The notes under the pieces: model-generated
Database searches by the model: none
What the model saw: only the letters and a program-made list of their open reading frames with translations
What the model was told of the DNA's origin: nothing
Translations under genes and position numbers: made by a program
Shown here: positions 1 to 64,000 of the stretch, piece by piece
Layout of the letters: each line of letters starts with the position of its first letter
Numbering within the stretch: the first letter of the stretch is position 1
From: Candidatus Micrarchaeota archaeon
GTDB taxonomy: Archaea; Micrarchaeota; Micrarchaeia; Micrarchaeales; CABMGC01
NCBI GenBank assembly: GCA_021848095.1
Contig: JAJZMZ010000004.1
Location: 5,111 to 69,110 of the forward strand
DNA length: 64,000 bases
Direction: 5' to 3'

Positions 1-452
1 TTGTAATTATACTTCATAGACGCTTTTTTTATTGCAGAAGCCTTTTTCATATCTGTAGAGTCGTCTAACATGTAAAAATTAATTCTGTCTTTTGGATACT
101 CTAACTCTAAAAGTTTCTCCATATTCTTTTCTACTTCTTCAGGATTTTCATTGAATACTGCAACAGCAACTGCCATTTTAGGCAATGTTTTTACAGGTTT
201 TAATGTTTCTCCTATTTTTTTAAGATATTCATCGTATAAATATGATCTATAATAAGAATAAGCCGTAAATGTATTGAAAAGTCCAGCTATTATTGATAGT
301 ATTAAATAAGAAAATGCAAGAAAGTAGCTATATGCATTGTTTGCATTGTAAATAAGATATATTGAAAATCCAAATCCAAAAACTGTTAATGCAGCAAAAA
401 CTACCACTGCAAATAATCTTCCAAATACCTCTCCTTTGCCCTTTTTTTCCAT
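1..452 (-). CDS. Family-2 (CesA/chitin-synthase-like) membrane glycosyltransferase, N-terminal fragment; the gene runs off the window start
   Basis: My own reverse translation from the ATG (complement of 450-452) gives MEKKGKGEVFGRLFAVVVFAALTVFGFGFSIYLIY... with two hydrophobic helices. It continues VAVAVFNENPEEVEKNMEKLLELEYPKDRINFYMLDDSTD, a typical GT2 start with an acidic motif. It is missing from the ORF track because the window edge truncates it. Confidence 0.7.
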   Translation of the reverse strand, partial: MEKKGKGEVFGRLFAVVVFAALTVFGFGFSIYLIYNANNAYSYFLAFSYLILSIIAGLFNTFTAYSYYRSYLYDEYLKKIGETLKPVKTLPKMAVAVAVFNENPEEVEKNMEKLLELEYPKDRINFYMLDDSTDMKKASAIKKASMKYNY

Positions 453-504
453 AAAAGTCTTCCAGCATTATAACTTAAATTATACTCTTATTTAAATGTG
501 AAGA

Positions 505-512
505 TATATATT
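505..512 (+). promoter_or_regulatory. Possible archaeal TATA box for tRNA-Ser(CGA)
   Basis: TATATATT is centred about 29 nt upstream of the tRNA 5' end at 538, the expected archaeal TATA position. The evidence is weak because the whole region is AT-rich. Confidence 0.3.
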
Positions 513-537
513 AATAAAGTTATTTAAAATAAACATT

Positions 538-660
538 GCCGGGGTGGCGGAATCCGGTAACGCGCCGGTCTCGAGATTTACATCTCAAGAGCTGATTTGA
601 TGATGCAAACAAGGCAACCGGTTTCCTTTGGAATTTAGGGTTCAAATCCCTACCCCGGCG
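538..660 (+). tRNA. tRNA-Ser (anticodon CGA), type II, interrupted by a ~40-nt intron at the canonical 37/38 position
   Basis: Hand-folded. Acceptor GCCGGGG/CCCCGGC with discriminator G. Anticodon stem CCGGT(565-569)/ACCGG(617-621), loop CT-CGA-G. Long variable arm TTCC-TTT-GGAA. T arm TAGGG-TTCAAAT-CCCTA. No encoded CCA. Confidence 0.85.
576..615 (+). other. Canonical-position tRNA intron (about 40 nt)
   Basis: This sequence lies between anticodon-loop position 37 (G575) and A616, which precedes the 3' anticodon stem. Boundaries are uncertain by 1-2 nt. Confidence 0.7.
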
Positions 661-689
661 CACTTCGTACAATCTTTTATTTAAAATAT

Positions 690-1748
690 TCACTTAAAAA
701 GAGCTTCGATCTCTTCCTTCTTGCCTGAGAACGCTTTTGTTATAGGCTCCATTATTTTTACTAAACTAGTTGCAACTGCATTCTTTAAATCTGCAGGGTG
801 TAACTTCTTAGCTACAAATGTACTTTCTAAAGAATTGTAATCATCAAACTCTAAAGTACCTCCATACTTTTCAGGACGTTCAATTTTTAATGTGCCTAAT
901 GTTGGAATTATTATATACTTACATAAACCAAGTACTGGATTTTCAGTAACTACTCCTTCCGGACACCATCCTCCACTAACTATTTTTTTAACTTCTTTTT
1001 CATCTGAAAGTATTGGTATTGATGAACCTGGTTTTGATTTGCTCATCTTCATAGCTGTAACAATTTCCTCTTTATCTGCAGTTTCATGTACCTTTGGAGG
1101 TTCAAGAAGTGATTGAATCAAATGTGTGTGTAAAAGTGCTAAAGGTTTCTTATCATTCAACTCTTTGAAAGCTTCTCTAGCCAGCATATGTACCTTTCTT
1201 TGATCCATTCCTGCATGGGCAAGATCAGCACCAAATGCCTTTATGTCAGCTACTTGCATTATCGGGTAAATATACTGCGACACATACAATGTATCTTTCT
1301 CGCTTCTTCCTTGGATTATTAATGTACGGGTAGCCCTAGCCATTGTTGTTTTAGTAGCTATTTTCATAACTTCTTTCCAGTAATCATTGTTGTTATTGTA
1401 CAAATCAGAACCTAATGTGACCTTAGCAGAAGGACATGCAACAGAAAAAAGCTTTTTATAAAACTCACTAGCCTTCTTTATTCTTTCCCAGTCTCCTCCT
1501 AGCTTTTGATTTGCAACCGTGTGCCAATCTGCTAGTAGTATATTAGTCTGAAAGCCTATCTTAGCAAGATCATTAATCTTTTTCCCAGCACATAAAATAT
1601 GTCCTATATGCGGCATACCACTTATCTCTAATCCAATATAATGAACAGGTTTAGTTTTTGTTTCAAGAATCTCTTTTAAATCCTGTTCAGTAACTATCTC
1701 TTCAGTAGGTTGAGACTTAATTATTGCTAATTTACTTTCAATATCCAT
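690..1748 (-). CDS. tyrS: Tyrosyl-tRNA synthetase (archaeal type, class Ic)
   Basis: HIGH motif (MPHIGH) and KMSKS motif (KMSKSKP) are present. The blocks YPIMQVADI, RPEKYGG and LHPADLKNAVA match the archaeal TyrRS layout known from the M. jannaschii enzyme. Confidence 0.9.
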   Translation of the reverse strand: MDIESKLAIIKSQPTEEIVTEQDLKEILETKTKPVHYIGLEISGMPHIGHILCAGKKINDLAKIGFQTNILLADWHTVANQKLGGDWERIKKASEFYKKLFSVACPSAKVTLGSDLYNNNNDYWKEVMKIATKTTMARATRTLIIQGRSEKDTLYVSQYIYPIMQVADIKAFGADLAHAGMDQRKVHMLAREAFKELNDKKPLALLHTHLIQSLLEPPKVHETADKEEIVTAMKMSKSKPGSSIPILSDEKEVKKIVSGGWCPEGVVTENPVLGLCKYIIIPTLGTLKIERPEKYGGTLEFDDYNSLESTFVAKKLHPADLKNAVATSLVKIMEPITKAFSGKKEEIEALFK

Positions 1749-1887
1749 ACTACTCAGTATCTTATGTATGACATTTATTATAAGCTTTTTCTACAGCAAA
1801 ACCAATCTCAAGGTTTATTAAATCTTATCCCTTTTTAATATAATTGGAAATACATCTCATATGGGCTTTTTCGGAAGTTGATTTCGG

Positions 1888-2706
1888 ATGAAAATAATAA
1901 TTAATTCTAATAAATACATAAGACTTTTAGTTTCTATACATAATTTATTTGGTCCTGAAGACTCTATGGCTAAAAAGATGCTAAACGAATCAGAACTTTT
2001 CGGAAAAGAATTTCATTTGACTGCACAAATTTATACTGATATTAAAACCAATATAAAAAAGTCAGGTCAAAATAAATTTTGGACATTGTTTTTAGACAAA
2101 AATATGCCTAAAACTAAGCAGAAATATCCAAATCTAATAAAAAAATTAAATCAATTAATTAAATTAAATAATAAAAACAAAACGTCTAAAGAAATCTCAA
2201 ATCAAATTATAAAAAACTTTAAAAAACATGAAACAAAGATTAATTACTTGTTAAATAATATCTTCCTGTTTAACTTGCCTGAAGAAGTAAATTTAATTGT
2301 AGATTATGACATTACAACATCATTTACTGGTTCTTCATTATCCTATGATCCTGTAATAATATCTGTTCAAATGCCAGAATATGCAAATAAAATAATGACA
2401 ATTTCTTTACACGAAATACTCCATTCTCTTATAAATAAAAATAAAACAATACCTGAAGATAAATATCGTTTTGAAGAAGCACTTTTAGATTATTTTGCAC
2501 CAAGGGGCATAATTGATGAAAAACTTAATTTAATAAATAATTTTAACATTAAAGAACGATTTGAGCAAATTATATTTAATAGACCCTATGTTAAGGAAGA
2601 AGCACAAAAACTTCTTCCAATTATCAAAAATTATTATAAAGTGTCAGAAAAAACTAATATTTGGAAATTTTTAAAAAAATCAGGATATAAATTTATAAAT
2701 TTATAG
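1888..2706 (+). CDS. Hypothetical protein with an HExxH motif (possible Zn-metallopeptidase-like)
   Basis: Long ORF containing a single HEILH motif (SLHEILHSL). I recognise no other family signature. The true start may be the internal MAKKMLNE. Confidence 0.55.
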   Translation: MKIIINSNKYIRLLVSIHNLFGPEDSMAKKMLNESELFGKEFHLTAQIYTDIKTNIKKSGQNKFWTLFLDKNMPKTKQKYPNLIKKLNQLIKLNNKNKTSKEISNQIIKNFKKHETKINYLLNNIFLFNLPEEVNLIVDYDITTSFTGSSLSYDPVIISVQMPEYANKIMTISLHEILHSLINKNKTIPEDKYRFEEALLDYFAPRGIIDEKLNLINNFNIKERFEQIIFNRPYVKEEAQKLLPIIKNYYKVSEKTNIWKFLKKSGYKFINL

Positions 2707-2852
2707 ACTTAAAAGAGCATAATCTAAAGTTTAATTGCCAATTTCTCAAATTTTTTAAATATAACTAGAACTTCTAAATGTAATATTTATGTTCTGTATT
2801 ATCTGCAAATCTTTTTATGTTTTTGTTTGTATATATTAAAAAGGCGACTTTA

Positions 2853-3926
2853 ATGGCTAATAAAGAATTTGTTTCTCAAGACGACGAAGAGTTACTTAAG
2901 TTTATTGAATCTGCAAAACCTAAAATATATGTTGTAGGCGCAGGAGGTTCCGGTTCTAATACAGTGAATCGTATTTCTGAAATAAACATAGAGGGAATAA
3001 ATTTAATAGCTATGAATACAGACGCATCACACTTAGCTAAGATAAAGTCAAACAGAAAAGTTTTAATCGGTAAAAAAATAACAAGAGGTTTAGGCGCAGG
3101 AAGTGATCCTAAATTAGGAGAAGAATCTGCAATAGAAAGCAAAGATGAGATTAAACATGTATTAAATGACGCTCAATTAGTTTTCATAACTGGAGGTATG
3201 GGTGGTGGAACAGGAACAGGTTCTGCTCCAATAATTGCACATGAATCAAAAGAAGCTGGTGCATTAACAGTTGCAATAGTTACACTTCCATTTTCAAGCG
3301 AAGGTAAAACACGTTTGAGAAATGCACTTGAGGGTTTGTCTAGGTTAAAAAGGGTTACTGATACAACGATAATAATACCTAATGATAAGTTACTTTCAGT
3401 AGCTCCTGATCTTCCATTAAATATGGCCTTTAGAATAAGCGATGAAATATTGGCTAATGCTACAAAAGGAATTATAGAGATGGTAACTAAACCAGGTATG
3501 GTCAATCTTGATTTTGCTGACTTAAGAAGTGTATTAAAAGACTCAGGTTATGCAGTAATAGGAATAGGAGAAGCCAACTCAACACAAACAAATGACAGAG
3601 CTTCAGTAGCGATAAATAACACTTTAAGTAGCCCTCTTTTAGATGTTGATCTCTCAACAGCAAAGAAGGCACTTGTTAATATAATCGGAGGAGAAGATTT
3701 GACATTAAGAGAAGCAGAAAAGATATTCCAAGAAGTTGCAGCACGTATAAGTGAAGATGCAATGATGAAGTGGGGAGCAAGAATCGATCCTACAATGCAA
3801 AAGAGCGCAATAAAGATAATGGTTGTTTTAGGCGGAGTAGAGTTTGCAGATTACTCCGATGTTGGAATAAAGAAAAAACTGGAAGATTCAAAGAATGTAG
3901 ATTTGGATAAAATATTTGAAGAGTAA
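2853..3926 (+). CDS. ftsZ: Cell division GTPase FtsZ
   Basis: Tubulin signature GGGTGTGSAP is present, with N-terminal VVGAGGSGSNTVNR and the NTDASHL block. I chose the start at MANKEF (2853) rather than the upstream hydrophobic extension in the track. Confidence 0.95.
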   Translation: MANKEFVSQDDEELLKFIESAKPKIYVVGAGGSGSNTVNRISEINIEGINLIAMNTDASHLAKIKSNRKVLIGKKITRGLGAGSDPKLGEESAIESKDEIKHVLNDAQLVFITGGMGGGTGTGSAPIIAHESKEAGALTVAIVTLPFSSEGKTRLRNALEGLSRLKRVTDTTIIIPNDKLLSVAPDLPLNMAFRISDEILANATKGIIEMVTKPGMVNLDFADLRSVLKDSGYAVIGIGEANSTQTNDRASVAINNTLSSPLLDVDLSTAKKALVNIIGGEDLTLREAEKIFQEVAARISEDAMMKWGARIDPTMQKSAIKIMVVLGGVEFADYSDVGIKKKLEDSKNVDLDKIFEE

Positions 3927-4054
3927 TTAATAACTGAAAAATATTTATTATATACTACTAATTCAATTAATGATAAAATCTATTCTTAAAAACCTTAGAA
4001 AAAATTATAAAAACATTTACTTATCAAAAATTTGGGTTTTTACAGTATTTTTAT

Positions 4055-5395
4055 CTATCGAGGTTTTTTTGGTCCTATGGTATAAGTATTAATATATGTT
4101 CCACTGCTTGATAACTCTGTTACTGATGCTCCACCGCTAGTAGCAACCCAAACATTTCCATTAGGAGCTATCTGTAGGCTATTAATTAAACCAGTACCTT
4201 GTGTTTGATATACTCCAACAATATTGCCCTTGTTAGTTAATTCAGTAACTGTATCTGTACCGTAATTTCCAATCCATACACTATTATTCAATCCAATTGC
4301 TACTAAAAGTGGATAACTCCCTACAGAATATGTATTTATATTCGCACCATTATTAGAAATTTCACTTACTGTATTACTTCCATAATTAGCAACCCAAATA
4401 TTTTCATTTGAATCTACTGCAATACTTTCTGGATTATTTCCTGTATAATATGTATTTAAAATACTTCCAGTATTAGATAACTCAGTAACGCTGTTACTTT
4501 CATAATTAGCAACCCAAATATTTTGATTTGGATCTATTGCTATTCCTATGGGCCCATTTCCTACGGGATAAGTACCTATTGTTGTTCCGATATTAGAAAA
4601 TTCGCTTACTGTATTACTTTCATAATTAGCAACCCAAATATTTCCATTTGCATCTATTGCTAATGCATCTGGATAATTTCCTGTATTAAATGTTCCTAAA
4701 GTAACTCCATTACTTGAAATTTCTGAGATTACATTATATAAACCTCCAGCAACCCAAACATTTCCATTTGCATTTACTGCTACTGCAATAGCACCTGTAG
4801 ATATTAAATAATTATTAATATCTCTGCCAAAATATGATACCTGTTCTAATAAAGGACCATATACCCAACCATTTGGATTAGTGAACCACATATTTCCTAT
4901 TGTTCCTACTTGTTTAACTGAACCAGTAAATGTGCCTACTTCTCCAAGATTTCCTGATTGTCCATTTTGTTCGTATTGAATCCATAAACTTCCTTTAACT
5001 GATGAACCTAAATTATCAGAATACGATGGACATTCAAATGTAAGATTAACTTGACCTCCTTCTGGAACTTTATTGATTCCTCCAACACTATATAAAACGC
5101 CATTTGGAGAACTATCGCTAGAGCATTCAAGTCCTGTAATGGTCATGGCACTACCTGTATTTTGCATAAAATTAATCATTACTGCACCTGTATTATAAAT
5201 CAACGGATTTGCACATGCATATCCTGGTGCTGCTATACAAGATGTACTTAAAAAAGAACTTCCATTGAAGACTCCAAGTTCAAAAAGAACAACAAGAGCA
5301 ATCGCAACAATAAGTATAGACCATCCGTAAGTCATCAAGTACTCCATCGCACTTTGTGCCCTAGGTTCCCGTTTTCTTCCCCGTCTTTTTTTCAT
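4055..5395 (-). CDS. Type IV pilin-like protein (class III signal peptide) fused to a multi-bladed NHL/Vgb-like beta-propeller
   Basis: The N-terminus MKKRRGRKREPRAQSAMEYLMTYGWSILIVAIALVVLF is a QxSxEyL-type archaeal prepilin motif followed by a hydrophobic helix. Next comes the CxAxxGYxC pilin-head motif. The rest is about 7 repeats of a 40-aa unit (NIWVANYESNTVSE...). Confidence 0.85.
   Translation of the reverse strand: MKKRRGRKREPRAQSAMEYLMTYGWSILIVAIALVVLFELGVFNGSSFLSTSCIAAPGYACANPLIYNTGAVMINFMQNTGSAMTITGLECSSDSSPNGVLYSVGGINKVPEGGQVNLTFECPSYSDNLGSSVKGSLWIQYEQNGQSGNLGEVGTFTGSVKQVGTIGNMWFTNPNGWVYGPLLEQVSYFGRDINNYLISTGAIAVAVNANGNVWVAGGLYNVISEISSNGVTLGTFNTGNYPDALAIDANGNIWVANYESNTVSEFSNIGTTIGTYPVGNGPIGIAIDPNQNIWVANYESNSVTELSNTGSILNTYYTGNNPESIAVDSNENIWVANYGSNTVSEISNNGANINTYSVGSYPLLVAIGLNNSVWIGNYGTDTVTELTNKGNIVGVYQTQGTGLINSLQIAPNGNVWVATSGGASVTELSSSGTYINTYTIGPKKPR
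4081..4860 (-). repeat. In-frame tandem 120-bp (40-aa) blade repeats within the pilin-propeller gene
   Basis: cataattagcaacccaaatatttNcatttg recurs at 4381, 4501 and 4621. More diverged copies occur at about 4141, 4261 and 4741, keeping an exact 120-nt period. Confidence 0.85.
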
Positions 5396-5535
5396 ATTTA
5401 ATACTTTAAATACAAACATTTATATCATTACTGTAATTCTAAATTTTATGTGTTTTTAAATTTTTATTATTTTTAATCTCTAATTGCTAGCCTTCAAGCA
5501 AAACATTATTAAACTCTTTTATAACAAATAACTTT

Positions 5536-6591
5536 ATGGCCAGTTTAAGTTTTAAACATAAAGGACATGGATTTCAAAAACATGGTTTTCAAAGAAAAAG
5601 AAATCCGAACACTTTGATAATTGTAGCAATTATAATAATAGCAGTAGCTGTTGTTGTTCTATTATCTTTAGGTGGTGTGAATAGGATTTCACAATCACAA
5701 ACATTTGTACTTAAACAAGGTTCTACATTACAATTTACTCTACCTTCGTATCAAAGTACATTTTCTATTTATCTAAATAACGCAACAACTTCATTGGCTG
5801 GAATTTTAGTATCACAATCTCCTGTTCTTTCCAGTACTATTGTATCATTTTTGATAAATAACGGTTCTACATTAAACATAAGCACTGAGGGATTATCAAC
5901 AGCAAACTTACAAATAAAATTATTATCTTCAAATGCAACTTATGCTAAATTACAGTTAACTCCTGTACCATCAGGTCTTACAATACCAACAAGCAACTTT
6001 GCAGTAAACGCACAACCTTCATCAATTCCTCAAAATACGTTAAGTAATTCTCAAAGTACTGTATCTACTACAATAATAACAACTACACAAGCAACAACTA
6101 CCACTTCTTCAAGTAATTCTCAACAAAGTTCATCTTCAACTACAACAGTTCAGTCGATACCTCAATCAGTAATCACAGAAGCTGGAAATACTTATATTGG
6201 AACATTAGTTTCAAATCTAAATACTCTTTATGCAGAAGTAGCTCAATGTACACCTTCATTATACAATCAAACATTAATTTCACAAGCGCATCAACAACCA
6301 GTAGGTCCTCTTTCATATGCAAACTCTAGCGAAGTAACACCTACATCAATAACCAGTACAATAAAAGGTCCATTTTCATATGGTTATTCTGTAAATTACA
6401 CTTCAGTATCAAAATCCAAATTAACTTCTGGTCTTGCAATTAGTATGGATTTAAACGCAACATCCGGAACAATATCTAATATAAAGTTCTCTGGAATTTT
6501 TGAAGGACAAAATTATACTGATATTGAAAATTCATATAACTTCCAAAATGGCATAGGAAATGCATGTGCAGCATTAATTCCTTACTCCTAA
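5536..6591 (+). CDS. Single-pass membrane protein: basic cytoplasmic head, Ser/Thr-rich stalk, extracellular domains of unknown family
   Basis: Basic N-terminus (KHKGHGFQKHGFQRKRN), then the TM segment LIIVAIIIIAVAVVVLLSL. A later low-complexity tract reads TTIITTTQATTTTSSSNSQQSSSSTTT. It is the first gene of the co-directional cluster. Confidence 0.7.
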   Translation: MASLSFKHKGHGFQKHGFQRKRNPNTLIIVAIIIIAVAVVVLLSLGGVNRISQSQTFVLKQGSTLQFTLPSYQSTFSIYLNNATTSLAGILVSQSPVLSSTIVSFLINNGSTLNISTEGLSTANLQIKLLSSNATYAKLQLTPVPSGLTIPTSNFAVNAQPSSIPQNTLSNSQSTVSTTIITTTQATTTTSSSNSQQSSSSTTTVQSIPQSVITEAGNTYIGTLVSNLNTLYAEVAQCTPSLYNQTLISQAHQQPVGPLSYANSSEVTPTSITSTIKGPFSYGYSVNYTSVSKSKLTSGLAISMDLNATSGTISNIKFSGIFEGQNYTDIENSYNFQNGIGNACAALIPYS

Positions 6592-6683
6592 ATGATTAAT
6601 ATTTTTTTAACCAAAACTTTTTCAAGTTTTCAGCAAGGTATTTAAACGTTCGCACTCTATCATTAAAAAATAAAGGCGACAAA

Positions 6684-7229
6684 ATGATTAGAAAAATCGA
6701 AACATTCAAGGCTTTAATAGGAGCAGGAGTTTCTGCTCTTTTTGCTGTATTGTTATTAGGTATGAACTTTGGCTTAGGCTACGCTTCTACTTCATCAAAT
6801 ACAATTTCAGCATCAGCTAACATATTAGGAGTATGTTATGTATCTTTATCTTCAACCGCAATAGAATTTGGAGGGTCTACTGGAACAACACCTGGTATAA
6901 CAACAGCTGCAAACTCAATTACAGATACTGATCAAAATGGAAATATAGCAGCAAATGTGTTGTTATATGCAAATGATTGGACAGGACCTTCACCAGCAGT
7001 AACGTATGCATTCCCTGGAACATATACTGGTTGGAATGCATTAAGCTCAGGAACATTCGGAGCTGTACCTAACTCAATAGGAAATGCAGTAAATACAGGA
7101 ATAACTATAGCAGCACCAACTGTAACAAATCCATCAACTAGCAACAATATATACTTTGACTTATCAGTACCTAACGCATTAACTCCTGGAGTGTACTCAC
7201 AAACAATAACAATAGAGAACAGTTGTTAA
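6684..7229 (+). CDS. Small secreted subunit-like protein (fimbrial/pilin-like beta-sandwich pattern), ending in QTITIENSC
   Basis: Hydrophobic N-terminal signal (KALIGAGVSALFAVLLLG). A 131-aa Cys-to-Cys domain spans 6834-7226 and is homologous to 12947-13300. The sequence pattern C-x-[VI]-S-[LI]-S...I-x-[FY]-G ... G-x-Y-x-Q-T-I-T-I recalls bacterial fimbrial/SCPU-type subunits. That resemblance is pattern-level only. Confidence 0.75.
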   Translation: MIRKIETFKALIGAGVSALFAVLLLGMNFGLGYASTSSNTISASANILGVCYVSLSSTAIEFGGSTGTTPGITTAANSITDTDQNGNIAANVLLYANDWTGPSPAVTYAFPGTYTGWNALSSGTFGAVPNSIGNAVNTGITIAAPTVTNPSTSNNIYFDLSVPNALTPGVYSQTITIENSC

Positions 7230-7246
7230 TTATAAAAAGTGCGTAA

Positions 7247-7987
7247 ATGAAACAACTATCAAAAATTTCAATTTCTTTTATTTTAGTATCATTATTTCTA
7301 TTTTCTTTTTCATATGCTCAATTAGGAGAGGTTGCAGGTCAACCTCATTTTAATGTTTCATTAGGGAGCTCACAAACAATTTCAGTTACATTAGTAAATG
7401 AAGGAAGTACTCCAATAAACTTTAGAACATATTTACCAAATCTAAATCAAATAGCAAACACAACTACTCCAACTGTAACTGCTTATCCTATGAATGGAAC
7501 TATCAAACCACACTCTGATTTCAATGTTAATGTAACTACTTATGTTCCTTATAATAAGAATAAGCCTGGTCTTACTTGGCAAGGTATACTACAATTTGTA
7601 GAGGTTTCAAATCTTTCATCATCTTCAGGTACTGGTGCAACAGTTGTTGCAGGAGTCGCAAAAATAGTAACAATAACTGCAGCTCAACCTAAATCAAATA
7701 TACTTACCTTAATAATTCCAATAATAATCATTATTTTGATAATAATAATTGCAATATACTTAATAACAAAAAGTAAAAGAAACCACAATAAATCTAAAGT
7801 ACAAACAACATCTACTTCAAGAGCAACAAAACGTAAAAATACTGTATCAGTTAAAAATAAATCTTCAACAAATAAAAGAAAATCAAAAGCAAAAACAACA
7901 TCAAAAAAGAAAAGCACAAAAACTTCAAAAAACCGCTCAAAAACTAAAGCAACAAAATCTAAAAAATCCAAAGCAAAAAGATCTTAA
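7247..7987 (+). CDS. Signal peptide + single Ig-like (CARDB/chaperone-like pattern) ectodomain + TM + ~70-aa Lys/Ser/Thr-rich cytoplasmic tail
   Basis: Signal peptide ISFILVSLFLFSFSYA. The block SQTISVTLVNEGSTPINF is a typical Ig-like beta-sandwich motif. TM segment LTLIIPIIIIILIIIIAIYLI. The tail reads KSKRNHNKSK...KSKKSKAKRS. Confidence 0.75.
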   Translation: MKQLSKISISFILVSLFLFSFSYAQLGEVAGQPHFNVSLGSSQTISVTLVNEGSTPINFRTYLPNLNQIANTTTPTVTAYPMNGTIKPHSDFNVNVTTYVPYNKNKPGLTWQGILQFVEVSNLSSSSGTGATVVAGVAKIVTITAAQPKSNILTLIIPIIIIILIIIIAIYLITKSKRNHNKSKVQTTSTSRATKRKNTVSVKNKSSTNKRKSKAKTTSKKKSTKTSKNRSKTKATKSKKSKAKRS

Positions 7988-8028
7988 CATTAATTACTTC
8001 TAGTTAAACGGTTCTTCAGGTTATCCAA

Positions 8029-10110
8029 ATGCGCGGCAAAACTACACGATATTATTTGATTTTTATCTCTCTGTTTTTGTTAATTTCAATTGTATCTGGT
8101 AACTCGATTAAATCATTAAATGCTACCGTAGCAATAAATTGTTTATTTACGGTTAACTTAAATGGTCAAAATGTTTACTTATTAAGTAATACAGTACCTT
8201 TTAATTATACAATAAATGCATCAAAAAACAACAACTGCAATATTTCTGAAATCTCAGGAGCTCTTTATTTCTGGAAGGAAAATCAAACTAAAAATGAAGG
8301 ATTTAATGCATTAAATATAACTTTGTTTAATGTAACTAATCAAAGTAAATTACATGATATTTATGCAAATACCTCAAAACTTATCTCAGGAAAGTACTAC
8401 GCAAATCTAAGTTTTGTTAAAAGTTATTTCAAAGAAGTTACAAATGGTCCTTTATTATTTCAAGTAGTTACTCCTCCTGAAATAAATGTAAAGTTAGTCA
8501 ATTTTACTAACTCAGTTACTCAATACTCTCCAGTGACTTTACAGTTTTTAATTAATAATAACGGAACCTTATCAACAAATAACAACACTTATATGAATGT
8601 TAAGATAATGGGTCCACAAAATTTCTCAATGAACAAAATATATCCAATAAGTTCAATAGGTTCTAACTCAAATATTACAAAAGTACTTTCTTTTTATTCA
8701 ATATCTAATATTACTGGAGTTTATACAATTACTGAAAATGTATCATACTTTTATAATTATACTTATAAAAACAAAACATCTTCCTATACAAAAAACACTA
8801 CTAATTATATTGTAAACTATACTGTAAGTACTACTTCTCCTACTTCAAATTCTGGGTCATCTTCAAGTAATCATGTATCTAAAAAAATAACCTCAAGACC
8901 CACCCCTCCAAGTATAGTTTCAAATGTTTCGTATGTAACAACTCCTGCTTTAATTACTTTAATAAACAATCAAAGTTCTATCTATTCAGTTAATTTATAC
9001 AATAACTACAGCGATTCAGTTTGGGTAAACATCTCTACAAGTAATATTTCTGGAATAGCCCTATCTCTATCTTCTAAAAATGTATATTTACTGCCTCATC
9101 AAAGTTTAAGTGTGGGGCTTACAATCGCATCATCTAACAATGCAAAACAAAGCACTAAAATATTACCACTGAATGAACATATAACCAATACAAATCACAC
9201 ATCTGTTAACTACACACAATTTATATTTTTACAATTATTACCCAAAGACAATAATCAAGTTTATCTAAAAAACGTTTTATCTTTAAATAATTCAAAAGAC
9301 ATAGAGGGAACGATAGCAGTAAAAAATACAAAAAATTATACAATTAATGGAACTGTAACTGCATTAATACCATCTATAATAACAAATAATGCTAAAAATA
9401 TAATTTTATCTGGTGGTCAAGGGAAAGTCTTAAAATCAAATACCTCTTATACTCTTGATTGGAATGTTTCTGCACTGGCTTCAAACGATAGTACTTATCT
9501 TTATTATTATATAAAAAACGTTTCAAACATCTTATTGGCACAAACTCCTACTTTAACATTTTCAATACCTCCTAAAACATCAAAAAACCCATCTATATCT
9601 CTATACGACACTGAAATACCAACGTTATACACTAATCAATCCGGAGTTATAAACTTTACATTTTTATATACTGGAACTACTGTGAATAATATAACTGCAA
9701 CACTTTCAAGTTCTTCAGCTTTAAACATAGGAAATGCTCAACAATCTTTCAAAGTAATTCCAAATACTGTATTTTCACCATCGTACAATATAGGTAGCAC
9801 CTCAAAAAGTGGAACATATTACTTGACTTTATATTTATCTGGTAGTGGTTTAGCCAAAAATTATACGTTCGAAGCAATAGTACTTCCTGAATTAGAAACT
9901 CCTGAGTTATCAAATATTAACAATACAACTCCATCGGGTATCACAAATACTAAGTATCTCAATTATTACGGTTATGATATGATTATCGCATTAGTAGCGA
10001 TATCTATATTAATAATAATACACAAACATAAAAATAAAGCACATTATAATGAAGGAAGAGTTAAAAAACTAAAAGAAATAAATGAACAAATAAAAAGAGG
10101 TCAAGATTAA
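8029..10110 (+). CDS. Large secreted multi-Ig-like protein with a C-terminal TM anchor
   Basis: N-terminal signal (YYLIFISLFLLISIVSG). Repeated beta-sandwich-type segments (e.g. SIYSVNLYNNYSDSVWVNIS...LLPHQSLSVGLTIASS). Many N-x-S/T sequons. C-terminal TM MIIALVAISILIIIH followed by a basic tail. Confidence 0.8.
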   Translation: MRGKTTRYYLIFISLFLLISIVSGNSIKSLNATVAINCLFTVNLNGQNVYLLSNTVPFNYTINASKNNNCNISEISGALYFWKENQTKNEGFNALNITLFNVTNQSKLHDIYANTSKLISGKYYANLSFVKSYFKEVTNGPLLFQVVTPPEINVKLVNFTNSVTQYSPVTLQFLINNNGTLSTNNNTYMNVKIMGPQNFSMNKIYPISSIGSNSNITKVLSFYSISNITGVYTITENVSYFYNYTYKNKTSSYTKNTTNYIVNYTVSTTSPTSNSGSSSSNHVSKKITSRPTPPSIVSNVSYVTTPALITLINNQSSIYSVNLYNNYSDSVWVNISTSNISGIALSLSSKNVYLLPHQSLSVGLTIASSNNAKQSTKILPLNEHITNTNHTSVNYTQFIFLQLLPKDNNQVYLKNVLSLNNSKDIEGTIAVKNTKNYTINGTVTALIPSIITNNAKNIILSGGQGKVLKSNTSYTLDWNVSALASNDSTYLYYYIKNVSNILLAQTPTLTFSIPPKTSKNPSISLYDTEIPTLYTNQSGVINFTFLYTGTTVNNITATLSSSSALNIGNAQQSFKVIPNTVFSPSYNIGSTSKSGTYYLTLYLSGSGLAKNYTFEAIVLPELETPELSNINNTTPSGITNTKYLNYYGYDMIIALVAISILIIIHKHKNKAHYNEGRVKKLKEINEQIKRGQD

Positions 10111-10877
10111 TGGAACCTTATATAATACGCGTAGCATCTCAAAAAGGCGGAGTTGGGAAAACTACTATCTCAACAAATCTTGCTGTATGTTTAAAGGATT
10201 TCGGTTACAAAGTTCTTTTGGTTGATTGTGATACTACTAATCCTAGCATAGGTTTTCATTTAGGCATGGAAAAATCAAATATAGGTTATAAACAACTAGT
10301 AAAAGGTACATCTAAATTAAGTGAGTTGTGTTCAGTACATGCTCCTACGGGTATTTGTGTAATTCCAGGTTCTATAAACTCAAAACCATTTGTAATAACC
10401 GAAGCCGAAGCAAGAAGAGTTATAAAAAATCTCAAAGCATCAAATTATGATTTTGTAATTTTAGATACACAGCCTGGATATTATATACAAACAGCTGTAA
10501 ATGAAATAGACGAAACTTTACTAATAACAACTCCTGACATGCCCAGTTGTTCAAGCATATTAAGATCTGTTAAATTACTTGACGAGCAGAATGCAAAGCA
10601 CAATCTCATAATAAATAGAGTTAAGGGAAAAAACTATGAAATAAGCAAGCGTGAAATAGAGGAAACATATGAAGGTAAGATTGTAGGAGCTTTACCTGAA
10701 TCAGATATTGTACCTGAAAGTATAGCTGAACATATACCTGCTTATGCTTTATCTAGAAATGATAAATTTTCAAAAGGAATATTTCTATCTTCACGATTTT
10801 ACAAAAAAAGTACTTCTCCTGGAGAAGTTCCTTCTACTAAAAGAAGTTTCTGGTCAAGGATTTTTAGAAGAAGATAA
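10110..10877 (+). CDS. MinD/ParA-family ATPase (deviant Walker A) with a C-terminal amphipathic basic helix
   Basis: Deviant Walker A SQKGGVGKTT and Walker B-type VLLVDCD are present, with a MinD-like length of 255 aa. The C-terminus is KRSFWSRIFRRR. The ATG overlaps the upstream stop (TAATG at 10108-10112), with AGAGGT upstream. Confidence 0.9.
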   Translation: MEPYIIRVASQKGGVGKTTISTNLAVCLKDFGYKVLLVDCDTTNPSIGFHLGMEKSNIGYKQLVKGTSKLSELCSVHAPTGICVIPGSINSKPFVITEAEARRVIKNLKASNYDFVILDTQPGYYIQTAVNEIDETLLITTPDMPSCSSILRSVKLLDEQNAKHNLIINRVKGKNYEISKREIEETYEGKIVGALPESDIVPESIAEHIPAYALSRNDKFSKGIFLSSRFYKKSTSPGEVPSTKRSFWSRIFRRR

Positions 10878-10897
10878 AAATTTTATAAGGAAATTTA

Positions 10898-13303
10898 ATG
10901 AAGCAAAATGTGATATTTTTAAATTTAATTTTTATAATATTTCTATTTTTATTAGCAAGTAATAATTCATTAAATACAACTGCAAATAAAGTAAATAATT
11001 CAATTACTAGTGTAAATACAACTTCAACGATTATTACAACAACTCCAACAAGTTCAATTAGTCCAACCAGTTCAATTACAACTACTGTAAATGTTACTGC
11101 TAATTCAAGTATCACTAATAACAAAACCATTGTAATTAATAATTCTAGTAAAAATATCTTCATTACAAATTCTTCTAATAACAAAACAACAAGCAACAGC
11201 TCTGAACTTAATACTTCATTAAATAGTAACTCAACTTTAATTTCAAACCCAACAAAAAATAACTTAACTACGGCTTTTACTGAAACTGGTCTTCCTTCAA
11301 ATACAATTTGGTTTGTTTCATACGATAATATTTCCCAAAAAATAGGGGTTCCTAACTCAATAGTATTCAGTACTTATTCAGGTAATTTTATATTTAGGGT
11401 AGAAAATGTTTCAGTAATGAATACTACTTATACTACTAATCAAAGTTATGGTTATCTCAAGTCTGGAGATTCTATTGTAATACACTTTTTAACTACTCCA
11501 AACCCTAAAAAACAAGTAAACTCTACAAATACTGCAACTATATCTAACTCAAATAATTTTTACACTTCAACTTCTTCAATATCTCAAACTTCTTTAATTT
11601 CACAATCTAGCGCTTCTCAAAGTTCTAGTAAATATGCTATTAAAACTATAACAAATCCACAAAAAAGCACGCTTGTAAATACTACGGGGGATATAGGTGC
11701 CAATTTAACTTTCAGTGGTTCTGTATTTAAAAATTTACTAATAAACTTCAAAAGTCAAAGCGTTAGTGGATTTAAAATAAGTTTAATTAACAAATCGTCA
11801 CAACCTACTGGGATTCCTATATTATCAAATGCATACATGTACTTTATAATAAATCAAAGTTTATCCAGTAGTACTTCATCAATAGATCCCTATGTGGCAA
11901 ATGTAGTTTACAATTTTTCAGTTCCAATTTCTATTATAAAAGGAAAATCACTTAGTAATGGTAACATAAAACTTTACAAATACGAAGGAAGTTCTTGGGT
12001 ACAGTTAAATACAACATTTATTAGAAGTAACTCAACTGCATACTTTTACAGTGCAACTTCAAACTCTTTATCAACTTACGCTGTTGGTTTTCAATCTGGT
12101 TCGACTTCAGGGAGTCCTACTTCATCAACGTCTCTTTCGCTTACATTGCCTACAGGATATCCTACCTACTTCTGGGCAGGTGCATATACAATACCTTATG
12201 GTTCAAGTTCTTCTACAAGCTCAGTAACTTGGACTATAGATTCTAATATGACACTAAGTAGTACTGGAGGTTCTCCACACAAACAATATATTAATCAATC
12301 ATATGTAGGTCATAGCACTTCGAATATCGGTACAATATCTACTTCTAGCGGTTCAACTTCTTATGCAACTATTGCAGGAATCGGTGTAAACGTTATACTA
12401 GCTAATGGTTTGTCATATAGGAGTAATGCAAGTTCAACAACAGACTCACTCTCATTCACTCCATCAACTGCAAATAGCTTTGTAATACTAGCATATGCCT
12501 CCGGAGGTAGTACTATATCATCAGTATCTGCACCAACTGGCTGTTCCTTACAAAAGACAATTTCTGATTCTTATTCGACATCTGAGATTTACACTTGTAA
12601 TTCACTACCCGCAACATCACAAACAACTTCAGTTAGCACATCTTCTACTTCATCAATCTCAATAGCTGCTTATGTATTTCCACCATATTCGGTAACGCTC
12701 GATGATAGTACCAGTACAGGAACAATAACCACTAACGGAAATACTTATAGTAGCGGTTCTACAATTAATGTTATAGGCACTAGTACAATTACTGCAAATC
12801 CACCAACTGGTTATACCTTTAATAACTGGAAGGTAAGCAACTCTGCAAATTTAATACTTAGCAATGCTAACTCAAATCCAACATCTCTTACTGTGATGGG
12901 AAGTGGCACATTAACTGCAAATTATACTAGTACTGTGACTCAAAGTTGTACTATTTCTATATCTCCTAATACTATTAATTACGGTTCAATAAATCCTAAC
13001 GTAAATATTCCAACAACTTATGGTGTGGCAGATACCAACTCAGGAACAAGTTCTGCATATGTTCTTTTATACGGTGGAAATTGGTTAAACAGTCCAAATA
13101 GCTTTGGTGTAAGCAACACTACTTGGTCATCTTCAAATAATATTCCATATAGCTCTGCAAATAAATTATCTTCATCTGTTGCTAATACCTTATTATCTGT
13201 ATCTTCACAGGGCTCTAAAACTATTTATTTCGGATTAAACATTCCTGGAGCTATTTCATCAGGAAATTACAAACAAACCATTACTATAGAAAACTCTTGT
13301 TAA
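10898..13303 (+). CDS. Large modular secreted adhesin-like protein; its C-terminal domain is paralogous to the 181-aa protein at 6684-7229
   Basis: Signal-anchor, then an S/T/N-rich stalk. FTETGLPSNTIWFVSY is a GLPxxTxW beta-sandwich as in thermopsin-type archaeal surface proteins. NIKLYKYEGSSWVQLNT...YFYSATSNSLSTYAV is PGF-pre-PGF-like. YSVTLDD...PPTGYTFNNWKV...LTANY is InlB-B-repeat-like. The C-terminal 118-aa Cys-to-Cys domain ends in QTITIENSC. Confidence 0.85.
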   Translation: MKQNVIFLNLIFIIFLFLLASNNSLNTTANKVNNSITSVNTTSTIITTTPTSSISPTSSITTTVNVTANSSITNNKTIVINNSSKNIFITNSSNNKTTSNSSELNTSLNSNSTLISNPTKNNLTTAFTETGLPSNTIWFVSYDNISQKIGVPNSIVFSTYSGNFIFRVENVSVMNTTYTTNQSYGYLKSGDSIVIHFLTTPNPKKQVNSTNTATISNSNNFYTSTSSISQTSLISQSSASQSSSKYAIKTITNPQKSTLVNTTGDIGANLTFSGSVFKNLLINFKSQSVSGFKISLINKSSQPTGIPILSNAYMYFIINQSLSSSTSSIDPYVANVVYNFSVPISIIKGKSLSNGNIKLYKYEGSSWVQLNTTFIRSNSTAYFYSATSNSLSTYAVGFQSGSTSGSPTSSTSLSLTLPTGYPTYFWAGAYTIPYGSSSSTSSVTWTIDSNMTLSSTGGSPHKQYINQSYVGHSTSNIGTISTSSGSTSYATIAGIGVNVILANGLSYRSNASSTTDSLSFTPSTANSFVILAYASGGSTISSVSAPTGCSLQKTISDSYSTSEIYTCNSLPATSQTTSVSTSSTSSISIAAYVFPPYSVTLDDSTSTGTITTNGNTYSSGSTINVIGTSTITANPPTGYTFNNWKVSNSANLILSNANSNPTSLTVMGSGTLTANYTSTVTQSCTISISPNTINYGSINPNVNIPTTYGVADTNSGTSSAYVLLYGGNWLNSPNSFGVSNTTWSSSNNIPYSSANKLSSSVANTLLSVSSQGSKTIYFGLNIPGAISSGNYKQTITIENSC

Positions 13304-13307
13304 GTTA

Positions 13308-15539
13308 TTAATTTTGTTCCTGATCAGTTTTCTTTCTTTGTTTTTGCGTTACTGGTAGTACAAACCAAAATGTACTTCCTTTTCCAGCTTCAGAACTTAC
13401 ATTAATTTTACCGCCATGTAAACTTACTATTTCCTTTGCTATACTTAAACCCAATCCAGTTCCAGCACGTTCAGACATTGTAATATTTGTTGTTTCTTTC
13501 TTAACTTGAAAGAATTTTTTGAAAAGTTTATTTTTATACTCTTTACTTATTCCTATTCCTGTATCATTTATTTCTACTTTAACACTTGGATTCTTTTTGT
13601 TTCCATGATTTTTAACAGATACTGTGACCCCTCCTTTATCTGTAAACTTTATTGCATTTCCTATTAAGTTATCGAAAACTTGTATTAATCTATTAGGGTC
13701 AGCTTCAACAGTTTGTGTATCTGGATCTACTATAAAACTTAATTTTATTCCTTTACTATTTGCTGATTTTTCAAGAGACTTTATTACTGGACTTTCTTTA
13801 ATATCGTTGAAATTAATAGGTTTCATATCTAATTTTATCTTCTTTGATTCAAGCTTTGCAACATTCAATATCTGGGCTATTAACTGCAGTAATCTATCTC
13901 CTTCATTTATTATTATTTCAAGATTTTTCTTTTGTTCTTCATTTAATGGACCAAACTCCTCTCCAATCATTAATTTTGAAAAACCCATTATATTTGTTAT
14001 AGGTGTTTTAAGATCGTGAGATACATTATAAATGAACTGAGTTTTTAACTGACCTTCGTCTTTTAATTTTTCATTTTTTTTATTTAATCCTGCAACTAAG
14101 CCCTCAGTTTGTTCAAGTTTATTTTTAGTAGCTAACTCCTTTCCTATGAACATGAAGCCGTTCATTTTTCCATCAACATCATACGTTGGTTTTACAGTTT
14201 GTAGTGATGGTAATTTCTCTCCATTAGTTTTGTTTGAAATATATATTTCCATTCCATTAAGTACTCCACCTTTTTTAACTATCTGAAAAGAATTTGTTAT
14301 TTTCCTCTGACTTTCGTTATCTGCACATATATTGAACACATCAAAATCTTTTAATATACTCATATTGTATCCTGTTATTCTTTCAAAACTTTCGTTAACT
14401 CTTTTTATGTAACCAGAAGTATCAGTTATCATTATCATTTCTCCAGAAAACTTAATCATTTCTTCTATTGTTTTCTCTAAAACCTTTTGGTATTTTTCAG
14501 TATCTCTAAAAATAACTCCTGAAATCAAGTCCTTGTTTTTATTCAAAAGTAGTTTAACATTGACTAAATCGCCATTCTGAAGTTTAAGTTTTAAATCAAA
14601 ACCTTTGACTACAAACTCCTCAGAAAAATCTTTTTTAAGATCTTTTTCTTCAAATATTCCAAAGAGCTCCTTACCTAAAAAGTATTCTTTATCTAAACTG
14701 TATCCGTCTATACTTCCACCTGTCCAATATATTTTCATCTTTTTATCCATCAATAAATAAAATTGTGTTTTATTCGTCTCAACAATTTTTTCTATATTCT
14801 TTCCATAATCTATTTCTGTAGTTTCATTAAAAAGTAAATAATACTCAGAATCATTTATTTTATTTACAAAAACGTTAAATGTTCTTTGGGACATGCTTAA
14901 TTTTGTAAACATCTGCGATACTTCTAAAAACTTTTTTTCTTTAAAATCAAAAAGTGTATCTATGGCAAAACCTTCGGCATATCCTATATTTTTTTCTATT
15001 ATATCTAGGAATTTTTTATTATACTTCAAGATTTTTTTATTATTATCTACTATTACTTGAGGAAATCCATTATTAAAAACAGTATCAAAGTATTTTGTTA
15101 AACTTTCACTTTTACTTAAACTGAGTTTCTTTTCGTACTCTTCTCCTATTAAATTACAAATAAATCCATAAATTTTCATACTTTTTTGATCAAAAGAATT
15201 TTCTTTCAAGGAAAGTAAAATAATTATTCCAAACTGTATGCTCTTTGTTCTTATTGGAAGCATAAGACAACTTTTAAAGTTCTTATTTTTGTAATTTATT
15301 AACTCAGGAAAAGCAGAGTAACCACTTAAGTTATTATCTAAATAAGGCTTTTCAGTATTTATTAAGAAATCGTCTGTCTGGGTTCTGTCATTAGGATTTG
15401 TATAAAAATCTTTACTATTAAAATCATCTGCACCTAAGAATTTTTTAAGTTTTTCTCCAACAAAATTTAAATAATCTTGGCCTTGGGCTAACTTGTCGTA
15501 TTTTATACCTTCAAGCAACTCCAATATCTTTACATCCAT
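13308..15539 (-). CDS. Cytoplasmic sensor histidine kinase (N-terminal GAF-like region, PAS, HisKA, HATPase_c)
   Basis: H-box VSHDLKTPITNIMGF, N-box LIGNAIKFT, G1 DTGIGI, G2 GTGLGLSIA. A PAS-like segment reads MIMITDTSGYIKRVNESFERITGY. No TM segment is visible. I chose the start at MDVKILELL (15539); the track extension to 15632 would overlap the fibrillarin gene. Confidence 0.85.
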   Translation of the reverse strand: MDVKILELLEGIKYDKLAQGQDYLNFVGEKLKKFLGADDFNSKDFYTNPNDRTQTDDFLINTEKPYLDNNLSGYSAFPELINYKNKNFKSCLMLPIRTKSIQFGIIILLSLKENSFDQKSMKIYGFICNLIGEEYEKKLSLSKSESLTKYFDTVFNNGFPQVIVDNNKKILKYNKKFLDIIEKNIGYAEGFAIDTLFDFKEKKFLEVSQMFTKLSMSQRTFNVFVNKINDSEYYLLFNETTEIDYGKNIEKIVETNKTQFYLLMDKKMKIYWTGGSIDGYSLDKEYFLGKELFGIFEEKDLKKDFSEEFVVKGFDLKLKLQNGDLVNVKLLLNKNKDLISGVIFRDTEKYQKVLEKTIEEMIKFSGEMIMITDTSGYIKRVNESFERITGYNMSILKDFDVFNICADNESQRKITNSFQIVKKGGVLNGMEIYISNKTNGEKLPSLQTVKPTYDVDGKMNGFMFIGKELATKNKLEQTEGLVAGLNKKNEKLKDEGQLKTQFIYNVSHDLKTPITNIMGFSKLMIGEEFGPLNEEQKKNLEIIINEGDRLLQLIAQILNVAKLESKKIKLDMKPINFNDIKESPVIKSLEKSANSKGIKLSFIVDPDTQTVEADPNRLIQVFDNLIGNAIKFTDKGGVTVSVKNHGNKKNPSVKVEINDTGIGISKEYKNKLFKKFFQVKKETTNITMSERAGTGLGLSIAKEIVSLHGGKINVSSEAGKGSTFWFVLPVTQKQRKKTDQEQN

Positions 15540-15588
15540 TTTTATACCTAATAATTTATATCTTAATATATAAAATCTATAAAAACAT

Positions 15589-16257
15589 GTGTTGAAAATG
15601 GATATAAATACGGTGTTTGAAGGCGTATACAAGATAGATAAGAAATTAGCAACAAAAAATGCAGTTCCTGGGTTTAGAGTATACGATGAAGAACTAATTA
15701 AATTAAAAAATTCTGAGTATAGATTGTGGAATCCTTATAGAAGCAAACTCGCAGCTGCAATTATAAATGGTTTATCTGATTTAACCATTAAAAAAGGCTC
15801 ACAAGTTCTTTACTTAGGAGCTTCAACAGGAACAACAGTTAGTCATGTAAGTGATATAATAGAAAATGAAGGAAATGTTTTTGCAGTTGAGGTATCAAAA
15901 AGAAGTATGAGAGATCTATTGGCATTATGTGAAAAGCGTGAAAATATACTACCTATCTTTGAAGACGCTATGAATACTGATTCTTATTCTTCAGAAATCG
16001 GAGAAGTTGATGTTATTTATGAAGATGTTGCTGCACCAACTCAAGATAAAATATTAGTTAAAAATGCAGAGTTGCTTAAAAAAGGAGGCTCTGCGTATGT
16101 TGCAATAAAATCTCAAAGTATTGATGTATCTAGAGATCCACGGGAGGTTTTTGAAGAGTTCATAAAAAATGTTTCTCACACATTTAAGGTAGTTCAAAGA
16201 GTTAAGATAGAACCTTTTGATAAATTACACTTATTTTTACACCTTAAAAAACTTTAA
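15589..16257 (+). CDS. flpA: Fibrillarin-like rRNA/tRNA 2'-O-methyltransferase
   Basis: WNPYRSKLAAAI, the SAM-binding block VLYLGASTGTTVSHVSD, and VDVIYEDVAAPTQ are present. Size and order match archaeal fibrillarin. An alternative start lies at 15598. Confidence 0.9.
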   Translation: MLKMDINTVFEGVYKIDKKLATKNAVPGFRVYDEELIKLKNSEYRLWNPYRSKLAAAIINGLSDLTIKKGSQVLYLGASTGTTVSHVSDIIENEGNVFAVEVSKRSMRDLLALCEKRENILPIFEDAMNTDSYSSEIGEVDVIYEDVAAPTQDKILVKNAELLKKGGSAYVAIKSQSIDVSRDPREVFEEFIKNVSHTFKVVQRVKIEPFDKLHLFLHLKKL

Positions 16258-16374
16258 ATTTTTTAATTCTTTAATATTTTTATTTAGTTTAAACATATTT
16301 TTTACAGATAAAGACATTTTTATTCAATAAAAATTTGCAAAAGTAATATAAGGTTTGTTTACCAACTTATTTTT

Positions 16375-17178
16375 ATGGCAAGTGACTCTAAGTATATAAC
16401 TTTAATTAAAAAAACATCACAATCTTTATTTCCTATAATATGTAATAACTGCGGCTCAAAAACATTAATACCGAATAATCTCGGTGTTTGCACAGTTTGT
16501 GAGTTAATTATCATAAAAGAAGAAAGTGATTCTCAAGGTAAATTATTTGAAACTGTAATACCTTTATTAACAAAAAACTCAGTTATTGAAGCAAGCAAAG
16601 CTCTTGATGGATTATCTAAAAGTGCAACTACTCCAAGTATCTCATATATTTTAGGGGTTTTTTACGGTATCCTTTCTGATTATGCTTACTTCAACTTAAA
16701 CTACAATGGCAAAGGTTTCATGGAAGAAAACTCTTCAAATAAATATTTGTCATTAGACTTAACATCAAAATCAAAAGAGTTTTTTTTCAGAGCTTTAAAG
16801 TTAATATCAAAACTTGAACAGAAAGGAAATGATATTTTATATTTAGAGTTTATGACTAATATTAAGTTAGGTAGAATTTTTTATGCACTTAACTCATTAA
16901 AAGCATTAAACGCAAATAAAACAGAAGCTTACTGTAACTATGCAAATATGGTTTATGCAGTAGAATCAAAAAGAAAAGACTCTGAAAGTTTTGTAAAGCC
17001 TATGTTTAGTACTTCATTAAACTCATTTTTCTATCTCTCGAAGGTATTCACACAAAAAAAGAAGCTTGAAGATGCAATAACTATACTCAAATTCATTAAC
17101 GAAAATGTAAATATGCCTATTTCTTACGCATATTTAATTAAATTAGAGAGCATGGTCGCAGCCGCGGGTTTTAATTAA
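16375..17178 (+). CDS. Hypothetical protein with an N-terminal CxxC...CxxC zinc ribbon and a helical (TPR-like?) C-terminal part
   Basis: CNNCGSKTLIPNNLGVCTVC at the N-terminus. The remainder looks helical and belongs to no family I recognise. Confidence 0.55.
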   Translation: MASDSKYITLIKKTSQSLFPIICNNCGSKTLIPNNLGVCTVCELIIIKEESDSQGKLFETVIPLLTKNSVIEASKALDGLSKSATTPSISYILGVFYGILSDYAYFNLNYNGKGFMEENSSNKYLSLDLTSKSKEFFFRALKLISKLEQKGNDILYLEFMTNIKLGRIFYALNSLKALNANKTEAYCNYANMVYAVESKRKDSESFVKPMFSTSLNSFFYLSKVFTQKKKLEDAITILKFINENVNMPISYAYLIKLESMVAAAGFN

Positions 17179-17217
17179 ATAACATCAAAGCAATGTCATA
17201 CGTTTATTGATATAATA

Positions 17218-18669
17218 TTAACCTTTAATTACTATCAATGGTTTATTTTTAGATACTATCTTAGCAAGACCCGCTTTTTCAACAACATTTACAACATCAT
17301 CGGGATTTTTATAAGCCCACTCTGCTTCTTCACTTATTAACTTTCTTGTGCGTATCCTGATCTCAATTTCTTTATCTTTCAATACGTTAAATGTTTTGCT
17401 TGATGGTATCTCACGTAGTGCCTGGTGTCTTGACATTACTCTTCCTGAACCGTGGCATGCACTTCCAAATGACTCCTTCATTGAGTTTTCCATACCACAA
17501 AGAACATAGCTACCTGTACTCATACTTCCAGGAATTATAACTGGTTGGCCAACAGCTCTGTACTTTGAAGGAAGCTCCTTAGTTCCTTTAGGGAAAGCTC
17601 GTGTTGCTCCCTTTCTGTGTATGTAGAGCTTTCTCTTCTTTCCATCTACTGTATGCTCCTCATACTTAGCTATATTGTGCGCTACATCGTAAAGGAGCTC
17701 CATCCCTAGTTCATTGTAATCTTGTTCAAATACCTCTGAAAAGCTCTTTCTTATCAAATGAGTTATCATCTGCCTATTTGTAAAAGCGAAGTTTACGGCG
17801 CAGTTCATGGCCATTATGTAATCATCAGCTTCCTTGCTCCCTACTTTCGCGTAGCTAAGCTCTTTGTCCGGTAGCTGGATATTGTTTTTTTGTTGATACT
17901 CGACTAGTGTTCTTAGAAAATCACTACATATCTGATGTCCGAAGCCCCTAGAACCGGTGTGTACCATTATTACTACTTGATCCTTTTCTAAGCCGTAAGC
18001 CTTAGCTATACTTTCATCGAAGAGTTTTTCTACCTTCTGTACCTCTAGGAAGTGATTCCCAGCCCCTAGCGTGCCTAGCTGGTTTAAGCCTCGTTTTTTC
18101 GCGTCTTTGCTTACCTTTGAGAAATCAGCTCCAGATAACCTTCCATGCTCTTCAATTCTTTCTATATCTTCTTTATTTCCATAACCTTTCTCAACAGCAT
18201 ACTTTACTCCTTCAGTAGTTACTAACTCTAAATCCTGCTCCTTAAACCCCAAATTTAACTTACTTCCCACTCCTGTTGGAACAGTTTTAAAAAGCATATC
18301 TGATAACTCCTTTACCTTTGGTTTTATCTCCTTTGCAGTTAAGTTAGTTTTAATCAATCTAACGCCACAGTTGATATCAAAACCAACTGCTCCTGGAGAT
18401 ATTATCCCATTTTCTGCATCAAAAGCAGCAACTCCTCCTACTGGGAAACCATATCCTTGATGACCATCTGGCATAACGAGAACATCTCCTATTATTCCTG
18501 GTAGTTTAGCTGCATTTACTGCCTGTTGTACTGTACTATCCTTTTTCATTTTTTCTAACATTTCTTCATTTGTGTAAAAAACAACTCCTCCGTTCATTTC
18601 TTCTTCTTTTTCTATTCTAAACTTAACATCAGAGATTTTTTTAATATTTTTTAAGTCCATAAATATCAT
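17218..18669 (-). CDS. rtcB: RNA-splicing ligase RtcB (3'-phosphate/5'-hydroxyl tRNA ligase)
   Basis: Characteristic blocks are MPDGHQGYGFPVGGV, GFDINCGVR, GAGNHFLE, HTGSRGFGHQ and CHGSGR. The length is about 480 aa with no intein insertion. Confidence 0.95.
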   Translation of the reverse strand: MIFMDLKNIKKISDVKFRIEKEEEMNGGVVFYTNEEMLEKMKKDSTVQQAVNAAKLPGIIGDVLVMPDGHQGYGFPVGGVAAFDAENGIISPGAVGFDINCGVRLIKTNLTAKEIKPKVKELSDMLFKTVPTGVGSKLNLGFKEQDLELVTTEGVKYAVEKGYGNKEDIERIEEHGRLSGADFSKVSKDAKKRGLNQLGTLGAGNHFLEVQKVEKLFDESIAKAYGLEKDQVVIMVHTGSRGFGHQICSDFLRTLVEYQQKNNIQLPDKELSYAKVGSKEADDYIMAMNCAVNFAFTNRQMITHLIRKSFSEVFEQDYNELGMELLYDVAHNIAKYEEHTVDGKKRKLYIHRKGATRAFPKGTKELPSKYRAVGQPVIIPGSMSTGSYVLCGMENSMKESFGSACHGSGRVMSRHQALREIPSSKTFNVLKDKEIEIRIRTRKLISEEAEWAYKNPDDVVNVVEKAGLAKIVSKNKPLIVIKG

Positions 18670-18886
18670 TTTGATTCAATATTTTAATTCATTAATTAAT
18701 TCATATATAATTAATAAGTTAATTTCTATAACTCAATTAGCACTCTTAACACTAAATATATATACGTGAACGAATATATTATTACTTGTAAATTTAATCT
18801 AACTTATATTTTTTCATATTTAAGGTGAAAAAAAGCAAAGATAAAACAAAGATTTATATATCAATCTTGTTTAAGTTGTATTAACG

Positions 18887-18894
18887 TTTATTAA
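18887..18894 (+). promoter_or_regulatory. Possible TATA box for tRNA-Leu
   Basis: TTTATTAA is centred about 30 nt upstream of the tRNA 5' end at 18921. Support is weak in this AT-rich context. Confidence 0.3.
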
Positions 18895-18920
18895 TGTAAT
18901 GTTGACAATTATTAGGTGCT

Positions 18921-19018
18921 GCAGGGATGGCAGAGCCTGGTCAAATGCGACAGACTCAAGATCTGTTGGCTTAGGCCTACGAGAGTTCAAAAATACTGAA
19001 CAAATCTCTCTCCCTGCA
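18921..19018 (+). tRNA. tRNA-Leu (anticodon CAA), type II, with a ~13-nt insertion (non-canonical intron) in the T-loop
   Basis: Hand-folded. Acceptor GCAGGGA/TCCCTGC with discriminator A. Anticodon stem ACAGA/TCTGT, loop CT-CAA-GA. Variable arm GGC-TTAG-GCC. The T stem GAGAG/CTCTC encloses 20 nt (TTCAAAAATACTGAACAAAT) instead of 7. Confidence 0.8.
18990..19002 (+). other. Putative T-loop micro-intron (13 nt; boundaries ambiguous within an A-run)
   Basis: Removing AAAATACTGAACA restores a canonical TTCAAAT T-loop. TTCA(18986-89) can pair with TGAA(18997-19000), which would fit a bulge-helix-bulge-like splice motif. Confidence 0.55.
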
Positions 19019-19037
19019 CATCATTAATGGTGTATTA

Positions 19038-19805
19038 ATGGTAAAAGTTACAAAAAAGAATAACTCAAAGAAATCAAAGGCTACTATCTCTAAGAAGAGT
19101 AAATCTCAAAAGAGCAGTAAGCCTATCAAGAATAAGTTTCTTGGCAGACTTAAGAAAATAAAGCTAAAAGAGAAAGCAATGTTTGAGGTACCTCACTATC
19201 CACAAAGTGAAGAGTTCACTAGTTCAGCGGCTTGTGCAATGATGGTTCTTAAATATATAAATCCTAAATTTAACTTTAAGAAAGAAAGCGAGTACTCAAT
19301 ATGGCAAGAGGCTGTAAACGGCAGCGTTTGGCATGGTTCAAAGTACGGAGTTGCATACTCTATATCAAAAAGAGGAGCAAAAGTGGGCATTATTAGCAAT
19401 ACAAAAGACGAAGGTTATGATAAAAAGATAGCAGTTTACGAAAATGTAAATTTGGATACATTAAACTCTTCTTTCAATGAAATAAAGCAAAAATCAGAAA
19501 ACATGAACATTGAAGAAGAACACAGCGATATAACACTCAACTCAATAAAGAAGGCATTATCAGCAAGTTTAATACCAATCGTATTAATTGATGCAAGCCA
19601 AGTAAACACATATTTAGAGCCATCACCACACTGGGTTGTTGTAAAAGGTTATGATAAAGATGCATTTTACATAAATGATCCTTACTCTGACAGTACTATA
19701 ACGATAGACCCTGATGCATTTAAGGTAGCAATAGGCTTTGATGAAAATCATCATATGGTTCTAATAGATACTAAACACTTCGAAGAGCCTAAAGGAAAGA
19801 AGTAA
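19038..19805 (+). CDS. Peptidase C39-like (papain-fold cysteine peptidase) domain protein with a polybasic N-terminal tail
   Basis: VPHYPQSEEFTSSAACAMMVLKY carries the catalytic-Cys context typical of C39-like domains. It is followed by HWVVVKGYD and INDPY (His/Asp). The N-terminal ~45 aa are K/S-rich (KKNNSKKSKATISKKSKSQKSSKPIKNK). Confidence 0.7.
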   Translation: MVKVTKKNNSKKSKATISKKSKSQKSSKPIKNKFLGRLKKIKLKEKAMFEVPHYPQSEEFTSSAACAMMVLKYINPKFNFKKESEYSIWQEAVNGSVWHGSKYGVAYSISKRGAKVGIISNTKDEGYDKKIAVYENVNLDTLNSSFNEIKQKSENMNIEEEHSDITLNSIKKALSASLIPIVLIDASQVNTYLEPSPHWVVVKGYDKDAFYINDPYSDSTITIDPDAFKVAIGFDENHHMVLIDTKHFEEPKGKK

Positions 19806-20027
19806 TAAGTACTAAACAATCCTTTATTTTCTTGATTTTAATATTTTCTTTTTAAAGTGATTTTATTAATTTTAACACTAATTTAAACATTAAACCAGAA
19901 AGCAAAATTAGAAGTACTCTCCCTAATCCTAATTTAACTTCTAGAAGCGAAAAACATGATATGGAAATTTTAAAAAATCTTCTTCAGTATTCAAAGAATT
20001 TTTCGAATCAAATAAAAACCTCCTAGA

Positions 20028-20549
20028 TTGTGGACAAATCCTACTTCGGATATCTCTATTAAAATTCCGTTTGATGAAACTCAAATAAAGGTTTCTTTAA
20101 CGTGGACGGTTGCAACATTACTGCGAAAAATTAAATCAAATATTCCATTAGAACGTTCTATTATTGATGATTTAAAATCTGAAAATCGTAAAGAAGAGTA
20201 TGATTCATCCTCTTTTAACAATTTTTTACTAACACCAAAATTACATTACGAAACAAGACCTCTTTTTTCATTTACCGATGGTTATAATAAAAATCTCGTG
20301 CTAGACTTTCCAAATTTAACAGTTTCTGATTTAGCTCATAAAAGAATACGACTTTTTGGTTCAAGAGTTTCATTAGAAACCTTTTCATTTAAAAAACAAA
20401 GCTTAACCTGGAAAGATCATGGCTTTGGGTTTGGTAGTATTGGTACTGAGAGTATTCCAAGAACTTTACCTCTCACTGATGGTTTGTATATACTATTGAG
20501 GGATGTAGTTTTGGGTTTATTTTGGTTTAAAAGTACAAAATACTCATGA
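20028..20549 (+). CDS. Doubtful ORF (173 codons, no ATG anywhere; TTG start at best); hypothetical or a decayed remnant
   Basis: This is the only long ORF in a ~740-bp gap. It contains no internal Met codon and I recognise no motif. It overlaps the 3' end of the convergent GT4 gene by 6 nt. Confidence 0.25.
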   Translation: MWTNPTSDISIKIPFDETQIKVSLTWTVATLLRKIKSNIPLERSIIDDLKSENRKEEYDSSSFNNFLLTPKLHYETRPLFSFTDGYNKNLVLDFPNLTVSDLAHKRIRLFGSRVSLETFSFKKQSLTWKDHGFGFGSIGTESIPRTLPLTDGLYILLRDVVLGLFWFKSTKYS

Positions 20550-21671
20550 TTTAGGATTCTTTATTGTTTTAAATAACTCATTATAAAAAGAAAGTACTCC
20601 TTTTGAAGAGAAGAAATTAAGTTTTCCATTATCTATTTTTACTGAGTTCTTTCCAATCATGTTTAATATTGTTTTTGGAATTTCTTCCTCATTTTTAATT
20701 ATGCACATAGAGCTTACTTCTGTAGGTATTGGTGTGTAATCTGGGAGTACAACTGGTGTATTACACTGAAGGCTCTCAAGAACTATTATACTAAGACCTT
20801 CTCTTTCAGACATTTGTAAAAATACAGAACTACTCGCTAACTCTCTATAAAGTTCCTTTTTATCTTTGTAAAATTGTTTTATCTCAACATTTTTTTCCAA
20901 TTTAAGTTTATTTATATTTTTTTGAATATTATTTTTTTCTATTCCGTTGCCTATTATTATTCCTTTTATTGTCGAGTCTTCTGAAATTATTCTTTTAACA
21001 ACATCTAGCCATTTGTCAATCCTTTTTTCTTTAATAAAACGTCCAGCAAAAATTATCTTCCGCTCTTTTTTAATGTTTTTTATTGATTTTTCAATATTTT
21101 CTCCATCTACTACTGGTGCAAATAATCTTATTCTCGAGTTCTTAATCTTTGCATCTATTAATTTTCTTACATTTAATTCTGAATTAGTAACATATGTCGC
21201 ATTTCTAGAATAAGCAAGATAATTTGAGTACCAATGTGCAAGAGTTCCAAAAACTCTGCCTAAATACTCATTCCAGTATTTATGGTCCCATACTTCATCT
21301 ATTCTTATGATTAACTTTGATTTTCTTAATACCCTATATACTCTTAATGGGAAAAGGTGCAGTATAGGAAATTGATCTGTTATTATAAAATCAAATTTGT
21401 ATTTTAATAACTTCCAAGAATAAACTGAAAAAGAGAATGCTTCACGTATAGATCTTCTTCCATGTCTGTATACATTTTCTTCGTTAGCTTCTCCGTAACA
21501 ATGATAATGTACATTATTATGGGTAAACTCATTACTCATTCCTGGCCATCTAAGCGTAAAAAAGTGCACTTCATGCTCTTTTGCAAGTTCTTCTGCCTCA
21601 GTGGCAAGTATGTGTTCTATACCTCCTTTATGCCACGGATACGGTACATCATACACAAAAGCTATCTTCAT
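20544..21671 (-). CDS. Glycosyltransferase, GT4 family (GT-B fold)
   Basis: N-terminus MKIAFVYDVPYPWHKGGIEHI and the C-terminal EX7E-type motif SEREGLSIIVLESLQCNTPVV. Confidence 0.85.
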   Translation of the reverse strand: MKIAFVYDVPYPWHKGGIEHILATEAEELAKEHEVHFFTLRWPGMSNEFTHNNVHYHCYGEANEENVYRHGRRSIREAFSFSVYSWKLLKYKFDFIITDQFPILHLFPLRVYRVLRKSKLIIRIDEVWDHKYWNEYLGRVFGTLAHWYSNYLAYSRNATYVTNSELNVRKLIDAKIKNSRIRLFAPVVDGENIEKSIKNIKKERKIIFAGRFIKEKRIDKWLDVVKRIISEDSTIKGIIIGNGIEKNNIQKNINKLKLEKNVEIKQFYKDKKELYRELASSSVFLQMSEREGLSIIVLESLQCNTPVVLPDYTPIPTEVSSMCIIKNEEEIPKTILNMIGKNSVKIDNGKLNFFSSKGVLSFYNELFKTIKNPKS

Positions 21672-21838
21672 TTCTATTCCAAATTTTAATATAAATTTAT
21701 TTATCTTTCTGCTCTAATATATTTTCAATCATTGAACCTAAACTATTAATTCTTATTGTTTTATTACATGTATTAATTAATACATTATTAAACATTTGAA
21801 TAACTTATGACCATTAGTGATCTAATAAACTATAAAAA

Positions 21839-23104
21839 TTATTTTCTAAGTAACAACTCCTTTGTTTTCTTTTTGATTTCTTTAAATATTTCGTATTTTA
21901 TTAAACCATAAATTGAATTAATATAATTGAATTTATTCCTATAAAAAAAACTTTTAGATTTTATTTTATAATTATTTTCATATGATAAAATATCCTGATT
22001 AGATGGGTAATAGTCCTCTATAACCTTTTTATTTTGGTAAATGTCTTCTAAAAAGTTTTCTATTTGTCTTATGTTTTTGCTTGCTAAAAATCTATTCGCG
22101 TCTTCACGCGCATTTTTACCTAAATTTATTCTTAACTTATCATTTTTTATTAAAGTTATCAATGCTTTTGCAAAAGCCTTCGAATCATAAGGCCTAACTA
22201 CTAATCCATTTTCCAAATTTTTTACTAGTTCCATTTGGGCATTGTCTTGTTTTTTAAAAGGTAAATAATAAAAAGGGGTGGAGTTGACAATAACTGGAGT
22301 TTGTAACGCCATTGACTCTGCTATGCTATATCCAAAAGATTCCCCTAAACCACAAACATGTGCAGATATTTTGGCATTTAAGTAAATATTTATCAAATCT
22401 TTTTCATTGCTTACTGTTTTTATCGTACTAATATTGTTAAAAACGCCTAATTTAACTAGTTCTTTTTCATATGTTTTGGAAAGCCCTCCAACAAATGTAA
22501 TTTTAAAGTTTTTAATTTCCTTTCTTACTTCCTTTATAATATCCGCAAGAAATTTTGGATTACCTATCTTAAAATCGTCAGCTCTACCAACTCTTATTAT
22601 CAAATTTTTATCATTTTTTATTTTATAATTAAAATAATAATCAGGTATTAAGAAATAGAAAACTCTAGAATTTTTTAATAACGCCTCTTTTTTTATTTTA
22701 GATTTTTTACTATATTTGTGGAAAGTGTTTATACTAGGGAAAAAATGATAATCAATTCTTTCGTTTTGTTTTGACTTGTTTAACTCTCCAAATATATTAT
22801 AATCAATTACTTTTGCACTACTATATTTAATCCCGTCCAAAAAACCATTTTTTTCATAACCTCCATTACTAAAAATTATTATAACCTCAAAATTTATTTT
22901 TTTGACAAAACTTTGTAAAGATTTATAATCAAATATATAAATTTTAAAGTTTTTATTCTTTAAATACTCATATCTGGTTCCGCCTTCGTAACAACCTATG
23001 TAAACATCAAAAATTTTCTTATTTATGTACTCTGCTATAACTTGCAATGATTTTTCAGTACCTCCTATATCCATTTTATTTGCTAACATCAATATTTTAA
23101 TCAT
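21839..23104 (-). CDS. Glycosyltransferase, GT4 family (GT-B fold)
   Basis: N-terminus MIKILMLANKMDIGGTEKSL and the C-terminal motif GLGESFGYSIAESMALQTPVIV. Confidence 0.8.
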   Translation of the reverse strand: MIKILMLANKMDIGGTEKSLQVIAEYINKKIFDVYIGCYEGGTRYEYLKNKNFKIYIFDYKSLQSFVKKINFEVIIIFSNGGYEKNGFLDGIKYSSAKVIDYNIFGELNKSKQNERIDYHFFPSINTFHKYSKKSKIKKEALLKNSRVFYFLIPDYYFNYKIKNDKNLIIRVGRADDFKIGNPKFLADIIKEVRKEIKNFKITFVGGLSKTYEKELVKLGVFNNISTIKTVSNEKDLINIYLNAKISAHVCGLGESFGYSIAESMALQTPVIVNSTPFYYLPFKKQDNAQMELVKNLENGLVVRPYDSKAFAKALITLIKNDKLRINLGKNAREDANRFLASKNIRQIENFLEDIYQNKKVIEDYYPSNQDILSYENNYKIKSKSFFYRNKFNYINSIYGLIKYEIFKEIKKKTKELLLRK

Positions 23105-23108
23105 AATA

Positions 23109-24032
23109 TCACAAACCTCCTTCTTTTATTGCTTTATATTTGCAATAAGCTGTAAATAACTCTGCGCCATCTAATTTATTCTTTTTAGAAAATGTAATCA
23201 GATTCTGAATTCCATTATCGCTTTCTAAATCTAACCACTTAGTTACTCCTAATCGTTTAACCGCCAATGTGGTATATTTCTGATATTTCAAATCATTTAA
23301 GTTTTTATTGTCAAAAAAATAATCTATTTTTTTATTAGAATATTCAAAAACGGCAATTAAGCCATTCATTACCTTAAAATTAGGAAAAGTTTTAAATAGA
23401 TTTTTTAAAAGATTTAAAAAATATAAAGTTTTATAAGAAGTTTTACTTAATTCATTATCCCCTACAAAAATTCTTCTAGTCCAAGATTCGATTTTGTAAT
23501 ATCTTTCTTGTTTTTTAGTATCCTTCATTGTTTTTTTATAATCATATACAAAAAATTTTTTATCTAATAAAATTGTTGTACCATTTGTTCTCATTTTTTC
23601 ATGTATGAGACCGGTATGGTAACTATCTTTTTTAAAAATCTTAATAGTTATTCCTTCTCCACTGGTTGTTTTATTTAACGTTTCCAAACCATGAAATTCT
23701 TTATATTCTTTATTTAAAGAATTTTTTATAAGTTCTAATAGATCTTTAGAAAGAAAATCTCCTTGGTCTAATTTAATTATCCATTCACTATTGGCCTTAG
23801 ATATGCCGAAATTAAAATAAGGATCTGGGTAGCCTATTGCAGGTAAATCAAAAATTTTAATCTTTTTCATATCCTTTAGATAATTTTTAAGCGTTATTTT
23901 ATTTTTTGTTTTTGACTGTTCAATCAATATTACTTCATCTACAAAATTATAAACATGTTTGATTGTCGAAAGACTAGTTCCTATATCATCTTTTGAAAAA
24001 GTTAACAAAGAAATATTATATTTTTTTGACAT
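23109..24032 (-). CDS. Divergent GT2-like glycosyltransferase (paralogue of 34895-35941)
   Basis: A GT-A-like start (ISLLTFSKDD...VDEVILIEQS) followed by an acidic motif (KLDQGD). Collinear similarity to 34895-35941 is visible by eye. Confidence 0.55.
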   Translation of the reverse strand: MSKKYNISLLTFSKDDIGTSLSTIKHVYNFVDEVILIEQSKTKNKITLKNYLKDMKKIKIFDLPAIGYPDPYFNFGISKANSEWIIKLDQGDFLSKDLLELIKNSLNKEYKEFHGLETLNKTTSGEGITIKIFKKDSYHTGLIHEKMRTNGTTILLDKKFFVYDYKKTMKDTKKQERYYKIESWTRRIFVGDNELSKTSYKTLYFLNLLKNLFKTFPNFKVMNGLIAVFEYSNKKIDYFFDNKNLNDLKYQKYTTLAVKRLGVTKWLDLESDNGIQNLITFSKKNKLDGAELFTAYCKYKAIKEGGL

Positions 24033-24063
24033 GATAAACCTTGTTTTACTAAAACCCCAAAAT

Positions 24064-25185
24064 TTAACTACTTAAATACTTTTTTCTTTCTTCTTCACTT
24101 TTTTTAGAGAAATCTACTGCATCATTTCGTTTTCCAAATTCTATTAGACTCTCCATTCCTTTTTTAATATCTCTAAAATTATATCTTCCGAAATCATTCG
24201 TAAGTTTAGATATGTTTGCAAAATCGTGTCTATTATCTCCTGGTCTAAACTCTCCAGTTATATTTAAACCTACATCGCTGTTAAATTGTTTTTTAATTTC
24301 TTCGGCTAAGGAAATAAGCGAATTAGTTTTTTCAGTACCTAAATTATAAACACCTTCTCCTTTTTCCAAAGCTTTTAAATTAAATTCTGCTACATCTTCA
24401 ACATAAACAAAATCTCTTAATTGTCTTCCATCTTCAAAAATAATCGGAGGTTTATTATTTTTAATTCTTGATAAGAACATCGCAAGTATTCCGGTGTATG
24501 GATTACTCAAACTTTGTCTAGGCCCATAAACATTAAAGTACCTGAATGCCACTGTAGGTATATTTAAAGAATATGAATAATCAACGGCTAATCGTTCAGT
24601 ACAATATTTAGATAAAGCATAAGGATTCAAATTTTGTGCAGGTTTAGACTCTAAAATTCCTATAGGTTCTACAGGACTAAGACACTCAGAACATTTAATT
24701 TCCCACTCTTTATTGTTCATCTGCTCGACACTTCTTACTGATGGATATACTAAACCATGTATTTTACAGTTATATGCTCCCTCTCCATATATACTTTTAG
24801 ATGACGCAACAATTATTTTTTTAATATTATTTTTAATTTTTTTATTTTTTGTTAAAATTTCATACAAAATTGCAGTTCCAGTTGCATTTACTTCAAAGTA
24901 TTTTTTAGGTTGCCAAAAACTTTGGCCTACTCCAACTGCAGCAGCAAGATGTATTACATATTCTACATTTTCTAATGCCTTTTTCCAATCAGCTGCCCTT
25001 CTAACATCTCCTATAATATATTCTGCTTTATTATTCAAGTAATCTGGTTTTTTACCTAAGTGTACCTGTTCTTCGAGGTTATCTAATACTCTTACTTCAT
25101 ATCCTTTTTCCAATAGTTTATCTACAGTATGACTTCCTATAAATCCCATACCTCCAGTTACCAAAACTTTTGTCATAAAATTCAC
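24064..25185 (-). CDS. NAD-dependent sugar-nucleotide epimerase/dehydratase (extended SDR) with a Cys/His-containing insertion
   Basis: Rossmann motif VLVTGGMGFIGSH, catalytic YxxxK (YALSKYCTE), and an insertion CKIHG...KCSECLSP between them. An alternative start lies at 25176. Confidence 0.9.
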   Translation of the reverse strand: MNFMTKVLVTGGMGFIGSHTVDKLLEKGYEVRVLDNLEEQVHLGKKPDYLNNKAEYIIGDVRRAADWKKALENVEYVIHLAAAVGVGQSFWQPKKYFEVNATGTAILYEILTKNKKIKNNIKKIIVASSKSIYGEGAYNCKIHGLVYPSVRSVEQMNNKEWEIKCSECLSPVEPIGILESKPAQNLNPYALSKYCTERLAVDYSYSLNIPTVAFRYFNVYGPRQSLSNPYTGILAMFLSRIKNNKPPIIFEDGRQLRDFVYVEDVAEFNLKALEKGEGVYNLGTEKTNSLISLAEEIKKQFNSDVGLNITGEFRPGDNRHDFANISKLTNDFGRYNFRDIKKGMESLIEFGKRNDAVDFSKKSEEERKKYLSS

Positions 25186-26132
25186 AAATTAGTTATTATC
25201 GATTTAAATATATACTTAAATCTTATAAAAGCATTGTCTTTTAAACGCAAATATTTAATGCCTCTATTTCCTTTACTACCTTCTATTGTAAAAATACTCC
25301 CTATTATATAAAAAATAAATATTCCATAGATTTTTTCATACAAGCTCAAATACTTCCAATTTTTTTTAATAAAATAGACAAAGTTCTCTGAGCCATACTT
25401 TATTCTATTTAACTTTGCTTCTTTTGAAGGCGAATTTGTTGATGAAAAACCTTCGAGATGTTTTATTGCAACTTCTCCATTATAAATTACACTATATCCT
25501 TTATTTTTAGCTCTTATACAAAAATCTACATCTTCGTACTCCATAAATTTAAAGTTTTCTTCTAACAAACCTATTTTATTTATTACCTCCTTTTTAATTA
25601 ACATAACTGCAGCAGCTACCCATCTAACTTCTTCTATTTTGTTATATTTATTTTTATTATTTTTTTCTCCACGGCCTCTATTTTTATTTGTTAATACTTC
25701 GAAACTTCCTGTATGTTGGATTAAATTATCTGCGTTTATGAATTTACAACTCTCAATACCTAATCTATTATCTTTTTCAGCAACTTTTATTAGATTTTCA
25801 AGCCACATCTGGTCTTCAAAAATAAGATCATTATTTAAAAGCAAGAAATATTTTGGCTTATACTTTTTGTTTGCATACTTAATTCCTTCATTATTACTTC
25901 TCGAAAAACCTAGATTTTTTTTATTTGATACTATATCTACAAAATCCCAATTCTTTTTTATATATTCTATGCTATTATCTTTCGAATTATCATCAACAAC
26001 TATTGTTTTATAATTTAAATATTTTGTATTTTTCAAACTAGAAATTGTATGATATAGAATTGGCCTATCTTTATATTTAGTTATATATCCATTATAATTC
26101 GTAATAATACATGCAACTAATGGTTCATTCAT
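25182..26132 (-). CDS. Glycosyltransferase family 2
   Basis: VACIITNYNG...TIVVDDNSKDNS and LLLNNDLIF (a DxD-type motif). The stop overlaps the start of the downstream epimerase gene by 4 nt. Confidence 0.85.
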   Translation of the reverse strand: MNEPLVACIITNYNGYITKYKDRPILYHTISSLKNTKYLNYKTIVVDDNSKDNSIEYIKKNWDFVDIVSNKKNLGFSRSNNEGIKYANKKYKPKYFLLLNNDLIFEDQMWLENLIKVAEKDNRLGIESCKFINADNLIQHTGSFEVLTNKNRGRGEKNNKNKYNKIEEVRWVAAAVMLIKKEVINKIGLLEENFKFMEYEDVDFCIRAKNKGYSVIYNGEVAIKHLEGFSSTNSPSKEAKLNRIKYGSENFVYFIKKNWKYLSLYEKIYGIFIFYIIGSIFTIEGSKGNRGIKYLRLKDNAFIRFKYIFKSIITNL

Positions 26133-26230
26133 TAAAACACTTTTAATAATTTTAAATAACCCGATTTAATACTCTTCCGATGTATAAATTATTAAATATA
26201 TCTAAAATATTTATAGAAAAAATAAATTAA

Positions 26231-27166
26231 CTAAGTATTACTGATTTTTAATACATTATTATTATTTTTTGCAAAAATTAAACCCCTTACTCCTTCTTTT
26301 GTTTGAATCGGTATATTTAATAAACTAACCTTAAATCCACAGTTCTGGAGTTTTTCTTTCAGATTAAAATACCCATTATGGTATTCTATTATAATTTCAT
26401 CAAATCTTTTTAAAGTAAAACTATCCGAAGCAAGTATCGAATTGTACTCACCACCTTCTATGTCCATTTTTAAAATAGCATTATTTAAATTATATTTCTT
26501 AACGAGATAATCGAGTGATACAATTTTTATATCTGTTCCAATTGTAACCGTTTCTAATTTTGTTCCAGGCCCACTGTAATCATCTTTAATTTTTATAAAA
26601 CCTATTTTATTACTTAAACCATAATTTAAAAGTTCTACGTTTTTTATTTTATTAATTTTAATATTTTCTACAGATGTTCTATATGCTTTCACTATTGGCT
26701 CTAAAGCTATAACCTTTTTTGCCCCTTTTTTACTAAAGAATATTGCAGTATCTCCTATCCCTGCTCCAGCATCTAAAACTATTTTATTACAAACTCTTAA
26801 TTTAGAGTATTGTCTGTATATGTAATTTTCCCTTATCATGTATATTATTGTTTTGAATTCTATTTCCGATTTATACCTAAATCTAATATTATTAAAACTT
26901 ATTATATTTTTTGAAAATTTTATACCGTATTTATTTGCTACTGCAATTGCTGCTTCTTTAGATTGCCAGAAATTATCATAATCTGCAATATTTTTTATGT
27001 AATATACTGTCCCATTTTTAAGTACTAAATCAATTTTTTTAATAAAACCCATTTTAAATAAAGGAATACTGTACCAATTTTTAATAATTTGACTAATTTC
27101 TTGCAATTGTATAAAATTCGATAAAAATCTTATTTTTACAAAGCCTATAAAATCTATATTTTCCAT
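26231..27166 (-). CDS. FkbM-family SAM-dependent methyltransferase
   Basis: VLDAGAGIGDTAIFF (SAM motif I), ALEP, and the FkbM hallmark LKMDIEGGEYNSIL. Confidence 0.8.
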   Translation of the reverse strand: MENIDFIGFVKIRFLSNFIQLQEISQIIKNWYSIPLFKMGFIKKIDLVLKNGTVYYIKNIADYDNFWQSKEAAIAVANKYGIKFSKNIISFNNIRFRYKSEIEFKTIIYMIRENYIYRQYSKLRVCNKIVLDAGAGIGDTAIFFSKKGAKKVIALEPIVKAYRTSVENIKINKIKNVELLNYGLSNKIGFIKIKDDYSGPGTKLETVTIGTDIKIVSLDYLVKKYNLNNAILKMDIEGGEYNSILASDSFTLKRFDEIIIEYHNGYFNLKEKLQNCGFKVSLLNIPIQTKEGVRGLIFAKNNNNVLKISNT

Positions 27167-27181
27167 AAATTTCCTTTAAAA

Positions 27182-28024
27182 CTAATTTTTATTAAATACC
27201 CCTTCTTTTAATCCTTTTATATATTCCTTATAATATTCAATTTTATTATTTCTTTTAGGTATATATATTATAAAATAATACGATAAATGTATTATTAAAT
27301 ATAATGAAAAAAGAAATTTTTTATATATATCCCCATATCTTTTTTCTAAAAGAATAGCGGATCTCACTACAAAATATAATCGTTTAGGAGTTAAATGTTC
27401 CTCTAATTTTCCATAATCATGTACTGTAACGGCTTTTTTGTATACAAAACTTTCAAACCCGATTTTTAATAGTTTCTGTGGCAAATCTAAATCTTCTCCG
27501 TGTATTGGGAAAGATTCATCATATCCGTTAACCTGCATAAATATTTTTTTACTAATAAAAGCTGCATTTGGCATTGTATCTGTTTTTATCAATATTTTAT
27601 TTGATTTTATTTTAGTTGGGTTGAACTTTATCCAATCCATTTTACCTCCAGAAAACCATAAAGTACCATTTTTATTGTACATTACTGGACCTAAAATACC
27701 GAATCTTTTTTTATTGTACATTTCAACTAATTTAGATATCGCATATTTATCTAGTATATTATCATCATCTAAAAAAAACAAAAACTTTCCTTTAGACATT
27801 CGTGCACCTAAATTTTTAGAATAAGAAGCATACATATTTTTTTTATTTTGAAGTAACTTTACTTGGTACATCATCAGGTCTTTTGTAATATCAACATTTG
27901 GATCATCATTTATTACAATAATTTCAATATTTTTATATGTACTTTTTTTAATGCTAGCGATACACTTTTTTAATTTAGCGATTCTTTTATACGTTGGTAT
28001 TATTACTGAAACTAATTCTTCCAA
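27182..28024 (-). CDS. Glycosyltransferase family 2
   Basis: VSVIIPTYKR...IEIIVINDDPN and FFLDDDNIL. Confidence 0.85.
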   Translation of the reverse strand: MEELVSVIIPTYKRIAKLKKCIASIKKSTYKNIEIIVINDDPNVDITKDLMMYQVKLLQNKKNMYASYSKNLGARMSKGKFLFFLDDDNILDKYAISKLVEMYNKKRFGILGPVMYNKNGTLWFSGGKMDWIKFNPTKIKSNKILIKTDTMPNAAFISKKIFMQVNGYDESFPIHGEDLDLPQKLLKIGFESFVYKKAVTVHDYGKLEEHLTPKRLYFVVRSAILLEKRYGDIYKKFLFSLYLIIHLSYYFIIYIPKRNNKIEYYKEYIKGLKEGVFNKN

Positions 28025-28030
28025 AAATTA

Positions 28031-29002
28031 TCACTTTTTAATATACTCTATTTTATTTTTGTTTAAAATTACATCTTTTAAACCGTTCCAAAATCCTGAA
28101 TTGAAAGCTAAGTATAGATTAAATTTTTCTAAAAATCCTTTATAATTTGGAGTTTTTATTATTGAGTTAATATAATATCCAATATAAAGTGGTAATGAAA
28201 CAGTAAATGTTATTTTTTGCAATGTTTTTTCATATTTATATTCGTAAATTATTTTACTATGTATTCCGTGGTATACTCTAATTGGGCTAATTCTATAAAT
28301 AAATAATGAAGCGGTATTTTTCTCAGAGGTATATTCTATATCGTGGTAAGTTTTTGCTTTTGGATTTATTATTGCGCTATATCCTAGCTTTTTAACTCTA
28401 GCTTCAAAATCACCATCTTCTCCTTGATGAGGTACAAGAAGATTCCACATTCCTGCATTTATCATTGCCTCTCTTCTAAACATAAAAGCATTTCCAAAAT
28501 CATCTACTTCATCACCTTCTTTAATCTGGTTGTGCCATTTTTCTCCTGCATGAGGTGATGTAAATCCACGTATAAATTTACTTCTTACAGTTCCTGCGTG
28601 CATTATTATGTTGGGATGTGAATAATAGAATGCAATAGGTCCAACAATTCCTGCTTTTGGATATTTTTTCATGCTTGAAACAAGCTCTTCAATACATTTT
28701 TTATCTATTACATTATCGTCGTTTAATAAAAATATGTATTTTCCTTTTGTACGCATTAACATCAAATTTACAGTCTTTGCAATTAATTCCTGTTTCTTAT
28801 TTTTGAAATAAATTATTTTTTTATTATTATTGTATCTTTGTTTTATTGCTTTTTCTGCTTCATTATCTGAAGGATCTTCCCCTACAACTACTTCAATATT
28901 TTCATATGTACTTTTTAAAACTGAGTCTATGCATCTTAATACAATAGTTTTTCTTTTCCAGGTAGGTATTATTACTGATATTAAATCCTTATTTTTATTC
29001 AT
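28031..29002 (-). CDS. Glycosyltransferase family 2 (paralogue of 35928-36878)
   Basis: ISVIIPTWKR...IEVVVGEDPSDN and LLNDDNVID. Full-length collinear similarity to 35928-36878. Confidence 0.85.
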   Translation of the reverse strand: MNKNKDLISVIIPTWKRKTIVLRCIDSVLKSTYENIEVVVGEDPSDNEAEKAIKQRYNNNKKIIYFKNKKQELIAKTVNLMLMRTKGKYIFLLNDDNVIDKKCIEELVSSMKKYPKAGIVGPIAFYYSHPNIIMHAGTVRSKFIRGFTSPHAGEKWHNQIKEGDEVDDFGNAFMFRREAMINAGMWNLLVPHQGEDGDFEARVKKLGYSAIINPKAKTYHDIEYTSEKNTASLFIYRISPIRVYHGIHSKIIYEYKYEKTLQKITFTVSLPLYIGYYINSIIKTPNYKGFLEKFNLYLAFNSGFWNGLKDVILNKNKIEYIKK

Positions 29003-29006
29003 CTAT

Positions 29007-29846
29007 TCATCTACCAAAAATATATCCTAATTCGTAAGCTATACCTTTTAGTAATACTAAAATGAAACTATATATAATTAAAGATAGGCTATTAGATTTC
29101 AACGAATCCTTTCTGAATCTTGTTTTTGTTTTTATTAACTCTTTATATTCTGTGTTTTTCAATTCTCTTGCAGCAACTCCATATCTATAATTATGCTTAA
29201 AGAATTCTCGAAAATTCTTTGGTTCGTTATGCAATATTGCATTACTTAATATTCCTATCTTTTTAGATATTTTATACGCTTCATAATATACTATTGCATC
29301 TTCAAAAATCATTATATCATGCAATTTACCAATATTGATATTTTTAAATGCTTTAAGTATAATTTTTCTATCAAAAAAACGAGGTACTAAAACTCCATTA
29401 AGTGGATCTATCTGTGCTTCGTATAGTTTATGTACCAGTTTTCTATCTGCACTAGCTGCTTTTTCAAGAAAAGTAGATTTATTTATGCTGTCCTCTTCTA
29501 AAACTAACATATCATACTTTCTCATCAATTTCATTGATTTTTCAATTATTTTATTATCTTTTAATATCTGGTCAGAATCTACCATTAAGATATATTTCCC
29601 ATTTGAATTTTTAGCTCCAATATATCTAGCCCCAAGAACCCTCCATTTAGTCTGTATTACTTTACACCTAAAGTACCTAGCTATTTTTAACGTATTGTCC
29701 GAAGAAAAACCATCAACTACTATTATTTCAATATTTTTTTCACTTTGTCTTTTAATGCTTTCTAAACAAGCTTTCAAAGTTCTTTCAGAATTAAATGTGG
29801 GTATTACTACAGATATTAAGATATCTCCTTTATCCATTTTAATCAT
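29007..29846 (-). CDS. Glycosyltransferase family 2
   Basis: ISVVIPTFNSERTL...IEIIVVDGFSSDNT and MVDSDQIL. The start overlaps the stop of the upstream EF-Tu-like gene (ATGA). Confidence 0.85.
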   Translation of the reverse strand: MIKMDKGDILISVVIPTFNSERTLKACLESIKRQSEKNIEIIVVDGFSSDNTLKIARYFRCKVIQTKWRVLGARYIGAKNSNGKYILMVDSDQILKDNKIIEKSMKLMRKYDMLVLEEDSINKSTFLEKAASADRKLVHKLYEAQIDPLNGVLVPRFFDRKIILKAFKNINIGKLHDIMIFEDAIVYYEAYKISKKIGILSNAILHNEPKNFREFFKHNYRYGVAARELKNTEYKELIKTKTRFRKDSLKSNSLSLIIYSFILVLLKGIAYELGYIFGR

Positions 29847-30727
29847 TTTATTGCTCCAAAAATTTTAGGACTTTTTTCCTTTATTAATACTGCTACATTA
29901 TCCTTATTTATTTGTATTGGAACCCCTGTTTTTACTTTAAATTTATTACCATCAATTTTGCTTATTTTGCACGGTACCGTATCAAAACCTCTTATTAATG
30001 TGTACTGCATCTCTTCAGAAATATCCTTTTGCATAGGGCTTATTTCAATAACCACTTCTACTTCAGATATTGCTTTTATTTGTTTTTTAGCTAGTATCTC
30101 CCCCTTTTCTATATCCTTCTCTTCAACTCCTTTTACAGCAAGACCTACTCTAGCTCCCTGATCGGCAGTTTCCTTATCTTCATCCTGTACCTGTATTGAA
30201 CGTATCTGTACCTCCTTTCCTGATCTAGTATAAAGTTTATCATGTACCTTAACCGTACCGCTTCTTACTAAACCTAAAAGAACTAGTCCCACTCCCTTAA
30301 CTGGAAAAACCTTATCAATATCAATTAATAGCTCCTCAGTTGGCTTCTTTGCATCTGATATAACTGCTAGCTCATTAATTATCTGTTCTTTTTCAAGCAC
30401 TTTATACTTTAAATTTAGCTTATTTACTAATGAGGATACATCATTGTCATTTGTTAAGATAACTTCTTTATTCAATAGAGCCGCAGCTATTACTGATTCA
30501 CCAAAATTAGCATCAATGCTCTTTGTGCTTATTATTACAATATCTGATAATGTTAATATCTCTCCTAGTGCATAAAACTTTTCAGTAAGGTTTGTTGGAG
30601 TTAATATGGTCAATGAGGTATCATTTATTCTCCTATTGTAAATTGTTACTCCATTCTCACCAGTTTTTTTACCTAGCCACTCTGCAAGCTCTTTGTCATT
30701 AGTTATCGCTACAACTAAATACTTCAT
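29843..30727 (-). CDS. EF-Tu/SelB-family-like protein with a degenerate G domain (pseudo-GTPase) plus a domain-II beta-barrel
   Basis: Residues ~135-215 (IDKVFPVKGVGLVLLGLVRSGTVKVHDKL...VQIRSIQVQDEDKETADQGARVGLAVKGVEEKDIEKGEILA) fit the EF-Tu domain II consensus. The N-terminal half has a G-domain-like length but no GxxxxGK[ST] (closest is LGKKTG), no DxxG and no NKxD. Confidence 0.65.
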   Translation of the reverse strand: MKYLVVAITNDKELAEWLGKKTGENGVTIYNRRINDTSLTILTPTNLTEKFYALGEILTLSDIVIISTKSIDANFGESVIAAALLNKEVILTNDNDVSSLVNKLNLKYKVLEKEQIINELAVISDAKKPTEELLIDIDKVFPVKGVGLVLLGLVRSGTVKVHDKLYTRSGKEVQIRSIQVQDEDKETADQGARVGLAVKGVEEKDIEKGEILAKKQIKAISEVEVVIEISPMQKDISEEMQYTLIRGFDTVPCKISKIDGNKFKVKTGVPIQINKDNVAVLIKEKSPKIFGAIK

Positions 30728-30787
30728 AATTACACTGCATTATTATTTTACAATTAAATATTTAAGTTAATTCTTTATGTTATTTAA

Positions 30788-33082
30788 TTAACTTTCATTA
30801 CGGTCTATCTTAAAAATTTTCATATCCGTGTTCATGTAAGCCAATTTAAAAGTTATATTTCTATTATTTATTGCACATGATTGCACATTACACATAAACA
30901 TAGACTTTATAAGATTTGAGTCAAATAATGCTTTGTTCAGAACATAAACTTCTATTGGTGCTTGAGATATTGGGATATTTCTAACATATGTGTTGTTATA
31001 CAAAACTATCACTCCATATCCATTATTTGTATAATTAATTTCAGAAAAATTTCCGTTAGAATAATCATAAAATAACACATTACTCAATTGATACGTGCCA
31101 TTTTTATCTCCTATTGTTACAATACTTTTGTTTATAGGTGCCGTTTGATTTTTAATATATACATTTGCATAGAAACCTGTGGCTAAATTTGTGAAGTTGT
31201 AAATAGCTCCAGAAAATCCTGTTTCTTCATTTTCATGGTTCATTATATCAAAGTTTCCTGGACTTTTTTGTAACTCTATATATATTCCTGAAATGTAGTT
31301 TATCCAGTAATTTCTAACAAGTAAGTAATTAGGCGCACCCATTGTTTTATTAAAGAAAATACTATTATTTTGGGTATCATTTACTAACCACAAATCAAAA
31401 TTACTTATTTTTGTGGCGTTTTGTGAACCTACGCTATCAATAACGCTTGTTCTATTTCCCCATCCTTCTATAAGAGATCCTTCAGTCCAGAAAGTCAAAA
31501 ATATTGAATTGTTTGGTGTATTTTTAGAAATCCAATTCATTCCTGTTAATGTTTGATTAGTTATGCCATCTGATGGACTTGCTTTTACATATGCAAAACT
31601 CATTGCTATTATTATAATCAACAAGAAAATCAAGAAAATAAATGGCGTTATAATATAATTTCTTGAACTTTCGCTTGATTTTTGCCTATTTTTATTTGAT
31701 ATAGAAGAAATTATCCAATATAATCCATACGCTGAAAATATGGCTAATGGTATTGAGAATAAAGATGAAAATCTGCTCCCCGAAATAGTCAAATAGCTAG
31801 TTATTGCAAAGTACGATGCCAATACTAGTATCTGTGATGTTATGTTTTCTTTTATTTCAACTTCACTATCAAACCAACTTCCATCCTTATTTATTTTCAT
31901 TAATAAGAATGGTATAAAACCAAGTATAGAAATTAGCCAAAAAACAGTTCCATAGTTTTGGAATATCATTCCAAGTGTTATAAACCATGACATAGGTGTA
32001 AAAAACATAGTTATTCCAAAACTCACAATGGCAAAGTTATATGTTGGGGGCAATAACTCCTGAATGGATTTAAAAAGAGGGTTTGTTTGTGTAAATCCAT
32101 TATAAACAAAAATCCTATTTACAAGGCTTTGTAGAAATATTAATATAAAAATAGAACCTACTATTATTATTGTTGCTACAAAAAGTGCTCTTGCCTTATT
32201 ATTTTTAAAAATATTAAAATAGTTAATTAAATATAAAATTAAATAAAAGCTAATAGTTATTAAATAAATCAATATAAAACTACTGCCTAAAAGTGCTTGA
32301 TTACTGCTTTTTATAAATGAATATATTTGATATATACTAACTAACAAAAACCAAGTAAAAAGAGAAAATACAACATATAATGTATTTTTAAAAAGTTCAT
32401 CCTTTTTCACTATATAACTTATACCACTAATTACCAATATCATAATTATATAAATAAGAATTGCAAAACTTGCACCGTTCCACACTAATGAACATAAACT
32501 TAGAAAAATTCCTGACAATAAAGCATATATTATTTTTTTATATATTGATTTTTCTTCAAAAATCTTCAATACAAAAATCAAAGAAACTATCAAAAATATG
32601 CTAACAAATCCATCTCCTCTATAAACTAACGCCATAGTTTTAGATACATTACCTAAACTCACTGCAACAAAAAGCATTACTAATAATCCAAATAATTTGT
32701 TTTTACTTATAAATCTGGATAAATAATAAGCTCCTATTACATCTAAAATCCCAAATAATACTGGTATTACTCTATAAATATCATAATATGAGAAACCAAA
32801 AAATCTCAGAAAATAATATGGGATTATAGTTACCAAATACAAACCATACGGTTCAGTTATCTTAGTATGTATTGGTGATCCAGATAATCCTAGATAGTTT
32901 GGTATCTGAAAATTATTATTTATTGCAGCTTTAATAACCGCAAAATGGTAAAAACCATCAGGTTCAAAAAAACCATTATACTGTAATAATTGTATTCTTA
33001 AGTATACACCTATCAATAATATTATTATGGTTAATATTAAAAAAATGTATTTATTTTTTGAGTGCTGATCCAAATAATCCAC
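30788..33082 (-). CDS. GT-C fold membrane glycosyltransferase; the best fit is an AglB/STT3-like oligosaccharyltransferase with divergent catalytic motifs
   Basis: About 13 predicted TM helices precede a ~250-aa C-terminal soluble domain. The first external loop carries the acidic motif FFEPDGFYHF (compare D-x-D/DPxxYYH in STT3/AglB). After the last TM, FWTEGSLIEGWGNRTSVID sits where AglB/PglB have WWDYG...R/K-T-x-V-x-D. Confidence 0.6.
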   Translation of the reverse strand: MDYLDQHSKNKYIFLILTIIILLIGVYLRIQLLQYNGFFEPDGFYHFAVIKAAINNNFQIPNYLGLSGSPIHTKITEPYGLYLVTIIPYYFLRFFGFSYYDIYRVIPVLFGILDVIGAYYLSRFISKNKLFGLLVMLFVAVSLGNVSKTMALVYRGDGFVSIFLIVSLIFVLKIFEEKSIYKKIIYALLSGIFLSLCSLVWNGASFAILIYIIMILVISGISYIVKKDELFKNTLYVVFSLFTWFLLVSIYQIYSFIKSSNQALLGSSFILIYLITISFYLILYLINYFNIFKNNKARALFVATIIIVGSIFILIFLQSLVNRIFVYNGFTQTNPLFKSIQELLPPTYNFAIVSFGITMFFTPMSWFITLGMIFQNYGTVFWLISILGFIPFLLMKINKDGSWFDSEVEIKENITSQILVLASYFAITSYLTISGSRFSSLFSIPLAIFSAYGLYWIISSISNKNRQKSSESSRNYIITPFIFLIFLLIIIIAMSFAYVKASPSDGITNQTLTGMNWISKNTPNNSIFLTFWTEGSLIEGWGNRTSVIDSVGSQNATKISNFDLWLVNDTQNNSIFFNKTMGAPNYLLVRNYWINYISGIYIELQKSPGNFDIMNHENEETGFSGAIYNFTNLATGFYANVYIKNQTAPINKSIVTIGDKNGTYQLSNVLFYDYSNGNFSEINYTNNGYGVIVLYNNTYVRNIPISQAPIEVYVLNKALFDSNLIKSMFMCNVQSCAINNRNITFKLAYMNTDMKIFKIDRNES

Positions 33083-33713
33083 TATTTAAATAATATTTAT
33101 TGTATAATTTTTTCAATTTTTTATATTTTTTTTCAACGCTACTGCTAAAAATTGTATTACCCAACTCATTTGCATGATATAAATATGCATCCTCTCTAAA
33201 TCCATTATTGCTTTCATTAGAAAAAGCTAATGGTAAGAATCCAAATCTTAAACCTGATTCTTTCATAGTTTTATCTATAATCTCCTCATCCCATGTGTCT
33301 TCTTTTTTCCTTTGTTTCAAAACAAATTTTAAGTAATTATTAACATTTTTATTACATCTTAAAAAAACTACTCCTATATTGAACTTGTCTCCAGTTTCAT
33401 AATGTCTTTGAATTAATATATCCTTATCTTTTATAAGTTTAAACACTTCATTACAAAAAGGCCTTAAAAAAATAATATCCACATCAAAAAGTGCAATTAC
33501 TTCATTATTATTAATTTTACTTGCTTTTTCAATAACCTCTATTTTTTTCCAACCAGCTTCATACCACCCTTTTGTGCGTATGCCACCAGTCCCTTCAAAA
33601 TCAATTTCTATATTGGTTATTTTAGAACTCGGCTCAACTTTTTTCAACGAAGGCAAAAACACCTCGTTATACATATTATATACCTGTTTGGATATTACAG
33701 TATAAATCTTCAT
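33051..33713 (-). CDS. Putative nucleotide-sugar-dependent glycosyltransferase (GT-A-like, DxD = DVD)
   Basis: VIALFDVDIIFLRPF is a DxD motif in a Rossmann-like context. The gene is divergent from glf and its 3' end overlaps the AglB-like ORF by 32 nt. The family assignment is uncertain. Confidence 0.45.
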   Translation of the reverse strand: MKIYTVISKQVYNMYNEVFLPSLKKVEPSSKITNIEIDFEGTGGIRTKGWYEAGWKKIEVIEKASKINNNEVIALFDVDIIFLRPFCNEVFKLIKDKDILIQRHYETGDKFNIGVVFLRCNKNVNNYLKFVLKQRKKEDTWDEEIIDKTMKESGLRFGFLPLAFSNESNNGFREDAYLYHANELGNTIFSSSVEKKYKKLKKLYNKYYLNSGLFGSALKK

Positions 33714-33790
33714 CTGAACACTAATAGAATATATACATATATTTATTTGTAACTTATTAATTATTATTAATTAACAAATCCAAGTTTTTT

Positions 33791-34894
33791 ATGGAATATG
33801 ATTTTTTAATAGTTGGTTCAGGTCTTTCCGGTTCTACTCTTGCGGAGAGGCTTTCACATAAATATAAAAAAATACTACTTATAGATAAGAGAAGTCATTT
33901 AGGAGGTAATGTTTATGATGAATATGATAAGAACAATGTCCTAATACATAAATATGGGCCGCATATTTTTCATACTAATTCTAAAGAAGTTTTTGATTAT
34001 CTTTCTAATTTTACTGAATGGATTAAATATGAACATAAAGTTGTTTCTTTTGTAGACAATAAATTTGTTCCAATTCCAGTAAATAGGAACACATTAAATC
34101 TTATATTTAATGAACATCTTAAAACTGACGAAGAAACAAGCATATATTTAGATAAACTGAAGAAAAATATAAAAATTATTAAATCAGCAAAGGATGTTGT
34201 TTTATCTAAAATTGGCAAAGAATTATATAAAAAACTCTTTGAAGGATATACAAAAAAACAATGGGGTATTAATCCAGAAAAACTATCTCCTGAAATAACT
34301 AAAAGAATACCGATTAGAATTAATTGTGACGACAGGTATTTTAGTGATTTATATCAATACATGCCAAAAGATGGTTATACTGCAATGATTAAAAAAATGT
34401 TATCCAATAAAAAAATAAAAATTCTTTTAAATACTGATTTCAGAAATCTCGACAAAAAAATAACTTATAAAAATTTAATTTATACTGGACCTATAGACTA
34501 CTTTTTTAATTATAAATATGGTAAACTTAATTACAGATCAATATATTTTGAATTTGAGTCATATAATAAAAATCATTATCAAAATTATCCTGTCATAAAT
34601 TATCCTGATGAAAAAATAAACTATACAAGAATAACTGAATTTAAATATTTAACCGGCCAGAAAATTAACAAAACAACAATAGTCAAAGAATATCCTCAAT
34701 CAAAAGGTGATGAGTATTATCCTATTTTAACTGCAGAAGATAAGAAAATTTACGAAAAATATAAAAAAGAAGCATTAAAATTAAAAAATACTTATTTTGT
34801 GGGTAGACTTGCTGAGTTTAAATATTATAATATGGATCAAGCAGTAGCAGCGGCTTTATCTCTGAGTAAAAAAATATTAGCGATGGAAGTTTAA
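33791..34894 (+). CDS. glf: UDP-galactopyranose mutase
   Basis: FAD motif DFLIVGSGLSGSTLAERL, then IDKRSHLGGNVYDE, YGPHIFHTN and GRLAEFKYYNMDQAV at the C-terminus. Length is about 367 aa. Confidence 0.9.
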   Translation: MEYDFLIVGSGLSGSTLAERLSHKYKKILLIDKRSHLGGNVYDEYDKNNVLIHKYGPHIFHTNSKEVFDYLSNFTEWIKYEHKVVSFVDNKFVPIPVNRNTLNLIFNEHLKTDEETSIYLDKLKKNIKIIKSAKDVVLSKIGKELYKKLFEGYTKKQWGINPEKLSPEITKRIPIRINCDDRYFSDLYQYMPKDGYTAMIKKMLSNKKIKILLNTDFRNLDKKITYKNLIYTGPIDYFFNYKYGKLNYRSIYFEFESYNKNHYQNYPVINYPDEKINYTRITEFKYLTGQKINKTTIVKEYPQSKGDEYYPILTAEDKKIYEKYKKEALKLKNTYFVGRLAEFKYYNMDQAVAAALSLSKKILAMEV

Positions 34895-35941
34895 ATGACA
34901 AATAAATTATCAATACAAATATCTACATATAATAATATTAAATTGGCAAAATCACTTATTGATTTATTAAATAAAATTGCAGACGAGTTTTTAATTATTG
35001 ATCAAAGCAATCAATACAATAAAAATTTACTTAAGAAGCTTTCAAAAGTTAATAAAAAAATCAAAATAATTGATTTTATTCCATTAGGATATCCAGAACT
35101 TCTACGTTCATTCGCTATACAAAATTGTAAAAATAATTGGGTTTTACTCGTAGACGTAGGAGAAAAATTAAGCAAAGAATTTATTAAAAAAATACCCTAC
35201 TATATAAATAAAAATAATGTAGATGGTTTTATCTGCAGAAGAATAGATAAATTATCTAAAGGTAGTTATGAAATTTGGCAACCACGTATTTTCAAAAAAG
35301 ATAAAGTTGTTAATTTGGGATTTTTACACGATTTAATAGGCATAAACGGAAAAACAGAAACAATAATTGATAAAAATATATTTATGATAGAAAATATAGA
35401 CTATGAAACAAATCCTGAGAAATTGTTACGTTATTTCAAAATAGAGTCATATACATCAAGATTATTGTATAAAGATTTACTAAAAATAAGTCAAAAAAGA
35501 TCAAAATTACTATTCAAATCTATAAAAATTTATTTAAAAATATTTAAAAAAGATGAAAAAACTGAACTTTCTTATTTTGAATATAAAATAATGAATATAC
35601 TATATCTGTTATATTTGTATATTTCTCAAAAAGAGAAAATAAGTTTTAAAGGTATAAAATTCAAAAATTGGTATAACTCTAAAAAATTTAAGTTTTTTTC
35701 AACTACAAATATTTCTGAAAGAAAACTTCAAATTGAAATAAAAAATGAAATTGATAGATATGGTGGTTTGATCAAATACTTATCTTTAGATAATGCTTTA
35801 GTTATAACAACATTATACAATAAACTGAAAGATTCAAAACTCAAGCCAGAAGATAATCTTATAAATCTGTTAATATTAAGAAATAGATTAGGGTTTAATT
35901 ATTTTAAGTTGATGAAGGAAGATTTCAATGATATTAAATAA
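34895..35941 (+). CDS. Divergent GT2-like glycosyltransferase (paralogue of 23109-24032)
   Basis: LSIQISTYNN...ADEFLIIDQSN and LLVDVGEKL. The start abuts the glf stop directly. Confidence 0.55.
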   Translation: MTNKLSIQISTYNNIKLAKSLIDLLNKIADEFLIIDQSNQYNKNLLKKLSKVNKKIKIIDFIPLGYPELLRSFAIQNCKNNWVLLVDVGEKLSKEFIKKIPYYINKNNVDGFICRRIDKLSKGSYEIWQPRIFKKDKVVNLGFLHDLIGINGKTETIIDKNIFMIENIDYETNPEKLLRYFKIESYTSRLLYKDLLKISQKRSKLLFKSIKIYLKIFKKDEKTELSYFEYKIMNILYLLYLYISQKEKISFKGIKFKNWYNSKKFKFFSTTNISERKLQIEIKNEIDRYGGLIKYLSLDNALVITTLYNKLKDSKLKPEDNLINLLILRNRLGFNYFKLMKEDFNDIK

Positions 35942-36878
35942 TAATTTATTAGTCAGTGTAGTAATACCTACTTTTAATAGATCTACCAATTTACAGAACT
36001 GCATAGATTCAGTTTTAAAGAGTAATTATAAAAATATAGAAATTATAATTACTGACGATAACTCTAATGATGGTACAAAAGGAAAAATTTTAAAGAAATA
36101 TAAAAATAAAAAAATTAATTATTTTTATTCAAAAAATAAGAAATTTCTTTCATATAACTTAAACAAGGCAATTAAAAAATCAAAAGGAGAGTTAATTCTT
36201 AAGTTGGATGATGATAATGTTCTGGATAAGAATGCAATTACAGAGATGGTTTCTACATTATTAATTGATAAAAGAATTGGCGTTGTTGGTCCAGTTGCTT
36301 TGTACTTAAAAAATCCAAATATTATTTGTCATGCAGGTGTAACTAAAAGAAGTAAAATAATGCGTAGGGCTATTTACTCATATGCAAACAAGGATCTTAA
36401 GACATTACCAACTACTTTGTCTGTAGAAGATTTCACAAATGTTTTTATGTTTAAAAGGGAAGCGATAATTAAGTCCGGCTTATTTGATTTGGAGATACCT
36501 TATATGGGCGAAGATAGCGAGTTTCAAGCAAGAGTTGTTAGAAATGGCTACAAAATAAAGCTTTGTAATAATGCATTTGTTTATCACAACATACCTTTCA
36601 AAACTGAGAAATATTTTATAAGGTTTAATAACGTCAGGCTTTATCATACTATGAGAAGTAAGATTTTATATGAAATGAGATATGCAAAACACCATCAAAA
36701 ATTAACATTTATTATTTCAATACCTATTTACTGGAGTTATTATGCTTATAGAATATTCAAAACTAAAGATAAGTTTAATAATAAATTAACTCTTTTAAAA
36801 AATGTTATTAACGGAACCTTTAATGGATTTACCGATTCTATCAAGAAAAAAACTTCAATAGAGTACCTTGATTATTGA
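35928..36878 (+). CDS. Glycosyltransferase family 2 (paralogue of 28031-29002)
   Basis: VSVVIPTFNR...IEIIITDDNSNDGT and KLDDDNVLD. It overlaps the upstream gene by 14 nt and the convergent pilin gene by 7 nt. Confidence 0.85.
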   Translation: MILNNNLLVSVVIPTFNRSTNLQNCIDSVLKSNYKNIEIIITDDNSNDGTKGKILKKYKNKKINYFYSKNKKFLSYNLNKAIKKSKGELILKLDDDNVLDKNAITEMVSTLLIDKRIGVVGPVALYLKNPNIICHAGVTKRSKIMRRAIYSYANKDLKTLPTTLSVEDFTNVFMFKREAIIKSGLFDLEIPYMGEDSEFQARVVRNGYKIKLCNNAFVYHNIPFKTEKYFIRFNNVRLYHTMRSKILYEMRYAKHHQKLTFIISIPIYWSYYAYRIFKTKDKFNNKLTLLKNVINGTFNGFTDSIKKKTSIEYLDY

Positions 36879-37426
36879 GTTGCAACTACTGTAAATCTAC
36901 CTAACTCTTGGATTGCATTAGTTGTAGTACTTGTGGAATACATTACATAAACTACTCCTGATAACTTCGAACCTATTTTAATCCCAGAAGGCAACAAAGG
37001 AGAGTTCGGATCTATAACTGTTGTTACATACTGTTGACTTCCACTACCTAAGCTACTTAAAAAAGCCCAATTTCCAACTATTTGCCCCCAATAATAAACC
37101 GAGTTAGATGTATATCCAGAAGGCTGTGAAATTACTTGGCCATCTGGTACTGCTATGATATAAACATTACTCCATTGTTGACCTACTTGTCCGATATCTA
37201 CGCCTATATACGGGTGTCCGGTATCTGGTGATCCCGAATAACTAGTACCTAATGTAATATTTGTGCATAAAAATCCAGAGTTAGCAATACATGCGTTACT
37301 TCCTCCTCCGAGATTGTTAAAAACCCCTAAAATAAATAAAGCTACTAAGGTTATTGCAATAATTAGGATTGACCAGCCATAAGTCATCAAGTACTCCATA
37401 GCGCTTTGAGCTTTGTATGATTTCAA
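36872..37426 (-). CDS. Small type IV pilin-like protein (class III signal peptide)
   Basis: MKSYKAQSAMEYLMTYGWSILIIAITLVALFILGVF followed by CIANSGFLC. At 184 aa it is sized like a major or minor pilin. Confidence 0.85.
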   Translation of the reverse strand: MKSYKAQSAMEYLMTYGWSILIIAITLVALFILGVFNNLGGGSNACIANSGFLCTNITLGTSYSGSPDTGHPYIGVDIGQVGQQWSNVYIIAVPDGQVISQPSGYTSNSVYYWGQIVGNWAFLSSLGSGSQQYVTTVIDPNSPLLPSGIKIGSKLSGVVYVMYSTSTTTNAIQELGRFTVVATQ

Positions 37427-37450
37427 AACAGATCCCTGCTATACCTTTAA

Positions 37451-38347
37451 TTATGGTGCTATATAACCATTTTGCCAGTCTGTTGTATAAGTTCCTCCAT
37501 TCTGTTGTCCGTTATAGTTATTTCCTGAGTAATCATTAGCATTACCATTAAGTGGCCACCAGCCAACAAGATTTTGTAGTTTAATAGGTACTCCACCTAT
37601 TCCTTCATTATAAAGTGCTTTAATTTGATTAGCTGAAAGGCTTGTATTGTAAATTTGTATATTTGCTATATCTCCTCCCATATATGCAGATCCATCCCAC
37701 GTTCCAATTCCTGAACCAAGAACTAGAATGCTGTTTGTTGTTAAAATTCCTGTTGTTGTTCTACTGCACATAGTTGAACCGTTTACCCAAACTATCTGCT
37801 CCTTTGTTATTGAGTTCCAGCTTGCTCCTAATTGATACCATGTTCCAGCTGTAGGGCCTTGTGTACATCCTATGTCATCTGCCCAGAAGTTAAGGTACCA
37901 TTTTCCAGATCTAGAAAAGATTCCGAATCCTTGATCAAGAGCACCTGGGGGTTGTCCGCTCCAAGCATATCCTAAATCTCCATTACCTGAAGGAGGACTT
38001 GCAAGATTAGTTCCTGGAGGCCAATAAATCCAACCAAGTATTGTAAATGAGTTTCCTTGAAAAAATTCCTTATTTACATTAATGTAATTTCCAACTCCAA
38101 CAAATGTACTTACTGTTTGTGGTAATTCATTGTTACAGGTACCTTCTAAATTTATACTTGAAATACTCTCTGGGCCTCCTGGTCTAAAAACTTGGCAACT
38201 TCCAGGAGGTAATTTAGGTCCTAATGACGTAGTGTTAAAAATTCCTAACTCGAAGAGTGCTACTAAAACAATGGCTATAATTAGAATTGACCATCCGTAA
38301 GTCATCAAGTACTCCATTGCACTTTGGAGCTTTAGTAGCTTTTTCAT
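37451..38347 (-). CDS. Type IV pilin-like protein fused to a LamG/concanavalin-A-like lectin domain
   Basis: MKKLLKLQSAMEYLMTYGWSILIIAIVLVALFELGIF at the N-terminus. The C-terminal GDIANIQIYNTSLSANQIKALYNEG is the typical LamG_3 ending. Confidence 0.85.
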   Translation of the reverse strand: MKKLLKLQSAMEYLMTYGWSILIIAIVLVALFELGIFNTTSLGPKLPPGSCQVFRPGGPESISSINLEGTCNNELPQTVSTFVGVGNYINVNKEFFQGNSFTILGWIYWPPGTNLASPPSGNGDLGYAWSGQPPGALDQGFGIFSRSGKWYLNFWADDIGCTQGPTAGTWYQLGASWNSITKEQIVWVNGSTMCSRTTTGILTTNSILVLGSGIGTWDGSAYMGGDIANIQIYNTSLSANQIKALYNEGIGGVPIKLQNLVGWWPLNGNANDYSGNNYNGQQNGGTYTTDWQNGYIAP

Positions 38348-38362
38348 AAGCTCATACTATTT

Positions 38363-40585
38363 TTACTGTTTATAATGATTGTTTTTATGATTATTTGTAA
38401 AACCTAAAAATGAAACGAACTTATTTTCTGTATTGACGAAGTTGTTCTTGTTTAGGTTCCCATGCTTAATCACTTCGTAACTAACTGAATTTGTACATGC
38501 TGAAGAGTCATTATAATTAAATGAGTCACTGCTGTTCCATGTATTTATTATGTGATCACTGCAACTATGTTGTTCTTGATTATCATTATCACAGTTTATA
38601 CTACTGTAGTGTGGATTTTTACATGATGCTGGTGTTGTTAAGGTAACTGCAGCTAATGATGAGTTAGAACTCAAGTTTGTTGTAAGATCTGTTACATGTA
38701 CTTTGAAGTAATATACTCCCATTGCACTTTGTGGATATGTGTCAAATACATACTTTGCAGAGTTTGAGTCTGCAATTGCTACGAAACTATTTGTATATGG
38801 TGTTTTTACATACCATGTGTATGTGTAGTTGTTTACTGAAGATGTTGATACTGTATCTGCATAAAGTGCAAGCGACTCTTTTTTATGTATTGTAAAGTTT
38901 TCTGGCGTTATGCTTACATTTAAGTACTGTGGTTTGTATGGTACTTTTGATACATTAATAACTACTGAAGACGTTGCTGTTTTTCCTTTTGAATCAGTTA
39001 CCATTTCAGTAATGTTATATGAACCTGTTCCCTCAAATGTTGCGCTGTTGTTTATTAAAGTTACATTGTTTGTTGGTGTTATTTTATACGAGTATGTGTA
39101 AGGTGCTGTTCCATATGTCGTTACGTTTGACAATAAAATAGTTGTATTTGTATATATTGTTGTATTTAATACAATTAACTTTATTAATGGTAATTGATTT
39201 ACTATCACAGTTGCGTTGTTAGATAATGTTGAGTCATTTGCTGAGTCTTTTACGTTTAAGTTTATTGTATAATTTCCTACCTTTGGTGCAACATTAAGTG
39301 TCTTTGTTGTTGCATTGTTTACTCCATTAATTATCCATTGATATGAGTAATTTCCAAAACCGCCTGATACATTTGAGTATAGCGTTGCATTTTGTCCAAG
39401 GTCCAATACAGTTAGATTTGGTTTAACATTGACAACTAATGCGGGTGCTTCTACATTTACAGTTGCTGTTGTGTAGTTGCTCTGTCCAAATGAATCAGTT
39501 GCAGTTTCTTTTATTGTGTATGTTCCTGGGTATTTAAAAGTAAAGTTGTTTCCTTTTTGTGTAACATTTGAGTTATACATATATGTATAATTGTAAGGCG
39601 CTTCTCCTCCTGTCGTAATATTTTGCAGTGAAGCGGTTTGTGTTATTAATATAGTTTGTGTGCTTGGTGTTAATTGTATTTTTACTGCTGGGTTTACATT
39701 TATGGTTGAGTTGTTTGTTTTAAACGAATCATTTTGATTGTCATGAACAACTGCGTATACATTATAATTTCCAGGATTATCTCCAATAAATGTAAATGTA
39801 CTTTGATTTGCTACCACTTTAACATTATTTACAAACCATGCATAAGTATAATTTCCCGTACCTCCTGTTGTATTTGCTTTTAATACCTCTGATTGACCTA
39901 AATCTATCTTTTTATACGTTGGATATATACTTGAGTTAAGTGGTGTGAATGTTGGCAAAACAGTTATATTTGCTTGAGCGGTTGCATTTGCATTATTTGT
40001 ATCGCTGACTTCTTCAGTTATTTTATAACTGCCTGCTTTTCCAAAGAAGAATGAGTTTCCACTTCGATTAACATTACTTGAAATATTTAAATATTTATAA
40101 GAAGTATAATACTCTGAACCTGTGTACTGTACAGTGCCGTTTTGTGTATTGTTTGTAAACTTTATTGAGTTTCCTGCATAAATTGTGTCTGTTTGTGGAA
40201 TTAAATTTAATACAAGTCTTGTATCTACTCCTTCATACGTTGAACCAGATCCTTTATTTCCTGCTGTGTCGGTAACATTTACATTTATTACATCAGGGTT
40301 TGATTCATCACTTACATTTCCATGAAATACTGCAACACAGCTACTATTTCCAAAGTTGCCACTTCTAGAAGTTACAAATAAGTCATAGTATGACCATGCA
40401 CAACTATAGCTTCCATTTCCTCCTGTTATGTTAGCATAAACAGTTGTATTATAACCTGCATCTATTACTGGATATTGTGCTGTTACACCTACTGAAAGTG
40501 CAGCTCCATAAGAAGCTCCTATAAACAAAACTGATACTAATAATGATAGTATCCAAAACCTTTTCGAATTCATAATGTTACCCAA
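38363..40585 (-). CDS. Secreted multi-PKD/Ig-like repeat protein with a Cys/His/Asn-rich C-terminal region
   Basis: Signal peptide FWILSLLVSVLFIGASYGA. At least six ~85-aa repeats carry PKD-type endings (VTDTAGNKGSGS, VSDTNNANATAQANITV, VHDNQNDSFKTNNSTINV, ATDSFGQSNYTTATVNV, VKDSANDSTLSNNATVIV, VTDSKGKTATSSVVINV). An alternative start lies at 40573. Confidence 0.85.
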   Translation of the reverse strand: MGNIMNSKRFWILSLLVSVLFIGASYGAALSVGVTAQYPVIDAGYNTTVYANITGGNGSYSCAWSYYDLFVTSRSGNFGNSSCVAVFHGNVSDESNPDVINVNVTDTAGNKGSGSTYEGVDTRLVLNLIPQTDTIYAGNSIKFTNNTQNGTVQYTGSEYYTSYKYLNISSNVNRSGNSFFFGKAGSYKITEEVSDTNNANATAQANITVLPTFTPLNSSIYPTYKKIDLGQSEVLKANTTGGTGNYTYAWFVNNVKVVANQSTFTFIGDNPGNYNVYAVVHDNQNDSFKTNNSTINVNPAVKIQLTPSTQTILITQTASLQNITTGGEAPYNYTYMYNSNVTQKGNNFTFKYPGTYTIKETATDSFGQSNYTTATVNVEAPALVVNVKPNLTVLDLGQNATLYSNVSGGFGNYSYQWIINGVNNATTKTLNVAPKVGNYTINLNVKDSANDSTLSNNATVIVNQLPLIKLIVLNTTIYTNTTILLSNVTTYGTAPYTYSYKITPTNNVTLINNSATFEGTGSYNITEMVTDSKGKTATSSVVINVSKVPYKPQYLNVSITPENFTIHKKESLALYADTVSTSSVNNYTYTWYVKTPYTNSFVAIADSNSAKYVFDTYPQSAMGVYYFKVHVTDLTTNLSSNSSLAAVTLTTPASCKNPHYSSINCDNDNQEQHSCSDHIINTWNSSDSFNYNDSSACTNSVSYEVIKHGNLNKNNFVNTENKFVSFLGFTNNHKNNHYKQ

Positions 40586-40648
40586 AATTAATGGTTCTTA
40601 AAGGTTTAATAAACAGTGCTTTTAATTCCTTTATAATAAGTATAAAAA

Positions 40649-41179
40649 TTAAAACTCTAGCAATGAAACTGTTTTTATTGGGCTTAATATCTCCTTTCCG
40701 TTTAGTTGTTTTAGTTCTATCGCGAAGCACACACAAGCTACCACTCCATTTAACTTATTGACTAGGTTGCAAGCTGCTTTGGCGGTTCCTCCAGTAGCTA
40801 AAAGATCATCTATTATAACTACCTTATCATTACTCTCTAGCGCGTCTATATGCATTTCAAGGGTAGCAGAGCCGTACTCTAGTTTATACTCTTCTTGTAC
40901 TGTTTTGTAAGGGAGCTTGCCTTTCTTTCTAGCTGGGATGAAGCCTTTATTCATTTTATTTGCTACCGCTGAACCTAGTATAAATCCTCTAGACTCAATA
41001 CCAACTATGTACTTAAAATCAATATCTTTTAAAAGCTCAACAAGCCTATTAATTAATAATGAAAAAAGCTCAGGGTTTTTAAGCAAAGGAGTAATATCCT
41101 TGAAGATTATTCCTGGTTTTGGATAATCGTTTACATTTCTTATACTATTAATTAATCTTTCATTGTTTTTTCCTTCCAT
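40649..41179 (-). CDS. apt: Adenine phosphoribosyltransferase
   Basis: YPKPGIIFKDITPLL, GIESRGFILG and the PRPP motif VVIIDDLLATGGTAKA. I chose the start at MEGKNNE (41179). Confidence 0.9.
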   Translation of the reverse strand: MEGKNNERLINSIRNVNDYPKPGIIFKDITPLLKNPELFSLLINRLVELLKDIDFKYIVGIESRGFILGSAVANKMNKGFIPARKKGKLPYKTVQEEYKLEYGSATLEMHIDALESNDKVVIIDDLLATGGTAKAACNLVNKLNGVVACVCFAIELKQLNGKEILSPIKTVSLLEF

Positions 41180-41302
41180 ATTAATCCTTTTTATCCATTT
41201 ATTTAAGTTTATCAAAAGTGATACCGCTATGTTAATATATTTATATATTTACTTATTATAAAACAGTAGGTTATAACTTAATTTATTTACTGAACTGATT
41301 AA

Positions 41303-42001
41303 ATGAAGATAAAAAATATACCAAAAACAGTTGCTATAATTCCTGATGGAAATAGACGCTGGGCAAAATCTCACACCCTATCTATAATGAATGGATATGA
41401 TTTAGGCGTTAAAAAATTCATAGAGTTTAGTGAGTGGTGTGTATCTTACGGAATAAACAACATAGCCGTGTGGGCATTTTCAACTGAAAACTTTTCAAGA
41501 GATTCAAAAGAGGTAAAAACATTATTTGCAATATACAAAAAGGTAGCAAATGATAAAAAAATACTTTCAAGATTACATAAAAATAAAACATCTTTAAAAA
41601 TAGTTGGAAATAAATCATTACTTCCAAAAGATCTTCTAGTTTCATTAAAAAAAGTAGAAAAGGAAACATCAATTTATAAGGACAGAGTAATAAATATGCT
41701 TATTGCATATGGTGGAAAAGATGACATCTTACATGCAGTAAAAAGTATAGCTTCAAAAGCAAAAACAGCAGCAAGTATAAATGAAAAATTAGTATACAAA
41801 TATTTATTGTCAAACACAGTTCCAGATATTGATTTAATTATAAGAACCTCGGGAGAAAAAAGACTTTCAGGTTTTATGCCTTGGCAAACTTCCTATTCTG
41901 AACTTTATTTTTCAGATAAGCTTTGGCCTGATTTCACTAAAAATGATTTACATTCTGCACTTAAGGAATACAACAAAAGACAAAGAAGATTTGGCAAGTA
42001 A
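41303..42001 (+). CDS. uppS: cis-Prenyltransferase (undecaprenyl/dolichyl-type diphosphate synthase)
   Basis: VAIIPDGNRRWAK, WAFSTENFSR and IRTSGEKRLSGFMPWQTSYSELYF. Confidence 0.9.
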   Translation: MKIKNIPKTVAIIPDGNRRWAKSHTLSIMNGYDLGVKKFIEFSEWCVSYGINNIAVWAFSTENFSRDSKEVKTLFAIYKKVANDKKILSRLHKNKTSLKIVGNKSLLPKDLLVSLKKVEKETSIYKDRVINMLIAYGGKDDILHAVKSIASKAKTAASINEKLVYKYLLSNTVPDIDLIIRTSGEKRLSGFMPWQTSYSELYFSDKLWPDFTKNDLHSALKEYNKRQRRFGK

Positions 42002-42012
42002 AGTGTTTTTAA

Positions 42013-43851
42013 ATGCCTGATGAAAAAAGAGACGTTACTCGTTTTACAAAGTACTTTGGATTAACAATTCCTGGAACTGGAACATTAATTTTAATACTGA
42101 TACTATTTGGAGTAATCTCTGGAATTATAAGTGAGTTAATATTAAATCCTACTTCTAACTTACTTTACATATTAACATCAGGTGCAGGTTTAGGGATAAC
42201 AATAATTGCATTTCCAGGAATATTGACTGGATTATTATTTAAAGTAATGAAAAGGTCATTAAAACTTAAACATGCATTAGTAGCTGTTCTTGTTATAACA
42301 TTGACATATGCCGCATTTTTCATAATAAGCGCATTTACATACGAACTTACCAAAAATTATGGTTTAGCATTGATACCAATATTACTTAGCGATGCCGGAA
42401 TCTACGGCTATTGGTTCATATTAAATAAGGTAGTTCTTAATCAAAGGAGAACGATTATATTTACTGCAGCAATACAATCAGTTTTAAACGCATTAATTTT
42501 CATTCCAATAAGCGGTATTTTGTTTACAATTAATGTATCTCCAATATATGTACTATTAAAACTAATTGCAGGAATGCTTGCATTCATGATTTGTGGTTAT
42601 TTAATACTCTTCATTATGGATAGACCATCTAAAAAGTTAGCTAACTTTAGTGGAGTAGAGATAATGAGTCTTATGGTAGGTCAATGGCTGTATGGTTCTA
42701 AAAATAATACAAAGCCACTAGAAAAAATGGGAACTACTAGAGATATTCCTGTATCTATATTAGCGTTAAAATCAAAAAATAAATACAAAGCAATATTTGT
42801 AAAACCAAATATTCATTATGGTCCAATACAGGGTTTAGGTGGAAGCGTAACTACTGAATTATTAGGAAATAGAATAGTAAAAAGTTATGGCGCTACTCCA
42901 TTCATACTACACGGAGCTGTAAATATAGAGGACAATCCTGTTAACTCTTCAGACATAAATATCATTTGGAACTCTTTGAATAAAGAGTTAGCATCAAAAA
43001 ACAATAAGTCTTTCGAGAGTTCATCATTTTCATTATCAAAAGTAACTGTAAATAAATGTACTGCGTTGGGAATAAAATTAAACAACTCCTTATTACTCAC
43101 ACTTACAAAAGCACCATACGTTACTGAAGACATAGATAGTGACATAGGTTTAAGTTTTGAGTCTTTATCATCTAAATATAACTTAAACTGTATTTTAATT
43201 GATGCACATAATTCTCGTTTTGAATCGGCAGAAGCTGAAGAACTTAAAGGTATTTACAAAGGAAGCAGGTATGTTTCAAAATACAAAACTGCAATACTTT
43301 CTGTAATAAATTCATTAAAATCTTCAAAGAATGAAAAGCTACTTTTTGGTTCTTCTCATATAAAATTAAAAACATATCTTAAAACAAACGACATAGGTCC
43401 TGGTTATATGTCTGTTGGTGTATTCAAATCAAAAAAACAAAATTTCTGTATGGTTTACTTTGATTCAAATAATATAGCTCCAAAGTTCAGATCAAACTTA
43501 ATAGAGTATATTAAAAATAGATATAAATTAAATGCTGAGTTGTACTCTACAGATACTCATGCAGTAAATACTCTTGCATTATCTGCAAGTAATGTTCTAG
43601 GTAAAACTACAAAAGAAAAAGATATACTTCCATATTTAGATAAAACAATTGAAGAAGCATTAAACTCATTAGAAGAAGTTAAACAATACTACTCAAAAAT
43701 AACTATAAACGACTTTAAAGTTTGGGGAAAAGGTTCAGAAGAAACAATAATGCGAGCAAGTAGACAGATAATAAAAAGAGGTAAAAAATCAGTACCTTTT
43801 ATAGTTGTTGGCTTCTTTATAATTGCAGCATGGGCAATATACCTTGCATGA
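42013..43851 (+). CDS. Polytopic membrane protein with a large C-terminal soluble domain (possibly the archaeal DUF2070-type family)
   Basis: About 6 N-terminal TM helices, a ~380-aa soluble region, and a terminal TM (FIVVGFFIIAAWAIYLA). The family assignment is from memory of the architecture only. Confidence 0.6.
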   Translation: MPDEKRDVTRFTKYFGLTIPGTGTLILILILFGVISGIISELILNPTSNLLYILTSGAGLGITIIAFPGILTGLLFKVMKRSLKLKHALVAVLVITLTYAAFFIISAFTYELTKNYGLALIPILLSDAGIYGYWFILNKVVLNQRRTIIFTAAIQSVLNALIFIPISGILFTINVSPIYVLLKLIAGMLAFMICGYLILFIMDRPSKKLANFSGVEIMSLMVGQWLYGSKNNTKPLEKMGTTRDIPVSILALKSKNKYKAIFVKPNIHYGPIQGLGGSVTTELLGNRIVKSYGATPFILHGAVNIEDNPVNSSDINIIWNSLNKELASKNNKSFESSSFSLSKVTVNKCTALGIKLNNSLLLTLTKAPYVTEDIDSDIGLSFESLSSKYNLNCILIDAHNSRFESAEAEELKGIYKGSRYVSKYKTAILSVINSLKSSKNEKLLFGSSHIKLKTYLKTNDIGPGYMSVGVFKSKKQNFCMVYFDSNNIAPKFRSNLIEYIKNRYKLNAELYSTDTHAVNTLALSASNVLGKTTKEKDILPYLDKTIEEALNSLEEVKQYYSKITINDFKVWGKGSEETIMRASRQIIKRGKKSVPFIVVGFFIIAAWAIYLA

Positions 43852-43857
43852 GAACAA

Positions 43858-44781
43858 GTGTTTTTAATGCTTTTATATGAATACATTCTTTACTCAATTT
43901 CGTTTATTCTGTTATTATATAAAATCTTTACAAGTAAATCTTCAAAGGATTTATTCCTATTTATTTTATTTTCTTTAATATCTTTTTTAGCTGCAAATTA
44001 TGCAAACTTAAACTTTTTACTACTATTTTCAGGATATGTTATTTTTAATATAATGATATCCTTATATGGTACAAAGTTTCTTGAAGTATTTTCAATTATC
44101 GGAACCTACTTTATTTTTATAACATACTTTATAGCACCTATACTAATACCTCTTGCAATATTTTTTGGTGGAATAAGCTCCTATGGTATTTATCCTAGAA
44201 AAAAACATAAAGTAAAGAAGACAACGTACAAAAAAGAATTATTTAGAAATGTGTTTACCATAATCTCTGGTTTTATATTAATACTTCTCCTTATCTTTTC
44301 TAATATTTCCCCATATTTATTAATCGGTTCAATATTCTTAATAGGAATTCTTCTTTTGAATACATCTATAATATACAAGACCGGGCCTCTGTCAAAGCTG
44401 TTGTATATTCTTGAAAGAAAAAACTTCAGATTAGGTCATGGTGCAATATGGCTTGGAATAGGTACTTGTTTTGCAATTTCATACTTTAGCTTCAATTATG
44501 CAATACCAGTTATATCATTTATTTTCATAGCCGATTGTGTTTCTCCAATTTTTGGAATAAAGTATGGCAAAATTAAACTTCCATATAACAAAAACAAGAG
44601 TGTTATAGGTACATTATCATACTTTATTGCAGGAGCAGTTATATCTTATCTCTTTATAGGTTATTTAGGAATAATACTTGCCGGAATAGGTGCAATAATA
44701 GAGTCACTTCCTGTACTTTTAGATGACAACTTTGATGTTCCATTTGTAATATTTTTAATTGTAAAAATATTTGGTTTATAA
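43858..44781 (+). CDS. Polytopic membrane protein of the CTP-dependent polyprenol kinase / cytidylyltransferase superfamily (dolichol-kinase-like)
   Basis: The C-terminal block FIADCVSPIFGIKYGKIKLPYNKNKSVIGTLSYFIAG fits the D-x-x-A-x-x-x-G-x-x-x-G...K[ST]-x-x-G signature of the dolichol kinase / CdsA / CarS family. The start is GTG at 43858 or ATG at 43867. Confidence 0.55.
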   Translation: MFLMLLYEYILYSISFILLLYKIFTSKSSKDLFLFILFSLISFLAANYANLNFLLLFSGYVIFNIMISLYGTKFLEVFSIIGTYFIFITYFIAPILIPLAIFFGGISSYGIYPRKKHKVKKTTYKKELFRNVFTIISGFILILLLIFSNISPYLLIGSIFLIGILLLNTSIIYKTGPLSKLLYILERKNFRLGHGAIWLGIGTCFAISYFSFNYAIPVISFIFIADCVSPIFGIKYGKIKLPYNKNKSVIGTLSYFIAGAVISYLFIGYLGIILAGIGAIIESLPVLLDDNFDVPFVIFLIVKIFGL

Positions 44782-45255
44782 TTATGTTGTGTTTATTATA
44801 AAATGAGATGTACTTTTAACAGTATTTAATGGAGTTTCTAAAACATATCTTCCATTTGCACATGTATTGTTTAAATCAAATGGTTTTGCATCTTTTATGT
44901 AATCAACCGTTCCATTTTGAAGGATCCAACTTTGTTCTAATGGTATTCTTGTATTAGCCATCCACATACATGTTTGTTGTGTTGAATTTAATACAAACAA
45001 CATTCCATACGCTCCTTCAAAACTACCTCTATACATCATACCTCTTGTAAGTTGATAATTAGAAACAGCGAGATATACTGTTCTAGAAAAGCCTTGACAA
45101 GAACTACAGTTATAAACAATTATATCTGTTTTTCCAAAGTAAAAACTCAATGGAAATAAACCTAAATAGTAAATAAAAATTAAAGAAATAGTAATTAAAA
45201 TAAAAAGAAAAATTAAGAAAAAAGAGAAAAGAAAGTTCCTTTTCAAGAAACTCAC
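44782..45255 (-). CDS. DUF192-family protein (membrane-anchored/secreted)
   Basis: LTRGMMYRGSFEGAYGMLFVL...CMWMANTRIPLEQSWI matches the DUF192 pattern GLM...GMLF...WMxNtxxPLD. The N-terminus is hydrophobic. The GTG start overlaps the S11 stop (TAGTG). Confidence 0.7.
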   Translation of the reverse strand: MSFLKRNFLFSFFLIFLFILITISLIFIYYLGLFPLSFYFGKTDIIVYNCSSCQGFSRTVYLAVSNYQLTRGMMYRGSFEGAYGMLFVLNSTQQTCMWMANTRIPLEQSWILQNGTVDYIKDAKPFDLNNTCANGRYVLETPLNTVKSTSHFIINTT

Positions 45256-45773
45256 TATACTCTTCTTCCTCTTCTGCCACCAGGTCTCTTTGTTGAGTCA
45301 GTCGGTATTGGTGTTACTTCTTCAATACTTCCTATTTTGAAGCCGCTTCTTGCCAATGCTCTTACTACTGCCTGTGCACCTTGTCCTGGTGTTTTTGAGT
45401 TATGTCCACCAGGTGCTCTTATTTTAATATTAATATGGGTTACTCCTTTTTCAATAGCAACAGTTGCAACCTTATATGCCGCTTGTGTTGCTGCGTAAGG
45501 TGAACCTTCTTCGTGATCTGTATCTACCACCATTCCACCGCTTCCTACTGCTATTGTTTCAGCTCCTGATAAATCTGTAAGTGTTATTATTGTGTTATTT
45601 TTAGATGATAAAATATGCGCAACGCCCCATCTTGTACCTCTTTGTTTGTACTTTTCTTGAGCAGCTGCAACTTCATTTTCGTATGAAATATTTCCTTTCT
45701 TTGCAGCGTTTTGTTGCTGATTCTTTTCAGCTACTTTTTTACCTGATTTTTCAGCTTTCTTTTCTTTTGCCAT
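45255..45773 (-). CDS. rps11: 30S ribosomal protein S11 (uS11) with a ~40-aa Lys-rich N-terminal extension
   Basis: [19 protein letters not shown]...AAYKVA...[14 protein letters not shown]...[31 protein letters not shown]. Confidence 0.95.
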
Positions 45774-45777
45774 TTAA

Positions 45778-46332
45778 TCACTCTTTTTTAACTTCTACCT
45801 CCGCTTCTAGTGTTTTTGTATCGGCTCCTGCTGTTTCAGTAACGGTAGGTGGTATTTCTAAGTTTATTTTCTTATAATATCCTACTCCGCTTTCTTCATT
45901 TCTTTTGACTAGATAACTAGGTGAACTCATTCTTCTCCCATTTATTGAGATAAATCCGTGAGTTATCAACTGTCTTGATTGTTTTAATGTTTTAGCGAGA
46001 CCTTTTTTATAAACGATTGTTTGTAATCTTCTATCTAAAATTGCTTGTGGTTTAATTACTAATATGTCGTCAGGTATTGCTGTTTCGCTTACTATGTTGT
46101 ACTTTGCAAGTCTTTGAATTATATCCTTTCCTACTTTTTCGCTTGATACTCCTGATAAAACATTTCTTGCATTTCTTCTTACTCTTCTTATTTCGCTAGT
46201 AGCTCTCCATAACTCTGTGTGCTTTTTTAATCCGTATTCTTTAATTACTCTTCCTTCTTCTTCTATTCTTTTTTTATCCCACATTGTCGATGGTCTTTCA
46301 AATTTTTTACTATTACGTTTAGGTGCTCCCAT
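45778..46332 (-). CDS. rps4: 30S ribosomal protein S4 (uS4)
   Basis: GAPKRNSKKFERPSTMWDK..., an S4 RNA-binding domain (LDRRLQTIVYKKGLAKTLKQSRQLITHGFISINGRR), and position between S13 and S11. Confidence 0.95.
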   Translation of the reverse strand: MGAPKRNSKKFERPSTMWDKKRIEEEGRVIKEYGLKKHTELWRATSEIRRVRRNARNVLSGVSSEKVGKDIIQRLAKYNIVSETAIPDDILVIKPQAILDRRLQTIVYKKGLAKTLKQSRQLITHGFISINGRRMSSPSYLVKRNEESGVGYYKKINLEIPPTVTETAGADTKTLEAEVEVKKE

Positions 46333-46336
46333 TTAA

Positions 46337-46876
46337 TCACTTCTTTTCATCTTTTTTAGCCGCAGCTTGTGCAGGCTGTACTGATTTCTTCATAACTCCT
46401 ATTGTTGCTCCAGTTCTTCCTGTGTTTCTTGTTCTCTGTCCTCTTGCCTTTTGTCCGTATTGATGTCTTGCCCCAATCCATGTTTGAAGTTTTATTCCTG
46501 TATCAACATCGAATCTTGTTTTTACTATTAAATCTGTTCCTACTACGTGCATATCTTCTCCAGTTTCTAAATCTTTATTTCTATTTGCAAGAAATTTAGG
46601 TATTTTATATTTTAAAGGATCTTTTATTATTTCTTCTAATTGGTTTAATTGCTGATCTGTCAAAGTTCCTATTTCTGTAGAAACATCTATTCCGAACTTT
46701 TCTTTGTATCTAATTGCAATAATATTTGCCATAGTGTGTCCTACACCTTTTATTTGCATAAGTCCTCTCGTTATACTATATCGGCCATTGATGTCTCTTC
46801 CTGCCATTCTAATAATACTAGCTTCTACTTTTTCTTTTTGTCTAGGCTCCTTTACTTTTTGTTCTGTTTGGTCCAT
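46337..46876 (-). CDS. rps13: 30S ribosomal protein S13 (uS13)
   Basis: IIRMAGRDINGRYSITRGLMQIKGVGHTMANII...ARHQYGQKARGQRTRNTGRTG. Confidence 0.95.
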   Translation of the reverse strand: MDQTEQKVKEPRQKEKVEASIIRMAGRDINGRYSITRGLMQIKGVGHTMANIIAIRYKEKFGIDVSTEIGTLTDQQLNQLEEIIKDPLKYKIPKFLANRNKDLETGEDMHVVGTDLIVKTRFDVDTGIKLQTWIGARHQYGQKARGQRTRNTGRTGATIGVMKKSVQPAQAAAKKDEKK

Positions 46877-46942
46877 TATCGCACCATTTAAATTTAATTA
46901 TTTTTAATTATTACTTCATTCTTTAAAACGCCAGGGCTGGGA

Positions 46943-46981
46943 TTTCCATAACACCTTTTGAGTATTCAAAAAGCTTTATTT
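46943..46981 (-). other. T-loop intron of tRNA-Ser(GGA), ~37 nt (boundaries ambiguous)
   Basis: The T-loop reads TTCAAAATAAAGCTTTTTGAATACTCAAAAGGTGTTATGGAAAT, and excising 37 nt restores TTCAAAT. TTCAAAA can pair with the downstream TTTTGAA, the same arrangement as in the tRNA-Leu insertion. Confidence 0.55.
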
Positions 46982-47011
46982 TGAACCCAGATGGCTCGAG
47001 AGCCATACGCT

Positions 47012-47023
47012 CACAGGTTCAAT
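47012..47023 (-). other. Canonical-position (37/38) mini-intron of tRNA-Ser(GGA), ~12 nt
   Basis: ATTGAACCTGTG lies between A37 and A38-GCGTA. Boundaries are uncertain by 1-2 nt. Confidence 0.55.
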
Positions 47024-47084
47024 TTCCAGGCGTACGCGTTACCGGATTCTGCCACCCTGGCATTCGTATAATATACGCAGGTAA

Positions 47085-47094
47085 GCTTTAAAGC
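47085..47094 (-). promoter_or_regulatory. Possible BRE/TATA element for tRNA-Ser(GGA)
   Basis: The palindromic GCTTTAAAGC is centred about 28 nt upstream of the tRNA 5' end at 47061. Confidence 0.4.
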
Positions 47095-47309
47095 TGTTAT
47101 TATACCTATACTTTATCCTTATTAGTATTTAAAACTTGCTTTATTCAACACATATCTTAAAACATAGCAGTACTTTTAATATTGCTCTTTTATATATTTT
47201 TTATTAAGTCCTTTACTATTGTTATACTCGAAAAAATGTTGTAAAAAATACAAATTATTTAGAAAGGTTTATTAATAGGTTTGTATAATTTCTAAACTTG
47301 GTTGATATA

Positions 47310-47492
47310 ATGTCCGACTCAAAAATCCTAAGAAGTGTATTGAAAACAATGAAAGACAACTCCAAAAAACCAGAAGTTAAAGCAGAGGCTGCAGCTACCT
47401 TGGAAATCCATAATGAATTATGGAAAGAAATGGCACGTAGAGACGCAGTAAGACAAGCTGGTAGATCAAGAGTTTTTCCAAAGCGAAGATAA
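47310..47492 (+). CDS. Small basic hypothetical protein (60 aa)
   Basis: ORF MSDSKILRSVLKTMKDNSKKPEVKAE...RQAGRSRVFPKRR. The ATG is at 47310 (the track begins at an upstream TTG). The stop abuts the lysS stop with no spacer. I recognise no family. Confidence 0.4.
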   Translation: MSDSKILRSVLKTMKDNSKKPEVKAEAAATLEIHNELWKEMARRDAVRQAGRSRVFPKRR

Positions 47493-48932
47493 TCAATTCT
47501 TTTCTTTTCGCATAGCTGGAAAAGCTAGTACTTCTTTTATTGATACATTATCTGTAAGTATCATAGCTAATCTATCTATAGATATACCTAACCCTGCTGT
47601 AGGTGGCATTCCATATTCTATAGCTTCTAAGAACTCTTCATCTGAAGGTGGGGCCTCGCTATCTCCTTCTTTTCTTTCTTTTTCTTGTTCTTCAAACTTC
47701 TTTCTTTGTTCTATAGGATCTGTAAGCTCTGAGTAGCAGTTTCCTTCTTCTTTTCCAGTTATATAAAGCTCAAATCTTTCACTAAGTTTTGCATTTCCTC
47801 TTTTGTCCTTAGTCAATGGACACATATATGCTGGGAAATCCAATACAAATGAAGGATTAAAAAGTTCAGGTTTAATGTATTTGTCGAATAAAGCATCAGC
47901 TACATGATAACTATTCTTAATTTTTATCTCTAGTTTTTCAGTTTTAGCAACTTTTTCTGCTTCTTTATCAGTTAACTCTGAAACATCAATTCCCGATTTT
48001 TTCTTAAGTTCGTCTACCCAGTAAATTCTTTTGAACGGAGGTGTAAAGTCTAACTCTTTTCCTTGATAAGTTATTTTATAACTGTTGAATAATTTTTTAA
48101 CAATTCCACTTAATAACTCCTCAACCATTTTCATATAATCTTCATAATCCTTATACGCTTCATAACACTCTATTTGAGTGAACTCTGGGTTATGTGTTGA
48201 GTCAATATCCTCATTTCTAAAGTCTTTAGATACTTCATAAACTTTTTCAAAACCTCCTATTATCAATCGTTTCAAATAAAGCTCATCTGAAATTCTAAGA
48301 AATCTATTTTCATCAAGAGCATTATGCTTTGTTATAAATGGCTCTGCGTTAGCACCACCGTATACTTCTTGAAGAACAGGTGTTTCAAACTCTATGTAAC
48401 CTCTATTATCTAAGAACTCTCTCATACTTTTTAATATCTTTGATCTAATTATGAAAAACTCCTTTACTTTTGGGTTCATTATTAAATCTAAATGTCTTTT
48501 TCTGTATCTTAATTCGGTATCTTTTAAACCATGGAACTTTTCTGGTAGTGATCTTAATGATTTAGCAAGTACTATGATCTCTTCTGCAGCTATGCTTATC
48601 TCTCCTCTTGTTGTCTTTGTAACTACTCCTTTTACTCCTATAATATCTGCGACATCTGAGTTTTCTATTATTTTTAAATATTCTTCATTAATTGTATCTT
48701 TTTTAATTAGTATCTGTATTTTACCACTTTGGTCTAATAAATCGATAAAATAAATACCTCCCATTTTTCGTATATTTATTATTCTTCCCGCAACACTACT
48801 TTTTTTGTCTTTCAACTCTTCAAAGTTTTTTATTATTTCTTGAGTGGTATGGTTTCTATCGTAAGTGTAAGGATAAGGATTAATCCCCATATCTATTAAC
48901 TTTCCAAGTTTTTCTTTTTTAAATTCGTCCAA
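47493..48932 (-). CDS. lysS: Lysyl-tRNA synthetase, class II
   Basis: An N-terminal OB anticodon-binding domain, then class II motifs: LRYRKRHLDL, FLDNRGYIEFETPVL (motif 1), FRNEDIDSTHNPEFTQIECYEAY (motif 2) and GMPPTAGLGISIDRLAM (motif 3). Confidence 0.95.
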   Translation of the reverse strand: MDEFKKEKLGKLIDMGINPYPYTYDRNHTTQEIIKNFEELKDKKSSVAGRIINIRKMGGIYFIDLLDQSGKIQILIKKDTINEEYLKIIENSDVADIIGVKGVVTKTTRGEISIAAEEIIVLAKSLRSLPEKFHGLKDTELRYRKRHLDLIMNPKVKEFFIIRSKILKSMREFLDNRGYIEFETPVLQEVYGGANAEPFITKHNALDENRFLRISDELYLKRLIIGGFEKVYEVSKDFRNEDIDSTHNPEFTQIECYEAYKDYEDYMKMVEELLSGIVKKLFNSYKITYQGKELDFTPPFKRIYWVDELKKKSGIDVSELTDKEAEKVAKTEKLEIKIKNSYHVADALFDKYIKPELFNPSFVLDFPAYMCPLTKDKRGNAKLSERFELYITGKEEGNCYSELTDPIEQRKKFEEQEKERKEGDSEAPPSDEEFLEAIEYGMPPTAGLGISIDRLAMILTDNVSIKEVLAFPAMRKEKN

Positions 48933-48983
48933 AGTAAAACCAATACTATTTCAAATAACTCATTTTTATACTTTATCTGCAAA

Positions 48984-51086
48984 TTAACCTTCAGTATAAT
49001 TAAGTAATGTTAACAACAACAATCCTGAGTTGCTTATTGTTATTGGCTTTGTTGATTTCGGATATATGCTAATTTGTATAACCTTATTTCCATATTGGGC
49101 AATAATACTAACACCATTTTTACTATTGGTAAACTGTGTATTGTTTGTTATTGTATAACTGTAATCATTATTCAAAGCTGAACTTACAGTTGTTGTATTT
49201 TTATTGTTTGAGTTTAACTCAGCGTCTATATTGTCATAATTACTACTTGCATTACTTCCTGTGTTGAAAAGTTCTATGCTTTGTTTTACCGAATCTCCAT
49301 TTAGTGTTGTATAATTTGTTATTGTTTTCTTAATACTTCCGTTAATTGTATCATTTTCTTGAGATCTAGAAGTAACATTCCAAACACCTCCTAAAATCAA
49401 TGAAAGTTGTTTTGTTGTTAAATTTGTAACATTTCCTGGTACTGCAATAGTAGAAAATTCATTCATTATTTTTTGTTGAAGTTCCTTCAAATTTAAGTTA
49501 TACTTATTTAATTTTAATGTGTTGTTTTCAGAATACAAACTTGTTTGTATTAAGTAATTATTATCTGGGCTTATATATCCTAAAAGTTGTTGAGTTTTGT
49601 TCTTTGCATTTAGTATAACTCCTAAAACTTTTGTATATGATGTGCCATTGTCAAATGAGTTATGACTAATGTTCAAATTACCTCCATTGCTTAAAGTTTG
49701 TAGTCCTCCGTCATAAACTCCTACTACTGAAGTTGTATTTATAAAGTTTCCAACACTCAAGGTAAAGTTCTCTAAACCGTTTGTGAAGTTTTCTATAGTA
49801 TACTTTAATCCACCTTTTGGCAATCCTGCTGTTACATTATATCCATCTATAAATTTCCAATTACCCCCAAAGTTTTTGTTTAATGTTGTTATATTTATTA
49901 AAATAACATTTGTTGAAGTTGGGGGTAATCTGCTTAAGTTATCTAAAGATGTACTTTGATTATTCACTAATATCTTTGCATTTTGTATTATCTCTAATAA
50001 ATTAATCTCTCCTGGAAGTACTAAGTTTTGTGTAACATTTATTTTATTACTGTAAATATTTATTATTGACAAATCATTTCCATAAATGGATATTGCTCCT
50101 ATGTTATTTTTGCTAGGTATTATGATACTTTTATTTACAAAAATATGTGCTGAGTGGTCATTACTCAATGCACCATTTATTCCACTTACTTTTGAAATCT
50201 CTAAATTAAAAACTGAAAGTGCATTTGAGTTGTCATTAAAGTTAATAGTTCCTAAGGTTAAATTATATCCTAATTTATTTGAAAAGTTTTGTACTTTTAT
50301 GTAATTTTCACCAGAGGCTTTTTCTGTTAAATTCAACTTTAAAAATGCAGTATTGAGTTCTTCCCAATTTCCAGAATATATATTATTTAAATAGGTAGTA
50401 GAAACGTTTGATATTTGTAATTGTATTGTTTTATTTTCAATACTTTGTAGAAGAGCCATTAACTTCGGTGTTGTACTTTCTAATGTATAATTTCCATTGT
50501 AAAACATAACTACTTCATAAAAATACTTTCCAAAAGGAGTCATTGCTATAATTGCATTTTTATAATTTGAAGCAGGGTTAGTTGCATTGAAAGCTATTGC
50601 AGGTGACTCGCTTTCTAAAGTTTGGTTTAATATTGTAACATTTAATTTTGTTTTTATGTTTGCAACTTGTATGTCGTAAAACTCACTTGCATTTATTGAA
50701 CTGTTGAACTCTAATCTAAAAAAAGTAATTTTTCTGTTTCCATTATTTGTATAATTATATAATGTAATATTACTTTCACCACTTCCTGGTGTTCCAGGTG
50801 CTTGTATTTCCTGTGAGAACTTCCATGATTTACCCAATGTGTTATTTAATGCTGTAGAGTTAAGATTATAAAAATTATTCTGTGAAGATAAAATTTTTAC
50901 ACTTGAATTTGTTGTTGCGCTATTTCCATTTGTTGTTGTAAGAGAACCGATTCCATTTCCAAAAGGATTACTGTTATTACTTGTTACATTTTTACTTGCA
51001 CTATTGTTTCCTCCTACGAAAAATACTATACCTGCTATCACAACAATTAATATCACTACACTTGCTATCAATAAACTACTCTTCAT
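48984..51086 (-). CDS. Large signal-anchored Asn-rich surface protein built from ~4 copies of an uncharacterised ~150-aa module
   Basis: N-terminal TM LLIASVVILIVVIAGIVFFV. Modules begin at NNTLGKSWKF, NNIYSGNWEE, NKNFGGNWKF and LILGGVWNV. The protein is very dense in N-x-S/T sequons. Confidence 0.8.
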   Translation of the reverse strand: MKSSLLIASVVILIVVIAGIVFFVGGNNSASKNVTSNNSNPFGNGIGSLTTTNGNSATTNSSVKILSSQNNFYNLNSTALNNTLGKSWKFSQEIQAPGTPGSGESNITLYNYTNNGNRKITFFRLEFNSSINASEFYDIQVANIKTKLNVTILNQTLESESPAIAFNATNPASNYKNAIIAMTPFGKYFYEVVMFYNGNYTLESTTPKLMALLQSIENKTIQLQISNVSTTYLNNIYSGNWEELNTAFLKLNLTEKASGENYIKVQNFSNKLGYNLTLGTINFNDNSNALSVFNLEISKVSGINGALSNDHSAHIFVNKSIIIPSKNNIGAISIYGNDLSIINIYSNKINVTQNLVLPGEINLLEIIQNAKILVNNQSTSLDNLSRLPPTSTNVILINITTLNKNFGGNWKFIDGYNVTAGLPKGGLKYTIENFTNGLENFTLSVGNFINTTSVVGVYDGGLQTLSNGGNLNISHNSFDNGTSYTKVLGVILNAKNKTQQLLGYISPDNNYLIQTSLYSENNTLKLNKYNLNLKELQQKIMNEFSTIAVPGNVTNLTTKQLSLILGGVWNVTSRSQENDTINGSIKKTITNYTTLNGDSVKQSIELFNTGSNASSNYDNIDAELNSNNKNTTTVSSALNNDYSYTITNNTQFTNSKNGVSIIAQYGNKVIQISIYPKSTKPITISNSGLLLLTLLNYTEG

Positions 51087-51181
51087 TAACTCACGTTTTT
51101 ATACATTAATTTAATTCAATACAATTAATAATACTTTATATATTGTATGGTTAATAAAATATTATGAATAGAAGGAATTTC

Positions 51182-53401
51182 ATGAAAAAAATAAATAAAA
51201 AACTAAAAACAAAAAAACAAACACATGCACAATCAGCAATGGAGTATCTTTTGACTTATGGGTGGTCAATTCTAATTATTGCTATTGCACTTGTTGTTTT
51301 ATTTGAGCTAGGTTACTTTAATGGTGTAAATTTAGGAGTTCCTTCTGAATGCACTGCACAAATTGGCTTTTTATGTACTACTCCTAATCTTAACTCAACA
51401 GGAAATCTTACTCTTACTATTGGAAATAATGGAGGTCAAGATCTTGTAATAACCGGTTTAGGTTGTTCAAATTCATCAGCAGAACCTACTACATTTTCTC
51501 CAGTACTACTTACATTAGGGCAAGCTCAATCAAAACAAGTTACTTTCGAGTGTCAATTAGCTTCACAAACAGTAGGTTCTTCATTCAAAGGTTCATTATG
51601 GCTCAAATCAAGCACTGGTCAAGTAGAACAGTTAGGTATAGCATCTGCAACTGTGACTACAAGTTCATCTATAAGTCCTTCTGGAAATAATGGTCAAGGT
51701 TTATTATTAATAGCAAATCAAAAAGGAGGCTCATCTAAAAATGGAAATATTATAGAAATTAATGCAAATAACGACACATTAATAAAAAATATTGATTTTC
51801 CTGGCTCGTCATTTGAAGATCCTACTTTCACAGCGTTGGACTCATCTGGCCAATTTTTATATATAGTTAATACCGAAGGTGGTTCATCAAATGTAGGAAA
51901 TATTTTGATAGTTGATACTTCTACAGATCAGGTGGTGAATAGTATTTCATCGAGTTCTTTTTACTACCCTACCGGAATTGCATTTTCTCCTAACGGTGCA
52001 GATTTGTATGTAGCTAATCTCGAGGGTCTATCATTAGGTTATAACGCTGGAAATATTTTGATAATAAATGTATCTTCTGGACAAGTAGTAAATAGCATAA
52101 CATCAAGTTATTTCGCCTATCCTGATGGCATATCACTTGCTCCAGATGGCAAATCTATTTACGTAGCTAACAATGAAGGCGGATCTTCATCAAGCGGCGA
52201 TATAACAATAATTAACACATCTACAAATCAAGTAACAACCTCTATATCTTCTCCTTCATTTGATTATCCATACGATGTTGCGTTCACTCCAAATGGCAAT
52301 TATGCATATGTAGTGAATCAAGGTAGCGGTTCCTATAATCCAGGAAATATTCTAATAATTAATACATCAACAAATCAAGTGGTCAACAGCATAATCAACG
52401 GAAGTGTATTTAGTAATCCTAGCTCAATAAGTATCTCTGGAAATTATGGTTACATCGCAAACAAGGTATACCTTACAGTAATAAACACAACATCAAATAA
52501 GATATCTTATAGTGTGACGCTCCCTTCCAATTATTACGATACATACATGAACAACTTAACCGTTCCTGAAGTTTATACATATTTTTATTCTGGAATATCA
52601 ATTTCTAATAATTTAGCATATATAACTAATCCTGATGGTGGTTCATTTCTTACTGGAAATCTAACTGTTTTTAATCTTCAGACAAACAAAACAGTGGGCA
52701 GCGTTGGTCCGGTAAATCAACCTGTAAATCCTAATTTTGTTTCAGTACAAGGAAATAACGCTTATATAATAGCTACGTATCTTTTGTATTCTGATAACTT
52801 ACTTAATAATAACGCCCCACAATCAATAAATGGCTCATTTAGTTATCCAACAAGTATAGTGCCATACAATCAAGACTTGTACATAACAAATATCAATAGT
52901 GGTTTACATTTAAATGGAAATATTCTCATAATGAATCCTTCAACGTACCAAACTACTGGGTCTATAAACTCTTCAAGTTTCGATAGTCCAGAAGACATAG
53001 CCTTTTCAGGAAGTTATGGTTACGTTGTAAATGAATATGGAGGTTTTAATTCAAAAGGAAATGTACTAGTTGTCAATATGCAAACAGGAGATGTAGTTAA
53101 TAGCATAAACTCAGCTTCAATAAATAATCCTAAAGCTATCACAATATCTGGAAATTATGGTTATCTAGCAAACACCGCAAATGTATTAGTGTTGAATTTA
53201 ACTACTAATACAGTATCAACTGGAATTACTATCCCGGGTAGTTCTGTCTATAGCTTAACAACTTCCGGAAAGTACTTATATGTTCCAGACTCTGCATCTT
53301 CATCAAACAAATTAACAGTTATAAACACAGTAAACAATCAAATAGTTAAAAACATAACTGAAAGTTATCTAAACACATCAAAAGGAATAGTTGTTGTATA
53401 A
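51182..53401 (+). CDS. Type IV pilin-like protein (class III signal peptide) fused to extended YVTN-type beta-propeller repeats
   Basis: MKKINKKLKTKKQTHAQSAMEYLLTYGWSILIIAIALVVLFELGYF, then CTAQIGFLC. Many ~48-aa repeats follow (P-x-G-I-A-F-S-P-N-G-x-x-L-Y-V-A-N ... GNILIINTSTNQVVNSI). The track start at 51164 is also possible. Confidence 0.85.
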   Translation: MKKINKKLKTKKQTHAQSAMEYLLTYGWSILIIAIALVVLFELGYFNGVNLGVPSECTAQIGFLCTTPNLNSTGNLTLTIGNNGGQDLVITGLGCSNSSAEPTTFSPVLLTLGQAQSKQVTFECQLASQTVGSSFKGSLWLKSSTGQVEQLGIASATVTTSSSISPSGNNGQGLLLIANQKGGSSKNGNIIEINANNDTLIKNIDFPGSSFEDPTFTALDSSGQFLYIVNTEGGSSNVGNILIVDTSTDQVVNSISSSSFYYPTGIAFSPNGADLYVANLEGLSLGYNAGNILIINVSSGQVVNSITSSYFAYPDGISLAPDGKSIYVANNEGGSSSSGDITIINTSTNQVTTSISSPSFDYPYDVAFTPNGNYAYVVNQGSGSYNPGNILIINTSTNQVVNSIINGSVFSNPSSISISGNYGYIANKVYLTVINTTSNKISYSVTLPSNYYDTYMNNLTVPEVYTYFYSGISISNNLAYITNPDGGSFLTGNLTVFNLQTNKTVGSVGPVNQPVNPNFVSVQGNNAYIIATYLLYSDNLLNNNAPQSINGSFSYPTSIVPYNQDLYITNINSGLHLNGNILIMNPSTYQTTGSINSSSFDSPEDIAFSGSYGYVVNEYGGFNSKGNVLVVNMQTGDVVNSINSASINNPKAITISGNYGYLANTANVLVLNLTTNTVSTGITIPGSSVYSLTTSGKYLYVPDSASSSNKLTVINTVNNQIVKNITESYLNTSKGIVVV

Positions 53402-53416
53402 TTTTAATTTTATAAA

Positions 53417-53773
53417 TTAAAGGAGCTTAAATCCTTTAGTGAACTGGTCTATTTCCGTGTCTTTCCAAGGTCCCACTCCCAATGCAGTTATAGTTCCTGG
53501 AGGTAGTTGTGTATGTCCTGCATCGCTTACCAATGCACAAGGTATTTCTTTATACTTAAAAGCCTCAAAAAGTTTTTTTAGAACCTTATCATCTTCTACT
53601 TTCAGGACTATCTTTTTTTCACCTGTACTTAACCACTCCTGAGCTACTTTTTTATTTATTTTTTCTGCTGAAAAATAAGACATTAATGAAGCATGAGCTA
53701 CTTGTGCAGCTAACTTTCCTCTTCCCATTTCGATATCCATTCTTACTAATATAACTTGTTTTATTTCTTCCAT
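53417..53773 (-). CDS. pth2: Peptidyl-tRNA hydrolase, archaeal/eukaryotic Pth2 type
   Basis: KQVILVRMDIEMGRGKLAAQVAHAS...KIVLKV...ALVSDAGHTQLPPGTITALGVGP. Length is 118 aa. Confidence 0.9.
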   Translation of the reverse strand: MEEIKQVILVRMDIEMGRGKLAAQVAHASLMSYFSAEKINKKVAQEWLSTGEKKIVLKVEDDKVLKKLFEAFKYKEIPCALVSDAGHTQLPPGTITALGVGPWKDTEIDQFTKGFKLL

Positions 53774-54178
53774 TTATTTATCAACATCTTTTCTTAAAAA
53801 TTCTTTAATTGAGGTTGTCATATCATTTATCTGTTTAAGTTCTTTTTCTTCCTTTTCACTTAACTCTCTATATTCAGATTTAATATTCTTTTCTATTGCA
53901 TCTAATAACTCTACCCACTCTTCTGCATCATCTTTTATTATTTGTATTATGCTTTGATCTTTAGATAAAACTTCCAAAAGCTCAATCAATTTTTTGTTAT
54001 CCTCAACTTCCTCTCCGTTATTCAGTCTATTAGTTATATGTTCTTTAAGTTCCATTATTTCAGAATGTGTTACCTTATTATTCATCTCAGTTATTCTCTC
54101 CATACTTCTCGCAAAGTTTTTTACAGAATCATATAACTTTTTAATAAGCTCATTCAACGACAAAGTTTTAATGTTCAT
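53774..54178 (-). CDS. Acidic coiled-coil hypothetical protein
   Basis: A 134-aa E/K-rich helical sequence. The stop abuts the pth2 start with no spacer. I recognise no family. Confidence 0.55.
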   Translation of the reverse strand: MNIKTLSLNELIKKLYDSVKNFARSMERITEMNNKVTHSEIMELKEHITNRLNNGEEVEDNKKLIELLEVLSKDQSIIQIIKDDAEEWVELLDAIEKNIKSEYRELSEKEEKELKQINDMTTSIKEFLRKDVDK

Positions 54179-54183
54179 AAAAT

Positions 54184-54690
54184 TTACTCTCTTTTGTACT
54201 GCTTTAACTCTACTCTTTTATTTAATCCTAGAGAAACTAATCCTACTCCTAATGAAGTTATTCCTAAGAAGAAAAATCCTGCAGTTCCATTGCTCATTAT
54301 ATCTAAAGGTTTAGAGACTGCATTATTAACTACCGCATTATATGTTGCACATGCTTCTGAAACAAAGTAAGTAGCAGTAGAAAGAATACCTATTTTTGTA
54401 TACCTACTTGTTTTTTTGTTTTTAAAATAAATATTTTCTTCAAGCTTTTCTAATGATTTATCTAAAATCTTCTTTGCTAATGGCATACTAAAAAAAGCTA
54501 TGGGTAAAGCATCAAAGTATGTAAATCCATTAGTATTAGAACCATTAACTCTCAATAGTATATCTAAATCTGCAGTTACAAGTCCAAGCGGCATTGCAAC
54601 ATTTCTACTTAAAAACTTAGCTAAAGAATCTAAATTTTTAGCTAGAACTGTTTTTTCACTAACTTCTTTATTTTTTACATTTAACTTCAT
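54184..54690 (-). CDS. Hypothetical membrane-associated protein
   Basis: A 168-aa ORF with a C-terminal hydrophobic segment AGFFFLGITSLGVGLVSLGL. It lies 5 nt upstream of the coiled-coil gene. I recognise no family. Confidence 0.55.
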   Translation of the reverse strand: MKLNVKNKEVSEKTVLAKNLDSLAKFLSRNVAMPLGLVTADLDILLRVNGSNTNGFTYFDALPIAFFSMPLAKKILDKSLEKLEENIYFKNKKTSRYTKIGILSTATYFVSEACATYNAVVNNAVSKPLDIMSNGTAGFFFLGITSLGVGLVSLGLNKRVELKQYKRE

Positions 54691-54831
54691 ACGCTCAGTA
54701 TTATTCTTTATCTAGAAAAAGATATATACCCTTACAATTGATCGAATTTTATACAGTTAAAAATAGTAAGACTGCAAAACACAGAACAACATAGAACACT
54801 AATATTAAACTTTTTATACATATATTATTAG

Positions 54832-56013
54832 TTGAGATTTTTGGAGTTAAGCATAAGTGAATCAAGAGCAGTAATATCTACTTTAATTAGTGAGTACTAT
54901 CTCAAAGCAGATGATATTTATCCAGATAAAATTTCAGAACGTGAGTTCGGAGTAGGGGATTATGAATCAAAAATACGTTCAAGACATATCTCTTTTGAAA
55001 GTAAAAAAGCTTTTAAAGAGTATCTAGTTAAAAACTCCCCTCCTTTTATTTCTTGTTCAACTGCTTTTTATAAACATCCTTCATTTAGGCCAATGGAAAA
55101 TAAAGAATGGCAAGGTTCAGAGCTTGTTTTTGATCTCGATGCAACTGATATGAAGTTACCTTGTCAATCACAGCATGGGACATCATGGGTATGTGCGATT
55201 TGTTTATCTTCTGTAAAAGAAGAAACAATAAAACTTATAGAAGAGTTTTTAATTCCAGATTTTGGTTTTTCAAAAGATGAAATCGAGATAAATTTTAGCG
55301 GTAATCGAGGTTATCATGTACATATCAAAAAAGAAAGTACCTTTTCATTAGATCAAGCAGCAAGAAAAGAAATAAGTGACTACATAACTGGAAATGGTGT
55401 TGAACCAGAAGCATTTTTCAATTTAGAAGAGTTAAAAAAAGATACTGGAAGAACAACAAAAAAATTAATAGGGCCTAAAATAACCGACGGAGGTTGGTCT
55501 GGAAAAATAGCAAGAAATTTCATTAAAGAGTTAGAAAAAGGTTATGAAAATTTAATTTTATTAGGAATGGAAAAAAGCGTTGCAAGAAATTTATATAAGA
55601 AAAAAGCGTTAATCGAGTTAGGAATAAACAATGGTAATTGGGATATGGTCTACATAAAAAATAAAGGAGATTTCTGGAAAGATGTCTTAAAAACACAATC
55701 AATATACCAAAGCGATAAAATAGATCAAAATGTTACAAACGATCCTTCACATATGGTAAGATTAGCAAACACAATACACGGAGAAACAGGTTTACTATCA
55801 AAAAAGGTATCATTTAATGAACTAACTAACTTTAATCCAATGGCCGATACAGTACTTTTTGATAAAGGAACTATAAATGTAATTGCAAATTCTGAAAATA
55901 TATTGCATTTAAACAATCAAAGTTTTGGGCCTTTTAAAAACGAAAAAACCGAGTTACCAACATTTGCAGCTGTTTACCTGTTTTTAAAAGGAAAAGCAGT
56001 TTTTTTAAGATAA
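54832..56013 (+). CDS. priS: DNA primase small (catalytic) subunit PriS
   Basis: Catalytic ELVFDLDATD, the zinc motif CQSQHGTSWVCAICL, and SGNRGYHVHI. There is no in-frame ATG near the 5' end, so I infer a TTG start immediately after an in-frame TAG. Confidence 0.9.
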   Translation: MRFLELSISESRAVISTLISEYYLKADDIYPDKISEREFGVGDYESKIRSRHISFESKKAFKEYLVKNSPPFISCSTAFYKHPSFRPMENKEWQGSELVFDLDATDMKLPCQSQHGTSWVCAICLSSVKEETIKLIEEFLIPDFGFSKDEIEINFSGNRGYHVHIKKESTFSLDQAARKEISDYITGNGVEPEAFFNLEELKKDTGRTTKKLIGPKITDGGWSGKIARNFIKELEKGYENLILLGMEKSVARNLYKKKALIELGINNGNWDMVYIKNKGDFWKDVLKTQSIYQSDKIDQNVTNDPSHMVRLANTIHGETGLLSKKVSFNELTNFNPMADTVLFDKGTINVIANSENILHLNNQSFGPFKNEKTELPTFAAVYLFLKGKAVFLR

Positions 56014-56302
56014 AAATTATTTTTCAAAGAGGACAAAAACAAAATTCATCTCTATACATACAAAATTTAATGATTGTTTATTGGTAACCTACTTTCCACA
56101 TCTTTCCATGTATTTACATGCAGTTATCCAAAAGATATTTAAATACGTTTAACCATAAATATTGAGTATTCTGCATACCTTTATGTTAAAGGTATTATAC
56201 TGCAAGGTTTTTAATCTTGTATATTGTAAATATTAGTGTTAATATTCTCGTATGAGAATAATCTAATAAAAATAAAAAGCAGAGAATAAATCGGTGCTAT
56301 GA

Positions 56303-56878
56303 ATGGGCGCTTATAAATACATAAAAGAGAGCTTTCAAAACGAATACAAAAACAGAGAACAAGTGCTAAAGTCACGTGTATCTGAATGGAGAAAAGGTCC
56401 ATCACTTCAAAGAATAGAAAAACCTTCAAATGTAGCTAGAGCAAGAGAGTTAGGATACAAAGCAAAACAAGGTGTAATCGTAGTAAGAAGTTGTATAAGA
56501 AAAGGTATGAGAAAGAGAGAAAAGCCACGAGGAGGAAGAAAGCCTTCAAAGAACGGAAGATTTTTTTCATATTCTAAATCATTACAATCAATGGCAGAAG
56601 AAAGAGCAGCAAGAAAGTATCTTAATGCAGAAGTATTGAACTCTTACTATGTCGGAGAAGACGGAAGATATAAGTTTTTCGAAATAATATTGATAGACAG
56701 ATCAAATGGCTCAATAATGTCAGATCCTTTGTACAGTAAAGTAATAAAATTAAGAGGAAGAGCATTCAGAGGTTTAACAAGTTCAGGAATAAAGCACAGA
56801 GGAATGGCGCATAAAGGAAACACAACAAAGGTATCAAGACCAAGCGTAAGATCAGCACAAAGAGGAATAAGGGTTTAA
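56303..56878 (+). CDS. rpl15e: 50S ribosomal protein L15e (eL15)
   Basis: MGAYKYIKESFQNEYK...RIEKPSNVARARELGYKAKQGVIVVR...RKPSKNG. Confidence 0.95.
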   Translation: MGAYKYIKESFQNEYKNREQVLKSRVSEWRKGPSLQRIEKPSNVARARELGYKAKQGVIVVRSCIRKGMRKREKPRGGRKPSKNGRFFSYSKSLQSMAEERAARKYLNAEVLNSYYVGEDGRYKFFEIILIDRSNGSIMSDPLYSKVIKLRGRAFRGLTSSGIKHRGMAHKGNTTKVSRPSVRSAQRGIRV

Positions 56879-57120
56879 TGATGGCAACCGCAACGCTTAA
56901 TATTGAGTTAACAGAAAGTATTCAGTATCCTTCATTAATGAATGATGAAAACTTTAAAGATTCAGAAGTATCTATAAAAGCAATGAAGAATGGTTTAGCA
57001 ATAACATTCAAAGCAGAAGATCCTAAAGTTTTGCTATCATCAATTGGTAGTACAATAAGGAAATTAAGAGTTATAGAAGCTGTTTCAGAAGTTTCAACTG
57101 TGGATAAAAAAGCAGAATGA
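56878..57120 (+). CDS. Pcc1-like small protein (putative KEOPS subunit)
   Basis: An 80-aa protein. SEVSIKAMKNGLAITFKAEDPKVLLSSIGSTIRKLRVIEAV parallels the Pcc1/CTAG pattern (v.v...g..l.i...A.D..aLRa..ns.lr.l.v...v). The ATG overlaps the L15e stop. Confidence 0.5.
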   Translation: MMATATLNIELTESIQYPSLMNDENFKDSEVSIKAMKNGLAITFKAEDPKVLLSSIGSTIRKLRVIEAVSEVSTVDKKAE

Positions 57121-57130
57121 GGTTTTAAAG

Positions 57131-58087
57131 ATGAGAAAAGGTTCATTAGAGTATTGGCCACATAGACGTGCTAAAAAGCAGATGCCTAGAGTTAGAACTT
57201 ACTTAAAACAAAAAGAAAATGGTTTCTTAGGTTTGGTAGCATTCAAGGCAGGAATGACTCACATGCTCATGATAGATGACAGTGAATCACCAGCAAAGGG
57301 TACTGAGGTCGCAAGAGCAGTAACTGTTCTAGAAGTTCCAAAGATACACATTTATGGTTTAAGAGCTTACAAGAAAGGCTATGTTTACAAAGAAGTAGCT
57401 AACGAGGTTTACGATTCTAAAGTAGCTGTTAATGTAGGTATAAAAACAACTAAAAATACAGATATTTTAAAGTTAAAATCAATGGCAAATGATTTAATTG
57501 ATGTTACAGCACTAGCATATCTCGATGCTGGCTCATTAAGTTTTGGAAACAAAAGAGTAATGAGATTTGAAATTCCAGTAGGCGGAGAAGATGCATCATC
57601 AAAGCTTTCATTTATCGAAGGATTTATAGGTAAAGAAGTTAAGATAAATGACTTCATAAAACCTGGTGAGTACTTAGATTTAACTTCTATTTCAAAAGGA
57701 AAAGGATGGGCAGGAGTAATAAAAAGATTCGGCGTTTCAAGACAGTACAGAAAAGCTACTGGAAAGGTAAGACACGTCGGAACTATGGGAGCATGGCACC
57801 CACCAAAAGTTCTTTTCACAGTTCCACACTCTGGTCATAAGGGTTACAACTACAGAACAGAGATAAACAAAAGAGTACTAAAAGTAGGAAATGAAAAAGA
57901 TACAAACTCAATAAACATAAAAGGCGGTTTCACAAATTACGGAAATATTAACAACGAGTTCATAGTAATAGATGGTAGTATACCTGGTTCTGCAAAGAGA
58001 CTTGTAAGAATAAGAAAAGCAATAAGAAATAAAACAAAGGTAAAAGAACCACAAATAGTGTATACATCATTGGAATCAAAACAGTGA
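57131..58087 (+). CDS. rpl3: 50S ribosomal protein L3 (uL3)
   Basis: GSLEYWPHRRAK...FKAGMTHM...SKGKGWAGVIKRFGV...GTMGAWHPPKV. First gene of the L3-L4-L23-L2 order. Confidence 0.95.
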   Translation: MRKGSLEYWPHRRAKKQMPRVRTYLKQKENGFLGLVAFKAGMTHMLMIDDSESPAKGTEVARAVTVLEVPKIHIYGLRAYKKGYVYKEVANEVYDSKVAVNVGIKTTKNTDILKLKSMANDLIDVTALAYLDAGSLSFGNKRVMRFEIPVGGEDASSKLSFIEGFIGKEVKINDFIKPGEYLDLTSISKGKGWAGVIKRFGVSRQYRKATGKVRHVGTMGAWHPPKVLFTVPHSGHKGYNYRTEINKRVLKVGNEKDTNSINIKGGFTNYGNINNEFIVIDGSIPGSAKRLVRIRKAIRNKTKVKEPQIVYTSLESKQ

Positions 58088-58092
58088 GATAA

Positions 58093-58893
58093 ATGGAGGC
58101 AAATATTTACAATATCAATGGAGAAGCTTCTGGAAAGATTAAGTTACCAGAGGTTTTTGACGTAGAGTTCAGAGAAGATTTGATTAAAAGAGCAATACAT
58201 AGCGAACAAAGCAAAGAACTCCAACCACAAGGTCACTACTTAATGGCAGGTCTTAATACAACAGCCGTATATGTTGGAAAGTATTCGGGATACAGAAGAG
58301 GAAGACACATGGGTATTGCAATAAGACCAAGACAGAAGTTAGGAGCAGGAGCAATGGGAGATGTAAGAAAAATACCTTCATCAGTAAAAGGTAAAAGAGC
58401 ACACCCACACAAAATAGAAAAGATAATTGTAGAAAAAATGAATACTAAAGAATACATAAAAGCAATAAAATCTGCAATAGCAGGTTCAACTAAAAATGAA
58501 TTATTAGAAAAGAAACATATATTTGAAAAGAAGGTATTATCTCCAATAGTAGTTGAAAACAAAGCAGAGGAACTTTCAAAAGCAAAAGATATTATTTCAT
58601 TAATGGATAAATTAGGTCTTTCAAAAGATTTAGAAAAATCACATAAACCTAGATTAAGAAAAGGTTTGTCAAGAAGTTCTAATAAAAGACGTTTCAGGAA
58701 ATCAGTAATAATAATAGCTAAAAACGCATCGAAGGTAGAAAAAGCAGGAAGAAATATACCTGGAGTAGATGTCTGTTCAATAGATTCATTAACTGTGAAC
58801 AAATTAGCACCAGGTGGATTACCAAGAGTAGCAATCTGGACTAAAGATGCAGTAGAATCAATTGAAGCTACATTAAAAAAGAAAGAAGAGTGA
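58093..58893 (+). CDS. rpl4: 50S ribosomal protein L4 (uL4)
   Basis: Position between L3 and L23. GRHMGIAIRPRQKLGAGAMGDVRKIPSSVKGKRAHPHK. Confidence 0.95.
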   Translation: MEANIYNINGEASGKIKLPEVFDVEFREDLIKRAIHSEQSKELQPQGHYLMAGLNTTAVYVGKYSGYRRGRHMGIAIRPRQKLGAGAMGDVRKIPSSVKGKRAHPHKIEKIIVEKMNTKEYIKAIKSAIAGSTKNELLEKKHIFEKKVLSPIVVENKAEELSKAKDIISLMDKLGLSKDLEKSHKPRLRKGLSRSSNKRRFRKSVIIIAKNASKVEKAGRNIPGVDVCSIDSLTVNKLAPGGLPRVAIWTKDAVESIEATLKKKEE

Positions 58894-58897
58894 TATT

Positions 58898-59146
58898 ATG
58901 GTATTAGAGTATCCAATAGCTACAGAAAAAGCACTTAACATGACCGAAAGGAACAACACTATAATTTATGTTGTTACAAGTGACTCTACAAAGACAACTA
59001 TTAAAAAAGAGTTTGAAGATACATTTAAAGTAAAGGTACAAAAAGTTAATACTGTTTTAGAGCCTAATAATGTTAAACGAGCTTATATTACACTTAAAAA
59101 AGAGTATCTTGCATCTGAGATCGCAAAGAAACTTAAATTAGTATGA
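58898..59146 (+). CDS. rpl23: 50S ribosomal protein L23 (uL23)
   Basis: An 82-aa protein. YPIATEKALNMTERNNTIIYVV...AYITLKKE. Operon position fits. Confidence 0.95.
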   Translation: MVLEYPIATEKALNMTERNNTIIYVVTSDSTKTTIKKEFEDTFKVKVQKVNTVLEPNNVKRAYITLKKEYLASEIAKKLKLV

Positions 59147-59157
59147 AGGTGAAATGA

Positions 59158-59874
59158 ATGGGAAAAAGACTTAAACAACAAAGACGTGGAAAAGGCGGAA
59201 ATGTTTTCAGAAAGCCTGCAAACCACTTTAAAGCGGATGTTATGTTCCCTAAATATGTTCAATCTAAGGTAATCGGCGAGGTTGTCGAGTTCATAGATGA
59301 TCCTGGACACACAGCACCTTTAATGAAAATACTTTACGATAATCACAAAGAAAATGTATTAATAGCACCTGAAGGAATAAAGTTAGGAGATAAAATAGAA
59401 GAAGGATTAGGCGCATCAATGACTTTAGGAAGTATATTAAAATTAAAAGATATTCCTGATGGAATGCCAATTTACAACATAGAATCATATCCTGGTGACG
59501 GAGGTAAACTCACAAGAGCAGCAGGAACATTTTCAACTGTTGTTGCACACACTGGTAACACAGTAACAATCGCAATGCCTTCAAAGAAAAGTATTGATTT
59601 AAGTCCAGAGTGCAGAGCTGAGATAGGTGCTGTAGCTGGTGGAGGAGCAAAAACAAAACCAATAATGAAAGCAGGAAAGAACTTTTATATTAAACACGCT
59701 GTTAACAGAACATGGCCTATAAACAGAGGAGTTAAGTCAAACCCTGTAGACCACCCATTCGGAGGAAAACAGCACCACAAGGGAGCATCAAGTATGGTCT
59801 CAAGAAATGCACCTCCTGGAGCAAAGGTTGGTCACATAGCAGCTAGAAGAGTAGGTAGAAAGAAGAGAGGATGA
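59158..59874 (+). CDS. rpl2: 50S ribosomal protein L2 (uL2)
   Basis: GKRLKQQRRGKGG...NPVDHPFGGKQHHKG...GRKKRG. Confidence 0.97.
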   Translation: MGKRLKQQRRGKGGNVFRKPANHFKADVMFPKYVQSKVIGEVVEFIDDPGHTAPLMKILYDNHKENVLIAPEGIKLGDKIEEGLGASMTLGSILKLKDIPDGMPIYNIESYPGDGGKLTRAAGTFSTVVAHTGNTVTIAMPSKKSIDLSPECRAEIGAVAGGGAKTKPIMKAGKNFYIKHAVNRTWPINRGVKSNPVDHPFGGKQHHKGASSMVSRNAPPGAKVGHIAARRVGRKKRG

Positions 59875-59875
59875 T

Positions 59876-60268
59876 ATGGCAAGGCAATATAAATTTAGAG
59901 GAAAAACAATAGAGGAAATAACACCTCTAGATATTACAAAGTTTTCTTCAATGTTAACTTCAAGACAAAGAAGATCAATAAAACGTTTAGGTCATGAATA
60001 CAGAGAGTTAATGGAAAAGGTTAACGAAGCAATTAAAACAAAAAGCGAGAAGGTAATAAAAACACACATACGCGAAGCTGTAATACTACCTAGCTGGGTT
60101 GGTCTAAAGTTTGGAGTTTACAATGGTAAAGAGTTCAAAGAAATGACGATTACTGAACAAATGCTAGGTCATAGATTGGGAGAGTTTTCTTTCAGTACAA
60201 AAAGAGTTATTCACTCTGCTCCTGGTATCAGAGCTACAAGAGGTAGTAAGTTCTTAGAGGTGAAGTGA
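59876..60268 (+). CDS. rps19: 30S ribosomal protein S19 (uS19)
   Basis: FRGKTIEEI...MLGHRLGEFSFSTKRVIHSAPGIRATRGSKF. Confidence 0.95.
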   Translation: MARQYKFRGKTIEEITPLDITKFSSMLTSRQRRSIKRLGHEYRELMEKVNEAIKTKSEKVIKTHIREAVILPSWVGLKFGVYNGKEFKEMTITEQMLGHRLGEFSFSTKRVIHSAPGIRATRGSKFLEVK

Positions 60269-61092
60269 TGAAATATTCATTCAATTTAAATATAAGTAAA
60301 GATGCGTTGGCATACGCTTACAAAGACGACATTAACGCAAGTTACAAAGATCTTGGAGCTGTATGTGATGCAGTAAGATACTTAAAAGCAAGCAGCGCAG
60401 TAGCATTAACTGAAAAGTTATCTAGAATGGAGATGCCTATTTTATTCAGAAGACACAACAAACACATGGGAGCAAGACACGAACTTCATGGTAGAAAAGG
60501 TAAGTATCCAGTAAAAGCTGCAAAAGAAGTAAGGTTAGTTCTTTTAAATGCAATTGCAAATGCAAATAGCAAAGCACTTCCAGGTGAAGACCTTATAGTC
60601 TTACATGCATGTGCAAATAAAACCCAAATAGTAAGAAGACAACCATCAAAAGGTAGTATCTCTTGGGGTAGAGGAATGTATGGAAGAAGCGCATTGATGC
60701 ACAGCGACATTGAGTATGCAAAGATTGAGATTATCTTAGGAACACCTGATGAAAAAGAAATGACAAAAAACATGAAGTACTTTATACATAAAAAATCAAG
60801 AATTTCAAAGAAGTTAGAATCTGTAGAAAGAGTCAAAACAGTTAGAAAGGAAAAACCAAAGGATAAATCAAAAGACTCAAAAGAAGAAAAACCAAAAGCA
60901 AAAGAACAAAAAGAAGTAAAACAAAATAAAAATATAGCAGTAAAAACAGAAGAAAAGAAAGCAGAACAAAAAGTAGAAAAACAAGAAGTAAAAACAGAAC
61001 AAAAACCAAAAGAAATTGAACAAAAAACAGAGGTCAAAGCAGAAGCTAAAACAGAAAATGTTGATAATAAAGATTCAAAAGATAAAGAGTGA
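60265..61092 (+). CDS. rpl22: 50S ribosomal protein L22 (uL22) with a ~110-aa Lys/Glu-rich C-terminal extension
   Basis: The core runs DLGAVCDAVRYLKAS...GKYPVKAAKEVRLVLLNAIANA...LHACANKTQIVRRQ...AKIEIIL. From about residue 165 onward the sequence is a low-complexity K/E tail (KEKPKDKSKDSKEEKPKAKEQKEVKQ...). Confidence 0.9.
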   Translation: MMKYSFNLNISKDALAYAYKDDINASYKDLGAVCDAVRYLKASSAVALTEKLSRMEMPILFRRHNKHMGARHELHGRKGKYPVKAAKEVRLVLLNAIANANSKALPGEDLIVLHACANKTQIVRRQPSKGSISWGRGMYGRSALMHSDIEYAKIEIILGTPDEKEMTKNMKYFIHKKSRISKKLESVERVKTVRKEKPKDKSKDSKEEKPKAKEQKEVKQNKNIAVKTEEKKAEQKVEKQEVKTEQKPKEIEQKTEVKAEAKTENVDNKDSKDKE

Positions 61093-61754
61093 ATTGTGTG
61101 GTAGTAGAAAGAAAATTTATATCAGATCTTATAATAAAAACAAGAATTTCCAGATATATGGAATCTAAACTTGCAAGAGCAGGTTTCTCAAGAGTTGAGA
61201 TACAAAAAACTCCTATAATAACAAGAATAACACCTTATGTTATGAATCCAGGAAGAGTAATAGGAAGAGGAGGAGACACAATAGATTCACTGACTGAAAT
61301 TATGAAGAAGAAGTTCAAATTAGAAAATCCACAAATAAGCGTAGCAGAGGTACCAAATGCTAAATTGGAACCTAGATTGGTAGCAAAATCAATAGCTAAC
61401 TCATTAGAAAGAGGAATTAATCCTAGAAGATTAATCCACACTGCAATAAAAGAAATTATGGAAAACGGCGCACTAGGAGCTGAGATAATAGCTAAAGGAA
61501 AGCTAGCAGCAAAAGGCGCACGTGCAAAGAAGCTAAAAGTACGTTTAGGTTATCTTCCTAAATCTGGAAACTCATCAAAGCTTGTCGATGTAGCACAAAT
61601 TACTTCTTATCCTAAATATGGAGCAATTGGAGTAACAGTAAGAATAGTACAACCAGGAACAAAGTTCCCTGACAGAGACGTTAAAAAGATAGATATTCCT
61701 AAGAACATAGCAGCTGCTGGTTTCAACAAGAAACCAATTGATGCAAGAAGGTAA
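61089..61754 (+). CDS. rps3: 30S ribosomal protein S3 (uS3)
   Basis: KH domain block GRVIGRGGDTIDSLTEIMKKKF and operon position after L22. The start is GTG (61089 or 61098). Confidence 0.95.
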   Translation: MNCVVVERKFISDLIIKTRISRYMESKLARAGFSRVEIQKTPIITRITPYVMNPGRVIGRGGDTIDSLTEIMKKKFKLENPQISVAEVPNAKLEPRLVAKSIANSLERGINPRRLIHTAIKEIMENGALGAEIIAKGKLAAKGARAKKLKVRLGYLPKSGNSSKLVDVAQITSYPKYGAIGVTVRIVQPGTKFPDRDVKKIDIPKNIAAAGFNKKPIDARR

Positions 61755-61800
61755 TTATTCAAATAAATGTTTAAATATCTTTACAAACAAAATGATAATT

Positions 61801-61998
61801 ATGAAAATAAAAGAACTTAGAGCACTCTCAAACGAGGCTTTATTAGCAAAGTTAAGCGAGCTAAAGCTTGATAAGGGGATAGAGAAACGTAAAATCGTCT
61901 CTACAGGAGTTTCAAGCAAACAGGTAAAGCTAAGAGAGATGAAAAGAACAATAGCACAAATACTAACTCTTCTTAAAGAAAGAGGTGCAGCAAACTAA
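61801..61998 (+). CDS. rpl29: 50S ribosomal protein L29 (uL29)
   Basis: MKIKELRALSNEALLAKLSELKLDKG...REMKRTIAQILTLLKERG. I chose the start at 61801; the track extension overlaps S3 and is implausible. Confidence 0.9.
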   Translation: MKIKELRALSNEALLAKLSELKLDKGIEKRKIVSTGVSSKQVKLREMKRTIAQILTLLKERGAAN

Positions 61999-62303
61999 TG
62001 CCTGACATTTGTCCAAAATGTGGTCTCCCTAAAGAGATCTGTGTTTGCGATGTTTTAAACAAAGAAACAAACCGAAAAATAAAAGTATACACTGAAAGGA
62101 AAAAGTTCAAAAAATATATGACTGTAGTTTCTGGTTTGACTGGGGATGAAGTAGACAAAACAGCCAAAGAGTTAAAACGTATGTTAGCTTGCGGTGGAAC
62201 CTCAAAGAAAGGAATAATAGAACTTCAAGGAGAGCACAAAGAAGCCGTAAAGAAAGCACTACTCACTTTAGGTTATCCTGAAGAAAGCATCGACGCTTCT
62301 TAA
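61998..62303 (+). CDS. sui1: Translation initiation factor aSUI1 (eIF1 homologue)
   Basis: N-terminal zinc ribbon CPKCGLPKEICVC, then the SUI1 fold block IKVYTERKKFKKYMTVVSGL...LKRMLACGGTSKKGIIELQGEH. The ATG overlaps the L29 stop. Confidence 0.9.
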   Translation: MPDICPKCGLPKEICVCDVLNKETNRKIKVYTERKKFKKYMTVVSGLTGDEVDKTAKELKRMLACGGTSKKGIIELQGEHKEAVKKALLTLGYPEESIDAS

Positions 62304-62348
62304 TTATAAACACTGATACTGTTTATTTTTATTTCTTATTTTTACTAC

Positions 62349-62609
62349 TTATTTTAAACTAAGAACAACAAATCCCTTATTTTTAATCTCTTCTTCACTC
62401 CAGTACTTCATGTCCTTTGTGTGTAAAACATACGTTATTTCTTTTTTAATAACTCTTCCTGTATATGTACTTTTTTCATTATCCCACTCCTTTAAAACTA
62501 ATACATCTCCTTCATTATACTCTCTATCATCAAGTCTTAACTCAAATGTTTTCTTTCCTGAAAGTATTCGTTCAAAAAAAACAGGCCAAATCTTTTTTTC
62601 TATTTCCAT
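62349..62609 (-). CDS. ASCH/PUA-like small protein (DUF3850-type)
   Basis: An 86-aa protein. IWPVFFERILSGKKTFELRLDDREYNEGDVLVLKEWD...YTGRVIKKEITYV matches the pattern I recall for DUF3850 (p.yF..i..G.K.fE.R.nDR.y..GD.l.L.E...YTGR). Confidence 0.65.
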   Translation of the reverse strand: MEIEKKIWPVFFERILSGKKTFELRLDDREYNEGDVLVLKEWDNEKSTYTGRVIKKEITYVLHTKDMKYWSEEEIKNKGFVVLSLK

Positions 62610-62641
62610 TTATTCACCAATATCCTATTTCCTAATTAATT

Positions 62642-63274
62642 TTATATTTCTGAACTTGGACATAAATCTTTCAAGACACATCTTTCACAGAACTTTTCTC
62701 TCGCTGTACATGTGTCTCTTCCAAGGGCAATAAAAAGATTAGAAACAACCTTCCAGTACCTTTCAGGAACCTTCTTTTTGAGATCTACCTCTATTTTATC
62801 TGCTGTTTTATTTTTTGATAAACCTAATCTTTGCGAAACAACAATGCAATGCGTATCTACTGCTATTCCATACTTTGCTATATTAAATCCTTCATTAAGA
62901 ATTACATTTGCAACCTTTCTTCCCACTCCTGGAAGCTCCAATAACTCTGGCATTGTTCTAGGAACATTTCCATTGAACTTTTCTATTAATATTCCTGATG
63001 CTTTTTTCAAGTGTCGTGCCTTTGTTTTGTAATAGTTTAAACCACTTAAATCTTTATACAAACTTTTTATATTTGCACTAGAGTAATCATCAAATGTTTT
63101 ATACTTCTTAAAAAGTTCTTTTGTAACTTTGTTAACTTGATTATCATTACATCGAGGAGATAAAAGTACAGCAACTAAAAGCTCTGTATTATTTTTATGT
63201 ATAAGCTCTGTATGTAGTTTATCATTATATTTATCCAAAAGTCTTCCTATGATAAGTTCTGTAGAAGCAACCAT
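62642..63274 (-). CDS. nth: Endonuclease III (HhH-GPD DNA glycosylase/AP lyase with a 4Fe-4S cluster loop)
   Basis: HhH motif LLELPGVGRKVANVIL, catalytic-Asp region VDTHCIVVSQRLGL, and C-terminal CTAREKFCERCVLKDLC (C-x6-C-x2-C-x5-C). Confidence 0.9.
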   Translation of the reverse strand: MVASTELIIGRLLDKYNDKLHTELIHKNNTELLVAVLLSPRCNDNQVNKVTKELFKKYKTFDDYSSANIKSLYKDLSGLNYYKTKARHLKKASGILIEKFNGNVPRTMPELLELPGVGRKVANVILNEGFNIAKYGIAVDTHCIVVSQRLGLSKNKTADKIEVDLKKKVPERYWKVVSNLFIALGRDTCTAREKFCERCVLKDLCPSSEI

Positions 63275-63305
63275 AAATATAAATTACTTAAAAAGAATTA
63301 TATAT

Positions 63306-64000
63306 ATGTTTAAATTTGCACAATGTGTTGATTACTTGAAAAAACATTTATATTTAATAGGTATAGACTCTGCCCCATTATGGTTAATAAAAGAGCTAAC
63401 TGAAAAAGGATCACTTAAGGGATTTCAAAAAATATTAAATTACGGTTCTTTAATAGAGATGGACACAACAATGCCGCCTATGACAGGTGCAGCATGGCCA
63501 ACTATTTATACAGGTAAAAATCCTTCAGTTCATGGGGTTCCTGACTTCTTCGAGATGAAAAGTGATTATACTCCAGATTTAGCCTTTTACAATGCTGAAA
63601 AAACTCCTCCATTTTGGAAAGAGCTTTGTAACAAAGGGCTAAACTCTCTTGTAATAACACCAGCAATGGATACTAATGTTCCAAGTTATAAAAATTTAGA
63701 TTTCATAAGTGGTTTTCCATTAAAAGCAAAACCAAACTCTGAGTTCATTGAGCTTCTTATGAAAAAAGAAAACTTCACTGGAGAACCAGATATAGAAAAG
63801 GACATGAAAGCAGGAAAGATGACTGAAAAGGAAGCTGTAACTCATTTTGTAAAAAGTATAGTTTCAAGGTCAAAGATAGCAAAAGAAGCTATGGAAAAAA
63901 AGAAGTACAACTTTGTTTATGTTTGTTTTACTGAAACAGATAGATTACAACACTTTGTATTAAATATGAAAGATTATTCTGAGTATTTATTACCAATATA
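63306..64000 (+). CDS. Alkaline-phosphatase-superfamily enzyme (type I phosphodiesterase/nucleotide pyrophosphatase-like), N-terminal fragment; runs off the window end
   Basis: My own translation from the ATG at 63306 gives MFKFAQCVDYLKKHLYLIGIDSAPLWLIKELTEKGSLKGFQKILNYGSLIEMDTTMPPMTGAAWPTIYTGKNPSVHGVPDFF... The GIDS...P-x-x-T-x-x-x-W-x-x-x-x-TG-x-x-P-x-x-HG pattern is typical of this family. It is not in the ORF track because it is truncated. Confidence 0.65.
   Translation, partial: MFKFAQCVDYLKKHLYLIGIDSAPLWLIKELTEKGSLKGFQKILNYGSLIEMDTTMPPMTGAAWPTIYTGKNPSVHGVPDFFEMKSDYTPDLAFYNAEKTPPFWKELCNKGLNSLVITPAMDTNVPSYKNLDFISGFPLKAKPNSEFIELLMKKENFTGEPDIEKDMKAGKMTEKEAVTHFVKSIVSRSKIAKEAMEKKKYNFVYVCFTETDRLQHFVLNMKDYSEYLLPI

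Follow-up and report, generated by a model that had tools for sequence, protein, structure and literature searches.

A divergent Micrarchaeota ortholog of the archaeal SelB-like protein aSelBL, with a broken GTPase domain and a local glycosylation island around it

The window, a stretch of 64,000 nucleotides from a Candidatus Micrarchaeota archaeon (contig JAJZMZ010000004.1), carries on its minus strand an ORF of 294 codons plus a TGA stop (29843..30727), in agreement with the 294-aa protein given for these coordinates in an earlier note on this DNA. An identical copy of the protein is found on nine public contigs. The ORF is called aSelBL here, an assignment discussed below, and the locus comprises the following features.

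29007..29846, minus strand: GT2 glycosyltransferase gene, downstream of aSelBL (Pfam PF00535, E=5.6e-25)
29843..29846, minus strand: ATGA stop/start overlap of aSelBL and GT2 (from the sequence)
29846..30082, minus strand: predicted domain III beta-barrel of aSelBL, residues 216-294 (model, profile alignment, Foldseek)
30083..30328, minus strand: domain II beta-barrel of aSelBL, residues 134-215, with pocket residues D138, K139, L151 and R193 (Pfam GTP_EFTU_D2, conservation)
30350..30727, minus strand: reduced, degenerate G-like alpha/beta domain of aSelBL, residues 1-126 (model secondary structure, MM1309 alignment, motif counts)
30759..30765, minus strand: TATA-like box TTAAATA, 31 nt before the aSelBL ATG
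30788..33082, minus strand: divergent AglB/STT3-like gene of 764 aa, upstream of aSelBL (Pfam STT3, motif scan)
33051..40573, strand unspecified: rest of the upstream insert (compared synteny, gene labels)
40649..43851, strand unspecified: backbone genes for a PRTase, a cis-prenyltransferase (UPPS family) and a DUF2070 protein (HMM labels from Pfam-labelled seeds)

On the downstream side, the GT2 gene opens a co-directional run of GT2, methyltransferase, epimerase and GT4 genes that extends to about 20544. The stop codon of aSelBL and the GT2 start share the tetranucleotide ATGA, as the earlier note had it, and the same 4-nt overlap is present in an 81%-identical species; a second possible GT2 ATG lies three codons past it. 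From this overlap it had been argued that the ORF is translationally coupled within a glycosyltransferase operon. The overlap stands, but nothing singles it out as a junction: among the 46 pairs of adjacent same-strand genes in the window, 10 overlap or abut and 20 are separated by no more than 10 nt, so that it represents a common junction type in a compact genome.

Upstream, the AglB-like gene is indeed the next gene and passes the Pfam STT3 model, albeit narrowly (27.0 versus 24.5 bits), with FWTEG where WWDYG is expected in a motif scan. It does not adjoin aSelBL immediately, as had been claimed; a 60-nt spacer that contains the TATA-like box separates the two genes. A corresponding box (TTATAAA.CTTCTTT) aligns 25-31 nt before the ATG in nine species, where the upstream gene is AglB, MAT (AdoMet synthetase) or divergent. 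We regard it as a putative promoter of aSelBL itself, judging by sequence conservation in DNA that is AT-rich. Scanning 28.8-33.3 kb with a bacterial sigma-70/intrinsic-terminator model, which is uninformative for an archaeon, returned 38 sites versus 33 ± 5 expected and no terminators. One contig (L005), in which a 184-aa gene and not AglB lies upstream, was considered as a strain without the upstream island and rejected, since blastn showed that the locus is the same and that 1.27 kb within AglB are deleted in it. The rest of the upstream insert encodes a nucleotide-sugar transferase, a UDP-galactopyranose mutase, two GT2-like proteins, a pilin-like ORF, a LamG protein and a PKD-repeat protein. 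This insert of ~10 kb occupies the slot that DS, CBS-HTH and MAT hold in related species. The backbone genes beyond it are arranged and oriented as in relatives, in which MAT and then aSelBL follow them (DUF2070< UPPS< PRT> DS> CBS-HTH< MAT> aSelBL). The ancestral upstream neighbour of aSelBL is MAT.

The archaeal SelB-like family aSelBL was described as a group with a disrupted G domain by Atkinson, Hauryliuk and Tenson (2011; PMC3037878), who included a member from Micrarchaeum (ARMAN-2). A crystallised member is MM1309 or 'EF-Pyl' of Methanosarcina mazei (PDB 2ELF, 3WNB-D; Yanagisawa et al., 2015; PMC4329189), which binds Cys-tRNACys and shields it against hydrolysis (PMC4329189). When a profile of the family of the 294-aa protein, which has relatives in 498 species-representative genomes, was compared with solved structures, MM1309 (3wnb) was the best match (E=4e-56), followed by aSelB (5e-30), aEF1A (2e-21) and EF-Tu (5e-14); the single sequence as query also retrieved MM1309 as the best solved relative (E=3e-21). 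The profile alignments are nearly full length and reach residue 367 of 370 in MM1309 and 400 of 405 in EF-Tu. The AlphaFold2 model (pLDDT 96.4, pTM 0.92) depicts a closed three-domain EF-Tu/SelB-like protein, and Foldseek superposed all three domains on 3wnb with the best TM-score (TMq 0.85), which upholds the EF-Tu/SelB fold. Similarity to EF-Tu structures was higher for the GTP form (TMq 0.74-0.79) than for the GDP form (~0.50). Both the profile search and the TM-scores thus place the protein closer to aSelBL than to aSelB, EF1A/EF-Tu or aIF2-gamma. With NCBIfam selB (TIGR00475) it reaches 77.3 bits, below the cut-off of 242.25, over model positions 161-319 only, so it is no SelB proper, and it scores far beneath the cut-offs of the EF-Tu and EF-1alpha models. 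On sequence grounds, the ORF is best assigned as the Micrarchaeota ortholog of aSelBL, a SelB/EF-Tu-like protein with a broken GTPase domain. Within aSelBL, an archaeal SelB-like paralog of the selenocysteine elongation factor, it falls in the 'divergent' branch.

Domain II is the best conserved part of the protein. Its identification with the EF-Tu/SelB/aIF2-gamma domain II at residues ~135-215, proposed from the sequence alone, is borne out by Pfam GTP_EFTU_D2 (residues 147-213, E=1.6e-10), and the score of 41.7 bits exceeds the gathering cut-off of 30.3. Of the 36 alignment columns with at least 90% conservation, 30 fall in domain II. The accompanying statement that the protein has no domain III proved wrong. 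A second all-beta domain spans residues 219-293 with pLDDT above 90 in the AlphaFold2 model, and both structural and profile alignments run through domain III of MM1309, SelB and EF-Tu, the profile alignments up to the C-termini of MM1309 and EF-Tu. Pfam GTP_EFTU_D3 gave no match to the single sequence; domain III was recognized by structure prediction combined with profile alignment. The protein consists of domains I-III alone, as the model finishes with domain III at residue 293 of 294 and contains no C-terminal SECIS-recognition extension.

Domain I is far more degenerate. Consistent with the claim that the N-terminal part lacks GxxxxGK[ST], DxxG and NKxD, a motif scan of the first 135 aa found neither the first two motifs nor [NT]KxD, and proper alignment did not recover any of them. 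In the family alignment none of the 55 sequences has a P-loop at the beta1-alpha1 position. Strict P-loop matches in six Thermoplasmata members all lie at residue 81 inside a helix and were rejected as P-loops. PF00009 (GTP_EFTU) did not match the single sequence even at E up to 10. Nor are the N-terminal ~130 aa of G-domain size, as had been stated; they form a reduced alpha/beta domain of 126 aa. Where translational GTPases have G1, G3 and G4, the positional equivalents are non-canonical. According to the model, the P-loop is replaced by a connector of three residues, T9-N10-D11, which joins beta1 to alpha1 and contains no glycine. T43-P44-T45...L47 stands in place of DxxGH, and in the mapping onto the GTP contacts of MM1309 the Mg-ligand Asp46 corresponds to T43 and Tyr50, at the His site, to L47. 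A G19-K-K-(G)-(S/T) element is conserved, whose K20-K21-(G)-(S/T) part corresponds to the G2 remnant 'KGT'. These features agree with the 2011 description of aSelBL, which listed a G1 deletion, the 'KGT' remnant of G2, a G3 without His, and conserved Asp191 and Arg247 (PMC3037878): the protein has the deletion, the remnant and a G3 without the catalytic His. Having lost its P-loop, Mg-binding Asp and catalytic His, domain I would neither bind nor hydrolyze GTP in the canonical manner. The earlier view of a protein derived from a translation factor and deprived of its canonical GTPase site is thereby supported, and was already published for aSelBL (PMC3037878).

The loss of all canonical G motifs could be taken as the mark of a decaying, functionless relic of a translation factor, a reading to which we give practically no credence. 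It is already refuted by selection and conservation data: dN/dS is 0.088-0.097, indicative of strong purifying selection, for the three closest orthologs, to which the estimate is limited because dS is saturated past ~45% protein divergence; a length of ~300 aa has been kept over hundreds of genomes, 16 residues are invariant, and the fold is predicted with a pLDDT of 96. Alternatively, domain I might still bind GTP or some other nucleotide at a non-canonical site, so that the protein would be a nucleotide-dependent switch and act as a specialised elongation or delivery factor on the ribosome. MM1309 does bind GTP, at 0.43 µM, despite an imperfect P-loop (Arg for Lys) and the lack of a catalytic His (PMC4329189), the 2011 study allowed for a 'hitherto unknown mechanism', and aSelBL conserves the patches through which domain II contacts 16S rRNA (PMC3037878). 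Moreover, E77 is conserved in domain I, and D96, an Asp in 31 of the 55 sequences, occupies the position of the guanine-binding Asp103 of MM1309 in the manner of a G4 Asp, which may leave room for some non-canonical ligand binding. However, the entire phosphate-binding loop is deleted down to the glycine-free connector, Thr replaces the Mg-ligand Asp, and just six columns of domain I reach 90% conservation. The model is locked in the closed state without nucleotide, and in MM1309, likewise, the conformation is the same in the GTP, GDP and apo forms (PMC4329189). We therefore consider a nucleotide-dependent switch improbable.

The residues that would contact an aminoacyl group have been retained. 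D138 and R193 are invariant in all 55 sequences, whereas position 139 is occupied by K in 28 and by H in 21. D138, R193 and K139 are the equivalents of Asp191, Arg247 and His192 of aSelB, so that the pocket has the Asp and Arg typical of aSelBL; His192 is lost in the Micrarchaeum/Sulfolobales branch of the family (PMC3037878). Domain II, together with the aSelBL-specific GKKG(S/T) element, would thus preserve the aminoacyl/CCA-end pocket residues of SelB and MM1309, and the three domains would be held in a closed arrangement like that of the GTP form. Because the pocket residues are conserved, aminoacyl-tRNA binding independent of a nucleotide appears to be the likeliest activity. The protein would then protect or deliver such a tRNA. 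Its ligand could be Cys-tRNACys, as in MM1309, given the positive charge of the pocket (R193 plus K/H139). The extrapolation of tRNA binding and of its specificity starts from a homolog that is 25% identical and that, unlike the 294-aa protein, binds GTP. A role in tRNA or RNA metabolism apart from decoding, such as tRNA maturation, repair or quality control, with the EF-Tu fold as a module that binds RNA ends, seems quite unlikely. RtcB, the peptidyl-tRNA hydrolase PTH2 and class-I aminoacyl-tRNA synthetases recur among the neighbours of aSelBL, RNase P and RNase Z were reported next to it at the ARMAN-4/-5 loci, and the option was raised in the 2011 paper (PMC3037878). Each such neighbour is found in few loci only, however, and the conserved pocket residues, which in SelB accommodate the aminoacyl moiety, speak for a charged tRNA.

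The proximity of glycosylation genes had suggested that the protein was recruited to a glycan-assembly operon, and the conservation of linkage with GT2 and AglB genes across archaea had been proposed as the check. Gene neighbourhoods were surveyed at 80 species-level loci. Glycosylation genes adjoin aSelBL in 7/8 loci at ≥50% identity and in 9/15 loci at 42-49%, and large glycosylation clusters flank it only in species of the former group. Below 42% identity, 10 of the 58 loci have a glycosylation gene within two positions and 48 have none. STT3 adjacency was limited to the window, locus L021 and, at position -2, locus L095, and the content of the island differs in each species examined. At 52 of 73 loci aSelBL and the gene downstream of it converge, and in most Micrarchaeota this convergent gene is PLD-like. 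Other recurrent neighbours include, besides the PLD-like protein, a peroxiredoxin, a C39-like peptidase, class-I aaRS, RtcB and PTH2; the most common co-directional partner (a 227-aa protein) and the 243/244-aa neighbours had no NCBIfam or Pfam family. No glycosylation link to aSelBL was seen at the Thermoplasmata loci or in the genomic contexts surveyed in 2011 (PMC3037878). Conserved co-location with AglB and GT genes over lineages, the hallmark of an agl cluster, was thus not found, and the linkage is essentially not conserved, with the exception of a weak excess of single GT genes. This excess is nominal and was measured against genes at positions 3-8 or 5-6 away. In distant Micrarchaeota, HMM labels assign 10/208 genes within two genes of aSelBL to GTs versus 6/433 (Fisher p=0.014, a test that ignores shared ancestry and is not taken as evidence of function). 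A Pfam census likewise counted 18 GTs among 240 near genes, versus fewer than two each of GT4-type (group 1) and GT2 among 140 controls. The excess is patchy, weak and phylogenetically confounded.

These data bear on a functional recruitment of aSelBL to glycan assembly, be it as a scaffold or regulator of GT2 and AglB, as a coupler of ribosome and oligosaccharyltransferase, or as a donor of aminoacyl groups from tRNA to a glycan or lipid. Recruitment could account for the GT2 overlap kept in two species, for the adjacency of glycosylation genes in the closer relatives, for the nominal GT excess, and for at least four distinct operon-like arrangements with GT genes (GT4>aSelBL, aSelBL>GT2 by overlap, aSelBL>GT2 at 21 nt, and GT2>79aa>aSelBL). 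We nevertheless find it unlikely. No GT family, position or orientation is conserved, and the signal reduces to a few arrangements of shared ancestry. Most distant loci lack glycosylation genes nearby, the downstream gene is mostly convergent, MAT is the ancestral neighbour, and aSelBL has a conserved promoter-like box of its own. Closely spaced genes are usual in this compact genome, and the strongest constraint rests on those residues of the tRNA/aminoacyl pocket that SelB also has. Recruitment as a property of the protein thus remains unsupported. The absence of a described glycosylation role, which the earlier note had pointed out, agrees with our literature search, which found no link between aSelBL or Micrarchaeota elongation factors and glycosylation. 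That Micrarchaeota aSelBL has a moonlighting or primary role in cell-surface glycan assembly is very unlikely; if true, it would explain why GT genes recur beside aSelBL in several operon-like arrangements. In one version of such a role, aSelBL would pass the aminoacyl group of a charged tRNA on to a glycan or lipid-linked intermediate, like bacterial aminoacyl-tRNA-dependent transferases of the Fem/MprF type; in another, it would hold ribosomes at the AglB machinery during translation.

The surrounding glycosylation genes are best interpreted as an island that accreted around a backbone gene, which is the local history of a few close relatives, not a family trait. aSelBL would be a gene of the chromosomal backbone with its own TATA-type promoter, and a fast-evolving surface and glycosylation island would have grown on both sides of it in the lineage of the window, so that aSelBL would now head a transcription unit that runs into GT2 genes. 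Taken together, a divergent aSelBL ortholog that has lost the canonical GTP site, binds aminoacyl-tRNA and is a backbone gene within a local glycosylation island is the reading we consider probable. Overall, the locus represents a known protein family in an incidental genomic context. With respect to the pseudo-GTPase nature of aSelBL, which has been in the literature since 2011 and includes the Micrarchaeum member (PMC3037878), it adds little. aSelBL is a widespread archaeal protein, and the Micrarchaeota form is minimal, with 294 aa and a fully excised P-loop, and therefore lends itself to a clean test of aminoacyl-tRNA binding without a nucleotide. Testable leads to the function of aSelBL come from the patchy GT excess and from the recurrent PLD-like, peroxiredoxin, aaRS, RtcB and PTH2 neighbours.

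Among the known systems, aIF2-gamma/eIF2-gamma belongs to the same SelB-related midfamily and has the three-domain core, according to the literature, and aIF2-gamma matches the 294-aa protein less well than SelB or aSelBL. It is a working GTPase with a zinc knuckle and alpha and beta subunit partners, none of which are indicated here. EF-Tu/aEF1A share the domain II and III barrels and the closed architecture of the GTP form. At 11-15% identity, however, the 294-aa protein differs from them in a G domain cut to 126 aa and devoid of nucleotide-binding motifs. SelB, aSelB and eEFSec have the same domain I-III fold (Foldseek E ~1e-22; profile E=5e-30) and a positively charged aminoacyl pocket with an Asp plus an Arg, but the protein has neither intact G1-G4 motifs nor a domain IV or SECIS-binding extension. 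Unlike for SelB, no tRNA-Sec or selenium genes lie near the ORF, and no tRNA genes were detected when the window was scanned for tRNA-Sec, tRNA-Cys or any tRNA linkage. The differences from MM1309 concern domain I, which is ~45 residues shorter and lacks the P-loop and the Mg-binding Asp that enable MM1309 to bind GTP, and the overall identity of 25%; the glycosylation-island context sets the protein apart from the aSelBL family, for which none has been reported. Of the known systems, aSelBL with MM1309 is the closest. It provides the best match in sequence and structure and shares the three closed domains without a SECIS-binding extension, the GKKG(S/T) element, a G3 without the catalytic His and the equivalents of Asp191 and Arg247, and the loss of His192 is common to the 294-aa protein and the Micrarchaeum/Sulfolobales branch of the family.

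The ORF reported at 29843..30727 on the minus strand (294 aa) is present as described, and an identical protein occurs in NCBI assembly GCA_021844045.1. Its nearest homologs stem from Micrarchaeota bins. The product is a member of the aSelBL family and not a new kind of protein. This family was described by Atkinson, Hauryliuk and Tenson (2011; PMC3037878) as an archaeal SelB paralog without the C-terminal domain, whose G domain is "disrupted to varying degrees". Its "divergent" clade, comprising Thermoplasmatales, Sulfolobales, Thaumarchaeota, and Candidatus Micrarchaeum acidiphilum ARMAN-2, has a G1 deletion, a G2 remnant "KGT", and a G3 motif without the catalytic His. The aSelB pocket residues Asp191 and Arg247 are universally conserved in aSelBL, and loss of His192 is specific to the branch of Sulfolobales and Micrarchaeum (PMC3037878). 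The window protein shares all of these features: the G2 remnant, G3 without His, the pocket residues, and the loss of His192. Across an alignment of 55 homologs (26-81% identity to the window protein), the element K20-K21-(G)-(S/T) is conserved and D138 and R193 never vary; at position 139, Lys in the window protein, 28 sequences have Lys and 21 have His. The earlier interpretation as a "pseudo-GTPase" was right, but had been published in 2011 as aSelBL (PMC3037878). In a 2015 review of translational GTPases, aSelBL still appears as "a factor with unknown function", and nothing newer was found in the literature searched.

The proposed similarity to domain II is significant and well beyond chance (Pfam GTP_EFTU_D2 on residues 147-213, E=1.6e-10; score 41.7 bits, gathering threshold 30.3). 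The NCBIfam selB, EF-1alpha, and EF-Tu models give partial, sub-threshold matches over residues 117-278, well beyond domain II. An AlphaFold2 model (mean pLDDT 96.4, pTM 0.92, no residue below 70) contains three domains:

Residues 1-126: domain I, alpha/beta
Residues 134-213: domain II, beta-barrel
Residues 219-293: domain III, a second all-beta domain

In Foldseek searches against the PDB, the whole chain superposes on SelB, EF-Tu/EF1A, and MM1309, the crystallised aSelBL of Methanosarcina mazei (E 1e-18 to 1e-23). The top TM-score is 0.85 to MM1309 (3wnb, also called "EF-Pyl"; rmsd 3.6 A, 25% identity); against EF-Tu it is 0.74-0.79 for GTP-form and about 0.50 for GDP-form structures. The family profile matches MM1309 with E=4e-56 (profile positions 11-295 to chain residues 34-367 of 370), and its match to EF-Tu reaches residue 400 of 405. 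Model, superposition, and profile matches to the C-termini therefore place domain III in the protein, which ends with this domain and carries no SECIS-binding extension. The earlier note, mostly right otherwise, erred in calling domain III absent; it also ascribed "G-domain size" to the N-terminal part, which is a shrunken domain of 126 residues.

A motif scan of residues 1-135 found no GxxxxGK[ST], DxxG, or [NT]KxD, and proper alignment reveals no intact motifs either, so that the suspected G-motif loss holds. The reported GTP contacts of MM1309 were mapped through alignments (native residue numbers equal the chain index minus 20). Its P-loop, Gly8-Thr15, corresponds to just three residues, T9-N10-D11, which connect strand 2-8 to helix 12-18. 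T43 takes the place of the Mg ligand Asp46, and L47 that of Tyr50 at the site of the catalytic His; the guanine-binding T100-R-S-D103 aligns with T92-N-D-N-D96, where only the last Asp is moderately conserved (31/55 sequences). A P-loop pattern does match six sequences of a Thermoplasmata clade (P0077, P0085, P0090, P0105, P0114, and P0119), but at residue 81, within a helix and not at the P-loop position. This perfect Walker-A-like string, GAELFGKT (residues 81-88), is conserved within that clade, lies in domain I off the canonical beta1-alpha1 site, and is probably coincidental.

In the window, a divergent AglB/STT3 gene is followed by aSelBL and then by a series of genes for GT2, methyltransferase, epimerase, and GT4 proteins. 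DUF2070, the cis-prenyltransferase family gene (UPPS), and PRTase keep the order found in relatives, and the slot of deoxyhypusine synthase, CBS-HTH, and AdoMet synthetase (MAT) is filled by ~10 kb of surface-protein and glycosylation genes:

30788-33082, minus strand: AglB/STT3-like gene (Pfam STT3 27.0 vs 24.5 bits, over threshold by 2.5 bits only)
36872-40573, minus strand: three putative surface proteins, between the backbone PRTase and the glycosylation genes, namely
an ORF of 184 aa whose N-terminus resembles archaeal type IV pilins (MKSYKAQSAMEYLMTYGWSILII…),
a 298-aa LamG/pentraxin-like protein, and
a protein of 736 aa that has weak PKD repeats

The surface proteins are possible substrates of the island's enzymes. 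At residues 531-535 of the AglB/STT3-like protein, FWTEG stands in for the expected WWDYG, and regex searches of it found no WWDYG, DxD, or DK motif. The metagenome contig L005 (ERZ27237444 k141_573462) encodes an identical aSelBL; its AglB-like gene lacks 1.27 kb internally (relative to window 31406-32675), so that a C-terminal ORF of 184 aa remains. The deletion is either an artefact of assembly or the mark of a strain whose AglB is broken. Elsewhere in the window, 56300-62300 (+) holds 11 tightly packed plus-strand genes whose GC and AT skews are markedly positive (AT skew as high as 0.34), which sets them apart from the remainder of the window.

The stop codon of aSelBL overlaps the ATG of the following GT2 gene, as had been noted (…ATAAAATGATTAAAATGG…). 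A second ATG lies three codons downstream, and the true GT2 start could thus also be 6 nt past the aSelBL stop. Such an overlap is unremarkable, because 10 of the 46 same-strand junctions in the window overlap or abut. Co-transcription with the downstream GT2 genes is likely, since neither a spacer nor a terminator-like site was found between them. A TATA-like box (TTATAAA.CTTCTTT), 25-31 nt 5' of the start codon, is kept in nine species whichever gene lies upstream (AglB, MAT, or a divergent gene), which suggests that aSelBL has its own promoter.

Gene contexts were compared for 12 Pfam-annotated, progressively distant homologs and for 80 species-level loci from GTDB genomes; in the latter we called the genes ourselves and labelled them with HMMs whose seeds were the Pfam-annotated genes. 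At identities of at least 50%, glycosylation genes occur within two positions in 7/8 loci, but the gene content differs in every species:

Window and L021: AglB…GT2
L009: methyltransferase and GT2s
L011: GT4, epimerase, UDP-glucose dehydrogenase
L013 and L027: GT9, DUF2079, GT4

In L007 (13579-14391), from a species at 81% identity, the cluster is broken up by two unannotated genes and a gene of the AbiEii toxin family (PF08843), consistent with a hot spot of gene turnover. The clade at roughly 42% identity or more has the backbone DUF2070< UPPS< PRTase> deoxyhypusine synthase> CBS-HTH< AdoMet synthetase> aSelBL, and one subclade has a GT4 inserted immediately upstream of aSelBL. Two loci with this typical Micrarchaeota MAT>GT4>aSelBL synteny, L029 (DATJMH010000012.1) and L037 (JAKBPE010000009.1), were deposited as "Candidatus Saccharimonadales bacterium" and "bacterium" and are probably mis-binned or mislabelled.

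Of the 58 loci below 42% identity, only 10 carry a glycosylation gene within two genes of aSelBL. What recurs beside aSelBL in this group is a convergent gene for a PLD-like protein (in 19 loci), along with genes for an unannotated protein of 227 aa, peroxiredoxin, C39-like and M1 peptidases, IleRS, and RtcB. The single-HKD PLD-like protein (~190 aa; Pfam PLDc_2, weak DpdK/DrmC-like NCBIfam) is the commonest aSelBL neighbour in Micrarchaeota. Its gene is usually convergent, often overlaps the aSelBL 3' end by 4-6 nt, and lies at +1 in L047, L062, L064, L066, L071, L074, L075, L079, L083, L084, and others, and at -1 in L016; in the more distant L020, a PLDc_2 domain protein is encoded upstream. 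The most consistent operon-like partner is the soluble ~227-aa protein, which matches no Pfam or NCBIfam family; in 11 Micrarchaeota species (L049:7311-7994 (+) and 10 other loci) its gene lies 2-8 nt upstream of aSelBL and in the same direction. In Thermoplasmata the neighbours are ribosomal-protein operons, acetyltransferases, or PKD proteins. Across loci, the downstream gene is co-directional in only 21/73. Nor did the 2011 survey find a context that was conserved; the neighbours it reported (aaRS, RNase, hemH, and EF1A/S10) were scattered (PMC3037878).

A functional link of aSelBL to glycosylation appears quite improbable, even though glycosyltransferase (GT) genes are nominally enriched near it in distant Micrarchaeota too. 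HMM labels identify 10 GT genes among 208 genes at positions 1-2 versus 6 among 433 at positions 3-8 (Fisher p=0.014), and in an unbiased Pfam census of species below 50% identity, 240 genes at positions 1-2 include 9 GT4-type and 9 GT2 genes, two families that each number fewer than 2 among the 140 controls (positions 5-6). However, these loci do not count as independent cases: a single shared MAT>GT4>aSelBL arrangement accounts for the GT4 signal, the GT2 cases form about four arrangement groups, and genes for class-I aaRS are in comparable excess (9 vs 2). Taken together, the variable island genes, the conserved backbone, the distant contexts, the gene's own TATA-like box, and the commonness of overlaps point to aSelBL as a backbone gene beside a glycosylation island that turns over rapidly and that, in this lineage, has engulfed it. 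The suggested recruitment to glycan assembly finds no support beyond this local, lineage-specific arrangement, and the window aSelBL is a member of a known family in an incidental genomic context.

The gene is clearly functional, given a dN/dS of 0.088-0.097 against orthologs at 82-72% identity and relatives in 498 species-representative genomes. Of the 36 columns conserved at 90% or more, domain II holds 30 and domain I the other 6, which leaves domain III with none. The constrained positions include the GKKG(S/T) element, R193, and the stretch D138-x-x-F141-P-V-K-G145-x-G147…L151. In SelB, EF-Tu, and MM1309 this stretch and R193 line the pocket for the aminoacyl-CCA end, and Gly25-Thr26-Ser27 of MM1309, the counterpart of GKKG(S/T), forms part of its aminoacyl pocket. 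E77 is the sole invariant residue of domain I. His162 of domain II (…VKVHD…) is a clade-specific residue, invariant in all 55 divergent aSelBL sequences and replaced by Gly or Lys in MM1309, SelB, and EF-Tu. Fold, selection, conservation pattern, and motif loss are shown, and tRNA binding is inferred from them: the window protein most likely is a constitutively "closed", nucleotide-independent aminoacyl-tRNA binding protein, possibly specific for Cys given its Arg/Lys-lined pocket, and it may or may not act on the ribosome. The precedent of MM1309 and the predicted closed form make nucleotide-independent binding the best explanation. MM1309 protects Cys-tRNACys from deacylation, and its conformation is unchanged between the GTP, GDP, and apo forms (Yanagisawa et al., 2015; PMC4329189); the window protein is predicted to adopt the same closed arrangement, but without any nucleotide site.
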